Part shown: piece by piece, positions 1 through 64,000 of the stretch
Layout: each line of letters begins with the position of its first letter
How positions within the stretch are numbered: the first letter of the stretch is position 1
Source of the DNA: Vitrella brassicaformis CCMP3155
Taxonomy: Eukaryota; Protista; Chromerida
Reading direction: 5' to 3'
NCBI GenBank assembly: GCA_001179505.1
Contig: CDMY01000603.1
Coordinates: 248,001 to 312,000, forward strand
Length of the DNA stretch: 64,000 nt
Notes under the pieces: generated by a model
Databases searched by the model: none
Seen by the model: only the letters and a program-made list of their open reading frames with translations
What the model was told of the DNA's origin: nothing
Made by a program: the position numbers and the translations under genes

Positions 1-3000
1 AGCCGCCGCGCCAACACCGCGAGTGAGCACTACACGACTCTCTTCGATGTGCTGGCGCAGCTGAACGGCAGCAGCAGTAGCAGCGGTAGCGGCGCCCCGA
101 ATGATAGTCAAAAGGGTGGGAAGGGTGTAGGTGGTGGCGGTGCTGGTGGTGGTGGTGGTGGTGGCGAGTTGGGGGTGGACGCGGCGATGCAGGCGCTCAT
201 GCGGAAGTGGAAGCCGTATGACGGCATCAAGCCCATCAACGTGTCCGACGAGGGGCCGCTGCGGGAGTTTGCATTCATGCTGCTGAAGGCGTCTGAGAGC
301 ATACCGTACCCTGACCAGGTCAGTCACGCCACGCCACGCCACGCATGGTCCTCCCGCCCCCCTTCTCCACCCATTCATATGTATGCGTCTCTTGTGTGTG
401 TTGTCAGATAGCGATTCTTCTCAACGAGATGGCGGCCGACGCGGCGGCGCACCAGGTGCCCACGCCCCAGCAGCTGCCCGCCGACGAGAAGGAGAGGAAG
501 GAGATGATGTTCATGTCCGACCTCCGCCGCCTCCAGTGGTGCGCCCTTAAGGACCAGATGCTCCTCCTCATGCTGCTGCACGCACGGTGCCAGCCGGAGG
601 ACGCCGACCCACCGCGGCAGTGGTCGCAGCGCACCTACCTGCAGCACCGGGAGCTGGTCTGCACGCCCCTGGTGCACGCCTACCAGCAGGCCATGCAGCC
701 CAAGATCGAGGCCGCCGCCCAGATTTGGGCGAATGACTTCTGTGAGGGCGTGGCGCAGATCGACCGGATTCTGAGGGTCATGGGGCACGAGGCGGAGAGC
801 CTCGAGGCGATGCCGCTCAAGCGGAAGCTGCGGTGTCTCACGGGGTTCTTCCGCGACTGCGTCATCAACCCCGATTGGATGCCGCTGTGCGGGGACCTGC
901 ACTTCGACAGCAAGGAGGCCATCGATGAGATCGTCTTCATCGTCAAGGTCGTGCTGCTGACCGCTCTGCAGATGGACCTGGTGAGCGGACATGCATGCCG
1001 CCCCCGGACTGTCTGTCCCGCCTCCATGTGCCCTCTGTGTCTGTGTGTGTGTGTATGGCGTTGTCAGGATGGCACGGACGGTTCGTTCTTCCTGCCGAGC
1101 GCCATCCCCCGCCGCCCTTCCCTCGACGTCAAGGCGGCCATGCTCACACACGTGCCACCCGCACCCGAGGGCCAGCCAGGACCGTCGGGGAGCTCCTCGT
1201 CCTCGGCATCGGCATCGGCAGGCCCCTCCCCCGAAGGCGGCAGCAGCAGCAGCAGCAAGAGTGGCCTCACCGTGTCGATCCTCTTCCCTCACGCCGCGGC
1301 CCCCATAATGAAGGACTACCTCGACAGCAACCCGCCTCCATTCTTCCTCATTCTCGGGGGCATCCTCGCGACCCTCTTCGCCGTGCCCCGCAAGGGCAAC
1401 GAGGAGACCATCCGCAACGTCCTGCGTGAGGGGCTCAAGGGCATGCTCGACACCCAGATGACCGACTTCACCTCCGCCGCCATGGATGCTTCTCTCATCA
1501 CTCTGACCAAGCTGCTGTGGGAGCGGCTGGACGTGCCGAAGTCCGACCAGGCTTTGGCTCAGTCCCTGGTGCACGGTGAGTACCAGCTGCTGGCCCACAT
1601 GAAGGAGGGCGAGCGCACGGACGCCGACATCACCGCGGCCATGGACCGCATCATGTCGGTGTCGTGGAAGCCGTCCACTGGCGAGACGGAGGTGGAGAGG
1701 CGGCTGAATGAGCGGTTTGAGCAGACCAAAGGCGGCGTTGCGCCCGTTGACGTAGAGGAGATCGTCGAGCATGAGCTGACGGTGTTTTCGTCATTCGCTG
1801 AGGAGGTCAACAAGAACAAGGCCATCGCCGCACTGGCCGAGCGGGAGGGCCGCCAGCAGAAAGGCAAACCGATGCGCGAGAGGGAGGATGAGTTCTGCAG
1901 GTGAGTGTGTGTGTGTGTGTGTGTGACACACTGAGATAGATGCATCCCTCTCTCCGTATGTGCGCATCTCTCTGTGTGTGTGTGCAGCCGTCTGGTTCAC
2001 CTGGAGCAGCAGAGCATCAAGTCCGAGGTAGTTTTCGCCCTCTTTGCCCTCGCCAAGGCCCAGCCGCCCGACGCCACGCCAGCCCACCAGTGGTCCCCCG
2101 CCACCCACATGGCCAAGCGCACCATCGCCATGCAGCCCGTCTCAGAGGCCTACCATGCCGCCGTCGAGTCGCACCTGGTCCCCGCCACCAAAGACCTTAA
2201 CGCCACGCGCAAGACGGCCTACCTCGAGATGGTGGGGTGGACTGAGGCCGACATGCGCAAGAGAACCGAGGCCGAGAAGGAGGACGCGCTGGTGAGCTTC
2301 TTCCGCGACTGCCTCACCAATTGTGGTCAGGAGTGCAAGGACAAGCTGGACTTCAACACGCACACGCCGTGGGCGATTGTGACGTCGCTGCGGGCACTGC
2401 ACCATGACATACTCACCAAGGTACCTTCCTTGTGGGCTGGAGGGGCTGAGGAGTCATGTGCCTCATGTGTTGCCGCCGTGTGTGTGTGTGGCTGAAAGGT
2501 CAATGCGACGAGCGAGTACTGCTTCCAGCACTCTGACCCAGCAGACGACCAGGGCTACCAAGTAAAGGCGGACACAGACAGACAGACAGACACCTTTTGT
2601 CCACACGTCACCACACCATATATATGTCTCTGTCTGCGTGTCTGTGCAGCGCATCAAGACGTTGTTAGGTTTCCAGGACGACAACCGCCACGTGCGCACT
2701 TACAGGGTTAAGGAGCATCTTGTCACCGTCAAGGGCAGGCTGCTTGAGCGGCTCGAGCACCAAGCGGCCAACTTCGCCTCTCCCGACGCCAACGTCAACG
2801 ACAAGAAGCTCGAGGCGCTCAAGCGCAAGATCATCAAATACAAAGCCGAGCTCCACACCCTCATCAAGGACAGAGGTTCGTCCGTCGCGTGACTCACCCA
2901 CACCCTCCCTCCCTCAGGCCAACCTTGGTGTGTCTGTGCGCATGGATGTCTGCAGATGCGGCAGCGAAGCGGTTGAGCGGCGAGGCAGCGTCCGACGAGG

Positions 3001-3599
3001 ATCTTCTCGACCATGCCCGCGCGAACGACCCTCGCCGCAAAGGGTTGGTCGAGCGCATGCGGGACAAGCACGAGCGCAACACGCGGCGCCGCGAGCGTCA
3101 GCAGCGGCGGCAGGAACGGCCTGTCGACCCCGACAAGGAGCGGCAGATTCAGGAGCGGCGCCTGGCTGAGGAGGCCAAGGCGCGGAAGGCCGAGAAGGAG
3201 CTGCTGCGGATGATCGGCGAGCACGTCAGCGACACTGACAATGACATTGACCAGCCTCAGGGGGCAGGACCAGCAGCAGCAGCGGCAGCGGCAGCAGCTG
3301 GCAAGTCGAAGAAGCGCAACAAGCGAAAGGGCGGCGGCAAGGCGGGAGGGGCCTCAGCCGCTGACGCCGATGGCGATGGTGTCGATGCTGCCGATGTCGC
3401 TGATGTCGCTGATGCCGGTGATAGTGGTCAGCCGCCATCCAGCAGCAGCGAGCCGTCGGCCGCACCACCGGTGTCACGCACTGCTGCTGCTGTAGCTGAT
3501 GGCCTGGCTGACATGGTGGTGATCCCATCGTCCATCATTGACGTGATGCCACCAGCATCGCGCGGGCGGCCGGTGATTGACATACACGGCATCGACTAG
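1..3599 (+). CDS. Large multi-exon hypothetical protein, 5' end outside the window; helical body with a C-terminal coiled-coil and a Lys/Ala/Asp-rich low-complexity tail
   Basis: Phase-consistent exons 1-318, 408-980, 1068-1900, 1988-2420, 2499-2561, 2650-2875, 2956-3599 (TAG) separated by GT-AG introns with (GT)n tracts. No recognisable family motif. Confidence 0.7.
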
Positions 3600-4136
3600 A
3601 TGATTGAGTAAGAGAGGGAGGGAGGGAGGGGGGTATAGGGGAGGGGCAACACGCCACGCAGTCTTGCTTGGTTGCTTGCTTGGTGGCTAAGGTCCAGGTC
3701 CGTGTGGTTGCTGCTGCGCGTGTGATGTGTGGGGCGTGCCACATGTGGGTGAGAGAGGTCTAGTGAATTGCATGTCGGTAGAGAGAGGTCTAAGGAAGGC
3801 TTTTTGTTGTCAACCCATTTGATCGATGCGTGTGATGCGCGACGAAGGCAGAGGTGTCCTGCTTAACTTGAGAGACCGTCACGTGAACATGTGGAAGCGA
3901 TTGAGCCTCATCTTTTACTTACGAGCGGCGGACACACACGAGTGACAGAGTCACATGTCATGCTTCAAAAGTCATGCACGCACAATCCAGGCAGGGCGAC
4001 AGACAAGAGTCAGCCGTCCAGTGGGTGAATCATGCAAAGCACTGAAAGGCCGCTCGCGCCGCCCATAACACACCAGGCCACTCCATCCACCATCCACACC
4101 CACCTTCCCAGCCCATGACGCCCACCCTCACACACA

Positions 4137-5019
4137 TCACTTCTTCTTGGTCGCCACGCCGACGGTCTTGCCGTGCCGGCCGGTCGTCTTGGTGTGCTGG
4201 CCACGCACAGGGATACCCCAGTAGTGACGGAGACCTGTGACACGCAACCACGCACACACACACACACACACGCCAGAATGCAGCCGCTGAACGAGAGAGG
4301 GGGGATTGACTTGCTGTGCTGACGGACCTCGGTGGAGCCTCATTTTCTTCATTCTCTCGAGGTCGTCGCGGAGAGATGCGTCGAGCTGGTTGGAGACGAG
4401 CTGCTTGAAAGTGCCGTCCTTGATGTCCCTCTGTCTGTTGAGGAACCACTTGGGGATCTTGAACTCCAGGGGGTTCTGCAGGATCATCACGATCCTGTTG
4501 ATCTCCTCAGCGGACAACTCACCAGCACTGATGGGATGGTGGGAAAGACACAGCATAGATAGCACACAGATGAGATGTGCGCGTGCGGCCCTCTCCCTCC
4601 CTCTCTCCCTCTGCCTGTCTGTCGTCTTGCGTTGCGTGTGTCGACATCCGTACCGTTTGTTGAGGTCGATGTCGGCCTTCTTGCAGGCGAGGTTGGAGAT
4701 GCGGCGCCCGACGCCACGGATGGCCGTCACGGCGAACTGCACCTTCTGCTTGCCATCCACGTTCGTGTTGAGCACACGCAAAATGTGCTGGAAGTCCTGA
4801 TTCGCCAACTGAATCGACTGAGGAACAGACAACACACAAGCACACACAGACACGGCACGTGAGTGTCGTACGTACGGCTGTGAGAGGCCTCCCCGCATCG
4901 TGAACACCCTCCACCGAGGCGAACACAGCCAGCGGTGGAGATCTCTGACTGAAGTTGCCTTCCTTCCTGGCTACTGTACGTGTCATGGCGTGGCCTCTCT
5001 GCCGTGTGTTTCCTACCAT
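4137..5019 (-). CDS. RPS18: 40S ribosomal protein S18 (uS13)
   Basis: Exons 5019-5017 (ATG only, followed by GTAGGA), 4817-4654, 4527-4328, 4234-4137 splice in frame. Hallmark peptides: [71 protein letters not shown]. Confidence 0.97.
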
Positions 5020-5948
5020 CGTGCACACGTTTCCCCTCCTCAGTTGCGAGCTATTTCGCGACGACGAGAAAAAGCTCGCACGAAGAGACGAGAACCACGA
5101 CAAAGAGAAAAAAACTGGTGTCCTTCTTTTCCTGCTTACACCGTCACCTGCTATATTTTCTGTAGGTGCACTACCCTATGTACGCTCGCCCCTCGTCCAG
5201 CACCTATCCTGTGTCGGCGCTCTCTCTCCGAGGATTGTATCAAGTAGGTGCGCCCTGACCGCCGTGTGCGCATATTCGTGTACTCTCCAAAATCGCAGCG
5301 AATGAATGCGGGCCAATGCAGCACCCAGGGAGCAGACACCCACGCACACCCACGCACATCAACACAATTGACCACACCTTGTCTCTTGTCCAGGTATCGA
5401 GAGGGCGATTGACAAGGTAGGCACATGCACACAGCCAACCATCAGGAAGACAGACAGCATCAACATTCCCTCTGCATATATTGCTTTTGCCTCTGCAAGC
5501 AATCTTCCATACCCGAACATGCCCTCAGGATCAGCGAAGCAATCCAGAGGGACTGCACCAAAGAGAAACTCGACAACAAGCTGATGTACGTGTACACCTG
5601 TTCGGCAATATTTCCTGCCTGCTCTGCAGGAAGTCGAAGACTTCACGAAGCTGGACACTGAAAAGCTGTGCAAAGTCCTCAAGCCGAAGCTGACAAAAGC
5701 CTGCTGCGGTAAATCACGGCACTGCTTTATGCACATGCATACACTCACACTTCGACCGTTCATGCAGCGATCCTAGTGCCGTTGGTTCCAATCCAGAAGT
5801 ACGAAGGCTTCGTCCTTTGTCTTTTCTCAAGCGCCTGAATATCAGCGAGTAGGATGCATGGTGTGTGAATTCTCGTGTATCTGATGCGTGTGGTTGTCAG
5901 ATCCGCGAGGCCAAAGCGAGAATGCTCGGCCACTTTCTCTCCTTGGTG

Positions 5949-6003
<55 letters not shown>

Positions 6004-6300
6004 GTGTTGTGCTCAGGTCTACGTTGAGATGGATGAGGAGCTCCGCCAGATTGACGACGACTTCGACAAGGTGGAGCACTCATATGATATGCACTCAGGA
6101 CATACCTGTCTTTATCTGTCTTTGTCTGTCTTTGTCACCTTCTCGCCCCCCACCCCACGGTGCCCACCCCACACTCCATCCGCTGCAGGTGGATCGCCAC
6201 TGTGGGAGGCCCGTCCAGCCGACCCCTCCTACTGCGGCACCCGTTACGGCACCACCGGCCCACCTCAGCGAAGAGACGCCGCTCACTGGAACGCTGAGGT
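4985..6300 (+). CDS. Hypothetical multi-exon protein, divergent from RPS18; start and end uncertain
   Basis: Short non-repetitive segments bounded by AG/GT (e.g. IREAKARMLGHFLSL, VYVEMDEELRQIDDDFDK, EVEDFTKLDTEKLCKVLKPKL) between microsatellite introns. Full phase not resolved. Confidence 0.4.
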
Positions 6301-6405
6301 GAGCAACCAGCCACGAGGCACGCCTGAGGTGTGGGTGGCTCTACCACTTGTAGTGTTAGTTCCTTTCGACGTTTGTTTCATTTCAACGAGAGCTCAACTC
6401 TAGCC

Positions 6406-9250
6406 ATGGCCACATTGAGTGGACAGGCGAGCGGCAGCAACGGCAATGCGAGTGCAGCAGGAGCACCCACCACCACCACCGAAGGTGCGCGAACGCCCGA
6501 TGCACAAGAGAAAGAGTCGGGGTGGCAGGCAGTGAGAAGGAGGCAGTTGCATTTGCACGGAAGAGAGAGCAAAGGACACCACAGCAGCCTTGCGAGTCGG
6601 CTGCAAAGATGGATGGTTCTCTCCATCGGTAACTTCTGTCTATGCGTATCTATCGGTCTGCTGTGCTGTCTGTCTGTGTCTGTGCAGGCCAGTCAGCGGC
6701 TGCGGCTGCGGCACCCGCACCCAGCAGCAACGGGCACGACGTCAAGACTTTGGCTCACACTGCTTCAGCGGGCCAAGCGGGACCGGAAGTACTCCCTCGC
6801 GACAGCCGTCCTCAAGACGGGCGACCCTCCCCTGCAGACGGCCGTTTTCCACGAGCTCGTCAACTACGTGCGCGACCCTCGGACGGCTCTACGGCCCGAG
6901 GTCACCGTTGAGATGACCTTTGCACTGAGGTGCCTCCAACTCGACTACGAGCGCTTCAGGCCCACCTTTGAGGCAACCGGTGAGAACCCTCTCGCTCAGC
7001 CGGTCAAGGCAGCGATCGCAGCGGTCTGGAAGGACGGGGAGTGACGGGGAGGGTGAGGGTGGGGGAGGAGGCTGACGTGGACGTGGATCTGGACGAGTTG
7101 ACCGATACGGCCTTGAACCAGATGGTACGCACCGCACGGACACAAGCGAAATGACTGACACATTACATACATTGGCAGGCTTGCCTGGACGTTGTGTTGT
7201 GTGTTTTCCCTCATCTAATCTGTGTGGCATCCATCCATCCATCAGGCGCGTGTGTTGGCCACGCTGACGGACCCTTCAGCGGACATGGCCCTTGTTCGTC
7301 GGGTTTTGCACGAGATGATGTGGCGTGGTGTGGACCCCGATTCACACGCTGTCCAGGCCATCGGGCAGCTGTGCGTGGCGAGTGAAGATCGCAGCACCAC
7401 TGAGATACTGGCCCGTCACATCGCCTACTGCCAGAAGCTCAACACCATATCGCTGACGGCCATGAACGCTCTCCCGACGGCCATCGCGGTAGAGCTGCTC
7501 GTCGAAGAGGTCAACAAGCTCCATAAGGAGATCCGCTACCACATGGGGGTGTCTCGTGAGATCACACACAGAAAGAAGGCGCTGAATCGCGGTAAGTGGG
7601 GGAGCGCAAGTGAATCGCTGGAACGTATAGCTCTGTGTCTCCATCCCTTCAGGCATTGCTGCCTCCATTTTATATTCGTCGGGCTGTTTATATCCATCTC
7701 TTTGCGCGTCAAAGCTGCCCAACACGACGAAAGACGTGGGAGACACAGACAGGATCGGCTGTTTACCAGGCGGGAGATTGCTGACGTGGACCTAAAGCAG
7801 CTGCGCAATTCATCAATAAATGAGCTGGTACATGCATGTGCGAGAGACACGATGAACGGATTAGCGAGGTTATCACATGTTAGTGTGTCTCTCTGTCTGT
7901 ATGCCTGTGCGCCATCCATCAGGCGCGAGTGTTGGCCACGCTGAAGGACCCCTCTCAGCGGACTATTTGCCCCGACACTGACAGTGAGAAGAGCGACGTC
8001 AGTGGTGGGCAGGAGGAGGGCGAAGATGAGATCGAGGAGGGCGAGATAGCTGATGACGGCGAGGGGGAGGGTGGGGACGAGGGGCCCGAGGGCGATGGTG
8101 GTGCCGAGGACGGTCGAGGCAATCCAGGTGTGGGCATGGTGCCTGATGAAGGCGGTGTCTCTACTGAGATGGTCTATCAGAACCACCCTGGTAAGTGGGC
8201 CGTCAAGAACAAGGAATATATGTGCACAGATGGTTGGGGATTGGCTCTTGCTTGATGCCTCTTTGGCTGTGGATGTGTGTGTGTGTGTAGATTGGTTGGA
8301 CGACTTTGCCGAGATAGCCTTGCACGTGGACGGCGTGTCGAGTGGTCGCGGCCGCATCATGCTGCCCAGAGACCTGCAGGGGCCGGCCACAGTGCAGTGA
8401 CGGACCTGCCACCGTATCAAGGTCAGCCAGCGAGGGAAGGACACACAACCGGACAAGACATCTGAGTGTCGTGTGCATGTGTGTTGTGTGGTGCAGGCGA
8501 GTTGCGGTCAGAAATATTCTACTGGGGGGAATTCGGAATGCAGCTCTCACTGGTCGGCCAAGCCACCACACCACATCACCGACACACACAGACGCTGTAT
8601 GTGTGTGTGTATGTGCGGGAGAGAGCCGTCGAAGAGTCGCATATTGGCGCCTACCTGCTGTTTTCGGGCAACCTGGGCAAGCTGGTCGCCCCATCAGTGC
8701 ACTCTTGCTTCTTGCTGGAGCTCAGCGTCATGGCCAATGACGCCCCAGGCAACACACGCATACTCCAGGTGCGCCAGTCACTGAGTCAGTGAGGGGCATA
8801 TGTGCGAGCAGCCGACCGGTCATTCGTTGGCTGCCGTTGCTGTGTGTGCAGACGTGCGACCTGCAAGATACGGACATCAAGAAGAGCGTGCGAATGAGAA
8901 ACCACGGAAGGAGCCACACACACACGTCTGTTTGTCTGTCTGTTTGTCTGTCTGTTTGTCTGTCTGTCAATGATCAGGGGGAGCGGCAAGGGCTGGGGCC
9001 GCCTCCTGACGACCGACTACGTGACGAGTGCGATGCAGGAGGCCAACTCGAGAATCTGCCTCTCCGAACCATATACGCCCTCGTGACATACTCACAGCCA
9101 CACCACATCGATGTCTCTGTCGTTGTCTGCTGCACATCAGTCCCCAGCTTGAGCCAGCGGGAGCTGATCACCCCGGTGCGAAGGTCGACCCCAGCAGCAC
9201 TCGCTTGGATGCCTGAACCAGACCCCACCCACATACCCACCAGTACCAGG
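6406..9250 (+). pseudogene. Degenerate copy A of a locally repeated, kinase-associated gene family
   Basis: Good ATG at 6406 and long coding-like exons, but an in-frame TGA at 7042-7044 with the acidic continuation (EEADVDVDLDELTD) in another frame. An exon start is duplicated (7240-7290 vs 7915-7960, second copy with an indel). Modules are shared with 9746-11620. Confidence 0.45.
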
Positions 9251-11055
9251 TGAGGGAGATCAAATCAGCACACATACACCCGCCCATTCGCATATGGGGG
9301 TGTGCGTCTGTGTGATGGATGTATCAGCACTGGCAGCACTTCTGCCGCCGCCGCAGCATCCCCCTCACTCACAGACCCCATGCACACCAACGGCGCATCG
9401 AGTAGTGGTGCAGCAGCAGACGGGGGAGGGTGGCGGTTGGGCGGCAGTGTGGTGGGCGGAGTGCGGTTCGAGACCATTGAGGAGGGTGATGAGGAGGATG
9501 CCTAGACGCCATCCATGTGCGGTGTGGTGCGTGTGTTGAGACTGGTTGGCTGTGGTTTGAGACTGGTTGGCTGTGGTTAGGTGTTGGTGGCAATGGGTGG
9601 TATGGTCGTTGTTCACAGAGAGATAGATAGGCGATCGGCAAGCGAGAGGTAGGCGCCAATCGAGATACGGCTAGTTGTGTCCTTTCCTTTCCTGTTTTGC
9701 GTCTCCGTGCCTCTCTGTCTAGGTATCCAACAGGCACAGAGACGCATGACAAGCTGCACAAGTAGGTGGAGCGCGGCAAACAGAAGGAGAAGGCCAAGAG
9801 ACAGTGACTGCCGTCGGAGCACAACGCCCTCAAGGTCATCAGATACATCAAAAGCGGCAGCGGGCCCCAGCGCGAGTGACCAGCTGCTGATGAGCAAGGC
9901 CATGGTCGCCATTAACACGCAGCTGCCCCGTAAGGACAGAAAGACCAAATTCAGCGAGACACTGGACCATTTGGTGCGTGAGGATATTGCTGCAAGTGGG
10001 CGCCCCAGCTTTGGCCTGAATTTTGTGTATCTCTCTTCAGCCATTGCTGCCTCCATTTTATATTCGTCAAGCTGCTTATATCCATCGCTTTGTGCGCCGA
10101 GTTCCACATCGGAAGGAGAAGCGTCCCTGAAGGGCTGTTGTATGGGCGCCCCGGCTTATAAAACACCTACACGATCACAAAGTGGGGAAGGCGGAAATAG
10201 AGAGAGGCAGAGACTGCAGGGAGAGACAGGGAGGCGGCCTTGGAACAAAGCATGTTTACCTGTTGGTTGTCTTCGTGCAGGTGGTCCACCGTGACATGAA
10301 GGGAGACAATTTGATGTTCGCAGCGGATGGCACTCTCAAGCTTTTTGATTTCGACTTCTGTTTTTTCATGGATGTCGAGGGCCACCCACATCGCAGACAA
10401 GACATTCTTCCGGGAACAAGAAGATATGCAATGGTGCACGTAGACGCTGTATATGTGTGTGTGTGCAGGAGAAATCCATCGACGAGGCGCATCTTGGCGC
10501 TTACCCGATGTTTTCGGAGACCACGGGCTGCCGTTGCTGTGTGTGCAGACATGCGACATGGGGGAGGTGGACATCAAAAAGTGCGTGCGAAAGAAACCAC
10601 GGAAGGAGCCACACACACACGTCTGTCTGTCTGTCTGTCTGTCAATGATCAGTGGGATCGCCTCCTGACGACCGACCGTGTGACGAGTGCGATGCAGGAG
10701 GCCAACTCGAGAATCTGCGTAACCACAATGATCTACGCCCTCGGAGGTACGTACGTACGTATGACATACTCACAGCCACACCACATTGGTGTCTCTGTCG
10801 TTGTCTGCTGCACATTAGTCCCCAGCTTGAGCCAGCGGGAGCTGATGACCCCGGTGCGAAGGTCGACCCCAGCAGCACTCGCATGGATGCCTCAACCAGA
10901 CACCAACCACATACCCACCAGTACCAGGTGAGGGAGACGAACACACACACACACACACACGCAGACATGCACCCACCAATCCACGTGCGTGTGTGATGTG
11001 TGTGATGCATCAGCAGCAGCTCTGCGGCCGCCGCCGCAACATCCGCCTCATCCCC
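8850..11055 (+). repeat. Direct repeat pair of ~500 bp: 8850-9360 and 10540-11055
   Basis: Near-identical exon and intron sequence, e.g. CGTGACGAGTGCGATGCAGGAGGCCAACTCGAGAATCTGC and GTCCCCAGCTTGAGCCAGCGGGAGCTGAT..CCCGGTGCGAAGGTCGACCCCAGCAGCACTCGC in both copies. Confidence 0.9.
9746..11055 (+). pseudogene. Degenerate copy B containing a protein-kinase catalytic-loop exon
   Basis: Exon ~10280-10433 reads VVHRDMKGDNLMFAADGTLKLFDFDFC..PGTRRYA (HRD-K-N, DFD and GT-x-x-Y motifs), but no Gly-loop or VAIK exon was found. EKSIDEAHLGAY (frame from 10469) and LPLLCVQTCD (frame from 10528) are out of frame with no intron between them. Confidence 0.5.
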
Positions 11056-11189
11056 AGACACCTTGTACACAAACGGCACATTGAGCAGTGGCCCAGCACC
11101 AGATGAGGGCACTGGACATACACGATCTTTCCCGCACTCCATTCTTCCCGCCCAGGGCCAGCTACAGATCGCCCATCTGTCTGTGTATC

Positions 11190-11620
11190 TCTCTTCAGCC
11201 ATTGCTGCAGCGCTGCCTCCATTTTATATTCGTCAAGCTGCTTATCTCGCGAGACCCGGCACTCCCATTGCGCAAAAGGCATGGAGAGATGGATGAGGGT
11301 GCAGTTGCAGTTGCAGCTTGACAAGAAGCACACCACGAATGCCGACTCAAAACACGTGGGTCAACGCGATTTGTCTGTATCTGAGTGTACAGTATATATG
11401 TGTTTCCCCAGGTATGCGCATGATGCTGCCTTCACGGACCTGACACCATACAGAGGTGAGTCAGGGAGGGAGGAGGGAGGAAACTGAGTGTCGTGCGTAT
11501 GTGTTTGTGTATTGTGTGGTGCAGGCGAGTTGCGCTCGGAGACATTCTACTGGGGCGAGTTCGGCATGCAACTCTCACTGGTCAGCCAAGCCACCACACG
11601 GCATCACCGACACACGCAGA
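11190..11620 (+). repeat. Third partial copy (C) of modules from the 6.4-11.6 kb cluster
   Basis: CCATTGCTGC..CCTCCATTTTATATTCGTC at ~11200 matches ~7655 and ~10040; 11435-11620 matches 8400-8590 (GGCGAGTTGCG..TTCTACTGGGG..CTCTCACTGGTC). Confidence 0.75.
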
Positions 11621-13120
11621 CAAGGGTGGGGTGGGGGTGGGGTGCAAGGGGACCGTGATGTAAGCACTCAAGGTGCGTGTGGACGGACTGTCCATTGCAG
11701 CCATGTATACAAGCATATAGCTTCCCTCATGAGCTCCGACTGACTGACTGCAAACGCTCAACGTCGCCAACTTGCACACGCACCAATGCAATGGAGCATC
11801 CGCGCGTGCATCCACTAGATAAAATGTCAGAACGCCCTCAAGATCTTGAGTCTTGACTGCCTCGACAGACAGAGACACGCCAGAACCGTCCAACCAACCG
11901 ACCACTTCGCAGGCAGGCATCGAGAGACAAAGGGAGCGAGCAGGCGAGCGACAACACACACGAGAAGTGGAAAGAAGAGAAGAGAAGAGAAGTTCAGCCA
12001 GCCACACACCCAGCCACCCAGTCAGAGCCGACATGCAGCGCAGCCACGCACTTACGCTTCCTTACGCACGCACTTACGCATCCCCGCCCCCACCCTGGCT
12101 CCCGAATGCACTCACCCACCCAGTCATCATCATCACCCAATACAACAAAATACATATCGATATGTCAATTGGACAGCCTCACACGTCAGTCAACTGTTGA
12201 GGGTCCTAGCAGCTTGCTGCGCGCGACGGCGGCAGCATATCGCGTGCAAGGAAGGGACGAAAAACAGCAGGGGCGGGGAGGGGGCTGGTTGGTTATGCAT
12301 GATGTTGCCCGCACGCAGGCAGGGATGCAGGGATACAGACACACCAGCAAGGCGGGCGGGTGTGAATATAAAATCCAGCTGCAGGCAGGAACGAAAAACG
12401 ATACTCTGTCTGTCTGTCTGTCTTTTCTTTTGTGAGTTCTCGTGCGCCGCCGTTGGCACACGGAGGGGAGGGGGGGAGGGAGGAGGAACACTACACACAC
12501 AAGTTGGCCTGATGAGGACGTGCGCGCAGGCACAGACACAAAAGGGCCTCCCTCGGATAAAAGAGAGCCTCTCCCAGGCGCAGCAAGGGCCGGCCGCAAA
12601 GAGCGGTCAATCGGCCGTCAGAGGATAGAATGCTCTCTGCTCACACACTCAGACACACACGTACGTGCGCACGCACCCACAAGGCCGCGCTAATTCGTGA
12701 GTGAGGGAGAGGGGTCTGCCCGCTCAGTTAGTTGTCCGTCCACACACAGCTACTACCAATCCACCCAGACGCGCACACACGACACACGGCACACAGCACC
12801 CCCAGTCTCCCTCTCTCTTGCACACACAAACAGCACCTCACAGGCAGCTAGCCATTCGGCTCATGGCACTCAGTCAGACAGCCAGACTTCCAACATTGGA
12901 CACGAAAAAGACCGAATCAGTAACTGGATGGATGGATGGATGGATGGTGGGCGGGAGGGAGGGAGGGAGGGAGGGAGGGGGGAAGGAAAAGACACACACG
13001 CAAAACCTCCCCGCCCGCCGGCCCTCCGCCGAAAAGTGAATTGACTTACAAGACAGACTTACACTCGTACCGTACAAACGAACAAAGATCAATCACTCAT
13101 ATTCTATGCGCGTCGCTCAC

Positions 13121-16100
13121 TCATTCATATCGGTCAAAATAGCCGATGACCGGCGCCTCCATGGATGCGTCAGAGGGGTGGCCTGCAGCACACACAGGTC
13201 AGGTCACGTCACAGCACACACACATGAGTGAGTGATTTCAATATGCACAGATCTCCTTCCTCCCCACCGGTGACCCACCACCTACCGTGGTGAGCAATGA
13301 TGCCGTCAGGTCGAATAAGGCAGAATGCGGCAGGCTGTCCGGCGTTGAAGGGCGAGAGGTTGAACTTGTACCTCTGCAGCACCTCCCCCTCGACGTCCCA
13401 CGCCAGCTGGAGATCAACGCTGCACTCCTGCGGCTCAAACGACGCCTTGAACTTCTTCTTGATCGCATTCAGAATGGTGCTCATCCGACCAACGCCCTCA
13501 ACCTACACTCAACTCACACACAATGCGCAGCGCACGTGGTGGCGACGTGACGACAAGCATGCATCCCGCCCATCCCGCCATGTGTTCGTTCCTCGTTAAT
13601 TACCATCGGCACGAGGGTGGCCCTGCCGGTGCTGAAGACCAGCAGCACTTGCAGCTCCTGGCCCGGCCGCTGGTGTTCGGGCCTCTGGGGGTCGCTGCCG
13701 TTGCTCGTCGTGGGGGACGACTGCGCATGGTGGGTGCTCGTGTGGCTGTTGGCCCCACCGCCCCCTGCCGCAGCTGTCCTCGGGCGAGAGGGCGTGATGG
13801 GCGAGGAGGGCTGCGTCTTGGGGGTGGCGTCGTCGCGGCAGGCCTCGTAGTACTTGGTCTGCAGCTTCACGCCCAGCTTGAGCAGGTCGTGCAACACACC
13901 GGACACCTCTATCTCTGCAGCCAGGCACACACATACACACACAAAGGGACGTGTGTGTTTGGCTGGTCTGCAATGTGTGCTGTGTGTGGTGGTGGTGGTG
14001 GTGTTTCGCGCACCGTCCTGCTCGATGGGGTCTGGGAGGCCGATCGGCGGGATGTAGCAGGTGCCGCCAAACCATGAGCGCTTGGGCCGGCTGGCCGACG
14101 AGAGGGAGGACGTGCCGAGCTCCTCGCCCTTGGCCGGCACACGCAGCGCCAGCAGCAGGGTGTGCGACGGACGGGCTATCGCCTGACAAGACAACACACG
14201 AACGATGGATGGATGCGCAGATGCGATGACTCTGTGCGGCGTACCTGGTGCAGCCTGACGAATCTGATCTGGTTGTCGTCGACCAGCGCGAGCTTGGCGT
14301 CAGGAGCCCGTGACCCCGGTGGCACGCTGCCCTTGATCTGCTCCCGACCAACACACCGCCTGAACACAACGGGGAGAGAGAGAGAGGGACAAGCAATTGT
14401 CACCATTGAGTGTGCAGATGAGCTGCTATGCTGCTGTGTTGTGCTTGCCTGTGTATTGGGTACTGCCTGTCCTTCTGCAGTGCGACCAGTGACGGCCCCA
14501 GCCACTGGGAGTTGGCCGTCGGCAGGATGGTGCGCATGTTCCACAGCAGCCCCCCACCGTTCATCGCATCCATGTAGCTCTCCAGCGACGTCACTGCGCC
14601 ATACATACCCCATAGACACACACACGGACAGACAGACAGACAGACAGACATGACACACAGGTGGATGGATGGACGCACTGCGGTGCCGGTGGGTCGTTCG
14701 CTGGCTCACTCACTCTTTCTCCGTTGATGCCGTTCGGTGACGTATGTGTCGAGCAGCGACCAGTCGGCCTGGTTCGCCACGACCGTTGCAAGCTTCCACG
14801 CCAGGTTAGAGGCATCCTGACGGACGGAAGAGATATGTACGATGGATTCATTGTGTTGTGGGTGCGTGTGTGGGTAGGGCCATCCACCTCACTCACCTGT
14901 ATGCCTGTGTTGATGCCCTCGTCGAAGAATGGCGAGTGCATCTGTGCGGCGTCTCCGCACATGAACACACGTCCCCATGAGTAGGTGGGCTGGAATATGT
15001 CGCACATCGGCACACCTGCAAGACACACAAGGCACATGGGGTCCCTCCCTCCCTCCCTCTCACACACTCACATGTGGCCCAGTCGACCTCCTCAATCACG
15101 CTGCCAGGTAACGCCTGCACACACACACACACACACACAACACACACCCATCCCTTGGCTTGTGCGTCNNNNNNNNNNNNNNNNNNNNNNNNNNNNNNNN
15201 NNNNNNNNNNNNNNNNNNNNNNNNNNNNNNNNNNNNNNNNNNNNNNNNNNNNNNNNNNNNNNNNNNNNNNNNNNNNNNNNNNNNNNNNNNNNNNNNNNNN
15301 NNNNNNNNNNNNNNNNNNNNNNNNNNNNNNNNNNNNNNNNNNNNNNNNNNNNNNNNNNNNNNNNNNNNNNNNNNNNNNNNNNNNNNNNNNNNNNNNNNNN
15401 NNNNNNNNNNNNNNNNNNNNNNNNNNNNNNNNNNNNNNNNNNNNNNNNNNNNNNNNNNNNNNNNNNNNGCATTGGCAATAGAGTGCAGCTCCCCCCTCGT
15501 AGGGCTCAGGTGATGGTAGCACACGATGTCCATCAGAAAGGAGGTCTCCGTAAGCAGGGGTCTGATGCGGCGGCCGGCAACGACCCGCCACTTGTTGCCG
15601 CCGCCCAGCGGCACACACGACACGACCTCTCGGTTCCTGCCCAGCAGCAGCTGCGCGCTCTTCTTGTTGGCGGGCACCGGCCACTGCGCGCGGATGTCGG
15701 CCACGAGGAACTCCATCTCACCGGGGGTGCCGCTGGGCTGGTTAGGGTGGTGCACTCGGGGAGGCGCGAATTTCTGGTGAGTGGGTGGCATTGCATTGCA
15801 CGAGAGAGAGAGCAAGAGAAGACAGACCAGAATGTGCGTCACGGCGTTGACTGACTGACCTTCTTGATGGTCGAGTCGACTCCATCGCACCCCACAAGGA
15901 ACACGCCGGTGAAGGCGCATTTCTTGGCGTTGAACTTGTTGCGGAAGATGTCGCGGGTGCCTTTGGGCTGTGAGGGGTCGGGTGGGGGTCGCGGCCGGAC
16001 GTTGACGGTGATGGTCTCGTCGGGATGCTCCCCGATGTGGATGCTGTCGATCTCGACGTTGCGCTTGATGCACTGCTGGTAGCCCAGACGATTGATGCGG

Positions 16101-16720
16101 TCGATCAGAATGCGCTCCACTAAGGACTGGTCAACCACCTGCAATACACACAATGTCAACACACACACACACACACACAGATACAGCGAAAGGGGGGGTG
16201 GGGGATGGCGTGTGACCACTTTCTTGTGTGTTGTTTGTGTGTTGGTGTGCTCTGCTCACCACAGGCTCTGCGTGTTGGGAAGTGGATCCCTTGAAGGTGC
16301 GCTCCGTCACCACTTTGCCGTTGGCGACCAGCCGCTCTGCCGTCAGCATATGGCTGCACGCCAGCACCTGATCCACCATGCCAATACCTGTACTCAACCA
16401 AACAGACAGCGCACACAACACCAACAAAGCACAGACACAGAGAGAAAGCTTTGAGTGTCCGCCGTCTCTGCCCGTCCGTCCACTGTCGTACGTTCGAGTG
16501 TGTCGAGCGTGGCGCTGTGCAGACATATGGTTCTCCCAAACATCTCAGCACAGTCGGGATTGCCCTTGTGCGGCCCGGACGACTTGTCGAGCAGCACAAA
16601 GCTGACGCCTCTCCTCGCCAGCTCCAAAGCCAGCACAAGGCCACTGCAGGAGCCGCCGACGATGATGACATCTGTGGCGGTCAGGGTGGGCAGATCAGGC
16701 ACGCCGTCTGCCGCCGGCAT
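13121..16720 (-). CDS. FAD-dependent monooxygenase (FAD_binding_3, phenol-hydroxylase-like, with C-terminal thioredoxin-like domain); interrupted by an assembly gap
   Basis: N-terminal DVIIVGGSCSGLVLALELARRGV, internal LVGCDG, GRVFMCGDAAQMHSPFFDEGINTGIQ|DASNLAWKLA, C-terminal GSRAPDA and LIRPDG motifs. The last exon probably ends GYFDRYE-TGA at 13121. Confidence 0.9.
15169..15468. other. Assembly gap (300 N placeholder) inside the monooxygenase gene
   Basis: Run of N. Confidence 1.
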
Positions 16721-16864
16721 TCTCGGCCGCTCAGGATAGAAGGAGCTCGGCAGCTTTGCGTCACTGCCCAGTCAGTCACCGCGCCAGATCCGTGATCAGT
16801 CTGGCGGTTTCACGCACACCCTAGCAGATATGCTCTGCCAGCTTAGCCTCCGACTCGGCGAAGA

Positions 16865-18385
16865 ATGGCATCATTTTTCGTCCACGGAAGGCAGATTTGC
16901 CTTCTCCATTCCCCCCAGCACTTCCTGCTAACGCTGCGTCACCTCTTCCAGACCGTCAAGGAGCGGGCAGTCATCTCGGCCCTCTATGTCGGCACGGGAG
17001 ACCCGGAGTCGGCCGTCATCCGAGATCTGCTCTCGGCATGCAAGGCGCGCGGCAGGGCATTGCAAGTGGACGTCCTGCTCGACTGCCTCAGGGGCACACG
17101 CAAGGACAAGACCACCGAGGCGTCGTCCGTCAACAGGCTGCTGCCCGTGTTGTGGAGCGGGCAGACCAGGGCCCGTGTGGCGCTCTTCCACACGCCGCTT
17201 CTCTCGGGGCCTCTGAAGCGAGTGCTGCCCGCGCGCATCAACGAGGTGCTTGGCACGCTGCACGTCAAGGTGTTCATTGCGGACGACACGGCGGTGCTCA
17301 CGGGAGCCAATCTCAGCACCTCTTACCTCACCGACAGGCAGGACAGGTACGTCGTCATCCGCGACGCGTCGGTGGCCGACTACCTGCACCAGATCGTGAG
17401 CAGCGTATCGGCGTGCAGCTATCAGCTCGAGGACAACGGCGACCTGCTGCTGCCCTCGTCTGTTCCCGACCCATCCCAGCGGCCAGATGACTTCGCGGCC
17501 TATCTCGGCGAGCGGCTGCAGCCGTATCAAGCAGTTTCCACGACAGGAGGAAGACATGGCCTGCCTCACTGGCGGACAGAGGATATACCGCCCCATTGCA
17601 GGAGGGCAGACCTCACTGGGCCGAAGACAGCTGCATTGCAGTCGTCCCTCGCCCGTGTGTCGTTTCGGCTGCAAGCTGGCTTCATCTCGCCACCCATCAT
17701 GGACGAGCTCACGCTTCTGGAGGAGGTCCTCGCCAACGCCGCTGAGAGCGGGCAGCGAGTGGTGCTGGCGTCGGGCTACCTCAACCCCCCGACGCAGCTA
17801 CGGGAGGCCCTGCAGAAGTTCGCTGCGACGAGGGCAGAGAAGGGGAGGGAGGGAGAGGGGGGGAAGAGCAGTTCATCTGCTACTGCTGCTCTCAGCTTGG
17901 TGACGGCGGCGCCTGAGGCCAACAGCTTCCACAACTCTCGGGGTCTGTCGTTCTGGATCCCGGCAGCCTACGCATCAGCGGGCGCCGACCTTCTGGCGTC
18001 GCTTCCCGCAGGCAGTGTGACGATGCGGGAGTACTGCCGGCCTGGGTGGACGTTCCACTCGAAGGGCATCTGGCTGTATCCCCCAGACAGCGACAAGACC
18101 TTCCCCCGGTCGTCTGACCGGCTGCCGTGGGCCACTGTGTGCGGCAGCAGCAACTTCAGCCAGCGGTCGTCGTTTCGCGACCTGGAGCTGTCGTGCTTCA
18201 TTGAGACGGGCGAAGAGGAGCTCAGGAAGGACATGGGCAAGGAGGTGGAGGCCCTGATGGGTGGTGATGGTGATAGTGATAGTGGTGGGTTTAGTCGGGG
18301 TGTGGGCGTGCGGGAGATGAGGGGGAGGTGCCCTGGGTGGCTGAGGTGGCTGGTTGCCAAGAGCAGGGTCGGGACGCTGCTGTGA
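16865..18385 (+). CDS. PGS1: CDP-diacylglycerol--glycerol-3-phosphate 3-phosphatidyltransferase (PLD-type phosphatidylglycerophosphate synthase), intronless
   Basis: Single 506-aa ORF with LYVGTG, DCLRGTR, LFHTP, first HxK motif (HVKVFIADD..GANLS.SYLTDRQDRY), SGYLN, PEANSF, second motif TFHSKGIWL and GSSNFSQRS..RDLE. Confidence 0.93.
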   Translation: MASFFVHGRQICLLHSPQHFLLTLRHLFQTVKERAVISALYVGTGDPESAVIRDLLSACKARGRALQVDVLLDCLRGTRKDKTTEASSVNRLLPVLWSGQTRARVALFHTPLLSGPLKRVLPARINEVLGTLHVKVFIADDTAVLTGANLSTSYLTDRQDRYVVIRDASVADYLHQIVSSVSACSYQLEDNGDLLLPSSVPDPSQRPDDFAAYLGERLQPYQAVSTTGGRHGLPHWRTEDIPPHCRRADLTGPKTAALQSSLARVSFRLQAGFISPPIMDELTLLEEVLANAAESGQRVVLASGYLNPPTQLREALQKFAATRAEKGREGEGGKSSSSATAALSLVTAAPEANSFHNSRGLSFWIPAAYASAGADLLASLPAGSVTMREYCRPGWTFHSKGIWLYPPDSDKTFPRSSDRLPWATVCGSSNFSQRSSFRDLELSCFIETGEEELRKDMGKEVEALMGGDGDSDSGGFSRGVGVREMRGRCPGWLRWLVAKSRVGTLL

Positions 18386-18700
18386 GCACAGCACGTGACG
18401 GCGGATGGACAAACGTGTCCTGTGCGTGTGTGTTTATGTAATGGGACGTTTGTGCAATATATACGCCTGACGCACGTAAACCCTACGGGTGTCTGTCTGT
18501 CCAGAACAAACTGTTTGTCCTGACGTATGGACTCACTCGTACAAACCGATCAATGACAGACACCACACAACACAACACGAGAAAAAACTGACTGACTACG
18601 TCCCAACCAAAAATAGTCTGACGTACACTCACTCAGCTGGCAATGGTCTGTCTCGCTGTACTGTGACTAATACGCTCTACATAGCGGCATTCGCGTTAGC

Positions 18701-21700
18701 TTATTCTGTGCCTTTCCAGTGGAGCCGTGCCAGCACTGCAGTGCCCTTGGCCAGCTGATCGTAGGCCTCTTTAGCACGAGAGGCGGGGAAGGTCTGCACG
18801 GGCAGGAAGGAGCAGGTCGACGGCGACAGCTCGGCCAGGACACGCAGCGCTTCGTCGAGCCGACGATCCTTTGTCCACCGCCCACGCAGCGATGGCGGGA
18901 TCTCGCTCACCTGGGAAAACTGCACACAACACAACACACGCAATCAACGAATGCCATGCACGCACCAACCGTATGTATCGTCTGGTCTGGTTGTTGTTGG
19001 TGTGCCCTGCCCGTGCTTCCACACCGACCTTGATTTGTATGTGCGATCGGTGCAGCCGCAGCGAGCCGAGGTCCAGCTCAGCAAAGCCGGCGAAGCCCTT
19101 GGAGTACCACGACCCCACCACCACCCGCCCGTTGTTGCGCGTCACCCTCAGCGCAGCGTCCAGCGCTGTCGGCCGCCCACTCACCTCTATCACACAGTCG
19201 AAGGGGCTGGGTGGGTCGTGGGCAGAAGAAGGGGCCAGCACCGCAGACGCACCGGCCTCTCTCGCGAGACGGCGCCTTTGCTCGGAGGGGTCGATGGCCG
19301 TCACGTGCCAGCGTTGGCGAGCCAGCAGATAGGTCACCAGCAGGCCTATCAGGCCCTGGCCAAACACCGCCACCTGCTCACCTGCAAGACATCCACACAC
19401 ACACCCATATAGATGCCNNNNNNNNNNNNNNNNNNNNNNNNNNNNNNNNNNNNNNNNNNNNNNNNNNNNNNNNNNNNNNNNNNNNNNNNNNNNNNNNNNN
19501 NNNNNNNNNNNNNNNNNNNNNNNNNNNNNNNNNNNNNNNNNNNNNNNNNNNNNNNNNNNNNNNNNNNNNNNNNNNNNNNNNNNNNNNNNNNNNNNNNNNN
19601 NNNNNNNNNNNNNNNNNNNNNNNNNNNNNNNNNNNNNNNNNNNNNNNNNNNNNNNNNNNNNNNNNNNNNNNNNNNNNNNNNNNNNNNNNNNNNNNNNNNN
19701 NNNNNNNNNNNNNNNNNGGGCAGGAAGGAGCAGGTCGACGGCGACAGCTCGGCCAGGACACGCAGCGCTTCGTCGAGCCGACGATCCTTTGTCCACCGCC
19801 CACGCAGCGATGGCGGGATCTCGCTCACCTGGGAAAACTGCACACAACACAACACACGCAATCAACGAATGCACCCACCCACCGTATCGTCTGGCCTGGC
19901 TGTTGTTGGTGTGCCCTGCCCGTGCCGTGCTTCCACACCTACCTTGACTTGTATGTGCGATCGGTGCAGCCGCAGCGAGCCGAGGTCCAGCTCAGCAAAG
20001 CCGGCGAAGCCCTTGGAGTACCACGACCCCACCACCACCCGCCCGTTGTTGCGCGTCACCCTCAGCGCAGCGTCCAGCGCTGTCGGCCGCCCACTCACCT
20101 CTATCACACAGTCGAAGGGGCTGGGTGGGTCGTGGGCAGAAGAAGGGGCCAGCACCGCAGACGCACCGGCCTCTCTGGCGAGACGGCGCCTTTGCTCGGA
20201 GGGGTCGATGGCCGTCACGTGCCAGCGTTGGCGAGCCAGCAGATAGGTCACCAGCAGGCCTATCAGGCCCTGGCCAAACACCGCCACCTGCTCACCTGCA
20301 AGACATCCACACACACACCCATATAGATGCCAGGACCACCCTCTAGTCTCAATAGATCTCTCTCCTCATTGCCCACCCACCTGGCACTGGATTGGCATCC
20401 TGCAGTAGCGAGAGTGCGGTCTCCATTGCCGGCAGGAAGATGGCGTCGTCCACGGGCACGTCAGCGGGCAGGCGTGTGCACGACGACAGCGGCACGATCG
20501 CCCTCTCCTCGTGAGAGTGAAACGCAAAGACCTTCTGGCCCAGCCACGACAAGCGGTCCACGCCAGAGCCACACCTGACGCATTTGCCGGCGAGGGAGTA
20601 GCCGTATGTGAGTGGATATCTGAGCGGTGTGGCCGTCATGCCCTCGATGGATGTGTCCAGCGGCTCGCCGTCGATGAAGTCGCCCTGGTAGACCTTGAGC
20701 TCCGTCCCGCTGCTGATCAACGAGTAGGCCGACTCCACCTCCACCTGCAGGCAGGCAGCCATCGCATCCACGCACCAAATGTGTGGTGGTGGAGTGCAAT
20801 GTGTTAGTGAGTTATGGGTTTGTGGGTGGCGGGCGGGGCTTACGTACGTGTCCTGGCGGCACTTTGATGGCTTGGGGCCGGTCTCTGATCTCTACTCGCG
20901 AGGGGCCGCTGAAGACCACCTGGCGGCTGGGAAAGGCAGCCGCCACATCTGAGTACACACACACACACACACACACATGGGTTCACAGGCGTGTGAGCGT
21001 CTGTCTATCCATCACATACAGACATATCGGCGGGCAGTGTGCCGAGAATGTCGACGTTTTTGACCTTCAGTGTGGAGTGTTTGTCGGTGTGGTGCTTGAC
21101 CCATGCTGGCAGGTCCCAGTGGGGCAGCAGCTGGCAGCTCCTGAGCGCACCCATGGCCAGGAACGACATCAGACACTGCCACATGTACTGATGGTCCGCG
21201 CACGGCACCGACCACTCCGACGCACCTAAACGAATCACACACACACCCACATGGCTGTCCATCCATCCATCCATCCAGGTGACCTCACCCTGCATCATGA
21301 TTTGCCCTTTTCGCGATTCGATGGCCCTGAGCAGCTTGGAGGGGTCGGTCGATTGGCCCTCTCTCCTCAGGTGCTCGTGGTACAGACTCACCACCTGCCG
21401 GTCGGTCGGCAGCGCCCCGCCGCCGAAGAACGGCGGGTCAAATGTCGTCCTGCCGGCGTAGGTAATCGGCATGTACAAGAGCGCCCCTGCACACACACAC
21501 ACACACACTCGTGCATATGTGTAGACAGCCGTCTGTGGCAGGGCAGGGCAGGGTCCCTACACACCTGGTGCGATCCTAGTGAGGTGGTTGATGAGGACGT
21601 CCTGGTCCATCAGGTCGGCGAAGGAGCAGCCCAAGACGACGTCGAAGCCGTGCTGCCCATCAGCCGTGTCCAGAAGGTCGCCCTCCACCAGCACCAGGTA

Positions 21701-23072
21701 TATACCGCCGCCGCCCCGGTCGGCCTTGCGGTAGACGCGCTCCCGAGGATGGAAGCCGAAGCTCTCATCGACCTCCTCGAACCCCATCAGCTCGGTGGCA
21801 CTCTCGCGGTTGGCCTGACAGACAGACACAGCCAGAGAGCATAGCATGCCAGTGTCTGTCGCTTGCAGGCTTGTGTGTGGTCTCTCTCGTTGTCTGTCTG
21901 ACCTGCATGACGGCGCGTGAGGTGTCGATGGCCACGTAGACGAGTGCGTCGCCCCGGCCCTTCCACTGATGCCCCTCCCATAGGCCCAGCACCCTCACCA
22001 GCATGCCCAGCCTCCCCGCCCCCACATCCAGCACCCTCACGCCGCAATCCCTCGGCTCCTTCTCGCGGAACCTCGCCACGAAGGCCTCCCACGTGTCTTC
22101 ATTGAAGGCGTGGCAGTCGATGGCCTTTTTGGCGGAGAGGTAAGCGAGCGGGTCGAACTGGAAGGTGGATTGGGGCGGGGCGCACTTGATGAGTGACGCT
22201 AGGGACTGCTCGAGGGTGGATGGAGAGGTGGGGAGAGGGGCCAGGGACACGCCTGAAACAACAGGACGATGTGCGTTTGTCTGTCTGTCCGAGTGGGTGG
22301 TTACCTTTGATGGCATGTGAGATGGCCTGCACGCTGCTGTCGATGACTTCAGGGTCATCAATCACCACCAGCTCCTTCTCCCCCCCTCCTAGCTCCTTCC
22401 ACGCGTCCCGCAGCCTCTCATACTGAGGCCCCCTGCCGCCCTCGCCGATAAACGCCTCACCCCCCACCATTGGCACGCCCCCCCTCTCCGGCATCACAAT
22501 GCGCGACACCATCGAAGATGGCAAACACCGTGAGTAGAAGAGCATGTGCCCTGGGGAGGTCCACCGCAGGAGGTCCCTGATCCACCTCGGCGTGGCGCCT
22601 TCGCTCGCCATGTGCTGCCACCCTGTCGGCGTAGTGCTTTCCTTCCGGCCGTCCCTGTCGTCTGTCTGCCCGCTGACTCGCGCAGTCTCCTTGTTGAGGA
22701 GGTATGCCGTGAGCTCCTTCTCGATCGCCGCCCAGCCGCCCCTCTCCTTGCTGTCGAGACACCGCCGCACAATGGCCTTCACCTCAGCCGACGCGATCAG
22801 GTCCACATTGAAGGCGATCGGTGGCAGGAGGGCGGCAGCTGATTGGGGGGTGTCCAGCGGGCCCTCAAATGAGGCGGACGTGGCGAGTGGGTCGGGGCCG
22901 TCGGAGACGGTGATGGTGAGCGACGAGAGGGGCTCCGGAGGGCTCTGTCGGTCTGCTGGCGGAAGACTCAGATATGCGGAACGGACTCTCTCCCACAGAT
23001 AGCGTGACAACTGCAGCCAGCAACAGAGGAGGAAACGCATTCATGGAGGGGAGGGAATGCAATCGCGCCTGT

Positions 23073-23103
<31 letters not shown>

Positions 23104-24309
23104 GCCTTTGCTCGCTGACTGACCATTTCCAGCGTCCAGTTCTCCCCCTTCATGGCTTCGATCTCCTCCAAGTTGCGGTAGGCCAGCCCCCCCACCGCCT
23201 CACCCAGCAAAGCCTGACACATCCCAATATCGACCAGGAAGTTCTCGGGCTCGCGCAGCCGGGGGCCCTTGAAGGTCATGTCCACCAGCAGCGTCGCGCC
23301 GTGCAGGTCCTCCGCCCCGTCGAGCCTCCGGGCTATCATGCACCGGTCCCTCACGGTGACAGAGAAGTGGCCGAGGTGTGCGGGGGGCGGGGCGGGGTCG
23401 GTGGGGCCCTCGAAGGAGCATGACGCGATGTCCGACTCGTGAACGATGATCTTGAGGCGTTTCTTGTTTTTCGGGGGGGATGGGGGAGTTTCTGCAGCTC
23501 CGTCTTCCAGGCGTTCCGGGCGAAAGTTCACTGCCATGTCTTCCCAGAGCTTGAAGGCGATCCACTCGATGGTCGTGTTGGCTCCCTGGGTCCAAGGGGA
23601 TGTGTCGAGGTTCTGTACACATGAACATGCAAACAACGGACAGAGATGACCCTACACTGTACATGTAGCACACGTGTCGCTGACCCACCTGATTTTCGAA
23701 GGGCTTCAGCGCGTCAATCAATGCCTTTGCAAGGTCCCTTTCGTCGAGATGATGGTAGAGCCACGCCTCCACCAGAATCGTGGCGCCGTGCATTCTCTGC
23801 GCCGGGCCGAATGACTTGCCGCGGAAAGAATGCGCCAGCATGGCCGTCTCACACACTCGGGCCGGGTCTCGCTCCTCATCCCATGGGTAAGCGGGCGAAT
23901 GTGCGAAGCCGTAAAAGGAATAAGAGTCACGCAGGCCGAGGCGCATGTCGTCCACCGGATCACCTGCCTCCACCTTCGACAGCAGGTACTTGCGGAAGGC
24001 GGGCAGATTGCCAGATAACTCTGTCGCGTGCTTGCACCACTCCTTGATGCGGCAGGCCTCTTTGAGCGCTGAGCTCTTCACCAGATGACCATCTGCTCGC
24101 AGCGTGGAGGACGTCACGGACGCGGTAAGCAGGTTAACCGCCCCGTGTAAGAAGCCGTAGAAGTCGCCCTGCAAGGCGTCGCCGTGAAGGGGCCTTCTGA
24201 TGGTCAGGGTGTAGGTGCTGAAGGCGCGGGAGAGTCCCCTGGACGCCACACATCTCGGACGAACCAGCGCCGTCATTCCGTGAGTCGGCGATGAGTCAAT
24301 CGGCTCCAT
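18701..24309 (-). CDS. Multidomain fusion enzyme (~1290 aa): 3x PTPS-like T-fold + HAD-like + class I SAM methyltransferase + MDR-family NAD-dependent dehydrogenase
   Basis: Exons 24309-23689, 23612-23124, 23010-22305, 22252-21903, 21814-21565, 21486-21289, 21225-21016, 20948-20848, 20744-20381, 20295-19943, and a last exon from 19837 (completed in the duplicate copy as 18919-18701). All phases match, total 3861 nt. Motifs: AHSFRGKSFGPAQRMHGAT, FSVTVRD, YLSAKKAID, VLDVGAG, SLISSGTE, VFGQGLIG, VVGSWY. Confidence 0.85.
18800..20331. other. Near-identical ~615 bp blocks (18800-19417 and 19718-20331) flanking a 300-N gap (19418-19717); probable uncollapsed haplotypes
   Basis: Both flanks contain the same two dehydrogenase exon segments. 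Differences are intronic indels/SNPs, one synonymous change (GCG/GCC) and one I/V change. The duplication starts and ends exactly at the gap edges. Confidence 0.85.
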
Positions 24310-24415
24310 TGCCGAGAGATTTGCCTCTGTTTTGCTACCACGAGGCGGGACGAACACATTCCGGACAGGTCTAAGGCAGATCTGCGCGTTTTGCCGCCTG
24401 CGGGGTTCCAAACCC

Positions 24416-24423
24416 TGCGAGCT
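24416..24423. promoter_or_regulatory. Candidate promoter motif TGCGAGCT/AGCTCGCA (other copies at 5045, 5073, 35703, 55296, 58497)
   Basis: Perfect 8-mer found in five separate head-to-head intergenic regions. Confidence 0.45.
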
Positions 24424-24453
24424 CAGACGTGCAGTAGGGAAGTGGCCGTCCCG

Positions 24454-26527
24454 ATGGCATCAGAAGTGAACGGGCATCCATCTTCGTCAGAAAACGGCGT
24501 TGGAGGCGGCGGCGAGGTATATCTGGTGACGGGAGGGAGCGGGCTGCTGGGCCAGGCGCTCAAACGGGTCGTCGAGGCCAGCGAGGGTGGCGCAGCAAAG
24601 GGCAGCAGCAAGTGGGTATTCCTGTCGAGCAAAGATGCCGACCTGCGGTGCGCGAAAGATCTGGCGAAAGAGATGAGATGAGATGAGATGAGAAGGAATG
24701 TCATCCACTGTTCTCTGTGTGTATGTGTGTGCAGAGACTATGAGTCGTCTCGTCGTTTGTTCGACAAGCATCGACCGACGCATGTGGTGCATCTGGCCGC
24801 CAAGGTTGGCGGCCTTTTCGCAAACATGGCAGACCAGGTCAGTGAGGTCAACCAATCAACTCAGCTCCACGCCAACCTTGCACAGGCTTGTGGTTGCCAT
24901 GTGTGTGTGCCAGGTGGGGTTCTTCCGGCAGAACATGCAGATGAATGACAACATCGTCTCACTCTGTCATGACTACAAAGTTAGCACACACGCACAAACA
25001 AACAGATATCCATCCCGTTATGGACGGGCGGATCGATGGATGGATTGCGTGTTGTGTGTGTCGTGTCGTGTCGTGTCAGGTGAAGCGTGCTATCTTCTGC
25101 CTGTCGACGTGCGTCTTCCCGCCATCAGCGCCCATGCCGCTCACCGAGGACTCGCTGCAGTCAGCACAGCACAGCACAGCACACACAGAGGGCTGGGTGT
25201 GGCATGTGATGGATGTGAAGGATGGGTGGTGTGCGTGTGGTTGACTGACTTGTGACTCAGTTCCGCCCCTCCCCACCCGTCCAATGAGGGCTATGCCAAT
25301 GCCAAACGGATGCTCGAGTGCCTCGCCAGGTCACACACAAAGAAAGATAAACACACCTGCCTGACTGCCTGCCACTTCCTCTCACACACGTGTTGCTGTG
25401 TTGCAGATATTACCGTCAGCAGTACAATGACGAATTCGTCTGCATCATCCCCACCAACCTATACGGACCCAACGACAACTTCAACCTCGAGGTGGCTGGG
25501 CCTCATGGCACTTAACGCCACGGGCGCTTAAGCCACCGCATGTTGTGTGTGTGTGCCGTGTGCCGTGTGTGTGTGTGTATGTAGGAGGCGCATGTGATCC
25601 CTGCGTTGATCCACAAGTGTTACCTGGCGCAGCAGGACAACCAGCCGTTCGTCGTGAGCGGATCGGGCAAACCGCTGCGGCAGTTCCTGTACTCGGACGA
25701 CTGTGCGGTGAGGGAGCCCATCCTTAGACACACAGTGACGGAGAGATGGTTCCTTTCGTGTGTGTCGTGTGTGCAGCGGATCATTTACGAGCTGCTGCGC
25801 ACAAGTTCCGAGAAACTCACCTTCAACTCCATGATGTGTGTCGGGGACACCGGTACGTCTGTCTGTCTGCATGGGCATGGCGCACGCACACCACGGACGG
25901 ACACGGCAACATGGGCAGCTCAGCTGTTTGTCTGTCTGTCTGTCTGTCTGTGTGTCTGCCACACACTTGTCCATCAGAGCATTCGATCAAGCAGGTGGCT
26001 GACGCCATCGTGTCGGCCATGGAGTTCAAGGGCGAGGTCAAGGTGAGCAAAGCGATACAACAGCATCGATTACACGGGCGGGCGGGCGGGCGGGCGGGTA
26101 TCCTCCACATCATCCTTTGTGTGTCTCCGTCCCTCACTCCCTCTCAGTACGACACGTCAAAAGCAGACGGCGTCTACAAGAAGGTACCTAGAAGCGGACC
26201 TGCCTACCTAACGAAAGAAAGACCGAGTCTGGACCCTTTTCTTCATGTATTTATTTGTCTGTGTGTGATTGGTGTGTCGGTCGGTCAATCAGACTGCGTC
26301 CAACGCTATCCTGCGGGGGTTCATGCCCAAGGACTTCACACCCATCCCGCTCGAGGAAGGTGCGCAACCGATAGACAGACGGCAATATCATATGATGGCC
26401 GGAGGGATGGGCACGCCGACCGGAACCACCTGTGTGTGTGTCGTGTGTGTCATGGCTGCTGTCTCTCTCAGGCATCCGCCGGGCAGTGGTGTGGTTCAAG
26501 GACAACTTCGACAAGGCCAGGAGGTAG
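24454..26527 (+). CDS. GFUS: GDP-L-fucose synthase (extended SDR epimerase/reductase), multi-exon
   Basis: [112 protein letters not shown]. Confidence 0.95.
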
Positions 26528-26986
26528 AGACGGTGGATGGATGGATGGATGGACGGAAGAATTCAGTCTCTCCCTACGGTCCGGCCCACGTGTGATTAGC
26601 CTCTCTGTGTGTAGCTTAGCTCCGGCCAGCCGGCCCGGCCTAGTAGTGGTGGAGTGTGTGTGCACGTGTGCCATGCAGCAATTACAAGGGAAAGGGAGAT
26701 GCCTAGCTAGGCAGATAGATAGGGCTGCCAGGGAGTAGGGAGGGAGGGAGAGAGGATGGCTCACCTATGCGTTAGTTTATCGGTATCGCTCACTGACTGA
26801 CTGACACGTGAGTAGAGAGAGGACCGACAGACAGACGATGGCTGCCGGTGGACTGGACACCACGAGAGAACAAATGAGTCAGTCAACCTCTAGCACGGGC
26901 CACACAGACGGTGTTAACACATCACACACAGAGGACACCTCTTCCACACGCACCAACCACACACACACCACCACACGCAGCGCACA

Positions 26987-29345
26987 TCATGGCCTCGTTG
27001 TCTTCTTGACGGCTTCGGCCACCTTGCTCCTGACCATCCTGAGGTTGGCAGGCTTGACACGCTGGTCGGGCAGCAGCTTGTCTGTCCCCTTGCTGGTGGC
27101 TTCCTGCCACCGGCGCAGAACCACCCCCAAAGACAAGATGGACTGACCCCTGAGATATGACACACATACACCAGGGAGGTGACTGGCGCCGCTTCTGCAC
27201 GCGTGTGTGTGTCGGTGGTTATCTGCTCACTTGGACTCTTCGGGCAGGCGATACTCATCAGGACACATGAGGCGGACCCACGCCTGGCCGACAGAACCAT
27301 GGTATGTACGGGTGAGTACGTCAGTCAGTGTCTCTCTCAATGGAATGTGACTAAGTAAGTCCTTCACCTGCTTGTCGAGATATCGTCTCAGAATGTTGTG
27401 CTGCAGCCGGCTCCGCAGTATCTCACCCATCGTGGGCTTCAATGGAATGGAAAGAACGAAAAGTGCGAGAGACGTCAATGAAGCCTCTCTCCCCCCCGGC
27501 TCACCTTGTCTCTCTGCGATGCCTGCTGCTGTGTCTCCTCCGCAACGCTTTGCACATCCGCCATGAGCCTGTCGGCCTCGTGCTTGGTCGGCCGGGGGTC
27601 GGGCGGTCTCCTGCCGCCATTCTTCTCAGCCTCTGCGGCGGCAACCTGGTCGGTGTAGGTGCTGCTGATGTCCTCCCTCCTCTCCCACTCCAATGAACGG
27701 GCGAGCCGGGAGTGCAAGAAGATGTCGATCAGGAGATCCTGTGCGGCCCACACACACACACACGCACACACGCACACACAGAGAGAGAGAGAGGCAGAGA
27801 TTCGTTGTGGGTGGATGGGCATCAGCCAGCTGGCGTACTACCTGCCAGTAGAGGCGCCCGATAGTCTGGTATTTCCTCGGCCCCGCCCATTCGCCATTTG
27901 GTGACTTTGTGACTTGGTAGCAGGGCGGGCAGCACCTGCACCGGGCGATGTGCTCGTTCTGCCGCAGCCACGTCTCATAGTAGGTGTAGTCATAGCGCAT
28001 TGGCGCCTCAGACCGCTGCGGCTCGCCGTAACGCACTGACCACCTTAGTCCCTTCTGATGATCACCCATTTCATCAACAAGCCCCTCGTGGTGGTGGTGG
28101 TGGTGGTCCTGCTGCTGCTGTGGCTGTGGCTGTTGTGCCTTTGCGGACTTCAGGCGAGACCAGCGTTGGTCGGTTTGCCGTTGCATGAAGAGACACGCTG
28201 TGTGTGGGCGGGAAGGTGCGGATGTCTGCTGGATTGCGAGTGGTGCCGGAGTGGTGCGTCTGGGTGAGGGGAGGGAGGGGGGGAACAGAGGCTCGTGGCT
28301 CTCGTCGTCTTGGAAGAGCGTCGTGTTGCCGGTGGTCAACCTGAGGGACTCGCGCGGTTCTCCTGCATAGTACTGCCAATACCTCATGCGCCGCTTCAAT
28401 CGCTGGTCCAGCGTGCCCTGCAGCACAGCACAGCATAGCACAGCACAGCACACACCTGTCTGTCGTCTCATGGTCTGATGCATACCAGAAACCCACCCAC
28501 CCACCCACCATCACGTCACGTCTGCAGCCTACCTTTCTTATCCTTCGGCTCGTCTTGTCCGCCCTCATCCTCTCCCTCGTCAGCCTCGACGCCTCCCGCC
28601 TCTTCACTCTCTCCTTCAACGCCTCCTCGCGAATGATCCGCTCCATCGCTGCGTCATCCACATGAGCCTGCTGCTGCTGGTGCTCTCTGTCGCTGTCTCC
28701 CGAAGAAGAGCGATCGTCTTCATCATCATCAGTGGTAGAGGGGCTGGTTGAGCTGACGGGCATGAGAAAGGTGTGGGCGTAGTGGCGCCGCGGGTGGGTG
28801 AACTTGTCGAAGTGCGCCAGGTGCTCGAGTGAGTGGAGGGGCGGGGGAGCGATGGGCCGTGGTTGTGGCTTCTGCGGCGGTGGCTGGGACACTGCAGCCG
28901 TTTCTTCGCCTTTCTCTCGCGTGCGGCCGGTGGGCATGGCTGCACACGTGGGCTTGACGGCTGATGGATGGCCGCAGCAGGGGGACGAAGAGAAGACGCG
29001 TGGGTGCAAGTATCCATCCATCCATCCATTCCTTACTTCCTTACCTTCTTTCTGTGTCTCGTCGTCAATATCATCCATTTTGCCCGTTTGTACTGTATGC
29101 GGCCCGACCACCTTCCCCCTGAACGCTCGTCTCGGCGCCGCCGCAGACTTCTTCGCAACACCGCCACTGATAACCTTCACCGCTTCCTTGTCCTTTGCGG
29201 CCGCCACTGGCTGCTTGCCCTTCATGGTCTTGCCTTTGTCTGTTTTCCTCTCTGTGGTCGGTGCCTTTGCGTCCGCCTGGTCCTCTTGGCGATCGATGGC
29301 TTGTCTCATGAGCAGCTGACGGAGGTGAGAGTTCTTGCGCGTTAG
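26987..29345 (-). CDS. Hypothetical multi-exon charged/low-complexity protein; may be the 3' part of the EF-hand gene
   Basis: Coding-like exons between GT-AG microsatellite introns (MLTRKNSHLRQLL.., IIREEALKERVKRRE.., EILRSRLQHNILRRYLDKQV..). Probable stop TGA at 26987-26989. Confidence 0.5.
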
Positions 29346-29419
29346 CATCTGGGGGAGTGAGAGGGACGGATGCACACATCTATCTTGTCAGCCAGAATCG
29401 CATTGCTCTGGTGTGTTGT

Positions 29420-29884
29420 CACCCACCCACCGGTTTGTGTCTCGGGCTTTGGGGAGGTGAGGGGTGGTGTACTGGGCATGTTGAGGAGGCCCGGCCGGTG
29501 GGAAGACTGGCACTCGGACGGAGAAAGAAATCGATCACGTCCTCCCCTGCACACAGACAGATGTCAGTCGTGCACACTGCACTGGTGTATGGATGTCTCG
29601 TGCTGCTTCCATTGCCGACGTACCGGTGATGAGCCCGTCCTGGTCGGTGTCGATGAGGTGGAAGAGGTGAAGGTAAAAGCGTCGCAGCGAGTCGGGGAGG
29701 TTTTTCCGCTGCTGGATCTTCTTGCGTATTGTGGTCCATGCGCTGTTGGCCTGCGCCTGCCGCACCCAGTGGAGCATCTCGTCTATCTCTTTCTTCGTCG
29801 CACCTGGATGCATCCACAGACAACACAGCACAGCACACAATAGTGTGTGGGTGTGCGTGGGTGTGAGTGAGTGGGAAACAGCCT

Positions 29885-29923
<39 letters not shown>

Positions 29924-32900
29924 ACTTGGGCATAGACAGCGGAGGTAGGATGAGAAGGTGAATCTGTTGTCCTGCAGCTCCTCTGCAAGTGCATCTGACG
30001 CAAAGATGAACGCCACTTGATCGGAATCAACACGCCGACCGATGTCCTGCAAGAAAGAAAGGCAAATCCGATATATCGATGGCCATCCGGCAAGCATTGC
30101 AATCATGGCATACAGAGTGCCCGCCCACAGGACTAACTCACCCCTGGCCGTCTGCCCCTGGTTTCGTGTGTGGCCAGTGCTCGGACAAGCTCGTCCATCC
30201 CAATGACGCCGTCCTTGTCGACATCCATGGCGCAGAAGCACTCGTACGCATAAAGGGTGTCCACCCTGCTCAGACGCATCTTACCCCCTCCACCGCTCTT
30301 GCGCATCTCACAGGGGTGCGAGGGAGGAAGGAAGGGAGACACACACGCACACACACGAGCACACGCCATCCGCACCAATAAATACCTCGATCGGCCCTGC
30401 CTGGTACACACACATACTGTCTGTCGTTTCTTGGAGGGTGCTGACGCGGCCTTCTTCGGCTGAGGTCGCTTGGCCAGAGGGTCGGCCCCGAGGTAGGTCC
30501 CGCACTTGGTGAAGACGCCGAACCGATGGTAGGTGCTGGGCGCTGATCACCAACAGACAGACAGACACCGACACTTCAGACATTCAATCTCCTATGGCTG
30601 GCTGCCCGGCGTGCCGTGCTTACGTACGTCGCTCGAATTGCCCCGCTGCGGGATCGACCCCGAGTGCGTGGACGTGCCTCTTGAGGTAGCGCTGCAAGTT
30701 GTCAAACCAGGGGCGATCAGTCGCAGCCTCAAGAGCCCTCGACACGTCCTGAGGCAGACAGACAGAGAAGGAGAGGGAGAGGGAGAGAGCCCCCAAAGTC
30801 ACCATGCATGGTACGTATACACTTGCATGTAGGATGGACCACCCCACCCGGAGCGATGACGAACACCGCCTTCTCTCTGCCCCTCCCTCTTGCTGCTGCT
30901 GCTGCCCCTGGTCGTCTGCATCGTATGTCTTCCTTGCCACATGGCCAATGAGGTCACTCGATCGCGGCGACAGCGATGCCGTCGCAACGGACTCGGCCTT
31001 TGTCTCCTCTCCAGCACTAATCTCATGTTCGTCGACCTTCACCCTGAGCTTCCTTTTCCTATGCGGAGCGGCGCCTTCTGACGGGTGTGGCGCTGTAGAC
31101 GGCCGCTGTGATGGCGGGAGGGGGAGAGAGGGTGACGGTGAGGGGCTGCTGGGGGCACAGGAAGCTGACGACTGCACACACAGACGAGAGAGGGATACAT
31201 GTGTGCATCAATGGGTGTGCTGTGTTGTTTGTGCTTTATCGGTTTCCCACCCCGGAGTAGGTCATCGAGAGGCTTGACTCCGACAGGAGTCTCATCCCAT
31301 GTGGCGAAGGGGCCATGGTGGTTGCCGTCACAGGACGGCTCACCCACGCACCGCCCACATCGAAATCCACACCCACGCTGGAGCTCGATGACGACGGACG
31401 CGACTGTGTCTGTGTCTGCGTCTCCTTCTTGCCCGCGGTGCTGGTGCGCGGCGTCCAGGACTTCAATCTCAGATACACACTCTGAGCGTCCCTCATTCTG
31501 CTCGCCTCTTCCTCGTTGCTGCCTTCGTCCTGCACGCCTCTCGACAGCGCCTCAGGGACGGATGTGAGGAACAAGGACGGCTGGCGGCTCTGTTGCTGGT
31601 CCTGTGGATCGTCCTGCTCCCGCTGCTCGCCATGTATGCCGAGGACGCTCACCGGCCGCACAGATCTGTCCGACCGCCTCTGGCGGTGTTGGAAGAGCTG
31701 AAGGGGGTCCCCCTCACGGCCCGTTGGGGTGGCCGGGACACTTCGGCATGTGGGTCCTGCTGCTGTCCGTGGGGGAAGGGGTGAGTGGAGTGCCACCATG
31801 GCGGGTGCATGTGGCTTATGTCTCATCAGTGAAGGGTCTTGCAGGAGGGCCGGCCAGTGCCGCAGCAGGACGTACTGGTCGTGCCTCGGCGTCATGGGAC
31901 AGTGGACCTGCAAAGGACGGACTGTGTGTAGATATCGATTCTTTGTGATTCTACTGACGTACCTTGAGAAAAGCCCGGATGTCGGGATCATCCTCCGCCC
32001 ATGTCTCAAAATCCCCCAGCGACACCGTGCCGCCTGCAAGTGGGCGAAGCAAGCATCCTCCTGTGGCCTTTGTCGTGTTTCCCGACATCTCACCATGTGT
32101 CCTGGAGCTGAGCATGGCGTTAAAGGCATCGCTGGCACACAGTTGAGCCTCCCATGGTGACGGCTGCGGCACCCCACAGTACCGACTCACACCTGATTGT
32201 GTGTGCATGACGACCAGGAGGTTGCTTACATCCATCCCACCTTATGTGTCCACTTTTCAGCTCACCTCTGAGGCAGCACTGTATGAGGCACTGTATCTCT
32301 TCAAAGGTCAGCTCGCCGCTTGTCGGCCACAGCCCCTCCCCCCCTTGTCCGTGCTCATCTTCGCCCTCCGCCCTTTTCGCCGCGTCGAAGAAGTCAAAGA
32401 GGAGCCGGAACTTGGCCTTGCGATGGGTCTTCGATAGCAAACACGACGTTAGAAAGACCTGTCATCACACACACCACAGAAAAACTTGAATGCCCTAACG
32501 AGGTTCGGCTTGATGCGTTGTCTTGCTCATGGCGCGCCCACCTCCCACGTGTCGACCATGTTTGGCTCTCTGTGTGGGGAAGACTGGGGCGCGTCTCGGG
32601 GAGAGGTCTGCAGTGATCTGGGTGAGGCGCCGCTGCCCCTTCTGCCATCGGGAGTGGCGAATAAAGAGAACAGTGGCCGCCACTCACTCCCAGCTGCCTT
32701 TCGTGGCGACACACTACTGTCATGTTTGCCACTGCTGCCGGGGCGGAGGGCGAGATTGAGGACCTGCTGGAAGAGCCGAAGGTTGCAGTATCGCATATGG
32801 CAGAGCTGAATCAGTGCCAAGCTGAAGGAGCAGATGGCATCGAGTGCCAGGTTGGTGATGGGGGACGTTGCGGGCGTCGGCTCGCGGGGCTGCAGCACCT

Positions 32901-32937
32901 GCGGGCCTAGGGGGAAGGCGCTGCCACTGTTGCCCAT
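29420..32937 (-). CDS. N-myristoylated EF-hand calcium-binding protein with long disordered linkers
   Basis: Starts MGNSGS (G2, S6). EF loops DVDKDGVIGMDE (~30200) and DTDQDGLITGED (~29640, split by an intron), plus a degenerate EF-like KFRLLFDFFD..GELTFEE (~32400-32300). 3' end uncertain. Confidence 0.6.
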
Positions 32938-33281
32938 TGCAAGAACTCCTTTGAGGCGTGTTTGAGGCAAGTTCTCCCTTCGGTTCTCTCACTTGGCCCC
33001 AGAGGGCGGCCCCCGCATGAGGAGCCATCATTCGGTGTTGCCGTATGCAAGCAAAAGCATGGGAGTTCGAGCAGTCACCACGGACGGTCAAAAGTGCAGA
33101 AGACGGCCTACGATAGACAGACAACCGCATGCAGACGACTCTGGTCCGGCCAGCCAGCCGGCCACGCAGTGAGTGAGGGAGCGAATCAAAAGCGAGAGGT
33201 CCGCTGGAAGGCGTGGGGTGACTCGGACCTGCAGGACATGCATGAAGGCCACAACAAACAAACAATGACACACGTCATCCA

Positions 33282-35384
33282 TCAACAGGATCTGAAAGAG
33301 GTCACACCGTGGGTTGTCTCTTGCCTGAGGTTTGACTTCTGAAGGACGACCGAGGGCATTGGATTGGCATAGTCCTGCAAATGAGGCGACCTAACACACA
33401 CACACACACACACATACACACACGTACACACACATAAGGCCAGGCCTTCAAGCCATCCCATTGTCATTTAGTGCCGGCATGGAGTGCACTGGCTGACCTC
33501 CATGGTGGCGGGACGTCGCCGGCGGCCTCTTCACCCTCAACCACGCCCCTCTTCCGCACTTGGACGGGCGGCGCAGGCGACTCCATGTACGCGGGGTACT
33601 TGGACAGCGTCGCAAGCTTTCCCTGCCATACCATACACACACACATGTACATGTGTGTACGTGTTGTGCCTGGGCGGGGCGGAGTGTGTCTGCACTGCAC
33701 TGCATAGCTACGAACCCTTTTGGAGGGGTTGACGGGAATGAAGGGGCGGTCGTGCTTGATGGTGAAGGGGTAATGCGGCTCGGTGTACGGGCGCTGACAC
33801 AGACAGAGGGATACAGAGAGAGAGGGGTAGAGACCAACAAGCGAAGAAAGAAGGTCTTGGATGTTTCTGCGTGTGCGTGTGCGATGGAAGAGAGAGAGAG
33901 GGAGAGTGCTGTGCTGTGTCTTGATTACCTACCGGTATGCCACAGGGCTCATCGTGCCGGTATAGATCGCTATTCTTGGTGAAGTTGACGCCAGCTGCAC
34001 ACACAGACAAGGGAGGGAGGGCAGAGGCGCGTAAATAAGACTGCACAGGCTGCGTGCATTCTATACATATATTGCATCCTCACTCACTTGCACACATGGA
34101 CTTGAAGGGCGGTATGTCCTTGGTCTTCTCTTTCTGCGCCTTGAGCTCCGCAAGCCTGCAAATCCAATTAATTCGGACACAGACAGACAGATGCAGAGAG
34201 ACGCCTGATGGCGTCTGATGTACATCCTTGCCTTCCTACCGTTGCCATCGCCTTGTCTCATAGTCTTCTGGGACGTGCTCGGGCAACTTGGAAAACAGCA
34301 CACCGGGCACAAGGGTCCCGCCACCGCCCTTCTTGGCTGGACTGGTGAACACACCTCGGGGAACTGACGGTACGGCAAGGGTATAGGGCAAGATGGCATG
34401 ACGACGGCAAATGGGTAGTTTGTTGTTGCGGGCGTCAGTCACCATTTGCCCCCCTGCCCACCGGTGTATTCCTTGTATTTTGCGTAGAGGTCTTTGGGGT
34501 CCGGGGCTGTCGACCCTTGATAAACATACGGGAAGTCCAGCTTGTTCAAGCTGAAGCAAACAGGCAAAGAGGCAAAGAGGCAATACGTCCGTCATGATGG
34601 GCCTCTCATGTCACGTCACTCACCTGCGCCTAATGTTGCCTCCAGGCTTGAACCTGTGGTCGGGGTCTATCGGCGTCAGCCTTCGTCTGCACCCCAACCC
34701 CAACCCCACCCCCATGCCCACAGATGAAGTCAAGGTAGGTCTGATGCCGATGGCTCTTCCAGCCGAGCCATATGCCTGCCTACCGTGCTTGTCTCTTGAG
34801 CGGGTCGACATAGGGGTCTCCCACGGCGAGTGGCGTGATGACGGAGAAAAAGGCGTCCTTGGTGTTGCCCTTCTTGCCCTTCCCCACTAGGAAGCCCTTG
34901 AGCGCCGGCTGCTCCTCCTCTCCAGTGCCCTCGCGTCTCGCCTCTGCCAGCCAGAGATGAAGCGACGACAGGATTGCACTTCGCGTGTGTGTTCTTTGCT
35001 GGCTGGCTGGCTGACTTCTGACGACTTGTCTTGGGGCATAGGAGTCGTCGCCACAGCAGTTGGGGGCCTGAAGGACGGGACGGGCAGAGAGAGGGAGGCG
35101 CATTATTCTCTTTCTCATGCGCTTTGATGACTGGCTGGCTGACCGTGTAGGAGAAGTAGCCGTGTCTTGGCCTGCGTGTGCATCATGCGTCAATCAAAGA
35201 GGGAGGCAGGCAAAGACGATGCCCCCTCCCCGTTTGCGTGGGTTTGTGGGATTGTCTGATTGTGTGATTGTGTGTTTGTGTCTGGCGGCCTTGCTTACAC
35301 CATGGATGTGGTGTACACATCTTCGATGTGTTTCTGCATCTTGGCGGCATTCTTGGCCTGCCGCTCCTCAGGGGACGACGGCAT
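33282..35384 (-). CDS. Cilia/flagella-associated protein resembling CFAP96 (C4orf47/UPF0602)
   Basis: Exon peptides align by eye with recalled family motifs: AVGDPYVDP, FTSPAKKGGGG, PPFKSM, GKLATLSKYPAYM, NPMPSVV. Start codon tentative. Confidence 0.55.
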
Positions 35385-35912
35385 GATGGACAAATGGATG
35401 GATGGATGGCTTCCTCACCAAAGGGAAGAATCTGTAGACAAGCACACGGCAGTCCGGCCCGCATTATCTTTCCAACCTGCTCGTGGCCTCCTCTCCCCTC
35501 TCGTGCCGTCGTTACCTCAGGGCAGCCTCTCGGTTTCACCCTCTTCTGCCGGGCCTCTTCCTGTCGAGACCTTGGGATGGGTTGAGGGGCGAAGGGAAAA
35601 AGCACGTGGATGAGTCTGCGACAAGAGGCTCCAAGCCTTCAGGGCCCTGGAGTGCTGGATTTTCCCGTTCCTTCTGCGCTCGCCCCCTAGACTCTGATAA
35701 TAAGCTCGCAAAATGCGGATCGCATTCGCGCTGAGGGAATCGAACATTCCGGTGGCGTGCTCAGTCTCCTGTCGATGTCCTGAGCCCGTCTGATCCATCC
35801 TGGCTGCGTCCAGATTGAGATTTCGACGTAGCCCTGCCGCCCAACCAACCTTGAGTAGTGGTTGGCGCCCATCTGTGTGCTCGGCCCTGCGTGCGTGGCC
35901 TAGAGGGTGACG

Positions 35913-38900
35913 ATGGCAGCCGAGCCCGAGAAGTCGCTGCGTGTGTCTGACGCCAAGGGGTACCTGGCGCGGGTCAAGGAAATCTTTGAGCGCGACAAGG
36001 ATGAGGTGCGCTACGGCAAGTTCCTGGAAATCATGAAGGACTTCAAAGAGCACAGGTGAGTCAGTGGGGCGAGTGAAATGAGATGAGATGCGCACCAAAC
36101 ACTGCACTCACTTGACACGTCCGTCTCTCACGCCCCGACCCATCGCCACACGTGCTTGTGTGCGTTGTGTGTGTGTGAATGCGTGATGCTTGTGGCAGGA
36201 TTGACACCACCGGTGTGATTCTGCGTGTGTCGGATCTCTTCAAGGGGCAGGACGACCTCATCAGCGAGTTTAATCGCTTCCTCCCAAAGGAGCTGCAGAC
36301 GGCCATCAACAAAGCCAAGGAGCAGAACGCTGCATCAGCATCAGCATCAGCATCGGCATCGTCCGTCCCGCCCGCTGCTGCAGCTGCTGCGGCCGCGGCG
36401 GCCGCGTCATCGGCGTCTGGAGCACCTGACGCGCAGGCGCGTCAGCAGGAGTTCCTGCGGCAGATGGAGGAGGAGGGTCAGGCCGCCAGCAGCGGCACCG
36501 GTGGCCTGGCGGGGAAGATTGTGCAGCGGAAGGTGAGTCAGTTGTCATGTCATGTGGGCGAAGCAGACACGCATCCATCGATCGAATCAATCGCATTGAC
36601 CTGACTGACTCATTAATTGTGTGGCTACCTGGCCTGGCTGGGGGTAGGTTGGAGCGTCGCGTGAGGGGGCATCGGATCAGCAGCAGAGAGGGGCGGCCAA
36701 GGGCGCTGGGGTGAGGGAAGGAGCAATGCACACGCAAGATGCTGATTGTCATGCGGCCACATGGATAAGTCCATCTATCTGCGTGTGCATGTGTGTCATG
36801 TGTGTGTCTTCAGGAGCCTCGTGAGGTGGATTATGACCATGCCATCGACTATGTGAAGCGCGTCAAGGTCGTCAGCCAGCCACGGACAGCCGAGCTGGGT
36901 ATGTATGTATGTGGGTGGGGTATGCGCCTATTTTTGTGTAGGTGGTTGCCCCTGAGGTGTATGACCGTTTCATCTACATCCTGCAAACCTACCAGCTGCA
37001 GCAGAAGTCCATCAGGGAGGTCTACACAGGTGGGTGGGTGGGTGGGTGGGGATGCCAAGAGGAATGGGTGGAGGGATGGACGGCTGATTGACTGATTGAG
37101 TGATCCATGATTGATCTCTATCTCTTAGAGGTGCGGAACTTGATGCGCCCCCACCCCCGGATGCTCGGAGAGTTCTGCCAGTTCCTGCCTGACTTCCAGG
37201 CGGTACGCACGCACACACCATGCCGTGGACACACAGCAGCAATGTCTGTCCATCCCATCCACGCGTCCTGTCACGCTTACCAGGTGCACAAGGAGGTGAC
37301 AGCGCGCGAGGCGGAGCTGCGTGCCCAGGGCCACACGGCGTACAATCCCATGCTGCCCATGATGAGCGGAAAGGACGACGAAGACGCTATCAAAGGTCAG
37401 TCGGTCTGGGTGGACGGACGGACGACGCCTGTTGCGTTCGTTGCATTCAATGGCCCATGACATGTGTGTCAGGCCCGCCGATGACGCTCCCTTCAGTGGA
37501 TGAGGAGGATGAAATGATGGGGGACCAGCCGCAGAGGAAGTCGTCAAGGGACAGACACAGACCGCCACCACTCAAGATCGGAGCCAAAAAGGTCAGTGAG
37601 TGAGGATGCACTCATGCGCACATGAATGGATGGATGGATGGCATCCGTGTCCATGTGTGTGTGTGTGTTCTCCGCAGGGTGGCGATGAGTTGGCGACTCC
37701 GTCAGAGATGGAACTGTCCATGGCACTCAAGGGCAGGCGGCTCATGGCCAAGAGGCAAGCACTCGAGTGCGTGCGTGCGTGAGCAGACCAGACAGACGAT
37801 GGCAGGAACCAACAGGCCCAGGCCAACACCCACCCCCTTTCGTATGCGCCCCTTGAATGCGCGTGTGTGTGTGCAGTGGTGCTGTGCGTGATTTCGACGG
37901 GTATGACGCCGATGAGGAGGAGCAGGAGGAGTCCGAGGAGCGCATGGAGGTCGAACACAAAGCCATCGACATCAACGCATGTGGGTATCCACGCCACGCC
38001 CCGCCACACAAGCGTTCACAAGCATCTGTGTGTGTCTGTGTCTGTGTGTCGTTTGCTGTGTGCAGGTCTGTCTATGTCCCGGGGCGAGCGGCTGTTTTGG
38101 GAGGCTCTCAAGAACTGCATGGACGAGTGAGATGAGCACGCAACGCACAGATCAGATGCCTGAGTGCATCCATGCCATGCCATGGCGGGCCCTCCTCTGT
38201 CGTGCAGGCACCGCTACGCCTGTCTGGCCAAGCTGGTGAAGCTCTACGTCGTGGGCATCATCAGCGCACGCGAAATGCTCGACGTCTGCAAGAAGGTCAT
38301 CGACTTCTCCGTTCTGTAAGCCAACACTTCCCCAATCTCACTCACACCACACCCACATCGCCCCGCATAAGCGTGTGCGTGATTGTGTATGTCATGTCAG
38401 TGGCTCGGATGTGTACCAGCATTTCCGGAAGATGATCGTGACTCGCGAGTCTGCGCGGCGGCGGCACTCGTACTTCTGCCTGTCGGTGTCCCAGATCGAC
38501 ACCAGTGCGGCCGCCAAGAGCGGCGACAGCTACAGGCTGCTGCCCAAGGACTTCCCCCAGATGGTACATACGCATCGCATCCCCGCCCCGCGTGTGTGTG
38601 ATGGATGCGTGTGGATGGGATCGCGTATGTGGTGTGTGTGAGTGGTGTGTGCAGTACTGCAGCGGTCGTGATGCGCTGTGCAAGACGGTGCTGCAGGATT
38701 CGTGGATATCAATCCCACAGGTGAATTAATTCTCACATACATGACATGACGTCCACGCGCGAGGGAGATGAGATCCACAAGACGCATTCCTTCCTTCGTG
38801 CGCGTCGCGTCATTTTCAACACTCTCGCTTGCAGGGTTCGGAGGACTTCTCCTTCCGCCACATGCGGCGCAATGAGTACGAGGAGCAGATGTTCAAGACT

Positions 38901-41900
38901 GAGGACGAGCGCTTTGAGCTGGACATGATCATCGAACCAAACCAGTCAAGTCAGTCAGCCACCCAACACATGCAACCGATGGGTGGACGGATGGATGGAT
39001 GGATGTGTCCATGGTTCCTCTGTGTGTGTGTGCCTGTCTGTCTGTCTGTCTGTCTGTTCAGCGATCAAGGTGTTGGAGCCGATCGCAGAGGAGCTCAGGC
39101 AGATGCCCCTCGCCGACCGCGACATGTACAAGCTGGAGAGAAACCCCTTCAACGACACGCACCTCAACGCCATCCGCCGCATCTACGGCGACCACGGTGT
39201 GGAGATCCTGCAGCTGCTGCGGCGCAACCCCAAGGGGACGGTGCCGGTCATCCTCAGCCGTCTTCGGCAGAAGCAGGAGGAGTGGACCGGCGCGAGGGCC
39301 AGGATGAACGAGGGCCAGTGGCGGGACGTCATGAAGAATAACTACTTCAAGAGCTTTGACCATAGATCTTTCTACTTTAGGCAACAGGTACGTAGGGAGG
39401 TACCTACCTCTGTCTGGGTGGCTGTCTGTCTGTCTGTCTGTCTTTCTGAGGCGTGGGAGTATGCGTGTCTCTCTGGTGTGCTTCGGTCTGTTCCTTTCGT
39501 TTAGGACAAGCGTCACACGAACGTCAAGGCGTTTCTGGCTGACGTACGGAAGCGGTATGCGCAGATCAGAGGCGCACCAACCGCCGAGGGAGACGAGGAG
39601 GAGGAAGGTGGGTAGACACGAACGAAACCCAACACAGACAGTATCACTCACGGTAGGTGTGATGGATGCGAATGCTCGATGGGCTGTGCCCACAGGTCAC
39701 CATGGCGTGCCGATCGTCAAGAAGCACAAGGAGGATGAAGACGAAGAGGCGGAGGAGAACGGTACCTACGGACGCATTCACACCACATCACACCACATGT
39801 GTGTTGTGTTGCTGCAATCAATCAATGGTCGATGTCTGTCTGTGTCTGTGTCTGTGTGCGACCAGAGGAGATCGACCAGGCCATATCGATGACCTTCTCC
39901 CCCAAGAGCGAGATGAAGAAGAGGCGCGACTCCCTCACACACCTGCCACTCACTGAGGTAGGTACACGCCTGCCTGTCTTGAGTGAAGTGAAGCACATAC
40001 CTTTTCAAGGACGGACGATCGTGGCCATCGGTAAATGTGGCCGTGCGTGGGTCCCCGTCGGCTTGTTTGTTTGTTTGTGTGCAGGCTGACGAGCAGCAGG
40101 CCACACAGGCCAAGGAAACTGAGGTGGGCGGGGCGGGCGACAGACAATTCCTCTGTGTAGTGAGTGGATGGTCGGACTGACTCATGTTGTGTCTATCTAT
40201 TGTCTGTCTCAGTATCCGCCAGAGTTCACCTTCAACATGCCCATAATGCAGCTGCACGAGGACGTGCTGGACATGATGCTGTACGTCGCGGAGAAACAGT
40301 CATACAGCACCACTGGAATGAAGGTCCGTGCACGCCGGTGCCTGCCTGTGAAATGTGGGTGCATTGGACACTGCACACGCTCACCCCCCCCACTCTCTAT
40401 ATTCTGCCAGATACGGTATTACCTCAACTCCGTTGTGCGCGACTTCATCCTGCCTGACAGAGGGGTACAGCACCCACCCACACAGACAGACAGACACCCA
40501 CTGCTTCAAGCGCACGCATCGATTACCTACCGTTTGTCTGTCTGTGTCTGTCTGTGCCCCCCAGCTGCAACCAGATCAGATGAGGTCCCGCCGCGGCGCC
40601 CCCCCAGTGGGAACCCGCTTCAAGGTCCCCAAATACGAGAGGAGGGACCGAGACGAAGACGAGTCCATGCAGCCCTCTCAACAATCGCAGCAGGGTCAGT
40701 CAGTGGACCTGACGACCCCTCCCCTTACCAAACACGTATGTATGTCGTCCATCTGTGTGTGTGTGTGTGTGTGTGATATCCTTCAGGCGAGAGCCAGGCC
40801 GGTGGTGGGACGTTCCCCGGCCCGTCGCCCGCTGTGCGTGTGACCCCGCCGGAGGGTGGTGCTGCGGCGCCAGTGGCAGCACGAGCAGCAGCAGCAGCAG
40901 CTGCTGCTGCAGCTGCAGCCTCTGCCGGTGGTGGTGGGAGGAGGGGTGACGAGGTGGAGGTCGTCATCAGCAACAATGACGAGGTCAGCACGGAGGATGG
41001 CTGGGGCATGGCATGGCATGGACGGATACTGACTCATAGTGTGATGCGTTGTTGTGTACGCTGTGTGGTCGGATGGATGGATGGATGTGGTGCAGCCGAC
41101 TCCTGGGCCTGGCCCTGCGCCCAAGAGGCCACCACAGCAGCAAATACAGGTCGATTCCTGCCTCTGCGTGGATACGCCCACACACACAGGTGTTTATCAT
41201 ACCTGCCTGCCTGTGTCTGTGGTGTGGTCTTTCTCTCTCTCAGCCCGCTCCCTCCGCCGCTCTCCAGGCTCCTCCAGCAGATGGGTACGTAAGCATCGCA
41301 TCTGCATCGTGGAAACAGCGAGCGACATGTTGTTTCTCTGTCTGTTGTGCATGCATATGTTTCAGTTTGCGGACTCAGACGCGGTCGGACGGCTCGGTGC
41401 CCACACCGCCAGAAGAGAAAGAGGTACACACGTGGGCTGGGTGGGAGGGTGGGAGGGAGGGGTAGGTATCCCTGCGATGGATGCATCCTGTTTACTTTGT
41501 GTGTGTGTGTGTGTGTGTGTGGGCGTGTCGGTCAGGTGGCCCCGAAGCTGGTACCGCTGGACAGCAGGTACGGCCTGAAGCACCTGTGGGGATACCAGAG
41601 CCACACCAAACCCACACGCGCATTCGGTCAGCACCCTCCCCCCCTAATGAGCCCTTCACCTATGTGTCCATCCATCCATCCATCCGTCTGCTCTCTCTCG
41701 TCGCGTGCGTGCAGCCCCGCCACCTCCCTCCGGCGCGCCCCCATCCAGCGCCGTCAGCGGGCCCTTCAAGCTGCATCGGGAAGACAATGGCGGACAACTG
41801 CCTGCTGCTGCTGGTGCTGCGTCCTCGGCGTCTAGTGGCGGTGGTGGTGTGGGTGTTGATGAGTGTCTGCCCCTGGAGGAGCGGTGGCTTATGAGCGGGG

Positions 41901-44036
41901 AGAGCTTCTACTGCCTTATGCGGTTCTACCAGATTCTCTACGAGCGGCTCAAGAAGGTGCGCTGCGGTCCCTCCCTCTGCTCTGTGTGCGGTTGGGTGCG
42001 GTGTGCGGTGTATGGGAGGGGACGGACACAGAGGCGTGTGTGTGTGTGTGTGCATGTGTGTGTGCAGGCGAAGGCTGTGATGGAGACGCACGTAGACGAC
42101 GCCGCGGCCCGACGAATGAAGTTCTCGCCCACGCCGTCTGAGACAGAGGAGGTGGGTGGGGTGCGTGTCGCGACGGACGCTTCCATACGTGTGATGCGAT
42201 GAATGCCATTCATGTCGTCATGTGATGTGATGCATTCATGTGGAACATGTCGTCATGTGTGTGGTTGTGTCCACCACAGAAGTTGGACTACGATTGGGTC
42301 AAGAACACGGTGTATGCGCTCATCAACAACGAGATCGACATCAGTGCATACGAAGATGACCTCAGGCACACGAATACACTCACACACACATTGGATTGGC
42401 CTATAGCTATGTGTGGAGACAGACGAGACAGGCATTTGCATTGCTACGTCCCCATTGGCATGTGATGTGATGTGGCGTATCTCTCTCTGGGTATGGTGTG
42501 CTATGCTGTGCAGGAAGGCGATGGGCACAGAGGCCTACAGCCTCTTCACCGTGGACAAACTGCTCTCGCAGGTGAGTGAAACGGATACAGACATGTGAGG
42601 AACCTGTGTGTGTATGGCGCTGTGTCTGTGTCTGTGTGCATTCAGATGGTGAAGCTGCTGCAGGGGATGGTGAACGACCCCAACACACTGAGGATCGCAT
42701 CGCTCTATCTCGCTTACAGAGACAGTAAGTATGCCATTCTCCTTCCCCCATCTCCCAATACACACCCATGTGTGTGTGTGTGTCTGGCCCGTCACCCGTC
42801 AGTTCTGACGACCCGCGCGGCGGTCGACTCCTATGAGAAGGAGTGCAGAACCATCGTCGGGTGAGCCCTGCTGTGCTGCAACTTCCGTCATAATCCAGCG
42901 ATACATCCACCACACATCCAGCTGTGTATGTCTTGTATGTGTTGTGTGTCTCCTCTCCTCTCTGTCAGTGATGCCATGCACTTCCGCATTCGGTGGGACC
43001 TGAGGAGCCGCGAGCTGACCATCAGGATGGTCACACCTGCGGACTACTGGCACACCACACCACCAGAGGTGGGTGCGTTGGGAAGCATTGCAATCGTCGG
43101 GGAGAGGAGGCCCATCAATTTGTTGTGTGGATTTGGTGTTGTGGTGTGTAGGATCGTCCGGTGATGACAGCGTGTGACGGCGAGGTGCTCAAGTACTGCC
43201 TGAGCTACATGGGGCCATACACGCTCGTCTCCGACCACATCAACTTCGCCACACAAATACCCGACCCCAGACATGCAGTAAGGTCCACAGACAGAGAGAG
43301 AGAGCCTGGCCTGCCCTGACTGACACCCATATTATCTCCCTCCCTCCCTGCAGACGGCTGCAATAGTGCCGTATGTGGGAGAGCTTGCTGGCGACAGGCC
43401 TGTGCGCTTCCTCAGAAGGTCAGCCTGTCCACAATGGGCCAATGGGACCATGGCCCATATCCATTGCACTTAGTTGCTCGTTGGCTGGTGTAGGAATCGT
43501 CGCCGCGTGCGTCGTCGTGACGGCGACTACCCGCCCCGTTCGGACAGCGCCGTCCCGCCCGCCAAGGAGAGGCGGCACCACTACAAAGACGCCAACATCG
43601 CCATGCACAACGGACTCTGCTGCAGGGTAACACACATCACATTCATTGATGAGCAATGTAATGCTCCACCCATCTGTGTGTGCATGTTGGAATGGTTTGG
43701 TCTGTTTTGGTTTGGTATGGCATAAAGATGCCGCTGCATTCCTACCGGCTGGCGTATGTGCCCAACACCCACGACGTGCTCCTCAGACCCAGACATCGCA
43801 AGCGAGCCGTAAGCCGACCGACCCGACACACACGCCGTCCCGTCCACCTTGGAAGCCACCCTCCCTGTTCATGTCATGTGTGGGGGCAGGCGGAGCGCGG
43901 TGCGGCGGGTGAGGCGAAGAGGCTGCGGCGGTTCCAGCACTGGCTGAGCATGCGGCTGGTCGACGCGGAGAGGCAGCCGTTCCTCAGACCTATAGTGCCC
44001 ATCAAGGAGGAGGCCGACACCACCATGAGAGACTGA
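35913..44036 (+). CDS. SIN3: SIN3 transcriptional corepressor (PAH domains, HDAC-interaction domain, C-terminal domain); many small exons
   Basis: PAH1 [33 protein letters not shown]; PAH2 [20 protein letters not shown]; [48 protein letters not shown]; [15 protein letters not shown]; [15 protein letters not shown]; [10 protein letters not shown]. Confidence 0.95.
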
Positions 44037-45069
44037 CTGAGATGGTGCATCGTCCCTTTCGGGCCAGTCTTCCCCTCCCTCTTCGCTCCCTTGTCTGTCT
44101 GTCTGTCTGTGTAACTGATGGAGGGGCCAACCAATCAACCAGTCAGTGTGTGCGGTGGGGGCCACGTGGGATTGGGAATGTGTACACACCAATGTGTCAC
44201 GTACACACACGGGGGCGGGAAGGACATTTTTTTGACGTGACGTCCGGGCGGCTGGAGGGATGGTTGGTTGGTTGGTCTGGTGGCTGCGTACTATCTAAGG
44301 GGATAATTCGATGGATGCCTGGATGGGGGTGGGGGGGTGTCTGTCTGTCTGTCTGTCTGACTTCCTTCCCTAGTATCTTGTACACAGCCAGCAAGCAAGC
44401 CTTTCAATCAATGGAATGGCCGTCTGCTGCTATCGCTCGCTGCCGCCTGCCGCACAACCCGACTCACCCACCCACCCACCCCACCCATGCGATCCGTGTG
44501 TGTGACGTCATGTGGGTCTGTCTTGTGGGGTGTCAGGTGCTGTCAGGTACGTGGGCGCCTACTATTCTATTCCAACAGAATCCTGATTTGACGAGTGACA
44601 ACTGACTGACTCGCTTCTCCTGCCTGCCTGCCTGCCTGCCTGCCTGCGTGCTCGACTCTCCCGTAAGTACTTACACGAGTACGTACGATTCGACAATTCG
44701 TTGATTGATATCGCTCCACTACTATAGAGAGAGTCGTGTAAGTCATATCAGCTGACCGTTTGTGTACCGACCCCATCCCATCCCTCACTCACCCTCACCC
44801 ACTCACACCCATCCTGGATACCCCACCCGCACACCCACACTCGATCATGCCATGCCATGCAGCCTGGCCTGATCCATGGATGTGATCCCTCGCTCAGTCA
44901 GTCAGTCAGTCGGTCAGTCCTTCTCCCGTATGTCTCCACTCTTGTCTGTCTGTCTCTTGTGTGTCCGTCCGGTCCGGTCTATTCTACAGCCATCCAAGAT
45001 GCACGAACCGACCGACACTTCTCCTCTCTCTTCTCCCTCCTGTCTCATTCGCTTATTCACTTGGATCAC

Positions 45070-47024
45070 TCACTGACAGGGCCTGCTGCCGTCTCCCTCT
45101 CCCCCTCCCCCTCCACCTCCCCATGTGGGTGCGTGCTGGCTCATCGGCGAGAGGGCAGACACGGAGCTCTCCTCACGCCGCCCACCAGCTCCAACCACAG
45201 CATCGCCATGACCGGCAGCAGCACACTCGCCTTGAAACCAGCGGTGGCTCAAGGCAGCTTGGGCTGATGAACAGATGACGCACATACGGTGGGTGGGTGT
45301 GGTATTTATTGGTTGTGTCGCCTCGCCCCGCCCACCTGATGGGCATCTGCGGTGTGTGGGGACGGCAAGGAGGGACTGCACGAGGTCGGACGCATCGGGG
45401 AAACGCGCCATCACGTCAGGACGGAAGACAGGACCCTGAGAGAGAGAGTGGGAGAGAGACATATGCGTGGGCTTACCTACAGGGTCCACCCCCACCCTGG
45501 CAGGCACATACCTTCTTTACCACCTCCAGGCAGTCCTGGAAAGTTCCATCGTTGCACTGCGACCTGCATCGCATCCACACGCACAGCCAACTGACTGACT
45601 GGGCTTAATTATGCTCCTAGGTCGGTGTCCCCTTGTCTGTCTTTCTCGCGTACTTACAGGTCAAAGGGGAAGTGGCCGTCCATCAAGATGTACCTGCAGT
45701 GACCAGGGACGAAGGAAAGAAGCCACACAGGAATGTGATGTGTGTATGCAGGGAGGGCTTTTGGTCCTGTGTGCTGGCTGGCTGTCTGGCTGCCCACAGA
45801 ATGACGCCACACTGCCAGAGGTCTGTCTGGACAGAATAGCGGCCGCGAAACGCCTCAGGCGCCTGCACACACACACACACACACGCGCACACACAGAGCA
45901 AATCCCTCCTAACTGTGCCCACATACCCCAGCCATCTCACTGCCGACTTACGTTGTATTCCTTTGTGCCGACGATCTGCACGTGTCCGCGGTGTATTGGT
46001 GTGGGCGGCTCCCGTCTGTCGAGCAGGAGGGCCAGGTCGAAGTCGATGAGCACCACGCGCCCGTCGGCTGTCGGGCGCGCGTCGTAGATGATGTTGTCCA
46101 ACTTAATCTACCGGTAGGACACACAGATGTAGCAAAAACACTCGTATCTATGTCGCTATGTGTGTGTGTTGCCGTATACATCTCGGTGAACGACCTGAGA
46201 GCAGGAAGGACCGAAGGAGACACACAGTGGCTTGGCTGTGTCTCTGTGTGTCTGTGCCGTGTGGTGTAAGCGTGAATGCGTTCGTGCGCTGCGAGCGCAC
46301 GTTGTGTCTGTGTAGGTGGTCAACTGCTCGTAGCAGCTGGCACATGATATTCCGCACATGCGATTCAGGAATCGTAGACGGCGTGAACTGCAACACAAAC
46401 TCAACCTGAACACGCAGAGCACACACACGTGACGCCCTCCCACAGCACACACACATTGGACTGTCCACTCGGCCCATCCGACCAGGTCGGTGCCGCTGCA
46501 CTTCTCCATGACGGCGTGGAAGGCCTGGCCGTTCTCGTACACGCCGTGCAGCTGCACCACGTTGGGGTGCGGCGCCCTGCCAAGCCGCTCGTATATCATG
46601 CGAAAGTACGACTGGTCAACGATGGAACTGACGCAATCCCACACACACACGCAAACACACGCACCGTCCGTCACAGGATGCCTGCCTTGCTTGTGTCTTG
46701 CTGTCTCACTGACTGACATGAGGCGGCTCTTGGCCACGACCTTGACCGCCAGCTCTGGAGCGTCCGATGCGTCAAGAGGGGTCGCGGCGTGCACTGCGGC
46801 CATGCTGACAAGCATGACGATAGACAATTAATTGGGGGCCTGCCTGCCATGTCCGTTTGGTGTCGTCATGGTGGACGCTTACAATCCCTTGCCGATTTTG
46901 CCCTTCAGGCGGTAGCGGGACTCGATGCAGTCGATCTGCTGGATGCGGAACGACGGCACACGCTGATCGAAGCGATCACGATCACGACTCGACAACAAAC
47001 TCACCACAGACGCACCCTCTACAA

Positions 47025-47055
<31 letters not shown>

Positions 47056-47749
47056 ATACACACTCAGCTTTCTCCCTTCCTACCTACCTACCCTGGCCCA
47101 CAGAGAGGCGCCCCATCTGCATGGCGAACCCCCTGCTCCTCGCCACGTCAAACCCCACCCCCATCCCCGCCGTCCGCCTCTCGCCCTGACACGCATGGGA
47201 GATCCCCCCAGCCGACCCGAAAAAGCGATGAGCCCCCTGGCCCCACGACCCGCCGGGCAGCACGATGCCGCCATGCATATGCACATGCGGGGGGAACGCG
47301 AAAGCGGCATAGCCATGCTGGCTCGGTGAGGTGGTCTGTGATGGCGATGATGGTCCAGCCCCGCTGGCAGCCCCTGGCAGTCCCCACTGCTGCAGCTGCC
47401 CCGGTGCCAGCTGGTGTTGTCCAGGATGCCTCTCAGGCCTCTCGGGCTTGTGCTGGTGGTCCTCGGATGGCAGCGATACGTCAGAGTCGAAGGACGCGCA
47501 GTCTCTCGCATCGCCGGGCGGCTGCCGAAGGTACGGGTGCGCATGTGGGCGGGGGTGGAAGCTTATCGGCTCTCGAGGTTGCGGTGGGTGACCGTGGCCT
47601 CTGTGCCCATTGCGGCGGCCGTGCGGGTGGGGTTTGCGCTGCCGCTTCTTCTTGCTGGGCTGCTGCAGCTCCGTATCGCCCTCCTCGGTCGGGCTGAGCG
47701 CTCTTTTGCCGTCGAAATGGGCTGAATCATCCTCGCGAGGGTTCTGCAT
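45070..47749 (-). CDS. Ser/Thr protein kinase, CAMK/CDPK-like, with a long disordered N-terminus
   Basis: IGKG, LAVKVV, HPNVVQLH, VMEKCSG, VVHRDVKLDNII, VLIDFDLA, GTKEY..APEAF, DLWQCGVILYILM, ALSHRWF across phase-compatible exons. Confidence 0.9.
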
Positions 47750-48052
47750 GGCCGTATGTCAGATGTATAGAGGAAGAGCAGGGCTATCTGGGATCATGGG
47801 AAAGGCGTCCGGTGCCGCTAGGTTGGCTTGAAAGGGGGGCCAATCGGCATGGAGAAAAGTGAAAAAGAATCGGTCAACGAACGAAGGGGGGGAGGTGGGG
47901 CAACGAACTAGGGAAATGCGAACACGCAGGCCGGGGTATCGCACAACGACTCGCCCTCGTAAATTTCGAATGCGTCGGCTTCGACAGTCGACACTTACAT
48001 CTAGTGCCTGCATGCACTCATGGATCTTCCATCATGTGACCACAAAAGTCGA

Positions 48053-51000
48053 TCACGGTGCCAACACTACCACCCTCTCAGACCCATCCCTCCCTTCCAT
48101 CGGTATACATATCATAATTATCCGGTGTGTATATTTGTCTACATCCCGTTCTGCCCGTCCGCCCCATGCCCCTCCTCCGCTTCTGCCCCCTGCACATACG
48201 CAAAGGCAGCAAACAAAATACGATGGTGTGCACAGGCGACCGTCTGCCTGCACCACACACTGACCTCTGCGTCGGTGGTGTGCGTCCGGATCCCGTCGGC
48301 CTCCCCTGCTGCAGGGGGCGATGCATGCGCGTGTGTCGGCTGCTCTGCCCCGATGCGGTGGATGGGAGGATGGCCGACGTACTGGCTGAGCAGCCCTCGA
48401 CTCAGCACTCCCCGCATCAACTGCAGGGAGGGAGCAAAGAAGCGGAGACACTTGCGTGCTACCTACCGGGAGTGGAGTGTGTGTACGCTGGTTGGTTACC
48501 AGGGGGCTGTTTCGCGCAACAGCCGCAGTATTGTATGTGTGTGATGGCTGCAGCAGGCCGGTGCTGGCGGACGGTGTGGGTCCACGCGGCAACGGCGGAG
48601 GGTAGCAGCTCTTGTGTTGCTGCTGCTGCTGCTGGTGGGGCTGCTGGTGGGGCTGCTGCTGCTGCTGTTGGTATTGGTATTGGTTCTCGGCCCCGCTGCC
48701 ATCCCCACCGTGCCCCAGTGGCACTGGCAGGGTGTCAATGGGCGACTGTGCGAGAGATGTCACGGGTGAGACCACCGTCCCACCCTCCTGGCTGGCCTTG
48801 CGGATCCGAATCGACTCGAGACGCTGGAAATATGCCGCCTCCTGCACATCCATCGGGAGAGACACACACAGAGAGAAAGGGTGTGGTGTGTGGGGAGGGG
48901 AGGACGGGTGGGATGGGATGGGTGTGTGGGAATGGGAAGGGGCGGCACCTCACCTGTCGGGTGAGGTCATCTAGTTCCTCAAGGGTGAGGTTCTCCAACT
49001 CCTCAATGGGCACCTGGTGGACAGCACAGCACATACATAGGATTGAAATGAATGCATCAGTCAGTCAGTCAGTCAGTCAGTCAACACACAAATCGTAAGT
49101 ATGTCTGTGTTTGTGTGTATGTCGGCGCTCTCTCTGTCTTGTTTTGTCTTCTTGCCTTTTCCCCCGTCGGTGTCTGCCTGCCGAGACCAGACATAGAGCG
49201 GACACGCCCCACGCCCACCACACCATCTGCACACAAGCAGATACATACGCAGCCAGGCACACCCACACCGGCACATGTGCATCAGTCAGTAGGCACGTGT
49301 CGTATGCACCACTTCATGTCCGTGTCGTACCGTCCTTCCGTGCAGGAGCGGGAGCAGCCTTGAGCGAGCGGTTGCGGGCGCGGCCGGTCGGGAGACCCTC
49401 TGGGTCAAAGCGACAGCCGCATGATCATGAACACACGTATGTATTCTGTGTCTCGTCACATGCCACTGACCAGGCCGTTTGGGTGGCGGACCCCTGCTGC
49501 TGCTGGCGATCGAGCCCCCCTCGCCGCAACGGGAAGACGTCGTCGACATCTGACCTCAACAGAACACGCCATGCACCACACATGGCCACACATCCCATCA
49601 CACATGCACATCACACCCATTCCCCCCTCCAGACGAGACGCCCACCCACCCCACCCGTGTGAGGGATCGTGCGCTCTGGACGCTCTGCAGCTCCTGCTCG
49701 GTCTCACGCTGGTGCGCCTGCGAATTCTGCAACCATGCACGCACGGCAAACAAGAAGGGCAAAAAAGGTACGACAACGACTCATGGTCGGTCAATATTGG
49801 ACATACCCATGCCACACCCCCCACACCCACCGACCTGTAGCCTTTCGATCCAGAGCAGCTCCTCCGCCTCGGCGTTGCGAATGACCTGAGATAAACCGCT
49901 GCACACACAAGTGGAGCATTTCAGGAGGGCATGGTCGCAGAGGGAGTACTTTTGGCTCTCTCCCTTGCTCTTTTACATCATTTCGTCGTGCAGCTGGTGG
50001 CACTTGGTCGTGTTCTCGAGGCGCTTCTCGGTGTCACGCACCTCCTGATATACACACAACACAGGCAGGACAAGACAACACAAGGCAGGCGGCGTTCCTC
50101 CCGTTTTTGTTTCCCAATTTGTGTGTGTGTGTGTGTGTGTACCTTACCCTTTTCTGGCTGTTCTCCAGGCGTTTGGCCTCGTGCTGGCACTTGATGGTGT
50201 AGATACCTGCGGCACACAGACAGAACACAATACGCACACATGGAATGTGCGGTGCGCACGAGGCATTCGTCCATCCATCCGTCCATCCGTCCGTCCACGA
50301 GTCCACGAGTGCTTACGGTTAGCGTTGAGCATCTGCTGGTACTTCTTGACCTCGTCCATCTGGCTCGCCAAACGCTGCGCGGAACAAGAAACCCATGAAC
50401 CATATATACACACACCACAGATTGCATGAGTTCGTCCCTCCCTCCTTTGTGATAGTGCGTGCCTTAGTTTCCTCCCGCAGCCGCGTCCCGTGCTCGATAC
50501 GATCCATCATAGCAGCGTGCCTTTTCTCCTGCACGCACAAGTAAATCGACGGGAAATCATGTGTGCCAAGGCGGCCCTTGATCCCTCTCGTCTGTGTATG
50601 TGTGTGTGTGTGTGTGTGTGCAGTTGGCTCGCTCACATATATGCGGGCGTGCAGCTGCTGTCGGTCCATCAGCGCCTTCTGCCGACGACGCGCCTCGTTC
50701 TCGGCCTTCTCATCCAAACGCTGACACATGCATGGCACACACACGATGGATGGAAGACCACCACACGCACGCACACACTCCCACACAGACATACATAGAT
50801 GCATGGATTTTGGTGCGATGGATGGAGTGGCGTGCATACGATACGCACCATCTGGTGCTCCTGGATCTTGGTGTCTCTGACGCTGGCGGTCTCCGTGAAC
50901 GAACCCACCCGCTTGGTGTTCTCATTAGCCTTACGATTGGCCTTCTCGTCAGCAGCCTGATCGCACACACACAAAATTCCACAACGCAACACATGCAGCA

Positions 51001-51417
51001 CAGAATTGGGCATGAGCCGTCAGAAACCGGCATCATGGTTTGCTGATATTTGCTGACCTTGAGCCGGTTGATGCGGTTGACGATGCACTGGAACCTGTCG
51101 GCCATGAGTTTCCTCTGCTTACCCAGCCGGTTCACCTCCAACACGCTACCCTGCCGCCCCGCACCCGCCACGGACGACTCCGCCGTGGCGCCCTCATGCT
51201 CGTATGCACCCTCACCCTCCTCGTAGGCGTATGCATCCACTACACCCTCCTGCTGCTGATGCTGATGCTGATGCATCCCGACCACTCCCTCTCCCTCCCC
51301 AGGCTGCGAATCGAGCATCTGCAGATACCGCTGGTAGTGCTGAGGCGTCATGCGCTGATGGAGGGGCGGCAAGTCGGTGGTGCCCTTGGGCTGCCCAGAA
51401 GGCTCCTCCGCAGACAT
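48053..51417 (-). CDS. Hypothetical coiled-coil protein with a Gln/Pro-rich C-terminal region
   Basis: ATG 51417 (MSAEEPSGQ..) and many short E/K/R/Q-rich exons (RLDEKAENEARRRQK, RLASQMDEVKKYQQ, EELENLTLEELDDLTR). Exact 3' end uncertain. Confidence 0.55.
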
Positions 51418-51512
51418 GGTATGGTGAGATCTGCGGGGAGAAGGCCAGAAAAGGCCGAAAAGCCTTACAAAAAGACCGCCCCCGATCAACACGATTTACA
51501 GGGCGACACGGG

Positions 51513-52398
51513 ATGGTCTTCCTGCTGATTCTGGCGCCTTTTGTGGCCATTGCCGTGGCCAAAGGTGGCCCTCTCTCGGTACGTATACGTATCACTGCCA
51601 AGAACACGTTCTGGCCATTGGCTGCATTGCAGCTTACGACTGCTACAAGGCGGAGGACAAGGGCGTCAGCTACCGCGGCCACCACGACCACACCCTCAGC
51701 GGACGAGCATGCCAAAAGGTGCGCTGCAATGGCATTATAATGCAATGTGTTGATGACGATGATCTATCATGACATTCAGTGGACCGAGGCGGTTCCGCAC
51801 CAGATCCCCGAGCAGATGAGCACCGCATCGGAGTCGGGTGTGGGCAACCATGCTTTCTGCCGCAACCCTGATCCCTCCGCCCACGACAGGCCCTGGTGCC
51901 ATACCGTCGACCCCGACACGCCCACGGAGGACTGCGACGTTCCCATCTGCAAAGGTGGCAGGGAGGGAGGGAGACAGATAGTGCAGTACGGTGTTGTTTT
52001 GTTTGGATCGGCCAGACACGTCAGACACGTACAGTGAGGACGCGGAGGGGACCAAGGCGTACATGGGGCACACAGTCGACTGCAACTGCGGATCGGACAA
52101 AACCGGTAGGTACGCCACTGAATGCATTCGTCAGGGGAAAACACGGAGAGGCGCCCTCACTGACATGTCTCCTCCCTCTGTGCTGCGTGCTGTGTGCATG
52201 CTCCAGGTGCTGGCCCGTGGTCAGGCGTCTTGACGCAGATGCGGCGAAAGCGCCATGCCAAAGGCAGCAGAGGGCTCCAGGTAGGTACACATGCACACGC
52301 TCACACCATCACACCATCATGAATTGCGTGCCGTGGAATGCCTTCATGTGTGTTGGCAGGCGGGAGACGGAGGAGACGATTGCGACTGCATAGACTGA
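51513..52398 (+). CDS. Small secreted single-kringle-domain protein
   Basis: Signal peptide MVFLLILAPFVAIAVA. Kringle: CY..KGVSYRG..TLSGRACQKW..H..GNHAFCRNPD..PWCHTVDP..EDCDVPIC. C-terminal DCNC and DCDC motifs, stop 52396-52398. Confidence 0.87.
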
Positions 52399-53011
52399 CT
52401 AGTCAGTCAACGTGGCCAAGCCGGCTGGCAGTCCCTTCCTCCCTCTATCCACCTGTCTAGCTAGCTTAATAGATGGCTCACACTAGGCACTGACTGGCTG
52501 CATGGCTGTCAGCAGAACAGACCAGACCGATGCGCGTGTTGTGTTGAGTGGTGACCTCTGACAATGGATCGATCGCACGTACACGCAGGCAGTAGAAGCG
52601 GTTGACGCAATACGCAAAGAGGAGGTCTTACGTACTTACTTAGCAGAAACAGGCGGACCATCCAGCACCCAGCCACCCAGGCACCCCGAGCCGCCGGCCA
52701 TCTATGCGAGCGAGTGTGTGGAAAAATCGCGCAGCTCAACCAAACCACAGCAGGCAGGCCGCCAGGCACCACACACGGGCACAACACACACACACACACC
52801 CCATCCTTCATCCCTCGTCAGTCAGCCCTTTAGCAAGAAATGAGGGTGTACCCCGCCATGGATGCAGCAAATCAGGAAAACGCATGTGTGCGTCGCTGCA
52901 CACAGACAAACAGCCAGTCTGGACGGGCAGACAGGGACCACACGAAATGCTCGCTCCACACAAGACAAATCAATGTCCACTTTCCATGCCGTCCCACTGT
53001 GTCTGACGGGC

Positions 53012-53105
53012 GCGGTTGCCACCGCCGATTGCCACGTAAGGGTGTCCGCCTGGTGCTCAGACAGACACTCTGGCGTTGGCTGAGGCGGATTGAACCACAC
53101 TCATC
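53012..53105 (+). repeat. Dispersed ~95 bp repeat, copy 1
   Basis: GCGGTTG(C/T)CACCGCCGATTGCCACGT(A/C)AGGGTG(T/C)CCGCCTGGTGCTCAGACAGAC..AACCACACTCATC, also present at 56137-56232. Confidence 0.85.
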
Positions 53106-53188
53106 AATCACACCAATGGGATGGATCGAAACGGCAGCAGCTAGTTATACTCATCTGTGCTATCTATGGTCTGGTATGGCACCTCAGG

Positions 53189-55198
53189 CTATGCCTGTTG
53201 TGAGGTCTTGAGTGCTTCGCGGAGGAGGCCCTCGTTGGCCGACGTGAGCGGCAGCAACGGCAGCCGGATGCCACCTGCATCACATCGATGACCCACACGG
53301 ACGGTCAAACAAACCGTGTGTGTGGTGTAGGTGTGGTGTGCCTGTCGGCCGACGTCCGTCCGTCCGTCCGCACCTTTGATTTTGCCCATCTCTTTGAGGA
53401 GGAACTTGGAAGGGGTTGGGTTCGGCTCGCAGAACAGAGCCTGCAAGAAATGGAATGCCAGACGTCACGTCACCAGGCTTGGATGGGGTTGGCAGTGCAG
53501 TGCAGTGCTGCCAGTGAGGTGTCAATCAATCTCACCTACCTTGTGCAGCGGTGTCAGGAAGGAATCGAGCCTCTCTGCCTCTGTGAACTGCCCACACACA
53601 CACACACACACACACCAAGCGATGGATCAACACCCGGACGGAGGAATGAAGGTAGCCTGCAGTCGTTCTTGTCATTTTGTGCCTACGTCCTTGGCGAGTC
53701 CGGCCTTGCACATTCGTGAGAAGAGCCCCGGCGCCACGTTGGCCGTCACCGATATCACACCGTCGCCTCCTGTAAGTAAGATAGACACATACACCCCCCA
53801 CCCACAAAAAATGCAGACGTACGTCTGTCTACTCCCTTCCCGTTCTTGCCCTGTCACCCTGTTTGATCGACTCGCAGGCCAGCCCGTCCTCACCACTGCA
53901 TTCATCCCATCCACATACACGTACACACACATACACATACAGACACATGCGTGTGTGCTTCCAGGCGGGGCGGGGCGGCTCACCTGTAGACGACGAAGTC
54001 GGGCCCGCATCTCTTGCGTATGTCGGCGAACCTCTCGATCTTCCCCGCCGCCTCCTTGGTCGCAATGATCGACCCCACCTTGGACAACCTGACGTGACCA
54101 ACACACACGCAACTTAATTTGTGTCCATATGGCGTGTATGTTTGTTGTGGGTGTGGTTGTGGTCGTGTGTTGGTTGTGATGTGGCCCACTGACTGACTGA
54201 CCTCTCGACAGTTTCAGGCAGCATGTCGCACCCCGTCCTCCCCGGGACGTTGTAGAGGATGATGGGCAGCTGGGGGACGGCCTTGGCCACAGTCGTGTAG
54301 TGCTGATAGAGGCCCTCCTGCGACACACAGACAGACAGACAGACAGACCCCCGAGCATGTGATGACGTCATGGGGAGTGCGTGTGCAGCTATATGATCTA
54401 TCAGCGCATCAATCAATCAGCGTACAGTCAGTACCTGTGTTGGCTTGTTGTAGTATGGGGTCACTATGAGGGCTGCATCCGCACCAAGCTGATTGATGCA
54501 CGCACACACGCATGCCATGCCATGCCATGCTATGCCATGTCCGTCTTTGCCAGCCAGTCCGTGTGTGTGTCTGCCCTGGCCTGTTTCTGTGACCCACCCC
54601 ACCTCTAGAGCCCTCTTGGTCTTGGCAACCGTGGCGGCAGTCGAATTGGTGCCCGTCCCTGAAGCACACAACAAACAAACACCCCACCGGTGGGTGAACC
54701 ATATCAGTCAATCAATCGGTGAGTCTGCTCTGCCTGTGTGTGGCTGGTCGTGTCTGTCGTGGTGAGCTGGTCCGACCTGCTATGACGGGTACCCTGCCCT
54801 TGGCGTGTGTGATGCAGGTGCCGACCACCCCCTCCCACTCGGCCCCATCCAATGTGGGCGACTCCCCTGTCGTACCAACCTGCACACATCGATACCGGCA
54901 GATGACAGAGAGTGCCATTCGTACCTACCGCCACGATGCCGTTGGTGCCCTCAGCGATGTGCCAATCAACCAGGCCCTTCAGGGCCTGACGAAAGAGAAA
55001 TCAAAGAGCAACAAACACAGCAGGTCCGATCCGCCTTCCTTTGGCATCCAACCAACATGTGTGTGTGGCGTACAGTGGCATACAGAGTGAGTGCGTCTGT
55101 CTGTACCTCACCTCGTAGTCGACGGCTCCCTCTTCTGTCATGGGCGTCACCACCGCCACAATGGACCCCTTCAGCTTACTCATATCGAACCCACCCAT
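53189..55198 (-). CDS. dapA: 4-hydroxy-tetrahydrodipicolinate synthase (DHDPS), multi-exon
   Basis: [70 protein letters not shown] (Schiff-base Lys), [28 protein letters not shown]. Confidence 0.96.
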
Positions 55199-55344
55199 AC
55201 TGGCTGGAATCTGTCCAACCAACGTCCAAATGCCGTCACACACACAAGGGGCTTCGCTGAAACAGTCAACTTCAAAAATATTGGCCTTCGGGCTAAGCTC
55301 GCAGATGTGGTGCGAGCCGGAGGAAGGATCTGCATTCTGAAGTG

Positions 55345-55894
55345 ATGGAGGCGTCAATCGGGTCCTTCTTCAGCAACAAGGCCATCATCGTGGTCGGTGC
55401 GAGCGCTTCCAGGGAGAAATTCGGCAACAAGGTAAGATTCCGCCCACAGCCTCGCCAGCGCATAGCATATCAACACATGCACCGTGTGTGTTCTCCTCTC
55501 TGTGCAGGTGCTGCGCGCCCTCAAGTCGACCTTCGTTGACGGGGCTCCCCATAATGCCGCCTACAAGGACCGCTCCATCAGACTTCTCGCAGTGAACCCC
55601 AAAGAGACCGTCATAGAGGCCATCACGACGCTGCCCACGGTGAAGGAGGCCGTCCAGGTGTTGCAGACCGAGGGCATTGCAGCCGACTCGACTGGCCTGT
55701 CCATCATCACGCCGCCCGCGGCGACATCGGGTGTGATTGGTGATGGTTTGTCGCTGGGGGTGCGGCAGTTCTGGTGCCAGCCTGGGGCTGAGAGCGCCGA
55801 GGCTAAGGAGAGGGTGGAGGGTGCTGCGGGGGCCACGTTGATTGCTGGCGGGCCATGTGTGTTGGTGGAGCTGGGTTTCCATGACGACGAGTGA
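55345..55894 (+). CDS. CoA-binding domain protein (YccU/CoA_binding_2-like), one intron
   Basis: IIVVGASASREKFGNK|VLRAL, AVNPKE, IITPP, FWCQPGAES, GGPCVLVEL. Confidence 0.85.
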
Positions 55895-56136
55895 CTGACT
55901 GTGTGGGTGTGGTGTGCAAGTGAGTAGTTTGTGTGTGTTCAATGTGAAGCGCTTGGTATTCATGACTTATGGTGTATGGTGGTGATTCTTCTTCTGTTAA
56001 GACCATTAGCTGTCGTGCATTCACATGTTTGTATGGTACATGATGTCGCCCACTCACTCGCGCACACGTGTCCATCCATCCATCTGTCGTCTTCCTCCCA
56101 TCCCAACTCTGCCCTTCTGCTTCGTGAATTGATGTG

Positions 56137-56232
56137 CGCGGTTGTCACCGCCGATTGCCACGTCAGGGTGCCCGCCTGGTGCTCAGACAGACGCTCCTGA
56201 AGTGGCAGTGAACCATGGCAACCACACTCATC
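56137..56232 (+). repeat. Dispersed ~95 bp repeat, copy 2
   Basis: Direct match to 53012-53105; only three substitutions in the first ~55 bp. Confidence 0.85.
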
Positions 56233-56575
56233 TAGCACGAAACAAATGAGCACGTTCTCTCAGCACAAAGGTTTACTCATACGCACACACACGCAGGTCG
56301 TCAAAAGCTGTTGGTCAAAACAGCAAAAAATGGCAGTAGGTTGGCGGCAGCCAGGGAGGGAGGGTGGATGGGCACATGAGGGAGAGAGGGAGGGAGGGAG
56401 GGAGGGATGCACAGGTAAGGCACACTCAGCTCAGAAGGTGGTCAGAGAGAAAGAGAGAGAGAGAGAGGCAGAGGCAAGTCAGGAGAACAAGACCAATATG
56501 AACACACAGCAGGCCGGGGGCGATGCATAGACGGGCAGCCATCTGTCCATCCATCCGCCGTCTCTTATCCATCGC

Positions 56576-58350
56576 TCATTTCCTGCCGATTCCTGCGGTG
56601 AGTGAGGGCAGGGCCATGTCAATGTCCATGGTGAAGTCGTAGTCGATGGTAGGCACGATGCTGCTGATGAACTTCAGAAACACAAACAACGCCAAATCGT
56701 GCCTGCAGATGGAAAGGCACACACAACCAGCCACACACACACACACACTCACTCACACAGACGGATGCACCGGGAAGTCGCGCGTGCCGTGACTGACCTT
56801 GGTGCCACGCCCTGCTCCACCCAGCTGTCGACCACCTTCTTCATCACCTGCGCGTGCCTGGTCGATGTCACAGACAGACAGACACAGATGCACTGCAGTG
56901 AGTGTGTCGCTTTGTTATGTTGCGCTGACTGACCTGCACGGGTGGATGGATGCGGTGGGGATGCCTGTGCAGGGGTGTGGGTCGACCGTGACGGTCTTGG
57001 TGGCGTACTGGGTCATCACGTCCTCAAAGATCTGCTCGGGCTTCAGAGGCACACCATTCTGACGCACACACACACACACACGAGAGAGAGAGAGAGAGAG
57101 GTGTTTCCCTACTCCTCTCATGCGGCTGTTTGTTTGGTCTCTGCCCGCACCGCACGCACCTCGTCATAGCCGAACAGCCACAGCCGGGGTGTCTGGTAGT
57201 ATTTGTCATACGTCACCGTCAGATCATACGACCTCGTCCGGACGATGTCTGAACCAAACCAAACCAAAGCAAACCCGCCGAGCAACCCCATCGTCGGCTG
57301 GCGGCCTCTCTCTGTCCCCTCCTTGGCTCTCACCGGCGTCAGGGGCAGCGCAGACGAAGTACTTGCCCTGCCCGTCCATTGCTGCCGGGGCGCTCGATGG
57401 AGCGGCGCTCGCAGGGTCCTCCTGTACACCAAGACAGAGGAACAGGGCGATGAGTGTGCCTGCCTGCCTGCCTGCCTGCCTGCCAGTGCATCACTCCTTT
57501 CCATCGCACCTCTTTGACGAGGTTGTCGACATCCGCAAAGCTATCGAGGTCGGGAATGTCGTCCTGACACGACAGATGGATGGGCACATGAAAGGGTCGG
57601 GAGGGAGGGCGCGTGTGTATGTGCTTTACTTTGTTTTCGTTGATAAAGTTCTCCTGCACCACCAGCCCTGGGCCTGACGCTGACACATCCATCCATCCAT
57701 CCATCCATCCACAGGGCCTCACTCATTTCTGCCTATCCGCCCATCCATCCACAGCGACGTACCCTTGTCCTTGTCCGCATCCTTAGCGTTGTCTTCGAGG
57801 GTCAGGTCCTTAATCTCGGGCACATCCTCCCCCACATCTCCACCCTTCTCGCCCGGCAGAAACCAATCCCTGTCGTGACCCTCCTGACCGACACACACAC
57901 ACAGCCCAATGCACGCATGGCATGCCGGTCTGTCTGTCTGCCTGCCTGCCTGTCTGTCTGCGCTGTTGCCTTCCACTCCACTGACCCCTTGTGTGAGGGT
58001 GGTGTCGAGGTCTTTGACCCTCGCCTTGCAGGGCACGTTCCGCGTGACCAGGTACTGCTTATTCGGCGGCAGCCACTTGACCTCTCGCTTCGCATCTGCG
58101 GGCTCCCTGCACACACAATCGACAATCATCCAAGAGAGAGGACCATACCATCTGCCATGCGAATCGAATGCTGCCCATGCCATGCGCACCACGTCCATGT
58201 GGGGAACTTGAACACGAGCTGGTCCCCCGCCTCAACGAACTCCTGCGGCGTCAGTATGCCCTTCTCGCGGAACTGGGTCTTGGTGGGCACTGGGGTGAAG
58301 GACGACACCACTGACCGATACAGATCGGCTATCTGATGAGCACTCTGCAT
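56576..58350 (-). CDS. ATG3: Autophagy E2-like conjugating enzyme ATG3, multi-exon
   Basis: [70 protein letters not shown], catalytic [29 protein letters not shown]. Confidence 0.97.
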
Positions 58351-58704
58351 CCCGGGTCAGACAGACACTAAACAGCGGCAGAGCACCAGCAGCAGCCGGG
58401 ATGAGGGAACACCGATGTGCAGCCAACAGAGAGCGGCGCAATGCACGAGATCTCGGCCTGCAGGAGGCAAAGCGGCAGAACGCCTTTTCCTGCGAATGCG
58501 AGCTTCGCAAAAATCTGCGCGCTTAGCTTCCTGGATCCGTGACTGCACTTCTCTAATCCCATCCTCCTACTGCTCTGGCCCCTGACACTTCTCGCGACTC
58601 CCCTTACGTCAAACCACTGACGCCGGCTGACCGGTGGCATCGTCACACCAGGCCATTGAGGGGCACTCGCTGACGCCATCTAGCCATCGCAGCCGTGTGA
58701 CAGA

Positions 58705-60382
58705 ATGCGCTTTTACTTCCTCCGACACGGCCAGTCCAAGGTACGCAGACAAGCAAGGCAATGGGAGCACAGGTGGGACGGCAGGGAACCTTTCTGGGTC
58801 GTGTGTGTCCATGTGTGCAGAACAACGCGTCGTACCTGGACGACAGCAAGATCTTCAAGGGCCGAGTGCCTGATCCCTCCATGACCGACCTCGGCTGGGA
58901 GCAAGTTCGGGTCGCCGGCAAGTACCTCAGGCGGCACAACGAGTCCGGCAAGACCAGGGCGGAGGACAGAATCGTCAAGGTCTTCGTCTCACCTATGGTA
59001 TGTCAAGCACAGCGAGACGCGCGTGTCGCTGGATGCATCTGTCTGTCTGTTCGTCTGTCTGTCTGTCTGTGTGTGTGGTGTCTTGTCTTGCGTGGTGATA
59101 TATCAGACCCGTGCACTGCAGACGGCCCAGGTGTTGCATGAGGAGCTGGGCGTGCCGGTTGAGTGTGTGGCCAACCTCCACGAGCAGGGCGGCCTCTTCC
59201 TCGGAGAACGGAACCAGGTGTGTTGTGTGTCGGCGATGCGATAGGATCCATTCCTGCTTCCGTCATCACTTATCCATTCCATCATGTGTCTGTCATGTGT
59301 ATGTGGGTGGACTTACCTGTCTGTCTGTCAGGTTGCCGATTTTCTGTCTCCCCCCGACGGCAAGAGCGACAAGCCCTCGCCGGCCGACGCCTCCGCCCCC
59401 ATAGTGCGAGGCGCCACCCGCAGCCAGCTGCAGAGGACATTCCCATTCGCAACCTTCCCTGCTGAGATCACAGAACAAGGGTAACTAACTGCAATATATG
59501 TGCACGTCCAAGGCGCCGACCACTGTCTGTCACCATGTGGGGGTGTGTTTACATGCAGTTGGTGGCGTGGAGGGTTTGAGACGTTCAACCAGGCTGTGAT
59601 GCGCGCGAGGCTCGTCGCACGGTGCGTGGCTGTGGGCGACAGGAGGGATGCCGGAACAATTGCGGAATGAACATACATCTGTGTGTGTTTGTGTTGGTGT
59701 GTGTATGTTCAGGTGGATGTGGTCACTGGTTGAGTCCAACGAAACGGGGGCATGCGTCTTCGTGACGCACGGCATCTTCCAAGACCTGCTCGGTGACTGA
59801 CACACCATACATACCAGCCAGCCACACACCACACCCATGCATGAGTTGACCGTCTCTCCGTTGTCTCTCCTTCCCTCCCTTCCTCCCTCAGTGAAGCTTC
59901 TGCTCGGTCTGTCCCTCTCCCCCCCGTCGAGCACCCACCTCAACGGCAGCCTCCCGCCCCCATTCCCCTCCTCATGCCTCCCGCAGCCCTTCCCAGAGTC
60001 AGGCGACCCACGCGCCTCGCATCTACTCTGCTCAAACGTCGGCCTCTCACTCCTCGACCTCAAGGTCATCCCCCGCCCATCCACCGACGACGACGGATTC
60101 GCCGTGGCGAGCATGCCGTCGTCGCTGCCCCGGTGCGACTCGATGGCGATCAGTGAGGGCAAGGAGTCGACCAGCAGCAGCAGCCACACGAGCGAGAGGG
60201 AGGCGTGCGCGAGCCCCATAACGGAGAGCGGGGAGGGGGAGGGCGGCGGGATGTCGCCGGTGCTGGTCAAGCAGCAGGAGATGATCCGTGCGGTGGGGGT
60301 GCTGCTGTGGAACTCTACTGAGTACCTGCCTCCCGAACTCAAGACGGGCCACTGCCTCGAGCCCTTTCGCATCAAAGTCTGA
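58705..60382 (+). CDS. Histidine phosphatase (phosphoglycerate-mutase-like, branch 1), multi-exon
   Basis: MRFYFLRHGQS, DPSMTDLGWEQ, VFVSPM|TRALQTA, LHEQGG, GGFET, VFVTHG, CSNVGLSLL, LWNSTEYL. Confidence 0.88.
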
Positions 60383-63305
60383 CTGAGCCTGTAGGCGATG
60401 GAGTGGGGCAGGGCTGGGAGGGGAGGGTTTTCTTACCCTACTGGCTGGCGCAGTGGTGGCAGGATTGTGGGATGGATGGGATGGACGGGCTCACACAGGC
60501 ACACAGGCATGATTTTGCTCTCATGACGGTGATGGTTTTGCTCATCGTTTTGTTCATGTGCGTGTGCATTGGATGCATGGGATGGTTGATGCGAGCACCC
60601 CTCAACCGTGTAAGCGCGACAGACAGAGTGACAGCGCGACTGTCTGACTGACTCAGTGAGTGATGATGTCAAATTCAACCGGGCGTGTGTGTGTTGACGC
60701 GGGGCGAGAGCGAAATATATATCTTCCGAAGGAGGATACAGATATGATGACAACCTGACTATGCACTGACTGCTTTGTGGGTGCTCTGTGTGTGTGTGCT
60801 CATGCGTGTGTGGCTGCTACATTGATTGGTATTGCTCATCGATGCTGCGTGCTCGTTGTCTTGTCTTGTGTTGTGTTGCCTTGTGTTATGTTGTGTTGTC
60901 TTGTGTTGCGTTGCCACACTAAGCTAACCTGTTTGTTTGTGTTGACCGATTGATTGCTAACCTGTCCGTTGCCACCTGGTACCTGATGCATGGATGGATG
61001 GATGGACTGATTGAGCGAGTGAGTTTGCTCATGCCTGGCTGGCTAACCTGACCGACACACAGACAGACAGATACACGAGAATTTTTCTCTTGCCTTTGCC
61101 ATGATGGCCATGTCCGCTTCTTGCCTCCTTACTGCCTCTGTCTTGCCTTGACCGCTGAAATTTTGGTGACCTTTTGCCGCCATGTCCACCCATCCAATGC
61201 GCACAGTCATGTTTCCTTCGCTGTGAGTGCTGAGAAGTGGTTGGGGTGGAGGGTGTTCCTTTTTCTTCATGTGTGTATGTCTACATGTGTACGTGTGTAC
61301 GTGTGTGTGTCTGTGTATGTGTATATATACATGTGTATCTGTGTGTGTGGAGTGAGGGCGAGCGAGTGAATGAGTGACAAGTGGGGCAGCACACACAAGT
61401 GCCTCACTCGAGTGAGGGCGCAAGTGACCTACCTACCTACCTGCCTGCCTGCCTGTTCTCGTGAACAGCAGCACGGACAACAGCACGACACGCATGCCTA
61501 TTTTCTGCATGCGCTGCTGCTGCTGCTGCTGCTGGCTACGCACACCTCTCTGTGTGTGAATGGATGGATGCTTATCCGCATGTGTGTCTGAATGCACGAC
61601 ACACACGTTGATGGCGATATGGACCGGGCTACGAGATGAGTGTTTTTCATGTTTTGGACGCACCTGGGGAGGGGAAGGGAGAGAAGAGGGAGAGAGTGGG
61701 GGTGGGGTCGGGACGCTTGTTTTCACACAAGTTTTCATACCTAGTGAGTGATTCAACCCAGCACAAGCGAACTGTCTAGTGGGGAGGGCTGGGCTGGGCT
61801 GGGCTGGGCTGGGTGGCCGTCTCTGTCTGTCTGGCTGTCCGTCTTTTTCCAAGAGTATACACGCGCGTGCACACGACACACTGTCCTGCTGATGTGGTGC
61901 CTTCATACAAACAGACATACTGCTTGCTTACACCGGAGGGTTGCGCACCACCCTGTTCCCCTCTTGCCTCTCTCTCATCCATGTGACTGACAGACACATT
62001 GCACACGAGTTTCCTACGCCCTCGATCTGATCCATCAGCACCATCAGCAATCGAGACTATTTTTCTTTCTTCCCTTCAATGTCCACCTTACCTCGCCATG
62101 CTCGCCTTGTCTGCCTGCCTGCCTGCCTGTCCGTCTGTCTGCCTGTATGGCCGCCCCTCCCCACCTCGTTGTGAAGCTCCCGTGACTGTCGCGTGTCGAT
62201 GCCTCCCTGCCTCCCTCGTGTGTCTGCCTGCCTATACTTGTACTTTGTCGGTCTCCCTACCTCTGTGTCGCAGTTAACCTACATGGATGGATGGATGGAC
62301 GTCTGTCGGCTTTTTCTGTCGCTACCTGCCTACCTACGCTGCCTCTATCAATGATCGATTGCATGGGATGGATGTGTGTGATTGTGTAGACTATCTGACT
62401 CACTCGCTCAGACTGACCGGCCCACACTGTGCACACTGCCTCAACTAACTCAACACGCGTACAAACAACTTTCTCCTGTGCGTCCCGCCTGTCCGAATGT
62501 CTGGCTGCCTGGCTGGGTTTAAGCGCGTCTATCTGTCTGTCTGTCTGTCTGTCCGTCTGTATGTCGTCCGGAAGCCTGCCTGCCTCCCTCTCTGGCTGTC
62601 GTCCCATGCCGATCTAATCCCCACACGTCGCTGGTTCATCATTTTTCTTTCCCGCCCGCCCGCCCGCCCGCCTGCCTGCCTGCGTGTTGGTTTGATTTTC
62701 GTGACGTGGCGCATGGCCGGCATGGCCTACACGTCCGGGTGATGCTGACGCAGACATTCCCAAACACATTCACACATGGATGGACGGATGGACAGATGGA
62801 TGCATTGTTCCGATTGGGTGGCTCGCGTGTCGCTGTCTCTTTGGCGAGCGGATACGTGTTTCTCGGCCACCTGGATGGTCTGAACCCTCCGGTGATGCAG
62901 CCGGAGGATTCGGTCGGTCCCGATGGTCAGGTGGCGCATGTATGCCGTGAGCTGAAGACACGACAGAAGAGCCGATGCATGCTTGGTCTTGGGGGGAAAC
63001 GATTGGGAATGGGACGTAGAGAGGTACTGACAGAGAAGGCAGACGGGTTGAGCATAAAGGCTTCTTGGATGAGTGACACTGACCGGCAGATAGGATGGGA
63101 CTGATGTGACAGGGAAACTGATTGAATCATTCATTCATCAGCAAAGACACATCCATCCGTCAGGGTCGTGCTGCTGTTGTGTAGTGGGTGGTCTCGCGTG
63201 CAGAGGTCCACATCCACATACATCGGCCTTCTATACAGACACTCATTTCAACTCCCATCCATGTCCTCCGTCACGTCAGTCAGTCAAGTCACAGCTACAG
63301 CTACG

Positions 63306-64000
63306 CTACATCTGAGGTATTCTCCTCTTCCTGATGTAGTTGGACGCCAGCTCCTCCCCGGCTATATCGACCACCACCTTCTCAAGCCACCGGTGCTCAC
63401 GACGGTCACGCGCCTCCTGCAGACCAGACCAGACACACAGTCAGACAGAGACACGTACTTACATGTGAGAGGGAATGCCGAGGGAGGGGCTTCTGCCCAC
63501 CTTTCTGTGTTCAAAGACGGTCTCGTCCATCTTGCGCATGGCCTCCTTGATGCGCTCCTTCCTGCTCGCACACACAGGACAAACAAACATGTGGTGGCGT
63601 CCGTGTTCCACGTCACGTGGCACTCACTGTGCTTGTGAGCAGTTCATGCATACATCACGACTTACTTGAATTCCCGGATGTACCACTTCTTGGGCCCGAG
63701 TGGCTGTCTGTCGTGGTAGTTGAGCGTCCCCTCGTAGAACCGCTTGTCCCACATCCACGGCAAACCTTATATATCGTGACGCACACACACAAGCAAAGGA
63801 GCCGTGTCAACGAATACGCCTGTCTGCTCATCAGCCAGCCGTGCGTTCCTTCGCCCAGACAGCCCAGCCCGCCCACCGTTGATCTGGTACTGCTTCTTGA
63901 CGTCTGCCTGGTACCGACCGGACAGCCTGCGTGGGCAATGAATGCATCACAGCAGCGATCGATGAGTGACACCCTCGCTTCAAAACACTGTATCTGTCCC
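63306..64000 (-). CDS. 3' exons of a gene extending beyond the window; tentatively mitochondrial ribosomal protein mL59-like
   Basis: Spliced peptides GRYQADVKKQYQING, GLPWMWDK, KERIKEAMRKMDE, ending RIPQM-TAG. Family assignment rests on recalled, weak similarity only. Confidence 0.4.

What the first reader, a model, noticed from the sequence alone, without database searches (positions are those of the whole stretch)
18701..24309. A prokaryotic pterin-type gene cluster apparently fused into one spliced eukaryotic polyprotein
Seen: 11 exons splice in frame (3861 nt, ~1290 aa) and carry, in order, three PTPS-like T-folds, a HAD-like segment, a SAM methyltransferase (YLSAKKAID, VLDVGAG, SFADL, LYMPITYAG, GASEW) and an MDR dehydrogenase (SLISSGTE, YPLTYGYS, KVFAFHSH, AMETALSL, GEQVAVFGQGLIG, VVGSWY, HRSHI, GRWTKDRR). 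Knowledge, from memory: the PTPS signature FSVTVRD..AHSFRG..FGPAQR.HGAT is the actinobacterial SCO6650-type PTPS homologue rather than the eukaryotic BH4 enzyme. It, this methyltransferase type and this dehydrogenase type occur as separate adjacent genes in a prokaryotic cluster that often also has GTP cyclohydrolase II, RibD-like and glycosyltransferase genes, with product unknown to me. Inference: horizontal acquisition of an operon followed by fusion and intron gain, giving a channelling megaenzyme for an unknown modified pterin or pigment in a protist. It is also a Rosetta-stone link for the prokaryotic pathway. The weakest link is the methyltransferase-dehydrogenase junction (~21020-20918): an unspliced read-through stops at 21005, but the dehydrogenase has no in-frame ATG of its own and two GT-AG pairings (21015/20949 and 21019/20919) keep the frame.
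Basis: partly seen in the sequence, partly recalled or inferred. Interest (0 to 1): 0.93.

Follow-up and report, generated by a model that had tools for sequence, protein, structure and literature searches.

The report
Bacterial operon genes fused in alga
One spliced gene of the alga Vitrella brassicaformis joins three enzymes (a PTPS-like protein, a methyltransferase and a dehydrogenase) that many bacteria encode as neighbouring genes of one uncharacterised operon, so the fusion ties those enzymes to a single pathway whose product is unknown.

Summary
The finding is real. Window 24309-18701 (minus strand) is one 11-exon gene of Vitrella brassicaformis. RNA contigs confirm eight of its ten introns; the other two could not be scored. 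One 1,707-nt RNA contig runs from exon 3 to exon 9, across the methyltransferase-dehydrogenase boundary.

The N gap is flanked by a 615-bp duplicate of exons 10-11. The copy after the gap matches a second copy of the gene on another contig (554/558), so the scaffold is a mosaic. The public model CEM25797.1 (1418 aa) therefore carries a false 143-aa repeat. The true protein is about 1282-1286 aa.

At the weak junction the acceptor at 20948 is right. The second copy uses a GT donor after 21028. The window has A there, so it probably uses the in-frame donor 12 nt downstream.

The order MDR dehydrogenase, SCO6650-type PTPS, GT4, methyltransferase, RibD_C, GTP cyclohydrolase II is conserved, and all three eukaryotic modules match those genes.

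Only two T-folds are verified, and the HAD-like segment is degenerate. The same or a related architecture occurs in Chromera, other algae, diatoms and a diplonemid. The product is unknown, and the operon context points to the GTP cyclohydrolase II (riboflavin-type) branch. The scan also noted the second copy on another contig.

The parts
23689..24309 (-). Exon 1 (621 nt). ATG at 24309; the public model starts at the second Met, 11 codons in. Encodes the N-terminal ~150 aa of uncertain fold and the first half of T-fold 2, with AHSFRG..FGPAQR.HGAT.
   Evidence: X4 RNA contig 23689-24396 joined to exon 2. 3d7j match, E 5.9e-8.
23124..23612 (-). Exon 2 (489 nt): second half of T-fold 2 and most of T-fold 3.
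   Evidence: RNA joints 23612|23689 and 23010|23124. 3d7j match, E 6.9e-14. Pfam PTPS.
22305..23010 (-). Exon 3 (706 nt): end of T-fold 3 (to about 22858), then the degenerate HAD-like middle region (about 22824-22305).
   Evidence: RNA joint 22252|22305. HAD tests inconclusive.
21903..22252 (-). Exon 4 (350 nt): N-terminal part of the methyltransferase module with motif I (VLDVGAG).
   Evidence: RNA joints. hhalign to the bacterial methyltransferase.
21565..21814 (-). Exon 5 (250 nt): methyltransferase module (GCSFADL).
   Evidence: RNA joint 21814|21903. The intron 5 joint was dropped by the tool because of a (GT)n repeat; the RNA contig length fits the splice.
21289..21486 (-). Exon 6 (198 nt): methyltransferase module (LYMPITYAG).
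   Evidence: RNA joint 21225|21289. Family search.
21016..21225 (-). Exon 7: C-terminal part of the methyltransferase module. The RNA and the second copy end it at 21028 (GCCG|GT). The window has A at 21027, so the in-frame GT donor after 21016 is the likely one for this copy, adding MSVY.
20848..20948 (-). Exon 8 (101 nt): linker and start of the MDR dehydrogenase (VVFSGPSRVEIRD).
   Evidence: P0001 and P0068 both use acceptor 20948. RNA joint 20744|20848, plus depth and length accounting.
20381..20744 (-). Exon 9 (364 nt): MDR N-terminal (GroES-like) domain (SLISSGTE, YGYS); no zinc ligands.
19943..20295 (-). Exon 10, copy before the gap (353 nt): MDR Rossmann domain (GQGLIG).
   Evidence: Pfam ADH_zinc_N, E 5.7e-12. 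RNA joints 20295|20381 and 19837|19943.
19718..19837 (-). Exon 11, copy before the gap, cut off by the N run.
   Evidence: The RNA contig reads straight through it to 19718.
19418..19717 (.). Assembly gap (300 N, a conventional length) between two overlapping copies of the same sequence.
18805..19417 (-). Duplicate of 20331-19718: end of intron 9, exon 10 (19381-19029), intron 10 and the start of exon 11. It derives from the second gene copy.
   Evidence: 98% identical to the copy before the gap. 554/558 identical to contig CDMY01000856.1, against 538/558 for the copy before the gap.
18701..18919 (-). Exon 11, complete copy (219 nt) ending in stop TAA at 18701-18703: C-terminus of the MDR.

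Best explanation
Shown:
- This is a nuclear, intron-containing gene of Vitrella brassicaformis, transcribed and spliced into one mRNA for a protein of about 1282-1286 aa.
- Its order is: an N-terminal region of uncertain fold, two SCO6650/PTPS-IV-type T-folds, a degenerate HAD-like spacer, a class I SAM methyltransferase of a family Pfam does not model, and a zinc-less BchC-like MDR dehydrogenase.
- Only the first of the two T-folds keeps the AHSFRG/FGPAQR/HGAT/HES residue set.
- The spacer has Asn where the HAD nucleophile Asp should be.
- The PTPS-like, methyltransferase and MDR modules are homologues of three separate genes of one widespread bacterial operon: MDR, PTPS-IV, GT4 glycosyltransferase, methyltransferase, RibD_C reductase, GTP cyclohydrolase II. 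A CDP-alcohol phosphatidyltransferase and, in some loci, a creatininase-family protein are also present.

Inferred:
- The three activities act in succession on one small molecule.
- The T-fold part binds a 2-amino-4-oxopyrimidine or pterin-like head group derived from GTP through the GTP cyclohydrolase II / pyrimidine reductase branch.
- The methyltransferase adds a methyl group from SAM.
- The MDR oxidises or reduces a side-chain alcohol or carbonyl with NAD(P).
- The genes were most probably acquired from bacteria once, early in an algal lineage, and then fused. In relatives such as diatoms an intact pyrimidine-nucleotidase-type HAD phosphatase takes the N-terminal place.

The product is unknown.
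For: One gene, one mRNA:
- X4 contigs skip eight introns at the predicted borders. A 1,707-nt contig spans exons 3-9 and an 848-nt contig spans exons 9-11.
- The public models CEM25797.1 and CEM35485.1 and Chromera Cvel_2635 have the same continuous reading frame.

Eukaryotic setting:
- The gene has spliceosomal introns and lies next to a PLD-type gene.
- A relative sits next to a chlorophyll a/b-binding protein gene.

Module identities:
- T-folds: 3d7j at E 6.9e-14 and 5.9e-8.
- Bacterial T-fold HMM: 6.8e-27 and 8.5e-21.
- Foldseek TM 0.83 to 3d7j.
- Bacterial MDR HMM: 6.4e-50.
- Methyltransferase profile against the bacterial cluster methyltransferase: probability 99.1%, E 1e-18, 264 columns. 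Probability is 1.1% or less against the six other cluster families.
- Atlas look-alikes are all class I methyltransferases.

Operon:
- MDR lies directly upstream of PTPS-IV in about 72 of 80 loci.
- In the 41 loci of 18 kb or more: MDR 41, T-fold 41, GT4 37, RibD_C 37, methyltransferase 36, CDP-alcohol transferase 28, GCH II 14.
- A creatininase-family protein is present in 11 loci.

Literature:
- FGPAQ is the PTPS-IV signature and GCH II lies in its neighbourhood (PMC5445326).

Fusion constancy:
- Only 67 of 1.84 billion representative proteins match the methyltransferase C-terminal half.
- Every one that extends past it continues into the MDR.
Against: - No assay, and no metabolite is known.
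- The N-terminal ~140 aa and the HAD-like spacer could not be assigned.
- The methyltransferase has no significant Pfam or PDB sequence match.
- The module order differs from the operon order.
- The diatom-type relatives lack the T-fold, so the T-fold may not be needed for the methyltransferase/MDR chemistry.
- The MDR tree is unrooted, and eukaryotes are separated from all sampled bacteria by a long branch. Donor and direction are therefore open.
- RNA evidence for the exon 7/8 junction comes from the second gene copy, not from the window's copy.
Confidence: 0.72

Rival explanations
1. The fusion is a gene-model or assembly artefact, and the PTPS-like, methyltransferase and dehydrogenase parts are separate genes.
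For: The locus is badly assembled. It has an N gap, duplicated exons and a mosaic of two copies. The public model contains a false repeat. The tool dropped the RNA joints for introns 5 and 7.
Against: One RNA contig spans exons 3-9 and its length fits only spliced exons. No stop or free-standing start lies between the modules. Chromera, metagenomic algae with uninterrupted 1,442-1,863-aa ORFs, diatoms and others have the same continuous methyltransferase-MDR arrangement.
Confidence: 0.03
2. It is a pterin enzyme in the classical sense. It takes dihydroneopterin triphosphate from GTP cyclohydrolase I, as PTPS does, and makes a modified biopterin-like compound or pigment.
For: The T-fold/PTPS homology. 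T-fold enzymes generally bind pterins or purines (established knowledge). One route from a ribitylaminopyrimidine to a dihydropterin ring by side-chain oxidation and ring closure is chemically conceivable (inference).
Against: The zinc/catalytic motif CxxxxxHGH of PTPS-II is absent; the sequence reads HGAT (PMC5041015). The bacterial cluster carries GTP cyclohydrolase II, a RibD_C-type pyrimidine reductase and a creatininase-family protein, not GTP cyclohydrolase I. Diatom relatives carry a pyrimidine-5'-nucleotidase-type HAD.
Confidence: 0.12
3. The T-folds here are a non-catalytic scaffold or ligand sensor. The chemistry is done by the methyltransferase-MDR pair alone, on a substrate unrelated to pterins or pyrimidines.
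For: Most eukaryotic relatives (diatoms, an ochrophyte) have HAD-methyltransferase-MDR with no T-fold. T-fold 3 and the N-terminal region have lost the signature residues.
Against: In bacteria the MDR and PTPS-IV genes are the most constant pair of the cluster, 41/41. T-fold 2 keeps the full PTPS-IV signature. T-fold-bearing forms are kept in several lineages.
Confidence: 0.15
4. The modules reached eukaryotes separately, or are ancient and vertically inherited, and were joined later. There was no operon transfer.
For: The module order differs from the operon. The HAD module is not in the operon. GT4, RibD_C and GCH II were not found in the window. The tree is unrooted with a long inter-domain branch.
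Against: Three rare families co-occur in one operon in bacteria and in one polypeptide in eukaryotes. All eukaryotic MDR modules form one clan, SH-aLRT 100. The eukaryotic distribution is patchy and mostly algal.
Confidence: 0.2

Closest known systems
SCO6650 of Streptomyces coelicolor (PDB 3d7j), the PTPS-IV subfamily of COG0720
   Same: T-fold. The AHSFRG..FGPAQR..HGAT signature in T-fold 2. 37% identity and TM 0.83 to the model. FGPAQ is the published PTPS-IV signature (PMC5445326).
   Different: The bacterial protein has a single ~135-aa domain that forms homo-oligomers. Here two (perhaps three) T-folds are in one chain, only one keeps the signature, and they are fused to other enzymes. 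The function of PTPS-IV itself is unpublished (PMC5041015 mentions F420 synthesis as unpublished work).
Bacterial orphan cluster: MDR, PTPS-IV, GT4, methyltransferase, RibD_C, GTP cyclohydrolase II
   Same: Three of its genes are homologous over their whole length to the three eukaryotic modules.
   Different: In bacteria they are separate genes in a different order. GT4, RibD_C, GCH II, the CDP-alcohol transferase and the creatininase-family protein are not part of the eukaryotic protein. The eukaryotic HAD-type module is not in the cluster.
Chromera velia Cvel_2635 (UniRef A0A0G4F2G1, 1332 aa) and unnamed metagenomic algal proteins (P0021, P0027, P0062)
   Same: Same architecture: T-folds, spacer, methyltransferase, MDR. 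They are sister to the Vitrella module in the MDR tree.
   Different: Only 26-31% identity in the T-fold region. P0021 keeps a recognisable HAD (E 2.6e-7). Some are intron-less ORFs.
Diatom/ochrophyte HAD-methyltransferase-MDR proteins (e.g. Seminavis robusta CAB9499137.1, Chrysoparadoxa CAM9237441.1)
   Same: Homologous methyltransferase-MDR pair in the same order.
   Different: No T-fold. An intact HAD with DVDNTLY / SNSP / DDS motifs of the pyrimidine-5'-nucleotidase type is at the N-terminus, often after a signal-like peptide.
Eukaryotic 6-pyruvoyltetrahydropterin synthase (PTPS-II, BH4 pathway)
   Same: T-fold, Pfam PF01242.
   Different: The CxxxxxHGH motif is absent. Similarity is much weaker than to SCO6650.
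BchC-type zinc-less MDR dehydrogenases
   Same: Best NCBIfam look-alike for the MDR of both the bacterial and the eukaryotic proteins. SGTE and GY[ES] stand in place of the zinc ligands.
   Different: Scores are far below the BchC cut-off (40-59 bits against 291). It is a separate MDR family.

Membership tests
PTPS-IV (SCO6650-type, COG0720) | FGPAQ signature | tested here: met
   T-fold 2 reads AHSFRGKSFGPAQRMHGAT. T-fold 3 lacks it. Signature as given in PMC5445326.
PTPS-IV (SCO6650-type, COG0720) | T-fold structure, closest to SCO6650 | tested here: met
   AF2 model residues 139-409 with pLDDT mostly 65-94. Foldseek top hit 3d7j, TM 0.83, E 4.8e-10.
PTPS-IV (SCO6650-type, COG0720) | Genomic association with GTP cyclohydrolase II | not testable with these tools
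   Met for the bacterial relatives. It has no meaning for a eukaryotic fusion, and the rest of the Vitrella genome could not be searched.
PTPS-II (BH4 pathway enzyme) | CxxxxxHGH zinc/catalytic motif | tested here: not met
   HGAT in both T-folds, and no Cys at the required spacing. Motif from PMC5041015.
Class I SAM-dependent methyltransferase | Glycine-rich motif I (D/E-x-G-x-G) after a beta strand | tested here: met
   VLDVGAG. G48, A49 and G50 are invariant and D46 nearly invariant in 22 relatives.
Class I SAM-dependent methyltransferase | Significant match to a curated methyltransferase model or solved structure | tested here: not met
   No Pfam hit in the module. PDB profile hits have E of 0.29 or worse. 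Only the bacterial homologue hits Methyltransf_23, at E 2e-4 and below cut-off. Atlas look-alikes are all methyltransferases, scores 0.96-0.97.
MDR (medium-chain dehydrogenase/reductase) | Rossmann domain ADH_zinc_N above the Pfam threshold, with GxGxxG | tested here: met
   46 bits on exon 10 alone and 81 bits on P0068, against a cut-off of 31.8. GQGLIG is present.
MDR (medium-chain dehydrogenase/reductase) | Catalytic zinc ligands (Cys, His, Cys/Glu) | tested here: not met
   SSGTE and YGYS occupy the ligand positions. The same is true in the bacterial cluster MDRs.
HAD phosphatase | Motif I DxDx[T/V] with a nucleophile Asp | tested here: not met
   The window has FNVDLIAS where relatives have DVDNTLY.
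HAD phosphatase | Rossmannoid HAD fold, or a significant profile match | tested here: inconclusive
   HMM E 0.68. hhalign probability 5.6%. AF2 pLDDT 62 with a beta-alpha pattern. No Foldseek hit below E 0.1, with HADs at TM 0.34-0.37. The motif remnants are collinear.

The most novel reading that the evidence does not exclude
The bacterial operon and its algal fusion make a so-far undescribed GTP-derived cofactor, signal or pigment. One example would be a pterin or lumazine-like ring formed without GTP cyclohydrolase I. In that route the MDR oxidises the ribityl chain of a GTP cyclohydrolase II / RibD_C product, the ring closes on the T-fold, and methylation follows. The compound would be shared by many soil and freshwater bacteria, chromerids, diatoms and other algae.
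Probability: 0.12. Interest if true: 0.85.

Novelty: new variant of a known kind. Interest (0 to 1): 0.6.

Why it matters
PTPS-IV and its gene cluster are a long-noted orphan of bacterial genomics, and their function has never been published. A natural fusion of three of its genes is independent evidence that these three enzymes work together. The fusion is conserved in chromerids and other algae, and a related HAD-methyltransferase-MDR form is widespread in diatoms.

The fusion also shows that the pathway, or part of it, exists in ecologically important eukaryotic algae. It offers single-polypeptide targets for expression and assay. In practical terms, the work corrects a public gene model that carries a false 143-aa repeat.

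Tried and rejected
1. My first reading of the exon 7/8 junction was 21020|20919, taken from the 'side 72' figure. It was wrong. P0001, the contig-length and depth accounting, and the second copy's DNA give 21028|20948.
2. Word-indexed protein searches with exon 2 and with part of exon 1 found nothing. The length filter and word requirement exclude both the long fusions and the divergent bacterial proteins.
3. Pfam on single exons gave nothing for exons 3-7.
4. PDB sequence searches with exons 3, 4 and 9 and with a methyltransferase profile gave no significant hit.
5. Greedy longest-ORF gene calling in the GC-rich bacterial loci picked antisense ORFs. I replaced it with codon-position GC filtering and HMM scans of all ORFs.
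6. Literature searches for SCO6650, for the cluster's gene set, for Vitrella with PTPS and for COG0720 since 2017 found no functional study. PMC3262898 is not held.
7. AF2 of the N-terminal 135 aa gave pLDDT below 50, so a third T-fold is neither shown nor excluded.
8. Bacterial contamination is rejected. The gene has spliced introns confirmed in RNA and eukaryotic neighbours.

Full report
**Gene structure**

On the minus strand of 24309-18701 I rebuilt the gene from splice-site tags and reading frames. There are eleven exons with GT-AG introns of 52-113 nt. The quoted motifs are all there. Unspliced read-through of exon 7 ends at a stop at 21005-21007.

**The assembly gap**

The 300-N run (19418-19717) is one of two identical conventional gaps in the window. 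Its two sides are the same sequence. 20331-19718 aligns with 19417-18805 at about 98% identity, and the differences are concentrated in intron 10. The window therefore holds exon 10 twice, and the start of exon 11 twice.

A second copy of the gene lies on a 15-kb contig of the same assembly (CDMY01000856.1, locus L081). It is about 94% identical to the window over exons 2-9. It is 554/558 identical to the copy after the gap, against 538/558 for the copy before the gap. The scaffold is therefore a mosaic of two gene copies joined across the gap, not a tandem duplication.

The X4 RNA contig that covers exons 9-11 reads straight through exon 11 to 19718. The public model CEM25797.1 (P0068, 1418 aa) instead splices out of exon 11 at about 19766 into the second exon 10, and so repeats 143 aa. 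With one copy the protein is 1282 aa (donor 21028) or 1286 aa (donor 21016).

L081 also has a 300-N gap inside exon 11. Its sequence downstream of the stop differs from the window: a VPS9-domain gene rather than a PLD-type gene. Whether the two copies are alleles or paralogues is not settled.

**Transcription and splicing**

Four public runs were laid on 19718-24450.

- **Runs X1-X3:** these behave as DNA, with contigs that contain the introns.
- **Run X4:** this is spliced RNA. Its contigs skip introns 1, 2, 3, 4, 6, 8, 9 and 10 at exactly the predicted borders.
- **Introns 5 and 7:** the tool dropped two joints that lie in (GT)n repeats, and these are the two missing introns.
- **X4 record 26:** this 1,707-nt contig runs from 22840 in exon 3 into exon 9. 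That places the methyltransferase and the dehydrogenase on one RNA contig.

**The exon 7/8 junction**

I first misread the accounting of record 26 as favouring 21020|20919. The protein of the second copy (P0001 = CEM35485.1) reads LPAD|VAAAF. That corresponds to exon 7 ending at 21028 and exon 8 starting at 20948. These lengths (198 + 101 nt) fit both the contig length and the depth bins.

In L081 the donor is GCCG|GTATGG. The window has GCCG|ATATGT, so intron position +1 is A. The window copy has therefore lost that donor. The GT 12 nt further on (after 21016) keeps the frame and is the one used in CEM25797.1 (LPADMSVYVAAAF). All plausible solutions keep the dehydrogenase in frame. RNA evidence for this junction exists only for the second copy.

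**Modules**

- **T-folds.** Exons 1 and 2 match SCO6650 (3d7j) at E 5.9e-8 and 6.9e-14. An HMM built from 58 bacterial SCO6650-like proteins finds two full domains, aa 151-277 (6.8e-27) and 290-421 (8.5e-21). The AlphaFold model of aa 12-441 is confident for these two domains, and Foldseek ranks 3d7j first (TM 0.83), followed by QueD and PTPS. Bimodular T-fold proteins also match across both domains. T-fold 2 keeps AHSFRG, FGPAQR, HGAT and HES. T-fold 3 keeps only HGAT. FGPAQ is the published signature of the PTPS-IV subfamily (PMC5445326). The PTPS-II motif CxxxxxHGH is absent.
- **N-terminal ~140 aa.** This region has only a sub-threshold, collinear match (aa 46-83) and pLDDT below 50. A third T-fold is unproven.
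- **Middle region (aa ~433-610).** It aligns collinearly with the intact HAD domains of relatives: TGWQH against TGYSH, YSRCLP against ASNSP, VVIDDP against LLDDS. It has FNVDL where they have DVDNTLY. No test is significant: HMM E 0.68, hhalign probability 5.6%, model pLDDT 62, no Foldseek hit. I read it as a degenerate and probably inactive HAD remnant. A T-fold-bearing relative (P0021) still matches the HAD profile at 2.6e-7.
- **Methyltransferase (aa ~640-935).** It has motif I (VLDVGAG) but no Pfam or PDB sequence match. Its protein-atlas look-alikes are all class I SAM methyltransferases of about 300 aa.
- **MDR (aa ~950-1282).** It passes ADH_zinc_N, lacks the zinc ligands, and looks most like BchC among curated families, far below that family's cut-off.

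**Relatives**

An exhaustive HMMER search of 1.84 billion representative proteins with the methyltransferase C-terminal half found only 67 proteins. All that extend beyond the methyltransferase continue into the MDR.

| Architecture | Where found |
|---|---|
| T-folds, spacer, methyltransferase, MDR | Vitrella, Chromera velia Cvel_2635, three metagenomic organisms (one next to a chlorophyll a/b-binding protein gene) |
| Intact pyrimidine-nucleotidase-type HAD, methyltransferase, MDR | The diatom Seminavis, Chrysoparadoxa, an MMETSP transcript, many unnamed marine contigs |
| Other N-terminus, methyltransferase, MDR | The diplonemid Namystynia |

No stand-alone or prokaryotic methyltransferase reached E 1e-3 with the single sequence.

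**The bacterial cluster**

A scan of one genome per bacterial species with the AHSFRG-FGPAQR stretch returned 80 loci. They come from Acetobacteraceae, Streptomyces, Saccharopolyspora, Burkholderiales, Bradyrhizobium, Methylocystis, Competibacteraceae, Polyangiaceae, Isosphaeraceae and others.

tblastn with my spliced protein hit the T-fold gene. In about 72 loci it also hit a gene immediately upstream on the same strand with the MDR module, at 28-35% identity and E down to 1e-33.

After codon-position GC gene calling, clustering and Pfam/NCBIfam annotation, the conserved order is as follows:

1. CDP-alcohol phosphatidyltransferase (opposite strand)
2. MDR
3. PTPS-IV
4. GT4 glycosyltransferase
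5. A 290-aa methyltransferase
6. RibD_C-type pyrimidine reductase
7. GTP cyclohydrolase II

A creatininase-family protein is present in 11 loci.

Counts in the 41 loci with at least 18 kb:

| Gene family | Loci (of 41) |
|---|---|
| MDR | 41 |
| T-fold | 41 |
| GT4 | 37 |
| RibD_C | 37 |
| Methyltransferase | 36 |
| CDP-alcohol transferase | 28 |
| GCH II | 14 |

A profile of 40 eukaryotic methyltransferase modules aligns with the profile of the 28 bacterial methyltransferases over 264 columns, at probability 99.1% and E 1e-18. Against the six other cluster families the probability is 1.1% or less.

All three modules have homologues inside one operon.

**Evolution**

In a maximum-likelihood tree of 24 eukaryotic MDR modules and 46 bacterial cluster MDRs, the eukaryotes form one clan (SH-aLRT 100). 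Within it, the T-fold-bearing proteins fall in one subclade with Vitrella next to Chromera.

The tree has no outgroup and the inter-domain branch is long. A single origin of the eukaryotic module is supported, but neither the donor nor the direction is established. The broad bacterial distribution against a patchy, mostly algal eukaryotic one makes bacterial origin the economical reading (inference). The T-fold duplication predates the divergence of the T-fold-bearing lineages, since domains align one to one.

**Function**

Nothing was assayed, and I found no paper on the eukaryotic fusion or on the product of the bacterial cluster. PMC5041015 mentions unpublished work linking PTPS-IV to F420 synthesis. 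PMC5445326 records GTP cyclohydrolase II in the PTPS-IV neighbourhood.

The cluster's GCH II, RibD_C reductase (closest to the archaeal 2,5-diamino-6-ribosylamino-pyrimidinone phosphate reductase) and creatininase-family protein resemble the early archaeal-type riboflavin/F420 steps (established knowledge of ArfA, ArfB and ArfC).

I therefore infer the following:

1. The substrate is a ribosyl- or ribitylaminopyrimidine phosphate, or a ring-closed derivative.
2. It is bound by the T-fold.
3. It is methylated by the methyltransferase.
4. It is oxidised or reduced on its side chain by the MDR.
5. In diatom-type proteins it is first dephosphorylated by the HAD domain.

Both should be assayed.

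**Verdict**

This is a real, expressed, conserved multi-enzyme fusion, and it links three genes of an orphan bacterial operon. The details that needed correction are the gap duplication, the junction, the number of verified T-folds and the status of the HAD-like segment. The gene is already in public databases as an unnamed product with a faulty model, and its architecture is shared with other algae.

The scan's other notes describe the same stretch (s1-221630, s1-201782, s1-221855) and the second copy on another contig (s1-248670).

Noticed in passing
window 19418-19717 and 18805-20331; public protein CEM25797.1: The public gene model repeats 143 aa (EQVAVFG...RRLDEALR) because it splices across the N gap from the first exon 11 into the second exon 10. 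RNA reads through that supposed donor.
   Followed up: yes
window 21027 versus L081 about 2204: A G/A difference at intron position +1 between the two gene copies. The second copy has the canonical GT donor and the window has AT. An in-frame GT 12 nt downstream could rescue splicing and add four residues.
   Followed up: partly
L081 (CDMY01000856.1) 3529-3828 and 4057 onward: The second copy also has a 300-N gap inside exon 11. Beyond about 230 nt after the stop it shares nothing with the window; a VPS9-domain gene follows instead of the PLD-type gene. Alleles, paralogues or a chimeric contig: not decided.
   Followed up: partly
window 16865-18385 (+): An uninterrupted 506-aa ORF with two PLD-like domains (PLDc_2 and the PLD active-site motif), convergent with the fusion gene. 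It resembles PLD-type phosphatidyltransferases. The bacterial cluster carries a CDP-alcohol phosphatidyltransferase; this is probably coincidence.
   Followed up: partly
window 24454 onward (+): A divergently transcribed gene starts about 145 bp from the fusion gene's ATG. It has a Rossmann GGSGLLG motif and looks like an NAD-dependent sugar epimerase/reductase. No Pfam hit on its first exon.
   Followed up: partly
window 24350-24260 (-): A short upstream ORF (ATG at about 24350, out of frame) lies in the transcribed 5' leader and overlaps the main start codon.
   Followed up: no
window 20950-20985, 21490-21515, 23075-23110 (-): (GT)n microsatellites in introns 7 and 5 and a (CAGG)n run in intron 2. 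These made read laying drop the joints of introns 5 and 7.
   Followed up: partly
bacterial loci, e.g. three GT4 ORFs of 649-826 aa among L001-L080: In a few bacteria the GT4 glycosyltransferase and the methyltransferase of the cluster are fused in one ORF. The protein atlas also shows a 655-aa GT4 cluster whose structure contains the methyltransferase fold.
   Followed up: partly
window 15169-15468: A second 300-N assembly gap in the window.
   Followed up: no

Follow-up and report, generated by a model that had tools for sequence, protein, structure and literature searches.

How much of a ring-shaped enzyme can be supplied by one polypeptide, and what becomes of the individual copies when several are joined? 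T-fold enzymes form their active sites between the subunits of a ring, and chains with two T-folds are known in which the copies share the catalytic residues. The question is raised by a gene on the minus strand of the window, by which we mean the whole 64-kb stretch of DNA that was analysed, from the chromerid alga Vitrella brassicaformis. A sequence-only reading had described three tandem T-fold repeats in this gene and proposed that they form a covalent pseudo-trimer. That the polypeptide has two T-fold modules is certain; that it has a third is probable.

The gene is expressed and spliced, and its joints, all with GT-AG ends, are matched by spliced RNA contigs (run X4). Coding exon A (23689..24309, minus strand; 207 codons) begins translation at the ATG at 24309-24307 and contains a leader of 29 aa, followed by repeat 1 and the first (N) half of repeat 2; X4 spliced contig 28 spans 23689-24396 and crosses into exon B. 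A divergent neighbour gene begins at 24454, leaving no space for a coding exon upstream of exon A. A Pfam match of exon A to DUF4120 (E 0.02) was under the cut-off and was treated as chance. Both introns of the T-fold region are matched exactly by X4 spliced contigs. Intron 1 (23613..23688, minus strand; 76 nt, GT-AG) lies within repeat 2, with a joint from 23612 to 23689 that skips 76 nt (CT..AC on the plus strand), and intron 2 (23011..23123, minus strand; 113 nt, GT-AG) lies within repeat 3, with a joint from 23010 to 23124 that skips 113 nt. Intron 2 contains a (CTGC)n microsatellite. Every motif on which the three tandem repeats had been based is present on the minus strand where the sequence-only reading placed it; what that reading did not mention is that an intron interrupts each of repeats 2 and 3.

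Repeats 2 and 3 are T-fold domains, with sequence matches significant well past chance; their profile E-values come from a profile built from 64 single-domain relatives. The N half of repeat 2 (23689..23865, minus strand; exon A aa 149-207; profile 1.8e-14) carries AHSF, FGPAQ, and MHGAT, and has lost by deletion ∼7 residues that include VDIG; its FGPAQ signature upstream of HGAT reads SFGPAQRMHGAT. The C half (23403..23612, minus strand; exon B aa 1-70; profile 4.4e-7, aligned to profile positions 100-161) carries NLD, NTTIE, HESD, and SFEGP. The N half matches PDB 3d7j at 5.9e-8, and the C half forms the second stretch of a 3d7j match. The N half of repeat 3 (23124..23375, minus strand; exon B aa 80-163; profile 1.5e-28; 7e-14 against 3d7j) carries FSVTVRD, LHGAT, FLVDIG, YRNLEE, and NWTLE, with ARRL replacing AHSF and a 5-residue deletion at FGPAQ. 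The weaker C half (22858..23010, minus strand; exon C aa 1-51) was placed by hhalign (P 0.0033, in register) and by shuffling, its score being reached by 0-5 of 2000 shuffles; it carries the helix YLWERV and SFEGP, has LTITVSDG in place of ..ES.., and matches the C half of repeat 2 by BLASTP at 2e-4. Pfam PTPS (PF01242) was found above the cut-off in the N half of repeat 3 (2.4e-6) and under it in repeat 2 (0.019). A word-index protein search with exon B returned no match, and no NCBIfam family was matched by any T-fold exon.

Judged by their sequences, the repeats belong to the SCO6650 or 'FGPAQ' (PTPS-IV) subfamily of COG0720 and not to canonical PTPS/QueD. SCO6650 of Streptomyces coelicolor, the protein of PDB 3d7j, gives the best match to all three repeats both by sequence and by structure; motifs shared with SCO6650/PTPS-IV are AHSF, FGPAQ, LHGAT, VDIG, YRNLD, NTTTE, and ES, and the partners ADH and methyltransferase are shared as well. 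Motifs of the COG0720 subfamilies are listed in PMC5041015 and PMC5445326, and FGPAQ has been named as typical of PTPS-IV, with RibA (PF00925) and RibD in its neighbourhood (PMC5445326).

The profile of the repeats also finds structures of QueD and PTPS (5e-8 to 1e-5), and the middle repeat might be a canonical zinc-dependent PTPS/QueD site with 6-pyruvoyl- or 6-carboxy-tetrahydropterin as its product. Consistent with this are the Pfam PTPS matches, the retention in repeat 2 of the Glu anchor and of two His ligands out of three, and database names ('6-pyruvoyltetrahydropterin synthase' for the Chromera homologue, '6-carboxytetrahydropterin synthase' for bacterial genes). Alignment of the family to Escherichia coli QueD argues otherwise: His16 and His31 are kept, but Ala stands at His33, the Ala of FGPAQ at Cys27, and Asn-Tyr at Asp70-His71, where repeat 2 has 'ENQ' before its NLD. 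The canonical C-x3-5-HGH motif is missing from the family (HGH is HGA, and Cys is Ala). The zinc ligands read His, His, Ala in the family consensus and in repeat 2, and only the His31 equivalent is present in repeats 1 and 3. The pterin anchor Glu110 is kept, as NTTIE in repeat 2 and NWTLE in repeat 3. SCO6650 itself reportedly contains no zinc and lacks PTPS activity, and SCO6650-type proteins would assemble as a zinc-free trimer-of-dimers tunnel. The operon context described below, with RibA/RibD, a glycosyltransferase, and a methyltransferase, includes no queuosine or biopterin genes. We rejected the canonical reading on the residues in the QueD alignment and consider it very improbable.

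The middle repeat had been credited with a full metal and catalytic residue set. No repeat has the canonical set, and repeat 2 lacks, in addition, the family-invariant Asp-Ile of VDIG, which repeat 3 retains. What survives of that proposal is the unequal decay with the middle copy best kept: at the 28 columns conserved in at least 85% of single-domain relatives, ∼20 are kept in repeat 2, 19 in repeat 3, and ∼6 in repeat 1. No single repeat keeps the complete subfamily signature, and repeats 2 and 3 are complementary in the signature residues that they retain and lose.

Repeat 1 (23887..24222, minus strand; exon A aa 30-141), a degenerate T-fold, is the module on which the count of three depends. 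It retains YTLTIR, GDFYG, and LHGA, and is without AH, PAQ, VDIG, NLD, and NTTxE. FYG followed by a 3-residue gap stands at the FGPAQ place, the substrate-loop region is shortened, the Glu-anchor region is deleted, and the end reads SFYGF, compared to SFEGP in repeats 2 and 3. The N half alone is detectably homologous to the family by sequence, weakly but in register: phmmer against 168 family proteins gave a best E of 4.6e-4, always in register with the domain start, hhalign gave P 0.0013, and the observed score was reached by 1 to 9 of 2000-3000 shuffles (p ∼0.001). The C half gave no sequence signal in the shuffle test, BLASTP between repeats 1 and 3 found no match, and ESM Atlas feature searches with repeat 1 returned nothing.

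Structure prediction was informative when a family alignment was supplied. AlphaFold run on exon A without an alignment gave an all-helix model with pLDDT 37.6, in which the known T-fold half of repeat 2 was also misfolded. An AF2 model of repeat 1 with the family alignment reached pLDDT 78.4 (83-93 over most core elements) with elements in the order strand-strand-helix-helix-strand; being guided by an alignment of family members, it is partly circular. This guided model matched 3d7j by Foldseek (E 2.2e-4, TM 0.60) and by VIA (Z 9.5, and 9.7 to DHNA), with uricase and DHNA chains among the fold matches. The earlier assignment of repeat 1 as a T-fold therefore stands on the homology of its N half and on a guided T-fold model, and is tempered by the partial circularity of that model and by the silence of the C half. 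As modelled, repeat 1 is probably a third T-fold module.

Homologues in other algae bear on the copy number. The closest is Chromera velia Cvel_2635 (UniRef A0A0G4F2G1), and the same T-folds, together with an HAD-like domain with TPTG, a methyltransferase, and an MDR region, occur in the algal homologues (Chromera velia, Emiliania huxleyi / Gephyrocapsa oceanica, and the metagenomic proteins P0001-P0006, P0014, and P0025). Full-length algal homologues with more than one copy always have three T-fold-sized units, never four. In the three-T-fold proteins of Emiliania/Gephyrocapsa and several metagenomic proteins, one copy always has AR for AH and is without FGPAQ, and these AR copies form a clade (support 97/99). 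Copy order differs: the chromerids have degenerate-A-B, while the other algae have A-B-A', with the intact-type copy first, so that Vitrella, unlike these, has nothing after B. A tree of N halves, in which the Vitrella and Chromera rows are on very long branches, favoured neither a single origin of the degenerate 'B' copy, shared by all the algae (AU p 0.33), nor an independent chromerid duplication (AU p 0.37). An ESM Atlas feature search with P0002 returned single-domain PTPS clusters only.

These comparisons also bear on the view that repeats 2 and 3 work alone, with repeat 1 a decaying relic or a leader outside any ring. The two-domain unit would then join other chains, for example three chains making six T-folds, or form an open dimer without a tunnel, as does the bimodular QueF of Vibrio cholerae, a homodimer with two tandem T-folds (PMC5372742). 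The C half of repeat 1, without detectable similarity, and its absent substrate loop fit this view, as does Chromera, where the first ∼100 residues are unrecognisable (the N-terminal 103 resemble neither the family nor repeat 1 of Vitrella). The in-register homology of the N half speaks against it, as do the compact T-fold length and strand-helix order of the guided model with its high confidence over most of the core, and other algal lineages have not lost their third unit of T-fold size, even where it has decayed strongly (P0014, P0025). On balance we think a relic unlikely, roughly a one-in-five matter.

Downstream of the T-folds the gene continues into further enzyme domains. A linker domain (22306..22857, minus strand; exon C aa 52-235) appears to be a degenerate HAD-like domain, in which the DxD site reads IAFNVDL and a TPTG motif is conserved. 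The Vitrella domain has no Pfam match; the HAD-like call comes from aligning it to the algal homologues and to P0082 and P0065, whose equivalent region matches Pfam HAD at 1.8e-7. A class I SAM methyltransferase region with a VLDVGAG motif follows in exons D-G (21020..22252, minus strand, end approximate). Its introns are at 22253-22304, 21815-21902, and ∼21223-21285, plus one at ∼21489-21565 placed from sequence only, and the region has X4 joints, with X4 contig 26 spanning 21026-22840. Last is an MDR (Zn-alcohol-dehydrogenase-like) region (19838..20950, minus strand; Pfam ADH_zinc_N 9.5e-12), which has X4 joints within it and runs beyond a 300-N gap at 19418-19717. A word-index protein search with Chromera residues 600-1332 returned Chromera itself plus three proteins of the methyltransferase-dehydrogenase type and nothing else, with no Vitrella protein among them.

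By sequence comparison, the gene is a eukaryotic fusion of genes that adjoin in a widespread bacterial operon. The operon, which occurs in Streptomyces, rhizobia, methanotrophs, and purple sulfur bacteria, comprises a Zn-ADH, a PTPS-like protein, a GT4 glycosyltransferase, and a methyltransferase, and often adjoins RibA, a RibD-family gene, and a CDP-alcohol phosphatidyltransferase; the plasmid loci examined have the same RibA/RibD-type neighbours as PTPS-IV. In tblastn against the window, bacterial operon ADHs match at 3e-18 and 8e-17, and the operon PTPS-like protein matches the window at 2e-15. The methyltransferases of the operon match the homologues over their methyltransferase region, at 2.6e-6 in P0082 and 1e-4 in Chromera. 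No GT4, RibA, or RibD homologues were found within the 64-kb window. Bacterial SCO6650-type proteins are single domains of 125-150 aa on separate chains, whereas Vitrella joins three unequal copies and the partner enzymes in a single chain.

What might the three copies build? A single-chain pseudo-trimer ring is plausible by analogy, and is reasonable because 3d7j was deposited with six chains, the linkers between repeats are short (12-15 residues), the multi-copy algal homologues have three units, and bimodular QueF sets a precedent. We somewhat favour, over the other readings taken together, a three-T-fold fusion gene whose tandem T-folds act as a single-chain ring with specialised copies and a non-zinc site. 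The three T-folds would lie next to one another and form a single 12-stranded barrel, equivalent to the ring of three separate SCO6650 subunits, and two chains would stack into a pseudo-hexamer. Repeat 2 would contribute the Glu anchor of NTTIE together with the signature of strands 1-2 (AHSF, FGPAQ, HGAT); repeat 3, having lost AH and FGPAQ, would contribute the invariant Asp of VDIG, NL(E), and a Glu; and repeat 1 would be mainly scaffold. One ligand site per chain probably survives, possibly a composite one at the interface of repeats 2 and 3. The site would not be of the zinc/Cys PTPS type, and its ligand is more likely a GTP-derived pterin- or pyrimidine-like intermediate, which the fused methyltransferase and dehydrogenase would then modify. 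The data show which domains are present, that the gene is spliced and expressed, the pattern of residues, and the link to the operon; the ring, its stoichiometry, the composite site, and the substrate are the parts of this explanation that we infer.

One argument offered for such a ring, that triplication suits fusion to large downstream domains, is weakened. The repeats are indeed fused to such domains, but P0065 and P0082 carry a single T-fold before the same HAD, methyltransferase, and dehydrogenase; since single-T-fold fusions exist, the fusion can do without a covalent ring. Such proteins must oligomerise between chains, and the solved relative 3d7j is an oligomer of separate chains; in the same way each Vitrella repeat might pair with the same repeat of other chains, giving stacked homotypic rings in a trimer or hexamer of chains and no intramolecular ring. 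The short linkers are unfavourable to that arrangement. The unequal, complementary decay fits heterotypic neighbours better, for a ring made all of repeat 1 or all of repeat 3 would have no intact site, and copy number equals ring order in several lineages. We regard homotypic rings as improbable, more so than a relic repeat 1.

The proposed single-chain ring can be set beside known multi-T-fold chains. Urate oxidase, GTP cyclohydrolase IB, and fungal FOL1 (DHNA-DHNA-HPPK-DHPS) have two T-folds per chain, occupying neighbouring places in the ring, and in FOL1 the tandem T-folds are fused to downstream pathway enzymes. Those rings have four T-fold units from two chains, whereas three copies in Vitrella would close the ring in one chain. 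Bimodular QueF (V. cholerae, E. coli type) has two tandem, weakly homologous T-folds, with the catalytic residues in one module and an interdomain site (PMC5372742). It differs from Vitrella in having two modules and not three, in belonging to a different T-fold family with nitrile reductase chemistry, in having no tunnel, and in being unfused. Searches of one literature library found no paper on three-module T-folds, SCO6650, PTPS in Vitrella, or the operon.

The copy orders allow a bolder version of the single-chain ring, which we hold only tentatively and would not expect to prove right in all its parts. The chain break would fall at a different junction in each algal lineage (degenerate-A-B in chromerids, A-B-A' in haptophytes), a natural cyclic permutation, and each chain would keep just one ligand site, a composite at the A|B interface. 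That site would supply the methyltransferase and dehydrogenase fused to it, in a widespread but orphan pathway that starts from GTP.

A chain of three PTPS-type domains, if true, would be the first case of one polypeptide supplying a whole three-fold ring, and the algal lineages, having let different copies decay, would offer a natural test of which half-sites are necessary. The fusion links a eukaryotic megaenzyme to a bacterial operon whose SCO6650 has a solved structure and no assigned function. It also indicates which operon genes act together, namely the PTPS-like protein, the methyltransferase, and the dehydrogenase, with an HAD step, and so aids the search for the product.

The gene, a eukaryotic one, lies on the minus strand, and sequence reading gives its first three exons as exon A (24309-23689; 207 codons, with an ATG at 24309), exon B (23612-23124; 163 codons) and exon C (23010-22305). 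Contigs of public runs were compared with 19800-24600, and spliced contigs were found in the RNA-derived run X4; these skip exactly the introns at 23613-23688 (inside repeat 2), 23011-23123 (inside repeat 3) and 22253-22304, and five more downstream, every joint being CT..AC on the plus strand and thus GT..AG on the gene strand. From 24396 a single contig covers exon A and enters exon B, and a second links 22840 down to 21026. Because these contigs cross the joints, the gene is transcribed and spliced as a single message. The ATG at 24309 is the likely translation start, since a divergent neighbour gene begins at 24454. That neighbour, on the plus strand and 144 bp from the ATG, has in its first exon a GGSGLLG Rossmann motif like that of NAD-dependent epimerases/reductases, and the two genes would have a short bidirectional promoter region in common. 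Intron 2 carries a (CTGC)n microsatellite (23040-23075, plus strand, about eight units) at which the genomic contigs of three runs break (skipped repeat 23062-23110).

Searches and fold predictions were run exon by exon. The sequence-only reading had proposed three tandem T-folds, and every motif that it quoted is present. Repeats 2 and 3 stand as T-folds, although neither is continuous, each being cut by an intron. The Pfam PTPS model matches exon B residues 99-162 (2.4e-6) and exon A residues 157-190 (0.019, below the cut-off). The best solved relative is 3d7j, the PDB entry of SCO6650 of Streptomyces coelicolor, which matches exon B 79-160 (7e-14), a second stretch at exon B 1-68, and exon A 151-193 (5.9e-8). 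Exon B, used as query in an exhaustive HMMER search, returned 177 relatives. By a profile of 64 single-domain relatives, repeat 2 comprises exon A 151-185 (1.8e-14) and exon B 1-72 (4.4e-7), and repeat 3 maps to exon B 79-162 (1.5e-28); its C-terminal half, in exon C, is weaker yet in register (hhalign P 0.0033; score reached by 0-5 of 2000 shuffles). The SFEGP endings are the family's own C-terminal (S/A)-(Y/F)-E-G-P.

Residue equivalences were taken from the family profile aligned to E. coli QueD structures. The His of AHSF corresponds to QueD His16, the His of LHGAT to His31 and the Glu of NTTTE to Glu110; Ala of LHGAT replaces His33, Ala of FGPAQ occupies the Cys27 position and Asn-Tyr replaces Asp70-His71. 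By these equivalences the whole subfamily is without a complete zinc triad and without the catalytic triad, which agrees with SCO6650 reportedly having neither zinc nor PTPS activity. The proposal that the middle repeat keeps a full metal/catalytic set therefore fails, no copy being a canonical metal site. What survives is that the middle copy is the best preserved by the family's own signature: of 28 columns at least 85% conserved in single-domain proteins it keeps about 20, but it has lost the segment bearing the invariant Asp-Ile of VDIG. Repeat 3 retains 19 of the 28, VDIG included, with Arg-Arg for His-Ser and no FGPAQ, and repeat 1 about six. Judged on these columns, the losses of repeats 2 and 3 are complementary. 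FGPAQ has been given as the signature of PTPS-IV (PMC5445326), for which PMC5041015 mentions a link to F420 synthesis, citing unpublished work.

The domain of repeats 2 and 3 recurs, in decayed form, as repeat 1. Against the family profile it scores just 2-5 bits, at the correct positions, a score reached by 1-9 of 2000-3000 shuffles. A phmmer comparison of residues 1-147 with 168 family proteins gave six matches below 0.01 (best E 4.6e-4), all placing residues 32-78 on the extreme start of single-domain proteins and aligning TYTLTIR, GDFYG, LHGA and L-ADG-V; hhalign found the same 50 columns (P 0.0013). These matches show the N-terminal half to be homologous to the family at the sequence level, whereas the C-terminal half (residues 78-140) gave no family signal in the profile and shuffle tests. 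In a global alignment most of the NLD...NTTxE substrate loop is missing and MRLGLRDS falls opposite the family's ..ES strand. AlphaFold was uninformative when run without an alignment (pLDDT 37.6); with the family alignment, residues 30-141 gave pLDDT 78.4 and pTM 0.68, in the order strand, strand, helix, helix, strand, the last strand poorly formed. This model resembles 3d7j (Foldseek E 2.2e-4, TM 0.60; VIA Z 9.5, 106 residues aligned, rmsd 3.9), DHNA (VIA Z 9.7) and PTPS (Z 8.8-8.9). Since the alignment steers the model, it counts as compatibility of repeat 1 with a T-fold, short of proof. A complete third T-fold is probable, not certain.

The top exon B matches are multi-repeat algal proteins, the nearest being Chromera velia Cvel_2635 (1332 aa) and others a cluster that includes proteins of Emiliania huxleyi and Gephyrocapsa oceanica, and several metagenomic proteins. 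Profile mapping finds three T-folds in the haptophyte-type proteins and, in three homologues (P0014, P0011 and P0025), two clear T-folds and a degenerate third region of T-fold size; four were found in none of the multi-repeat algal proteins mapped. The second copy in all of these reads AR instead of AH and retains FL(I/V)DI(C/G) but not FGPAQ, and these AR-type copies form one clade (support 97/99). Vitrella has the order degenerate, AHSF-type, AR-type, whereas haptophyte-type algae have the AR-type copy second; after it Vitrella has no third copy, exon C going directly into the linker domain. Chromera has the same order of AHSF-type and AR-type copies as Vitrella, after about 100 unrecognisable residues. 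The copy tree is compatible both with a shared origin (AU p 0.33) and with independent duplication (0.37). Two proteins of the dinoflagellate Polarella glacialis (P0071 and P0165; 1736 and 2949 aa) have one SCO6650-type T-fold each, far inside the chain (748-892 and 1949-2105), an architecture that differs from the algal T-fold fusions.

Downstream of the T-folds the algal homologues have a HAD-like domain, a methyltransferase and an MDR dehydrogenase, and Vitrella has the same three. Its linker domain (22306-22857, minus strand; exon C aa 52-235), which separates the T-folds from the methyltransferase, aligns with the HAD-like hydrolase of single-T-fold fusions and conserves the TPTG motif. 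The nucleophile site reads N-V-D in Vitrella versus D-M-D-G-V in those fusions, and D-I-D, E-P-D or D-T-E in other algae, so that some lineages may lack a working HAD step. Between 20050 and 22677 the contigs of every one of the four runs, X4 included, show many single-base differences from the window, some present in part of the depth only; none is listed within exon A. Across the methyltransferase and MDR exons they fit two alleles or strain differences. The last MDR exons appear in two copies, as 96.4%-identical blocks (18863-19417 and 19781-20331) either side of a 300-N gap (19418-19717), probably a scaffold-join or haplotig artefact; another 300-N run lies at 15169-15468.

It had also been suggested that triplication suits fusion to large downstream domains. 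Two metagenomic proteins of about 1035 aa (P0065 and P0082) carry HAD, methyltransferase and MDR domains behind just one T-fold, so the operon fusion exists without triplication, and a covalent ring would be an elaboration on the fusion, not its precondition. A putative intra-chain ring of this kind, made of the three T-folds, is the preferred reading, judging from the repeats themselves: copy number equals ring order, the linkers are short, and the decay pattern makes sense only with unlike copies as neighbours. Subunits of PTPS-type rings join by antiparallel pairing of the last strand of each with the first strand of its neighbour, so that a hairpin-length linker is enough. The three T-folds of one chain would form a single putative barrel ring, and two such chains would stack, as in the six-chain 3d7j entry, the ligand probably being GTP-derived, pterin- or pyrimidine-like, and held by the conserved Glu.

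The bacterial single-domain gene is flanked by a Zn-ADH on one side and by a GT4 glycosyltransferase plus class I methyltransferase on the other, on plasmids of Methylosinus, Thiodictyon, Agrobacterium and Streptomyces (among them loci L002, L003, L004 and L005); the operon was absent from one Streptomyces locus inspected. Nearby are a RibD-family gene, RibA (GTP cyclohydrolase II, the family that we take PF00925 to be), a CDP-alcohol phosphatidyltransferase, cytochrome b and, once, a creatininase-family gene. These neighbours match the PTPS-IV neighbourhood reported as PF00925 (there labelled 'FolE2') and PF01872 (PMC5445326). The operon ADH matches the Vitrella gene (3e-18), and the operon methyltransferases match its homologues (2.6e-6 and 1e-4). 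This gene set suggests that the product of the orphan operon is GTP-derived, glycosylated, methylated and perhaps lipid-linked.

Tandem T-folds also occur in uricase and other proteins. Tandem modules with partitioned residues are already known from bimodular QueF (PMC5372742). Neither a three-module PTPS-type chain nor the algal T-fold/HAD/methyltransferase/MDR fusion was described in the literature searched, and this fusion gives added context for the orphan bacterial operon.
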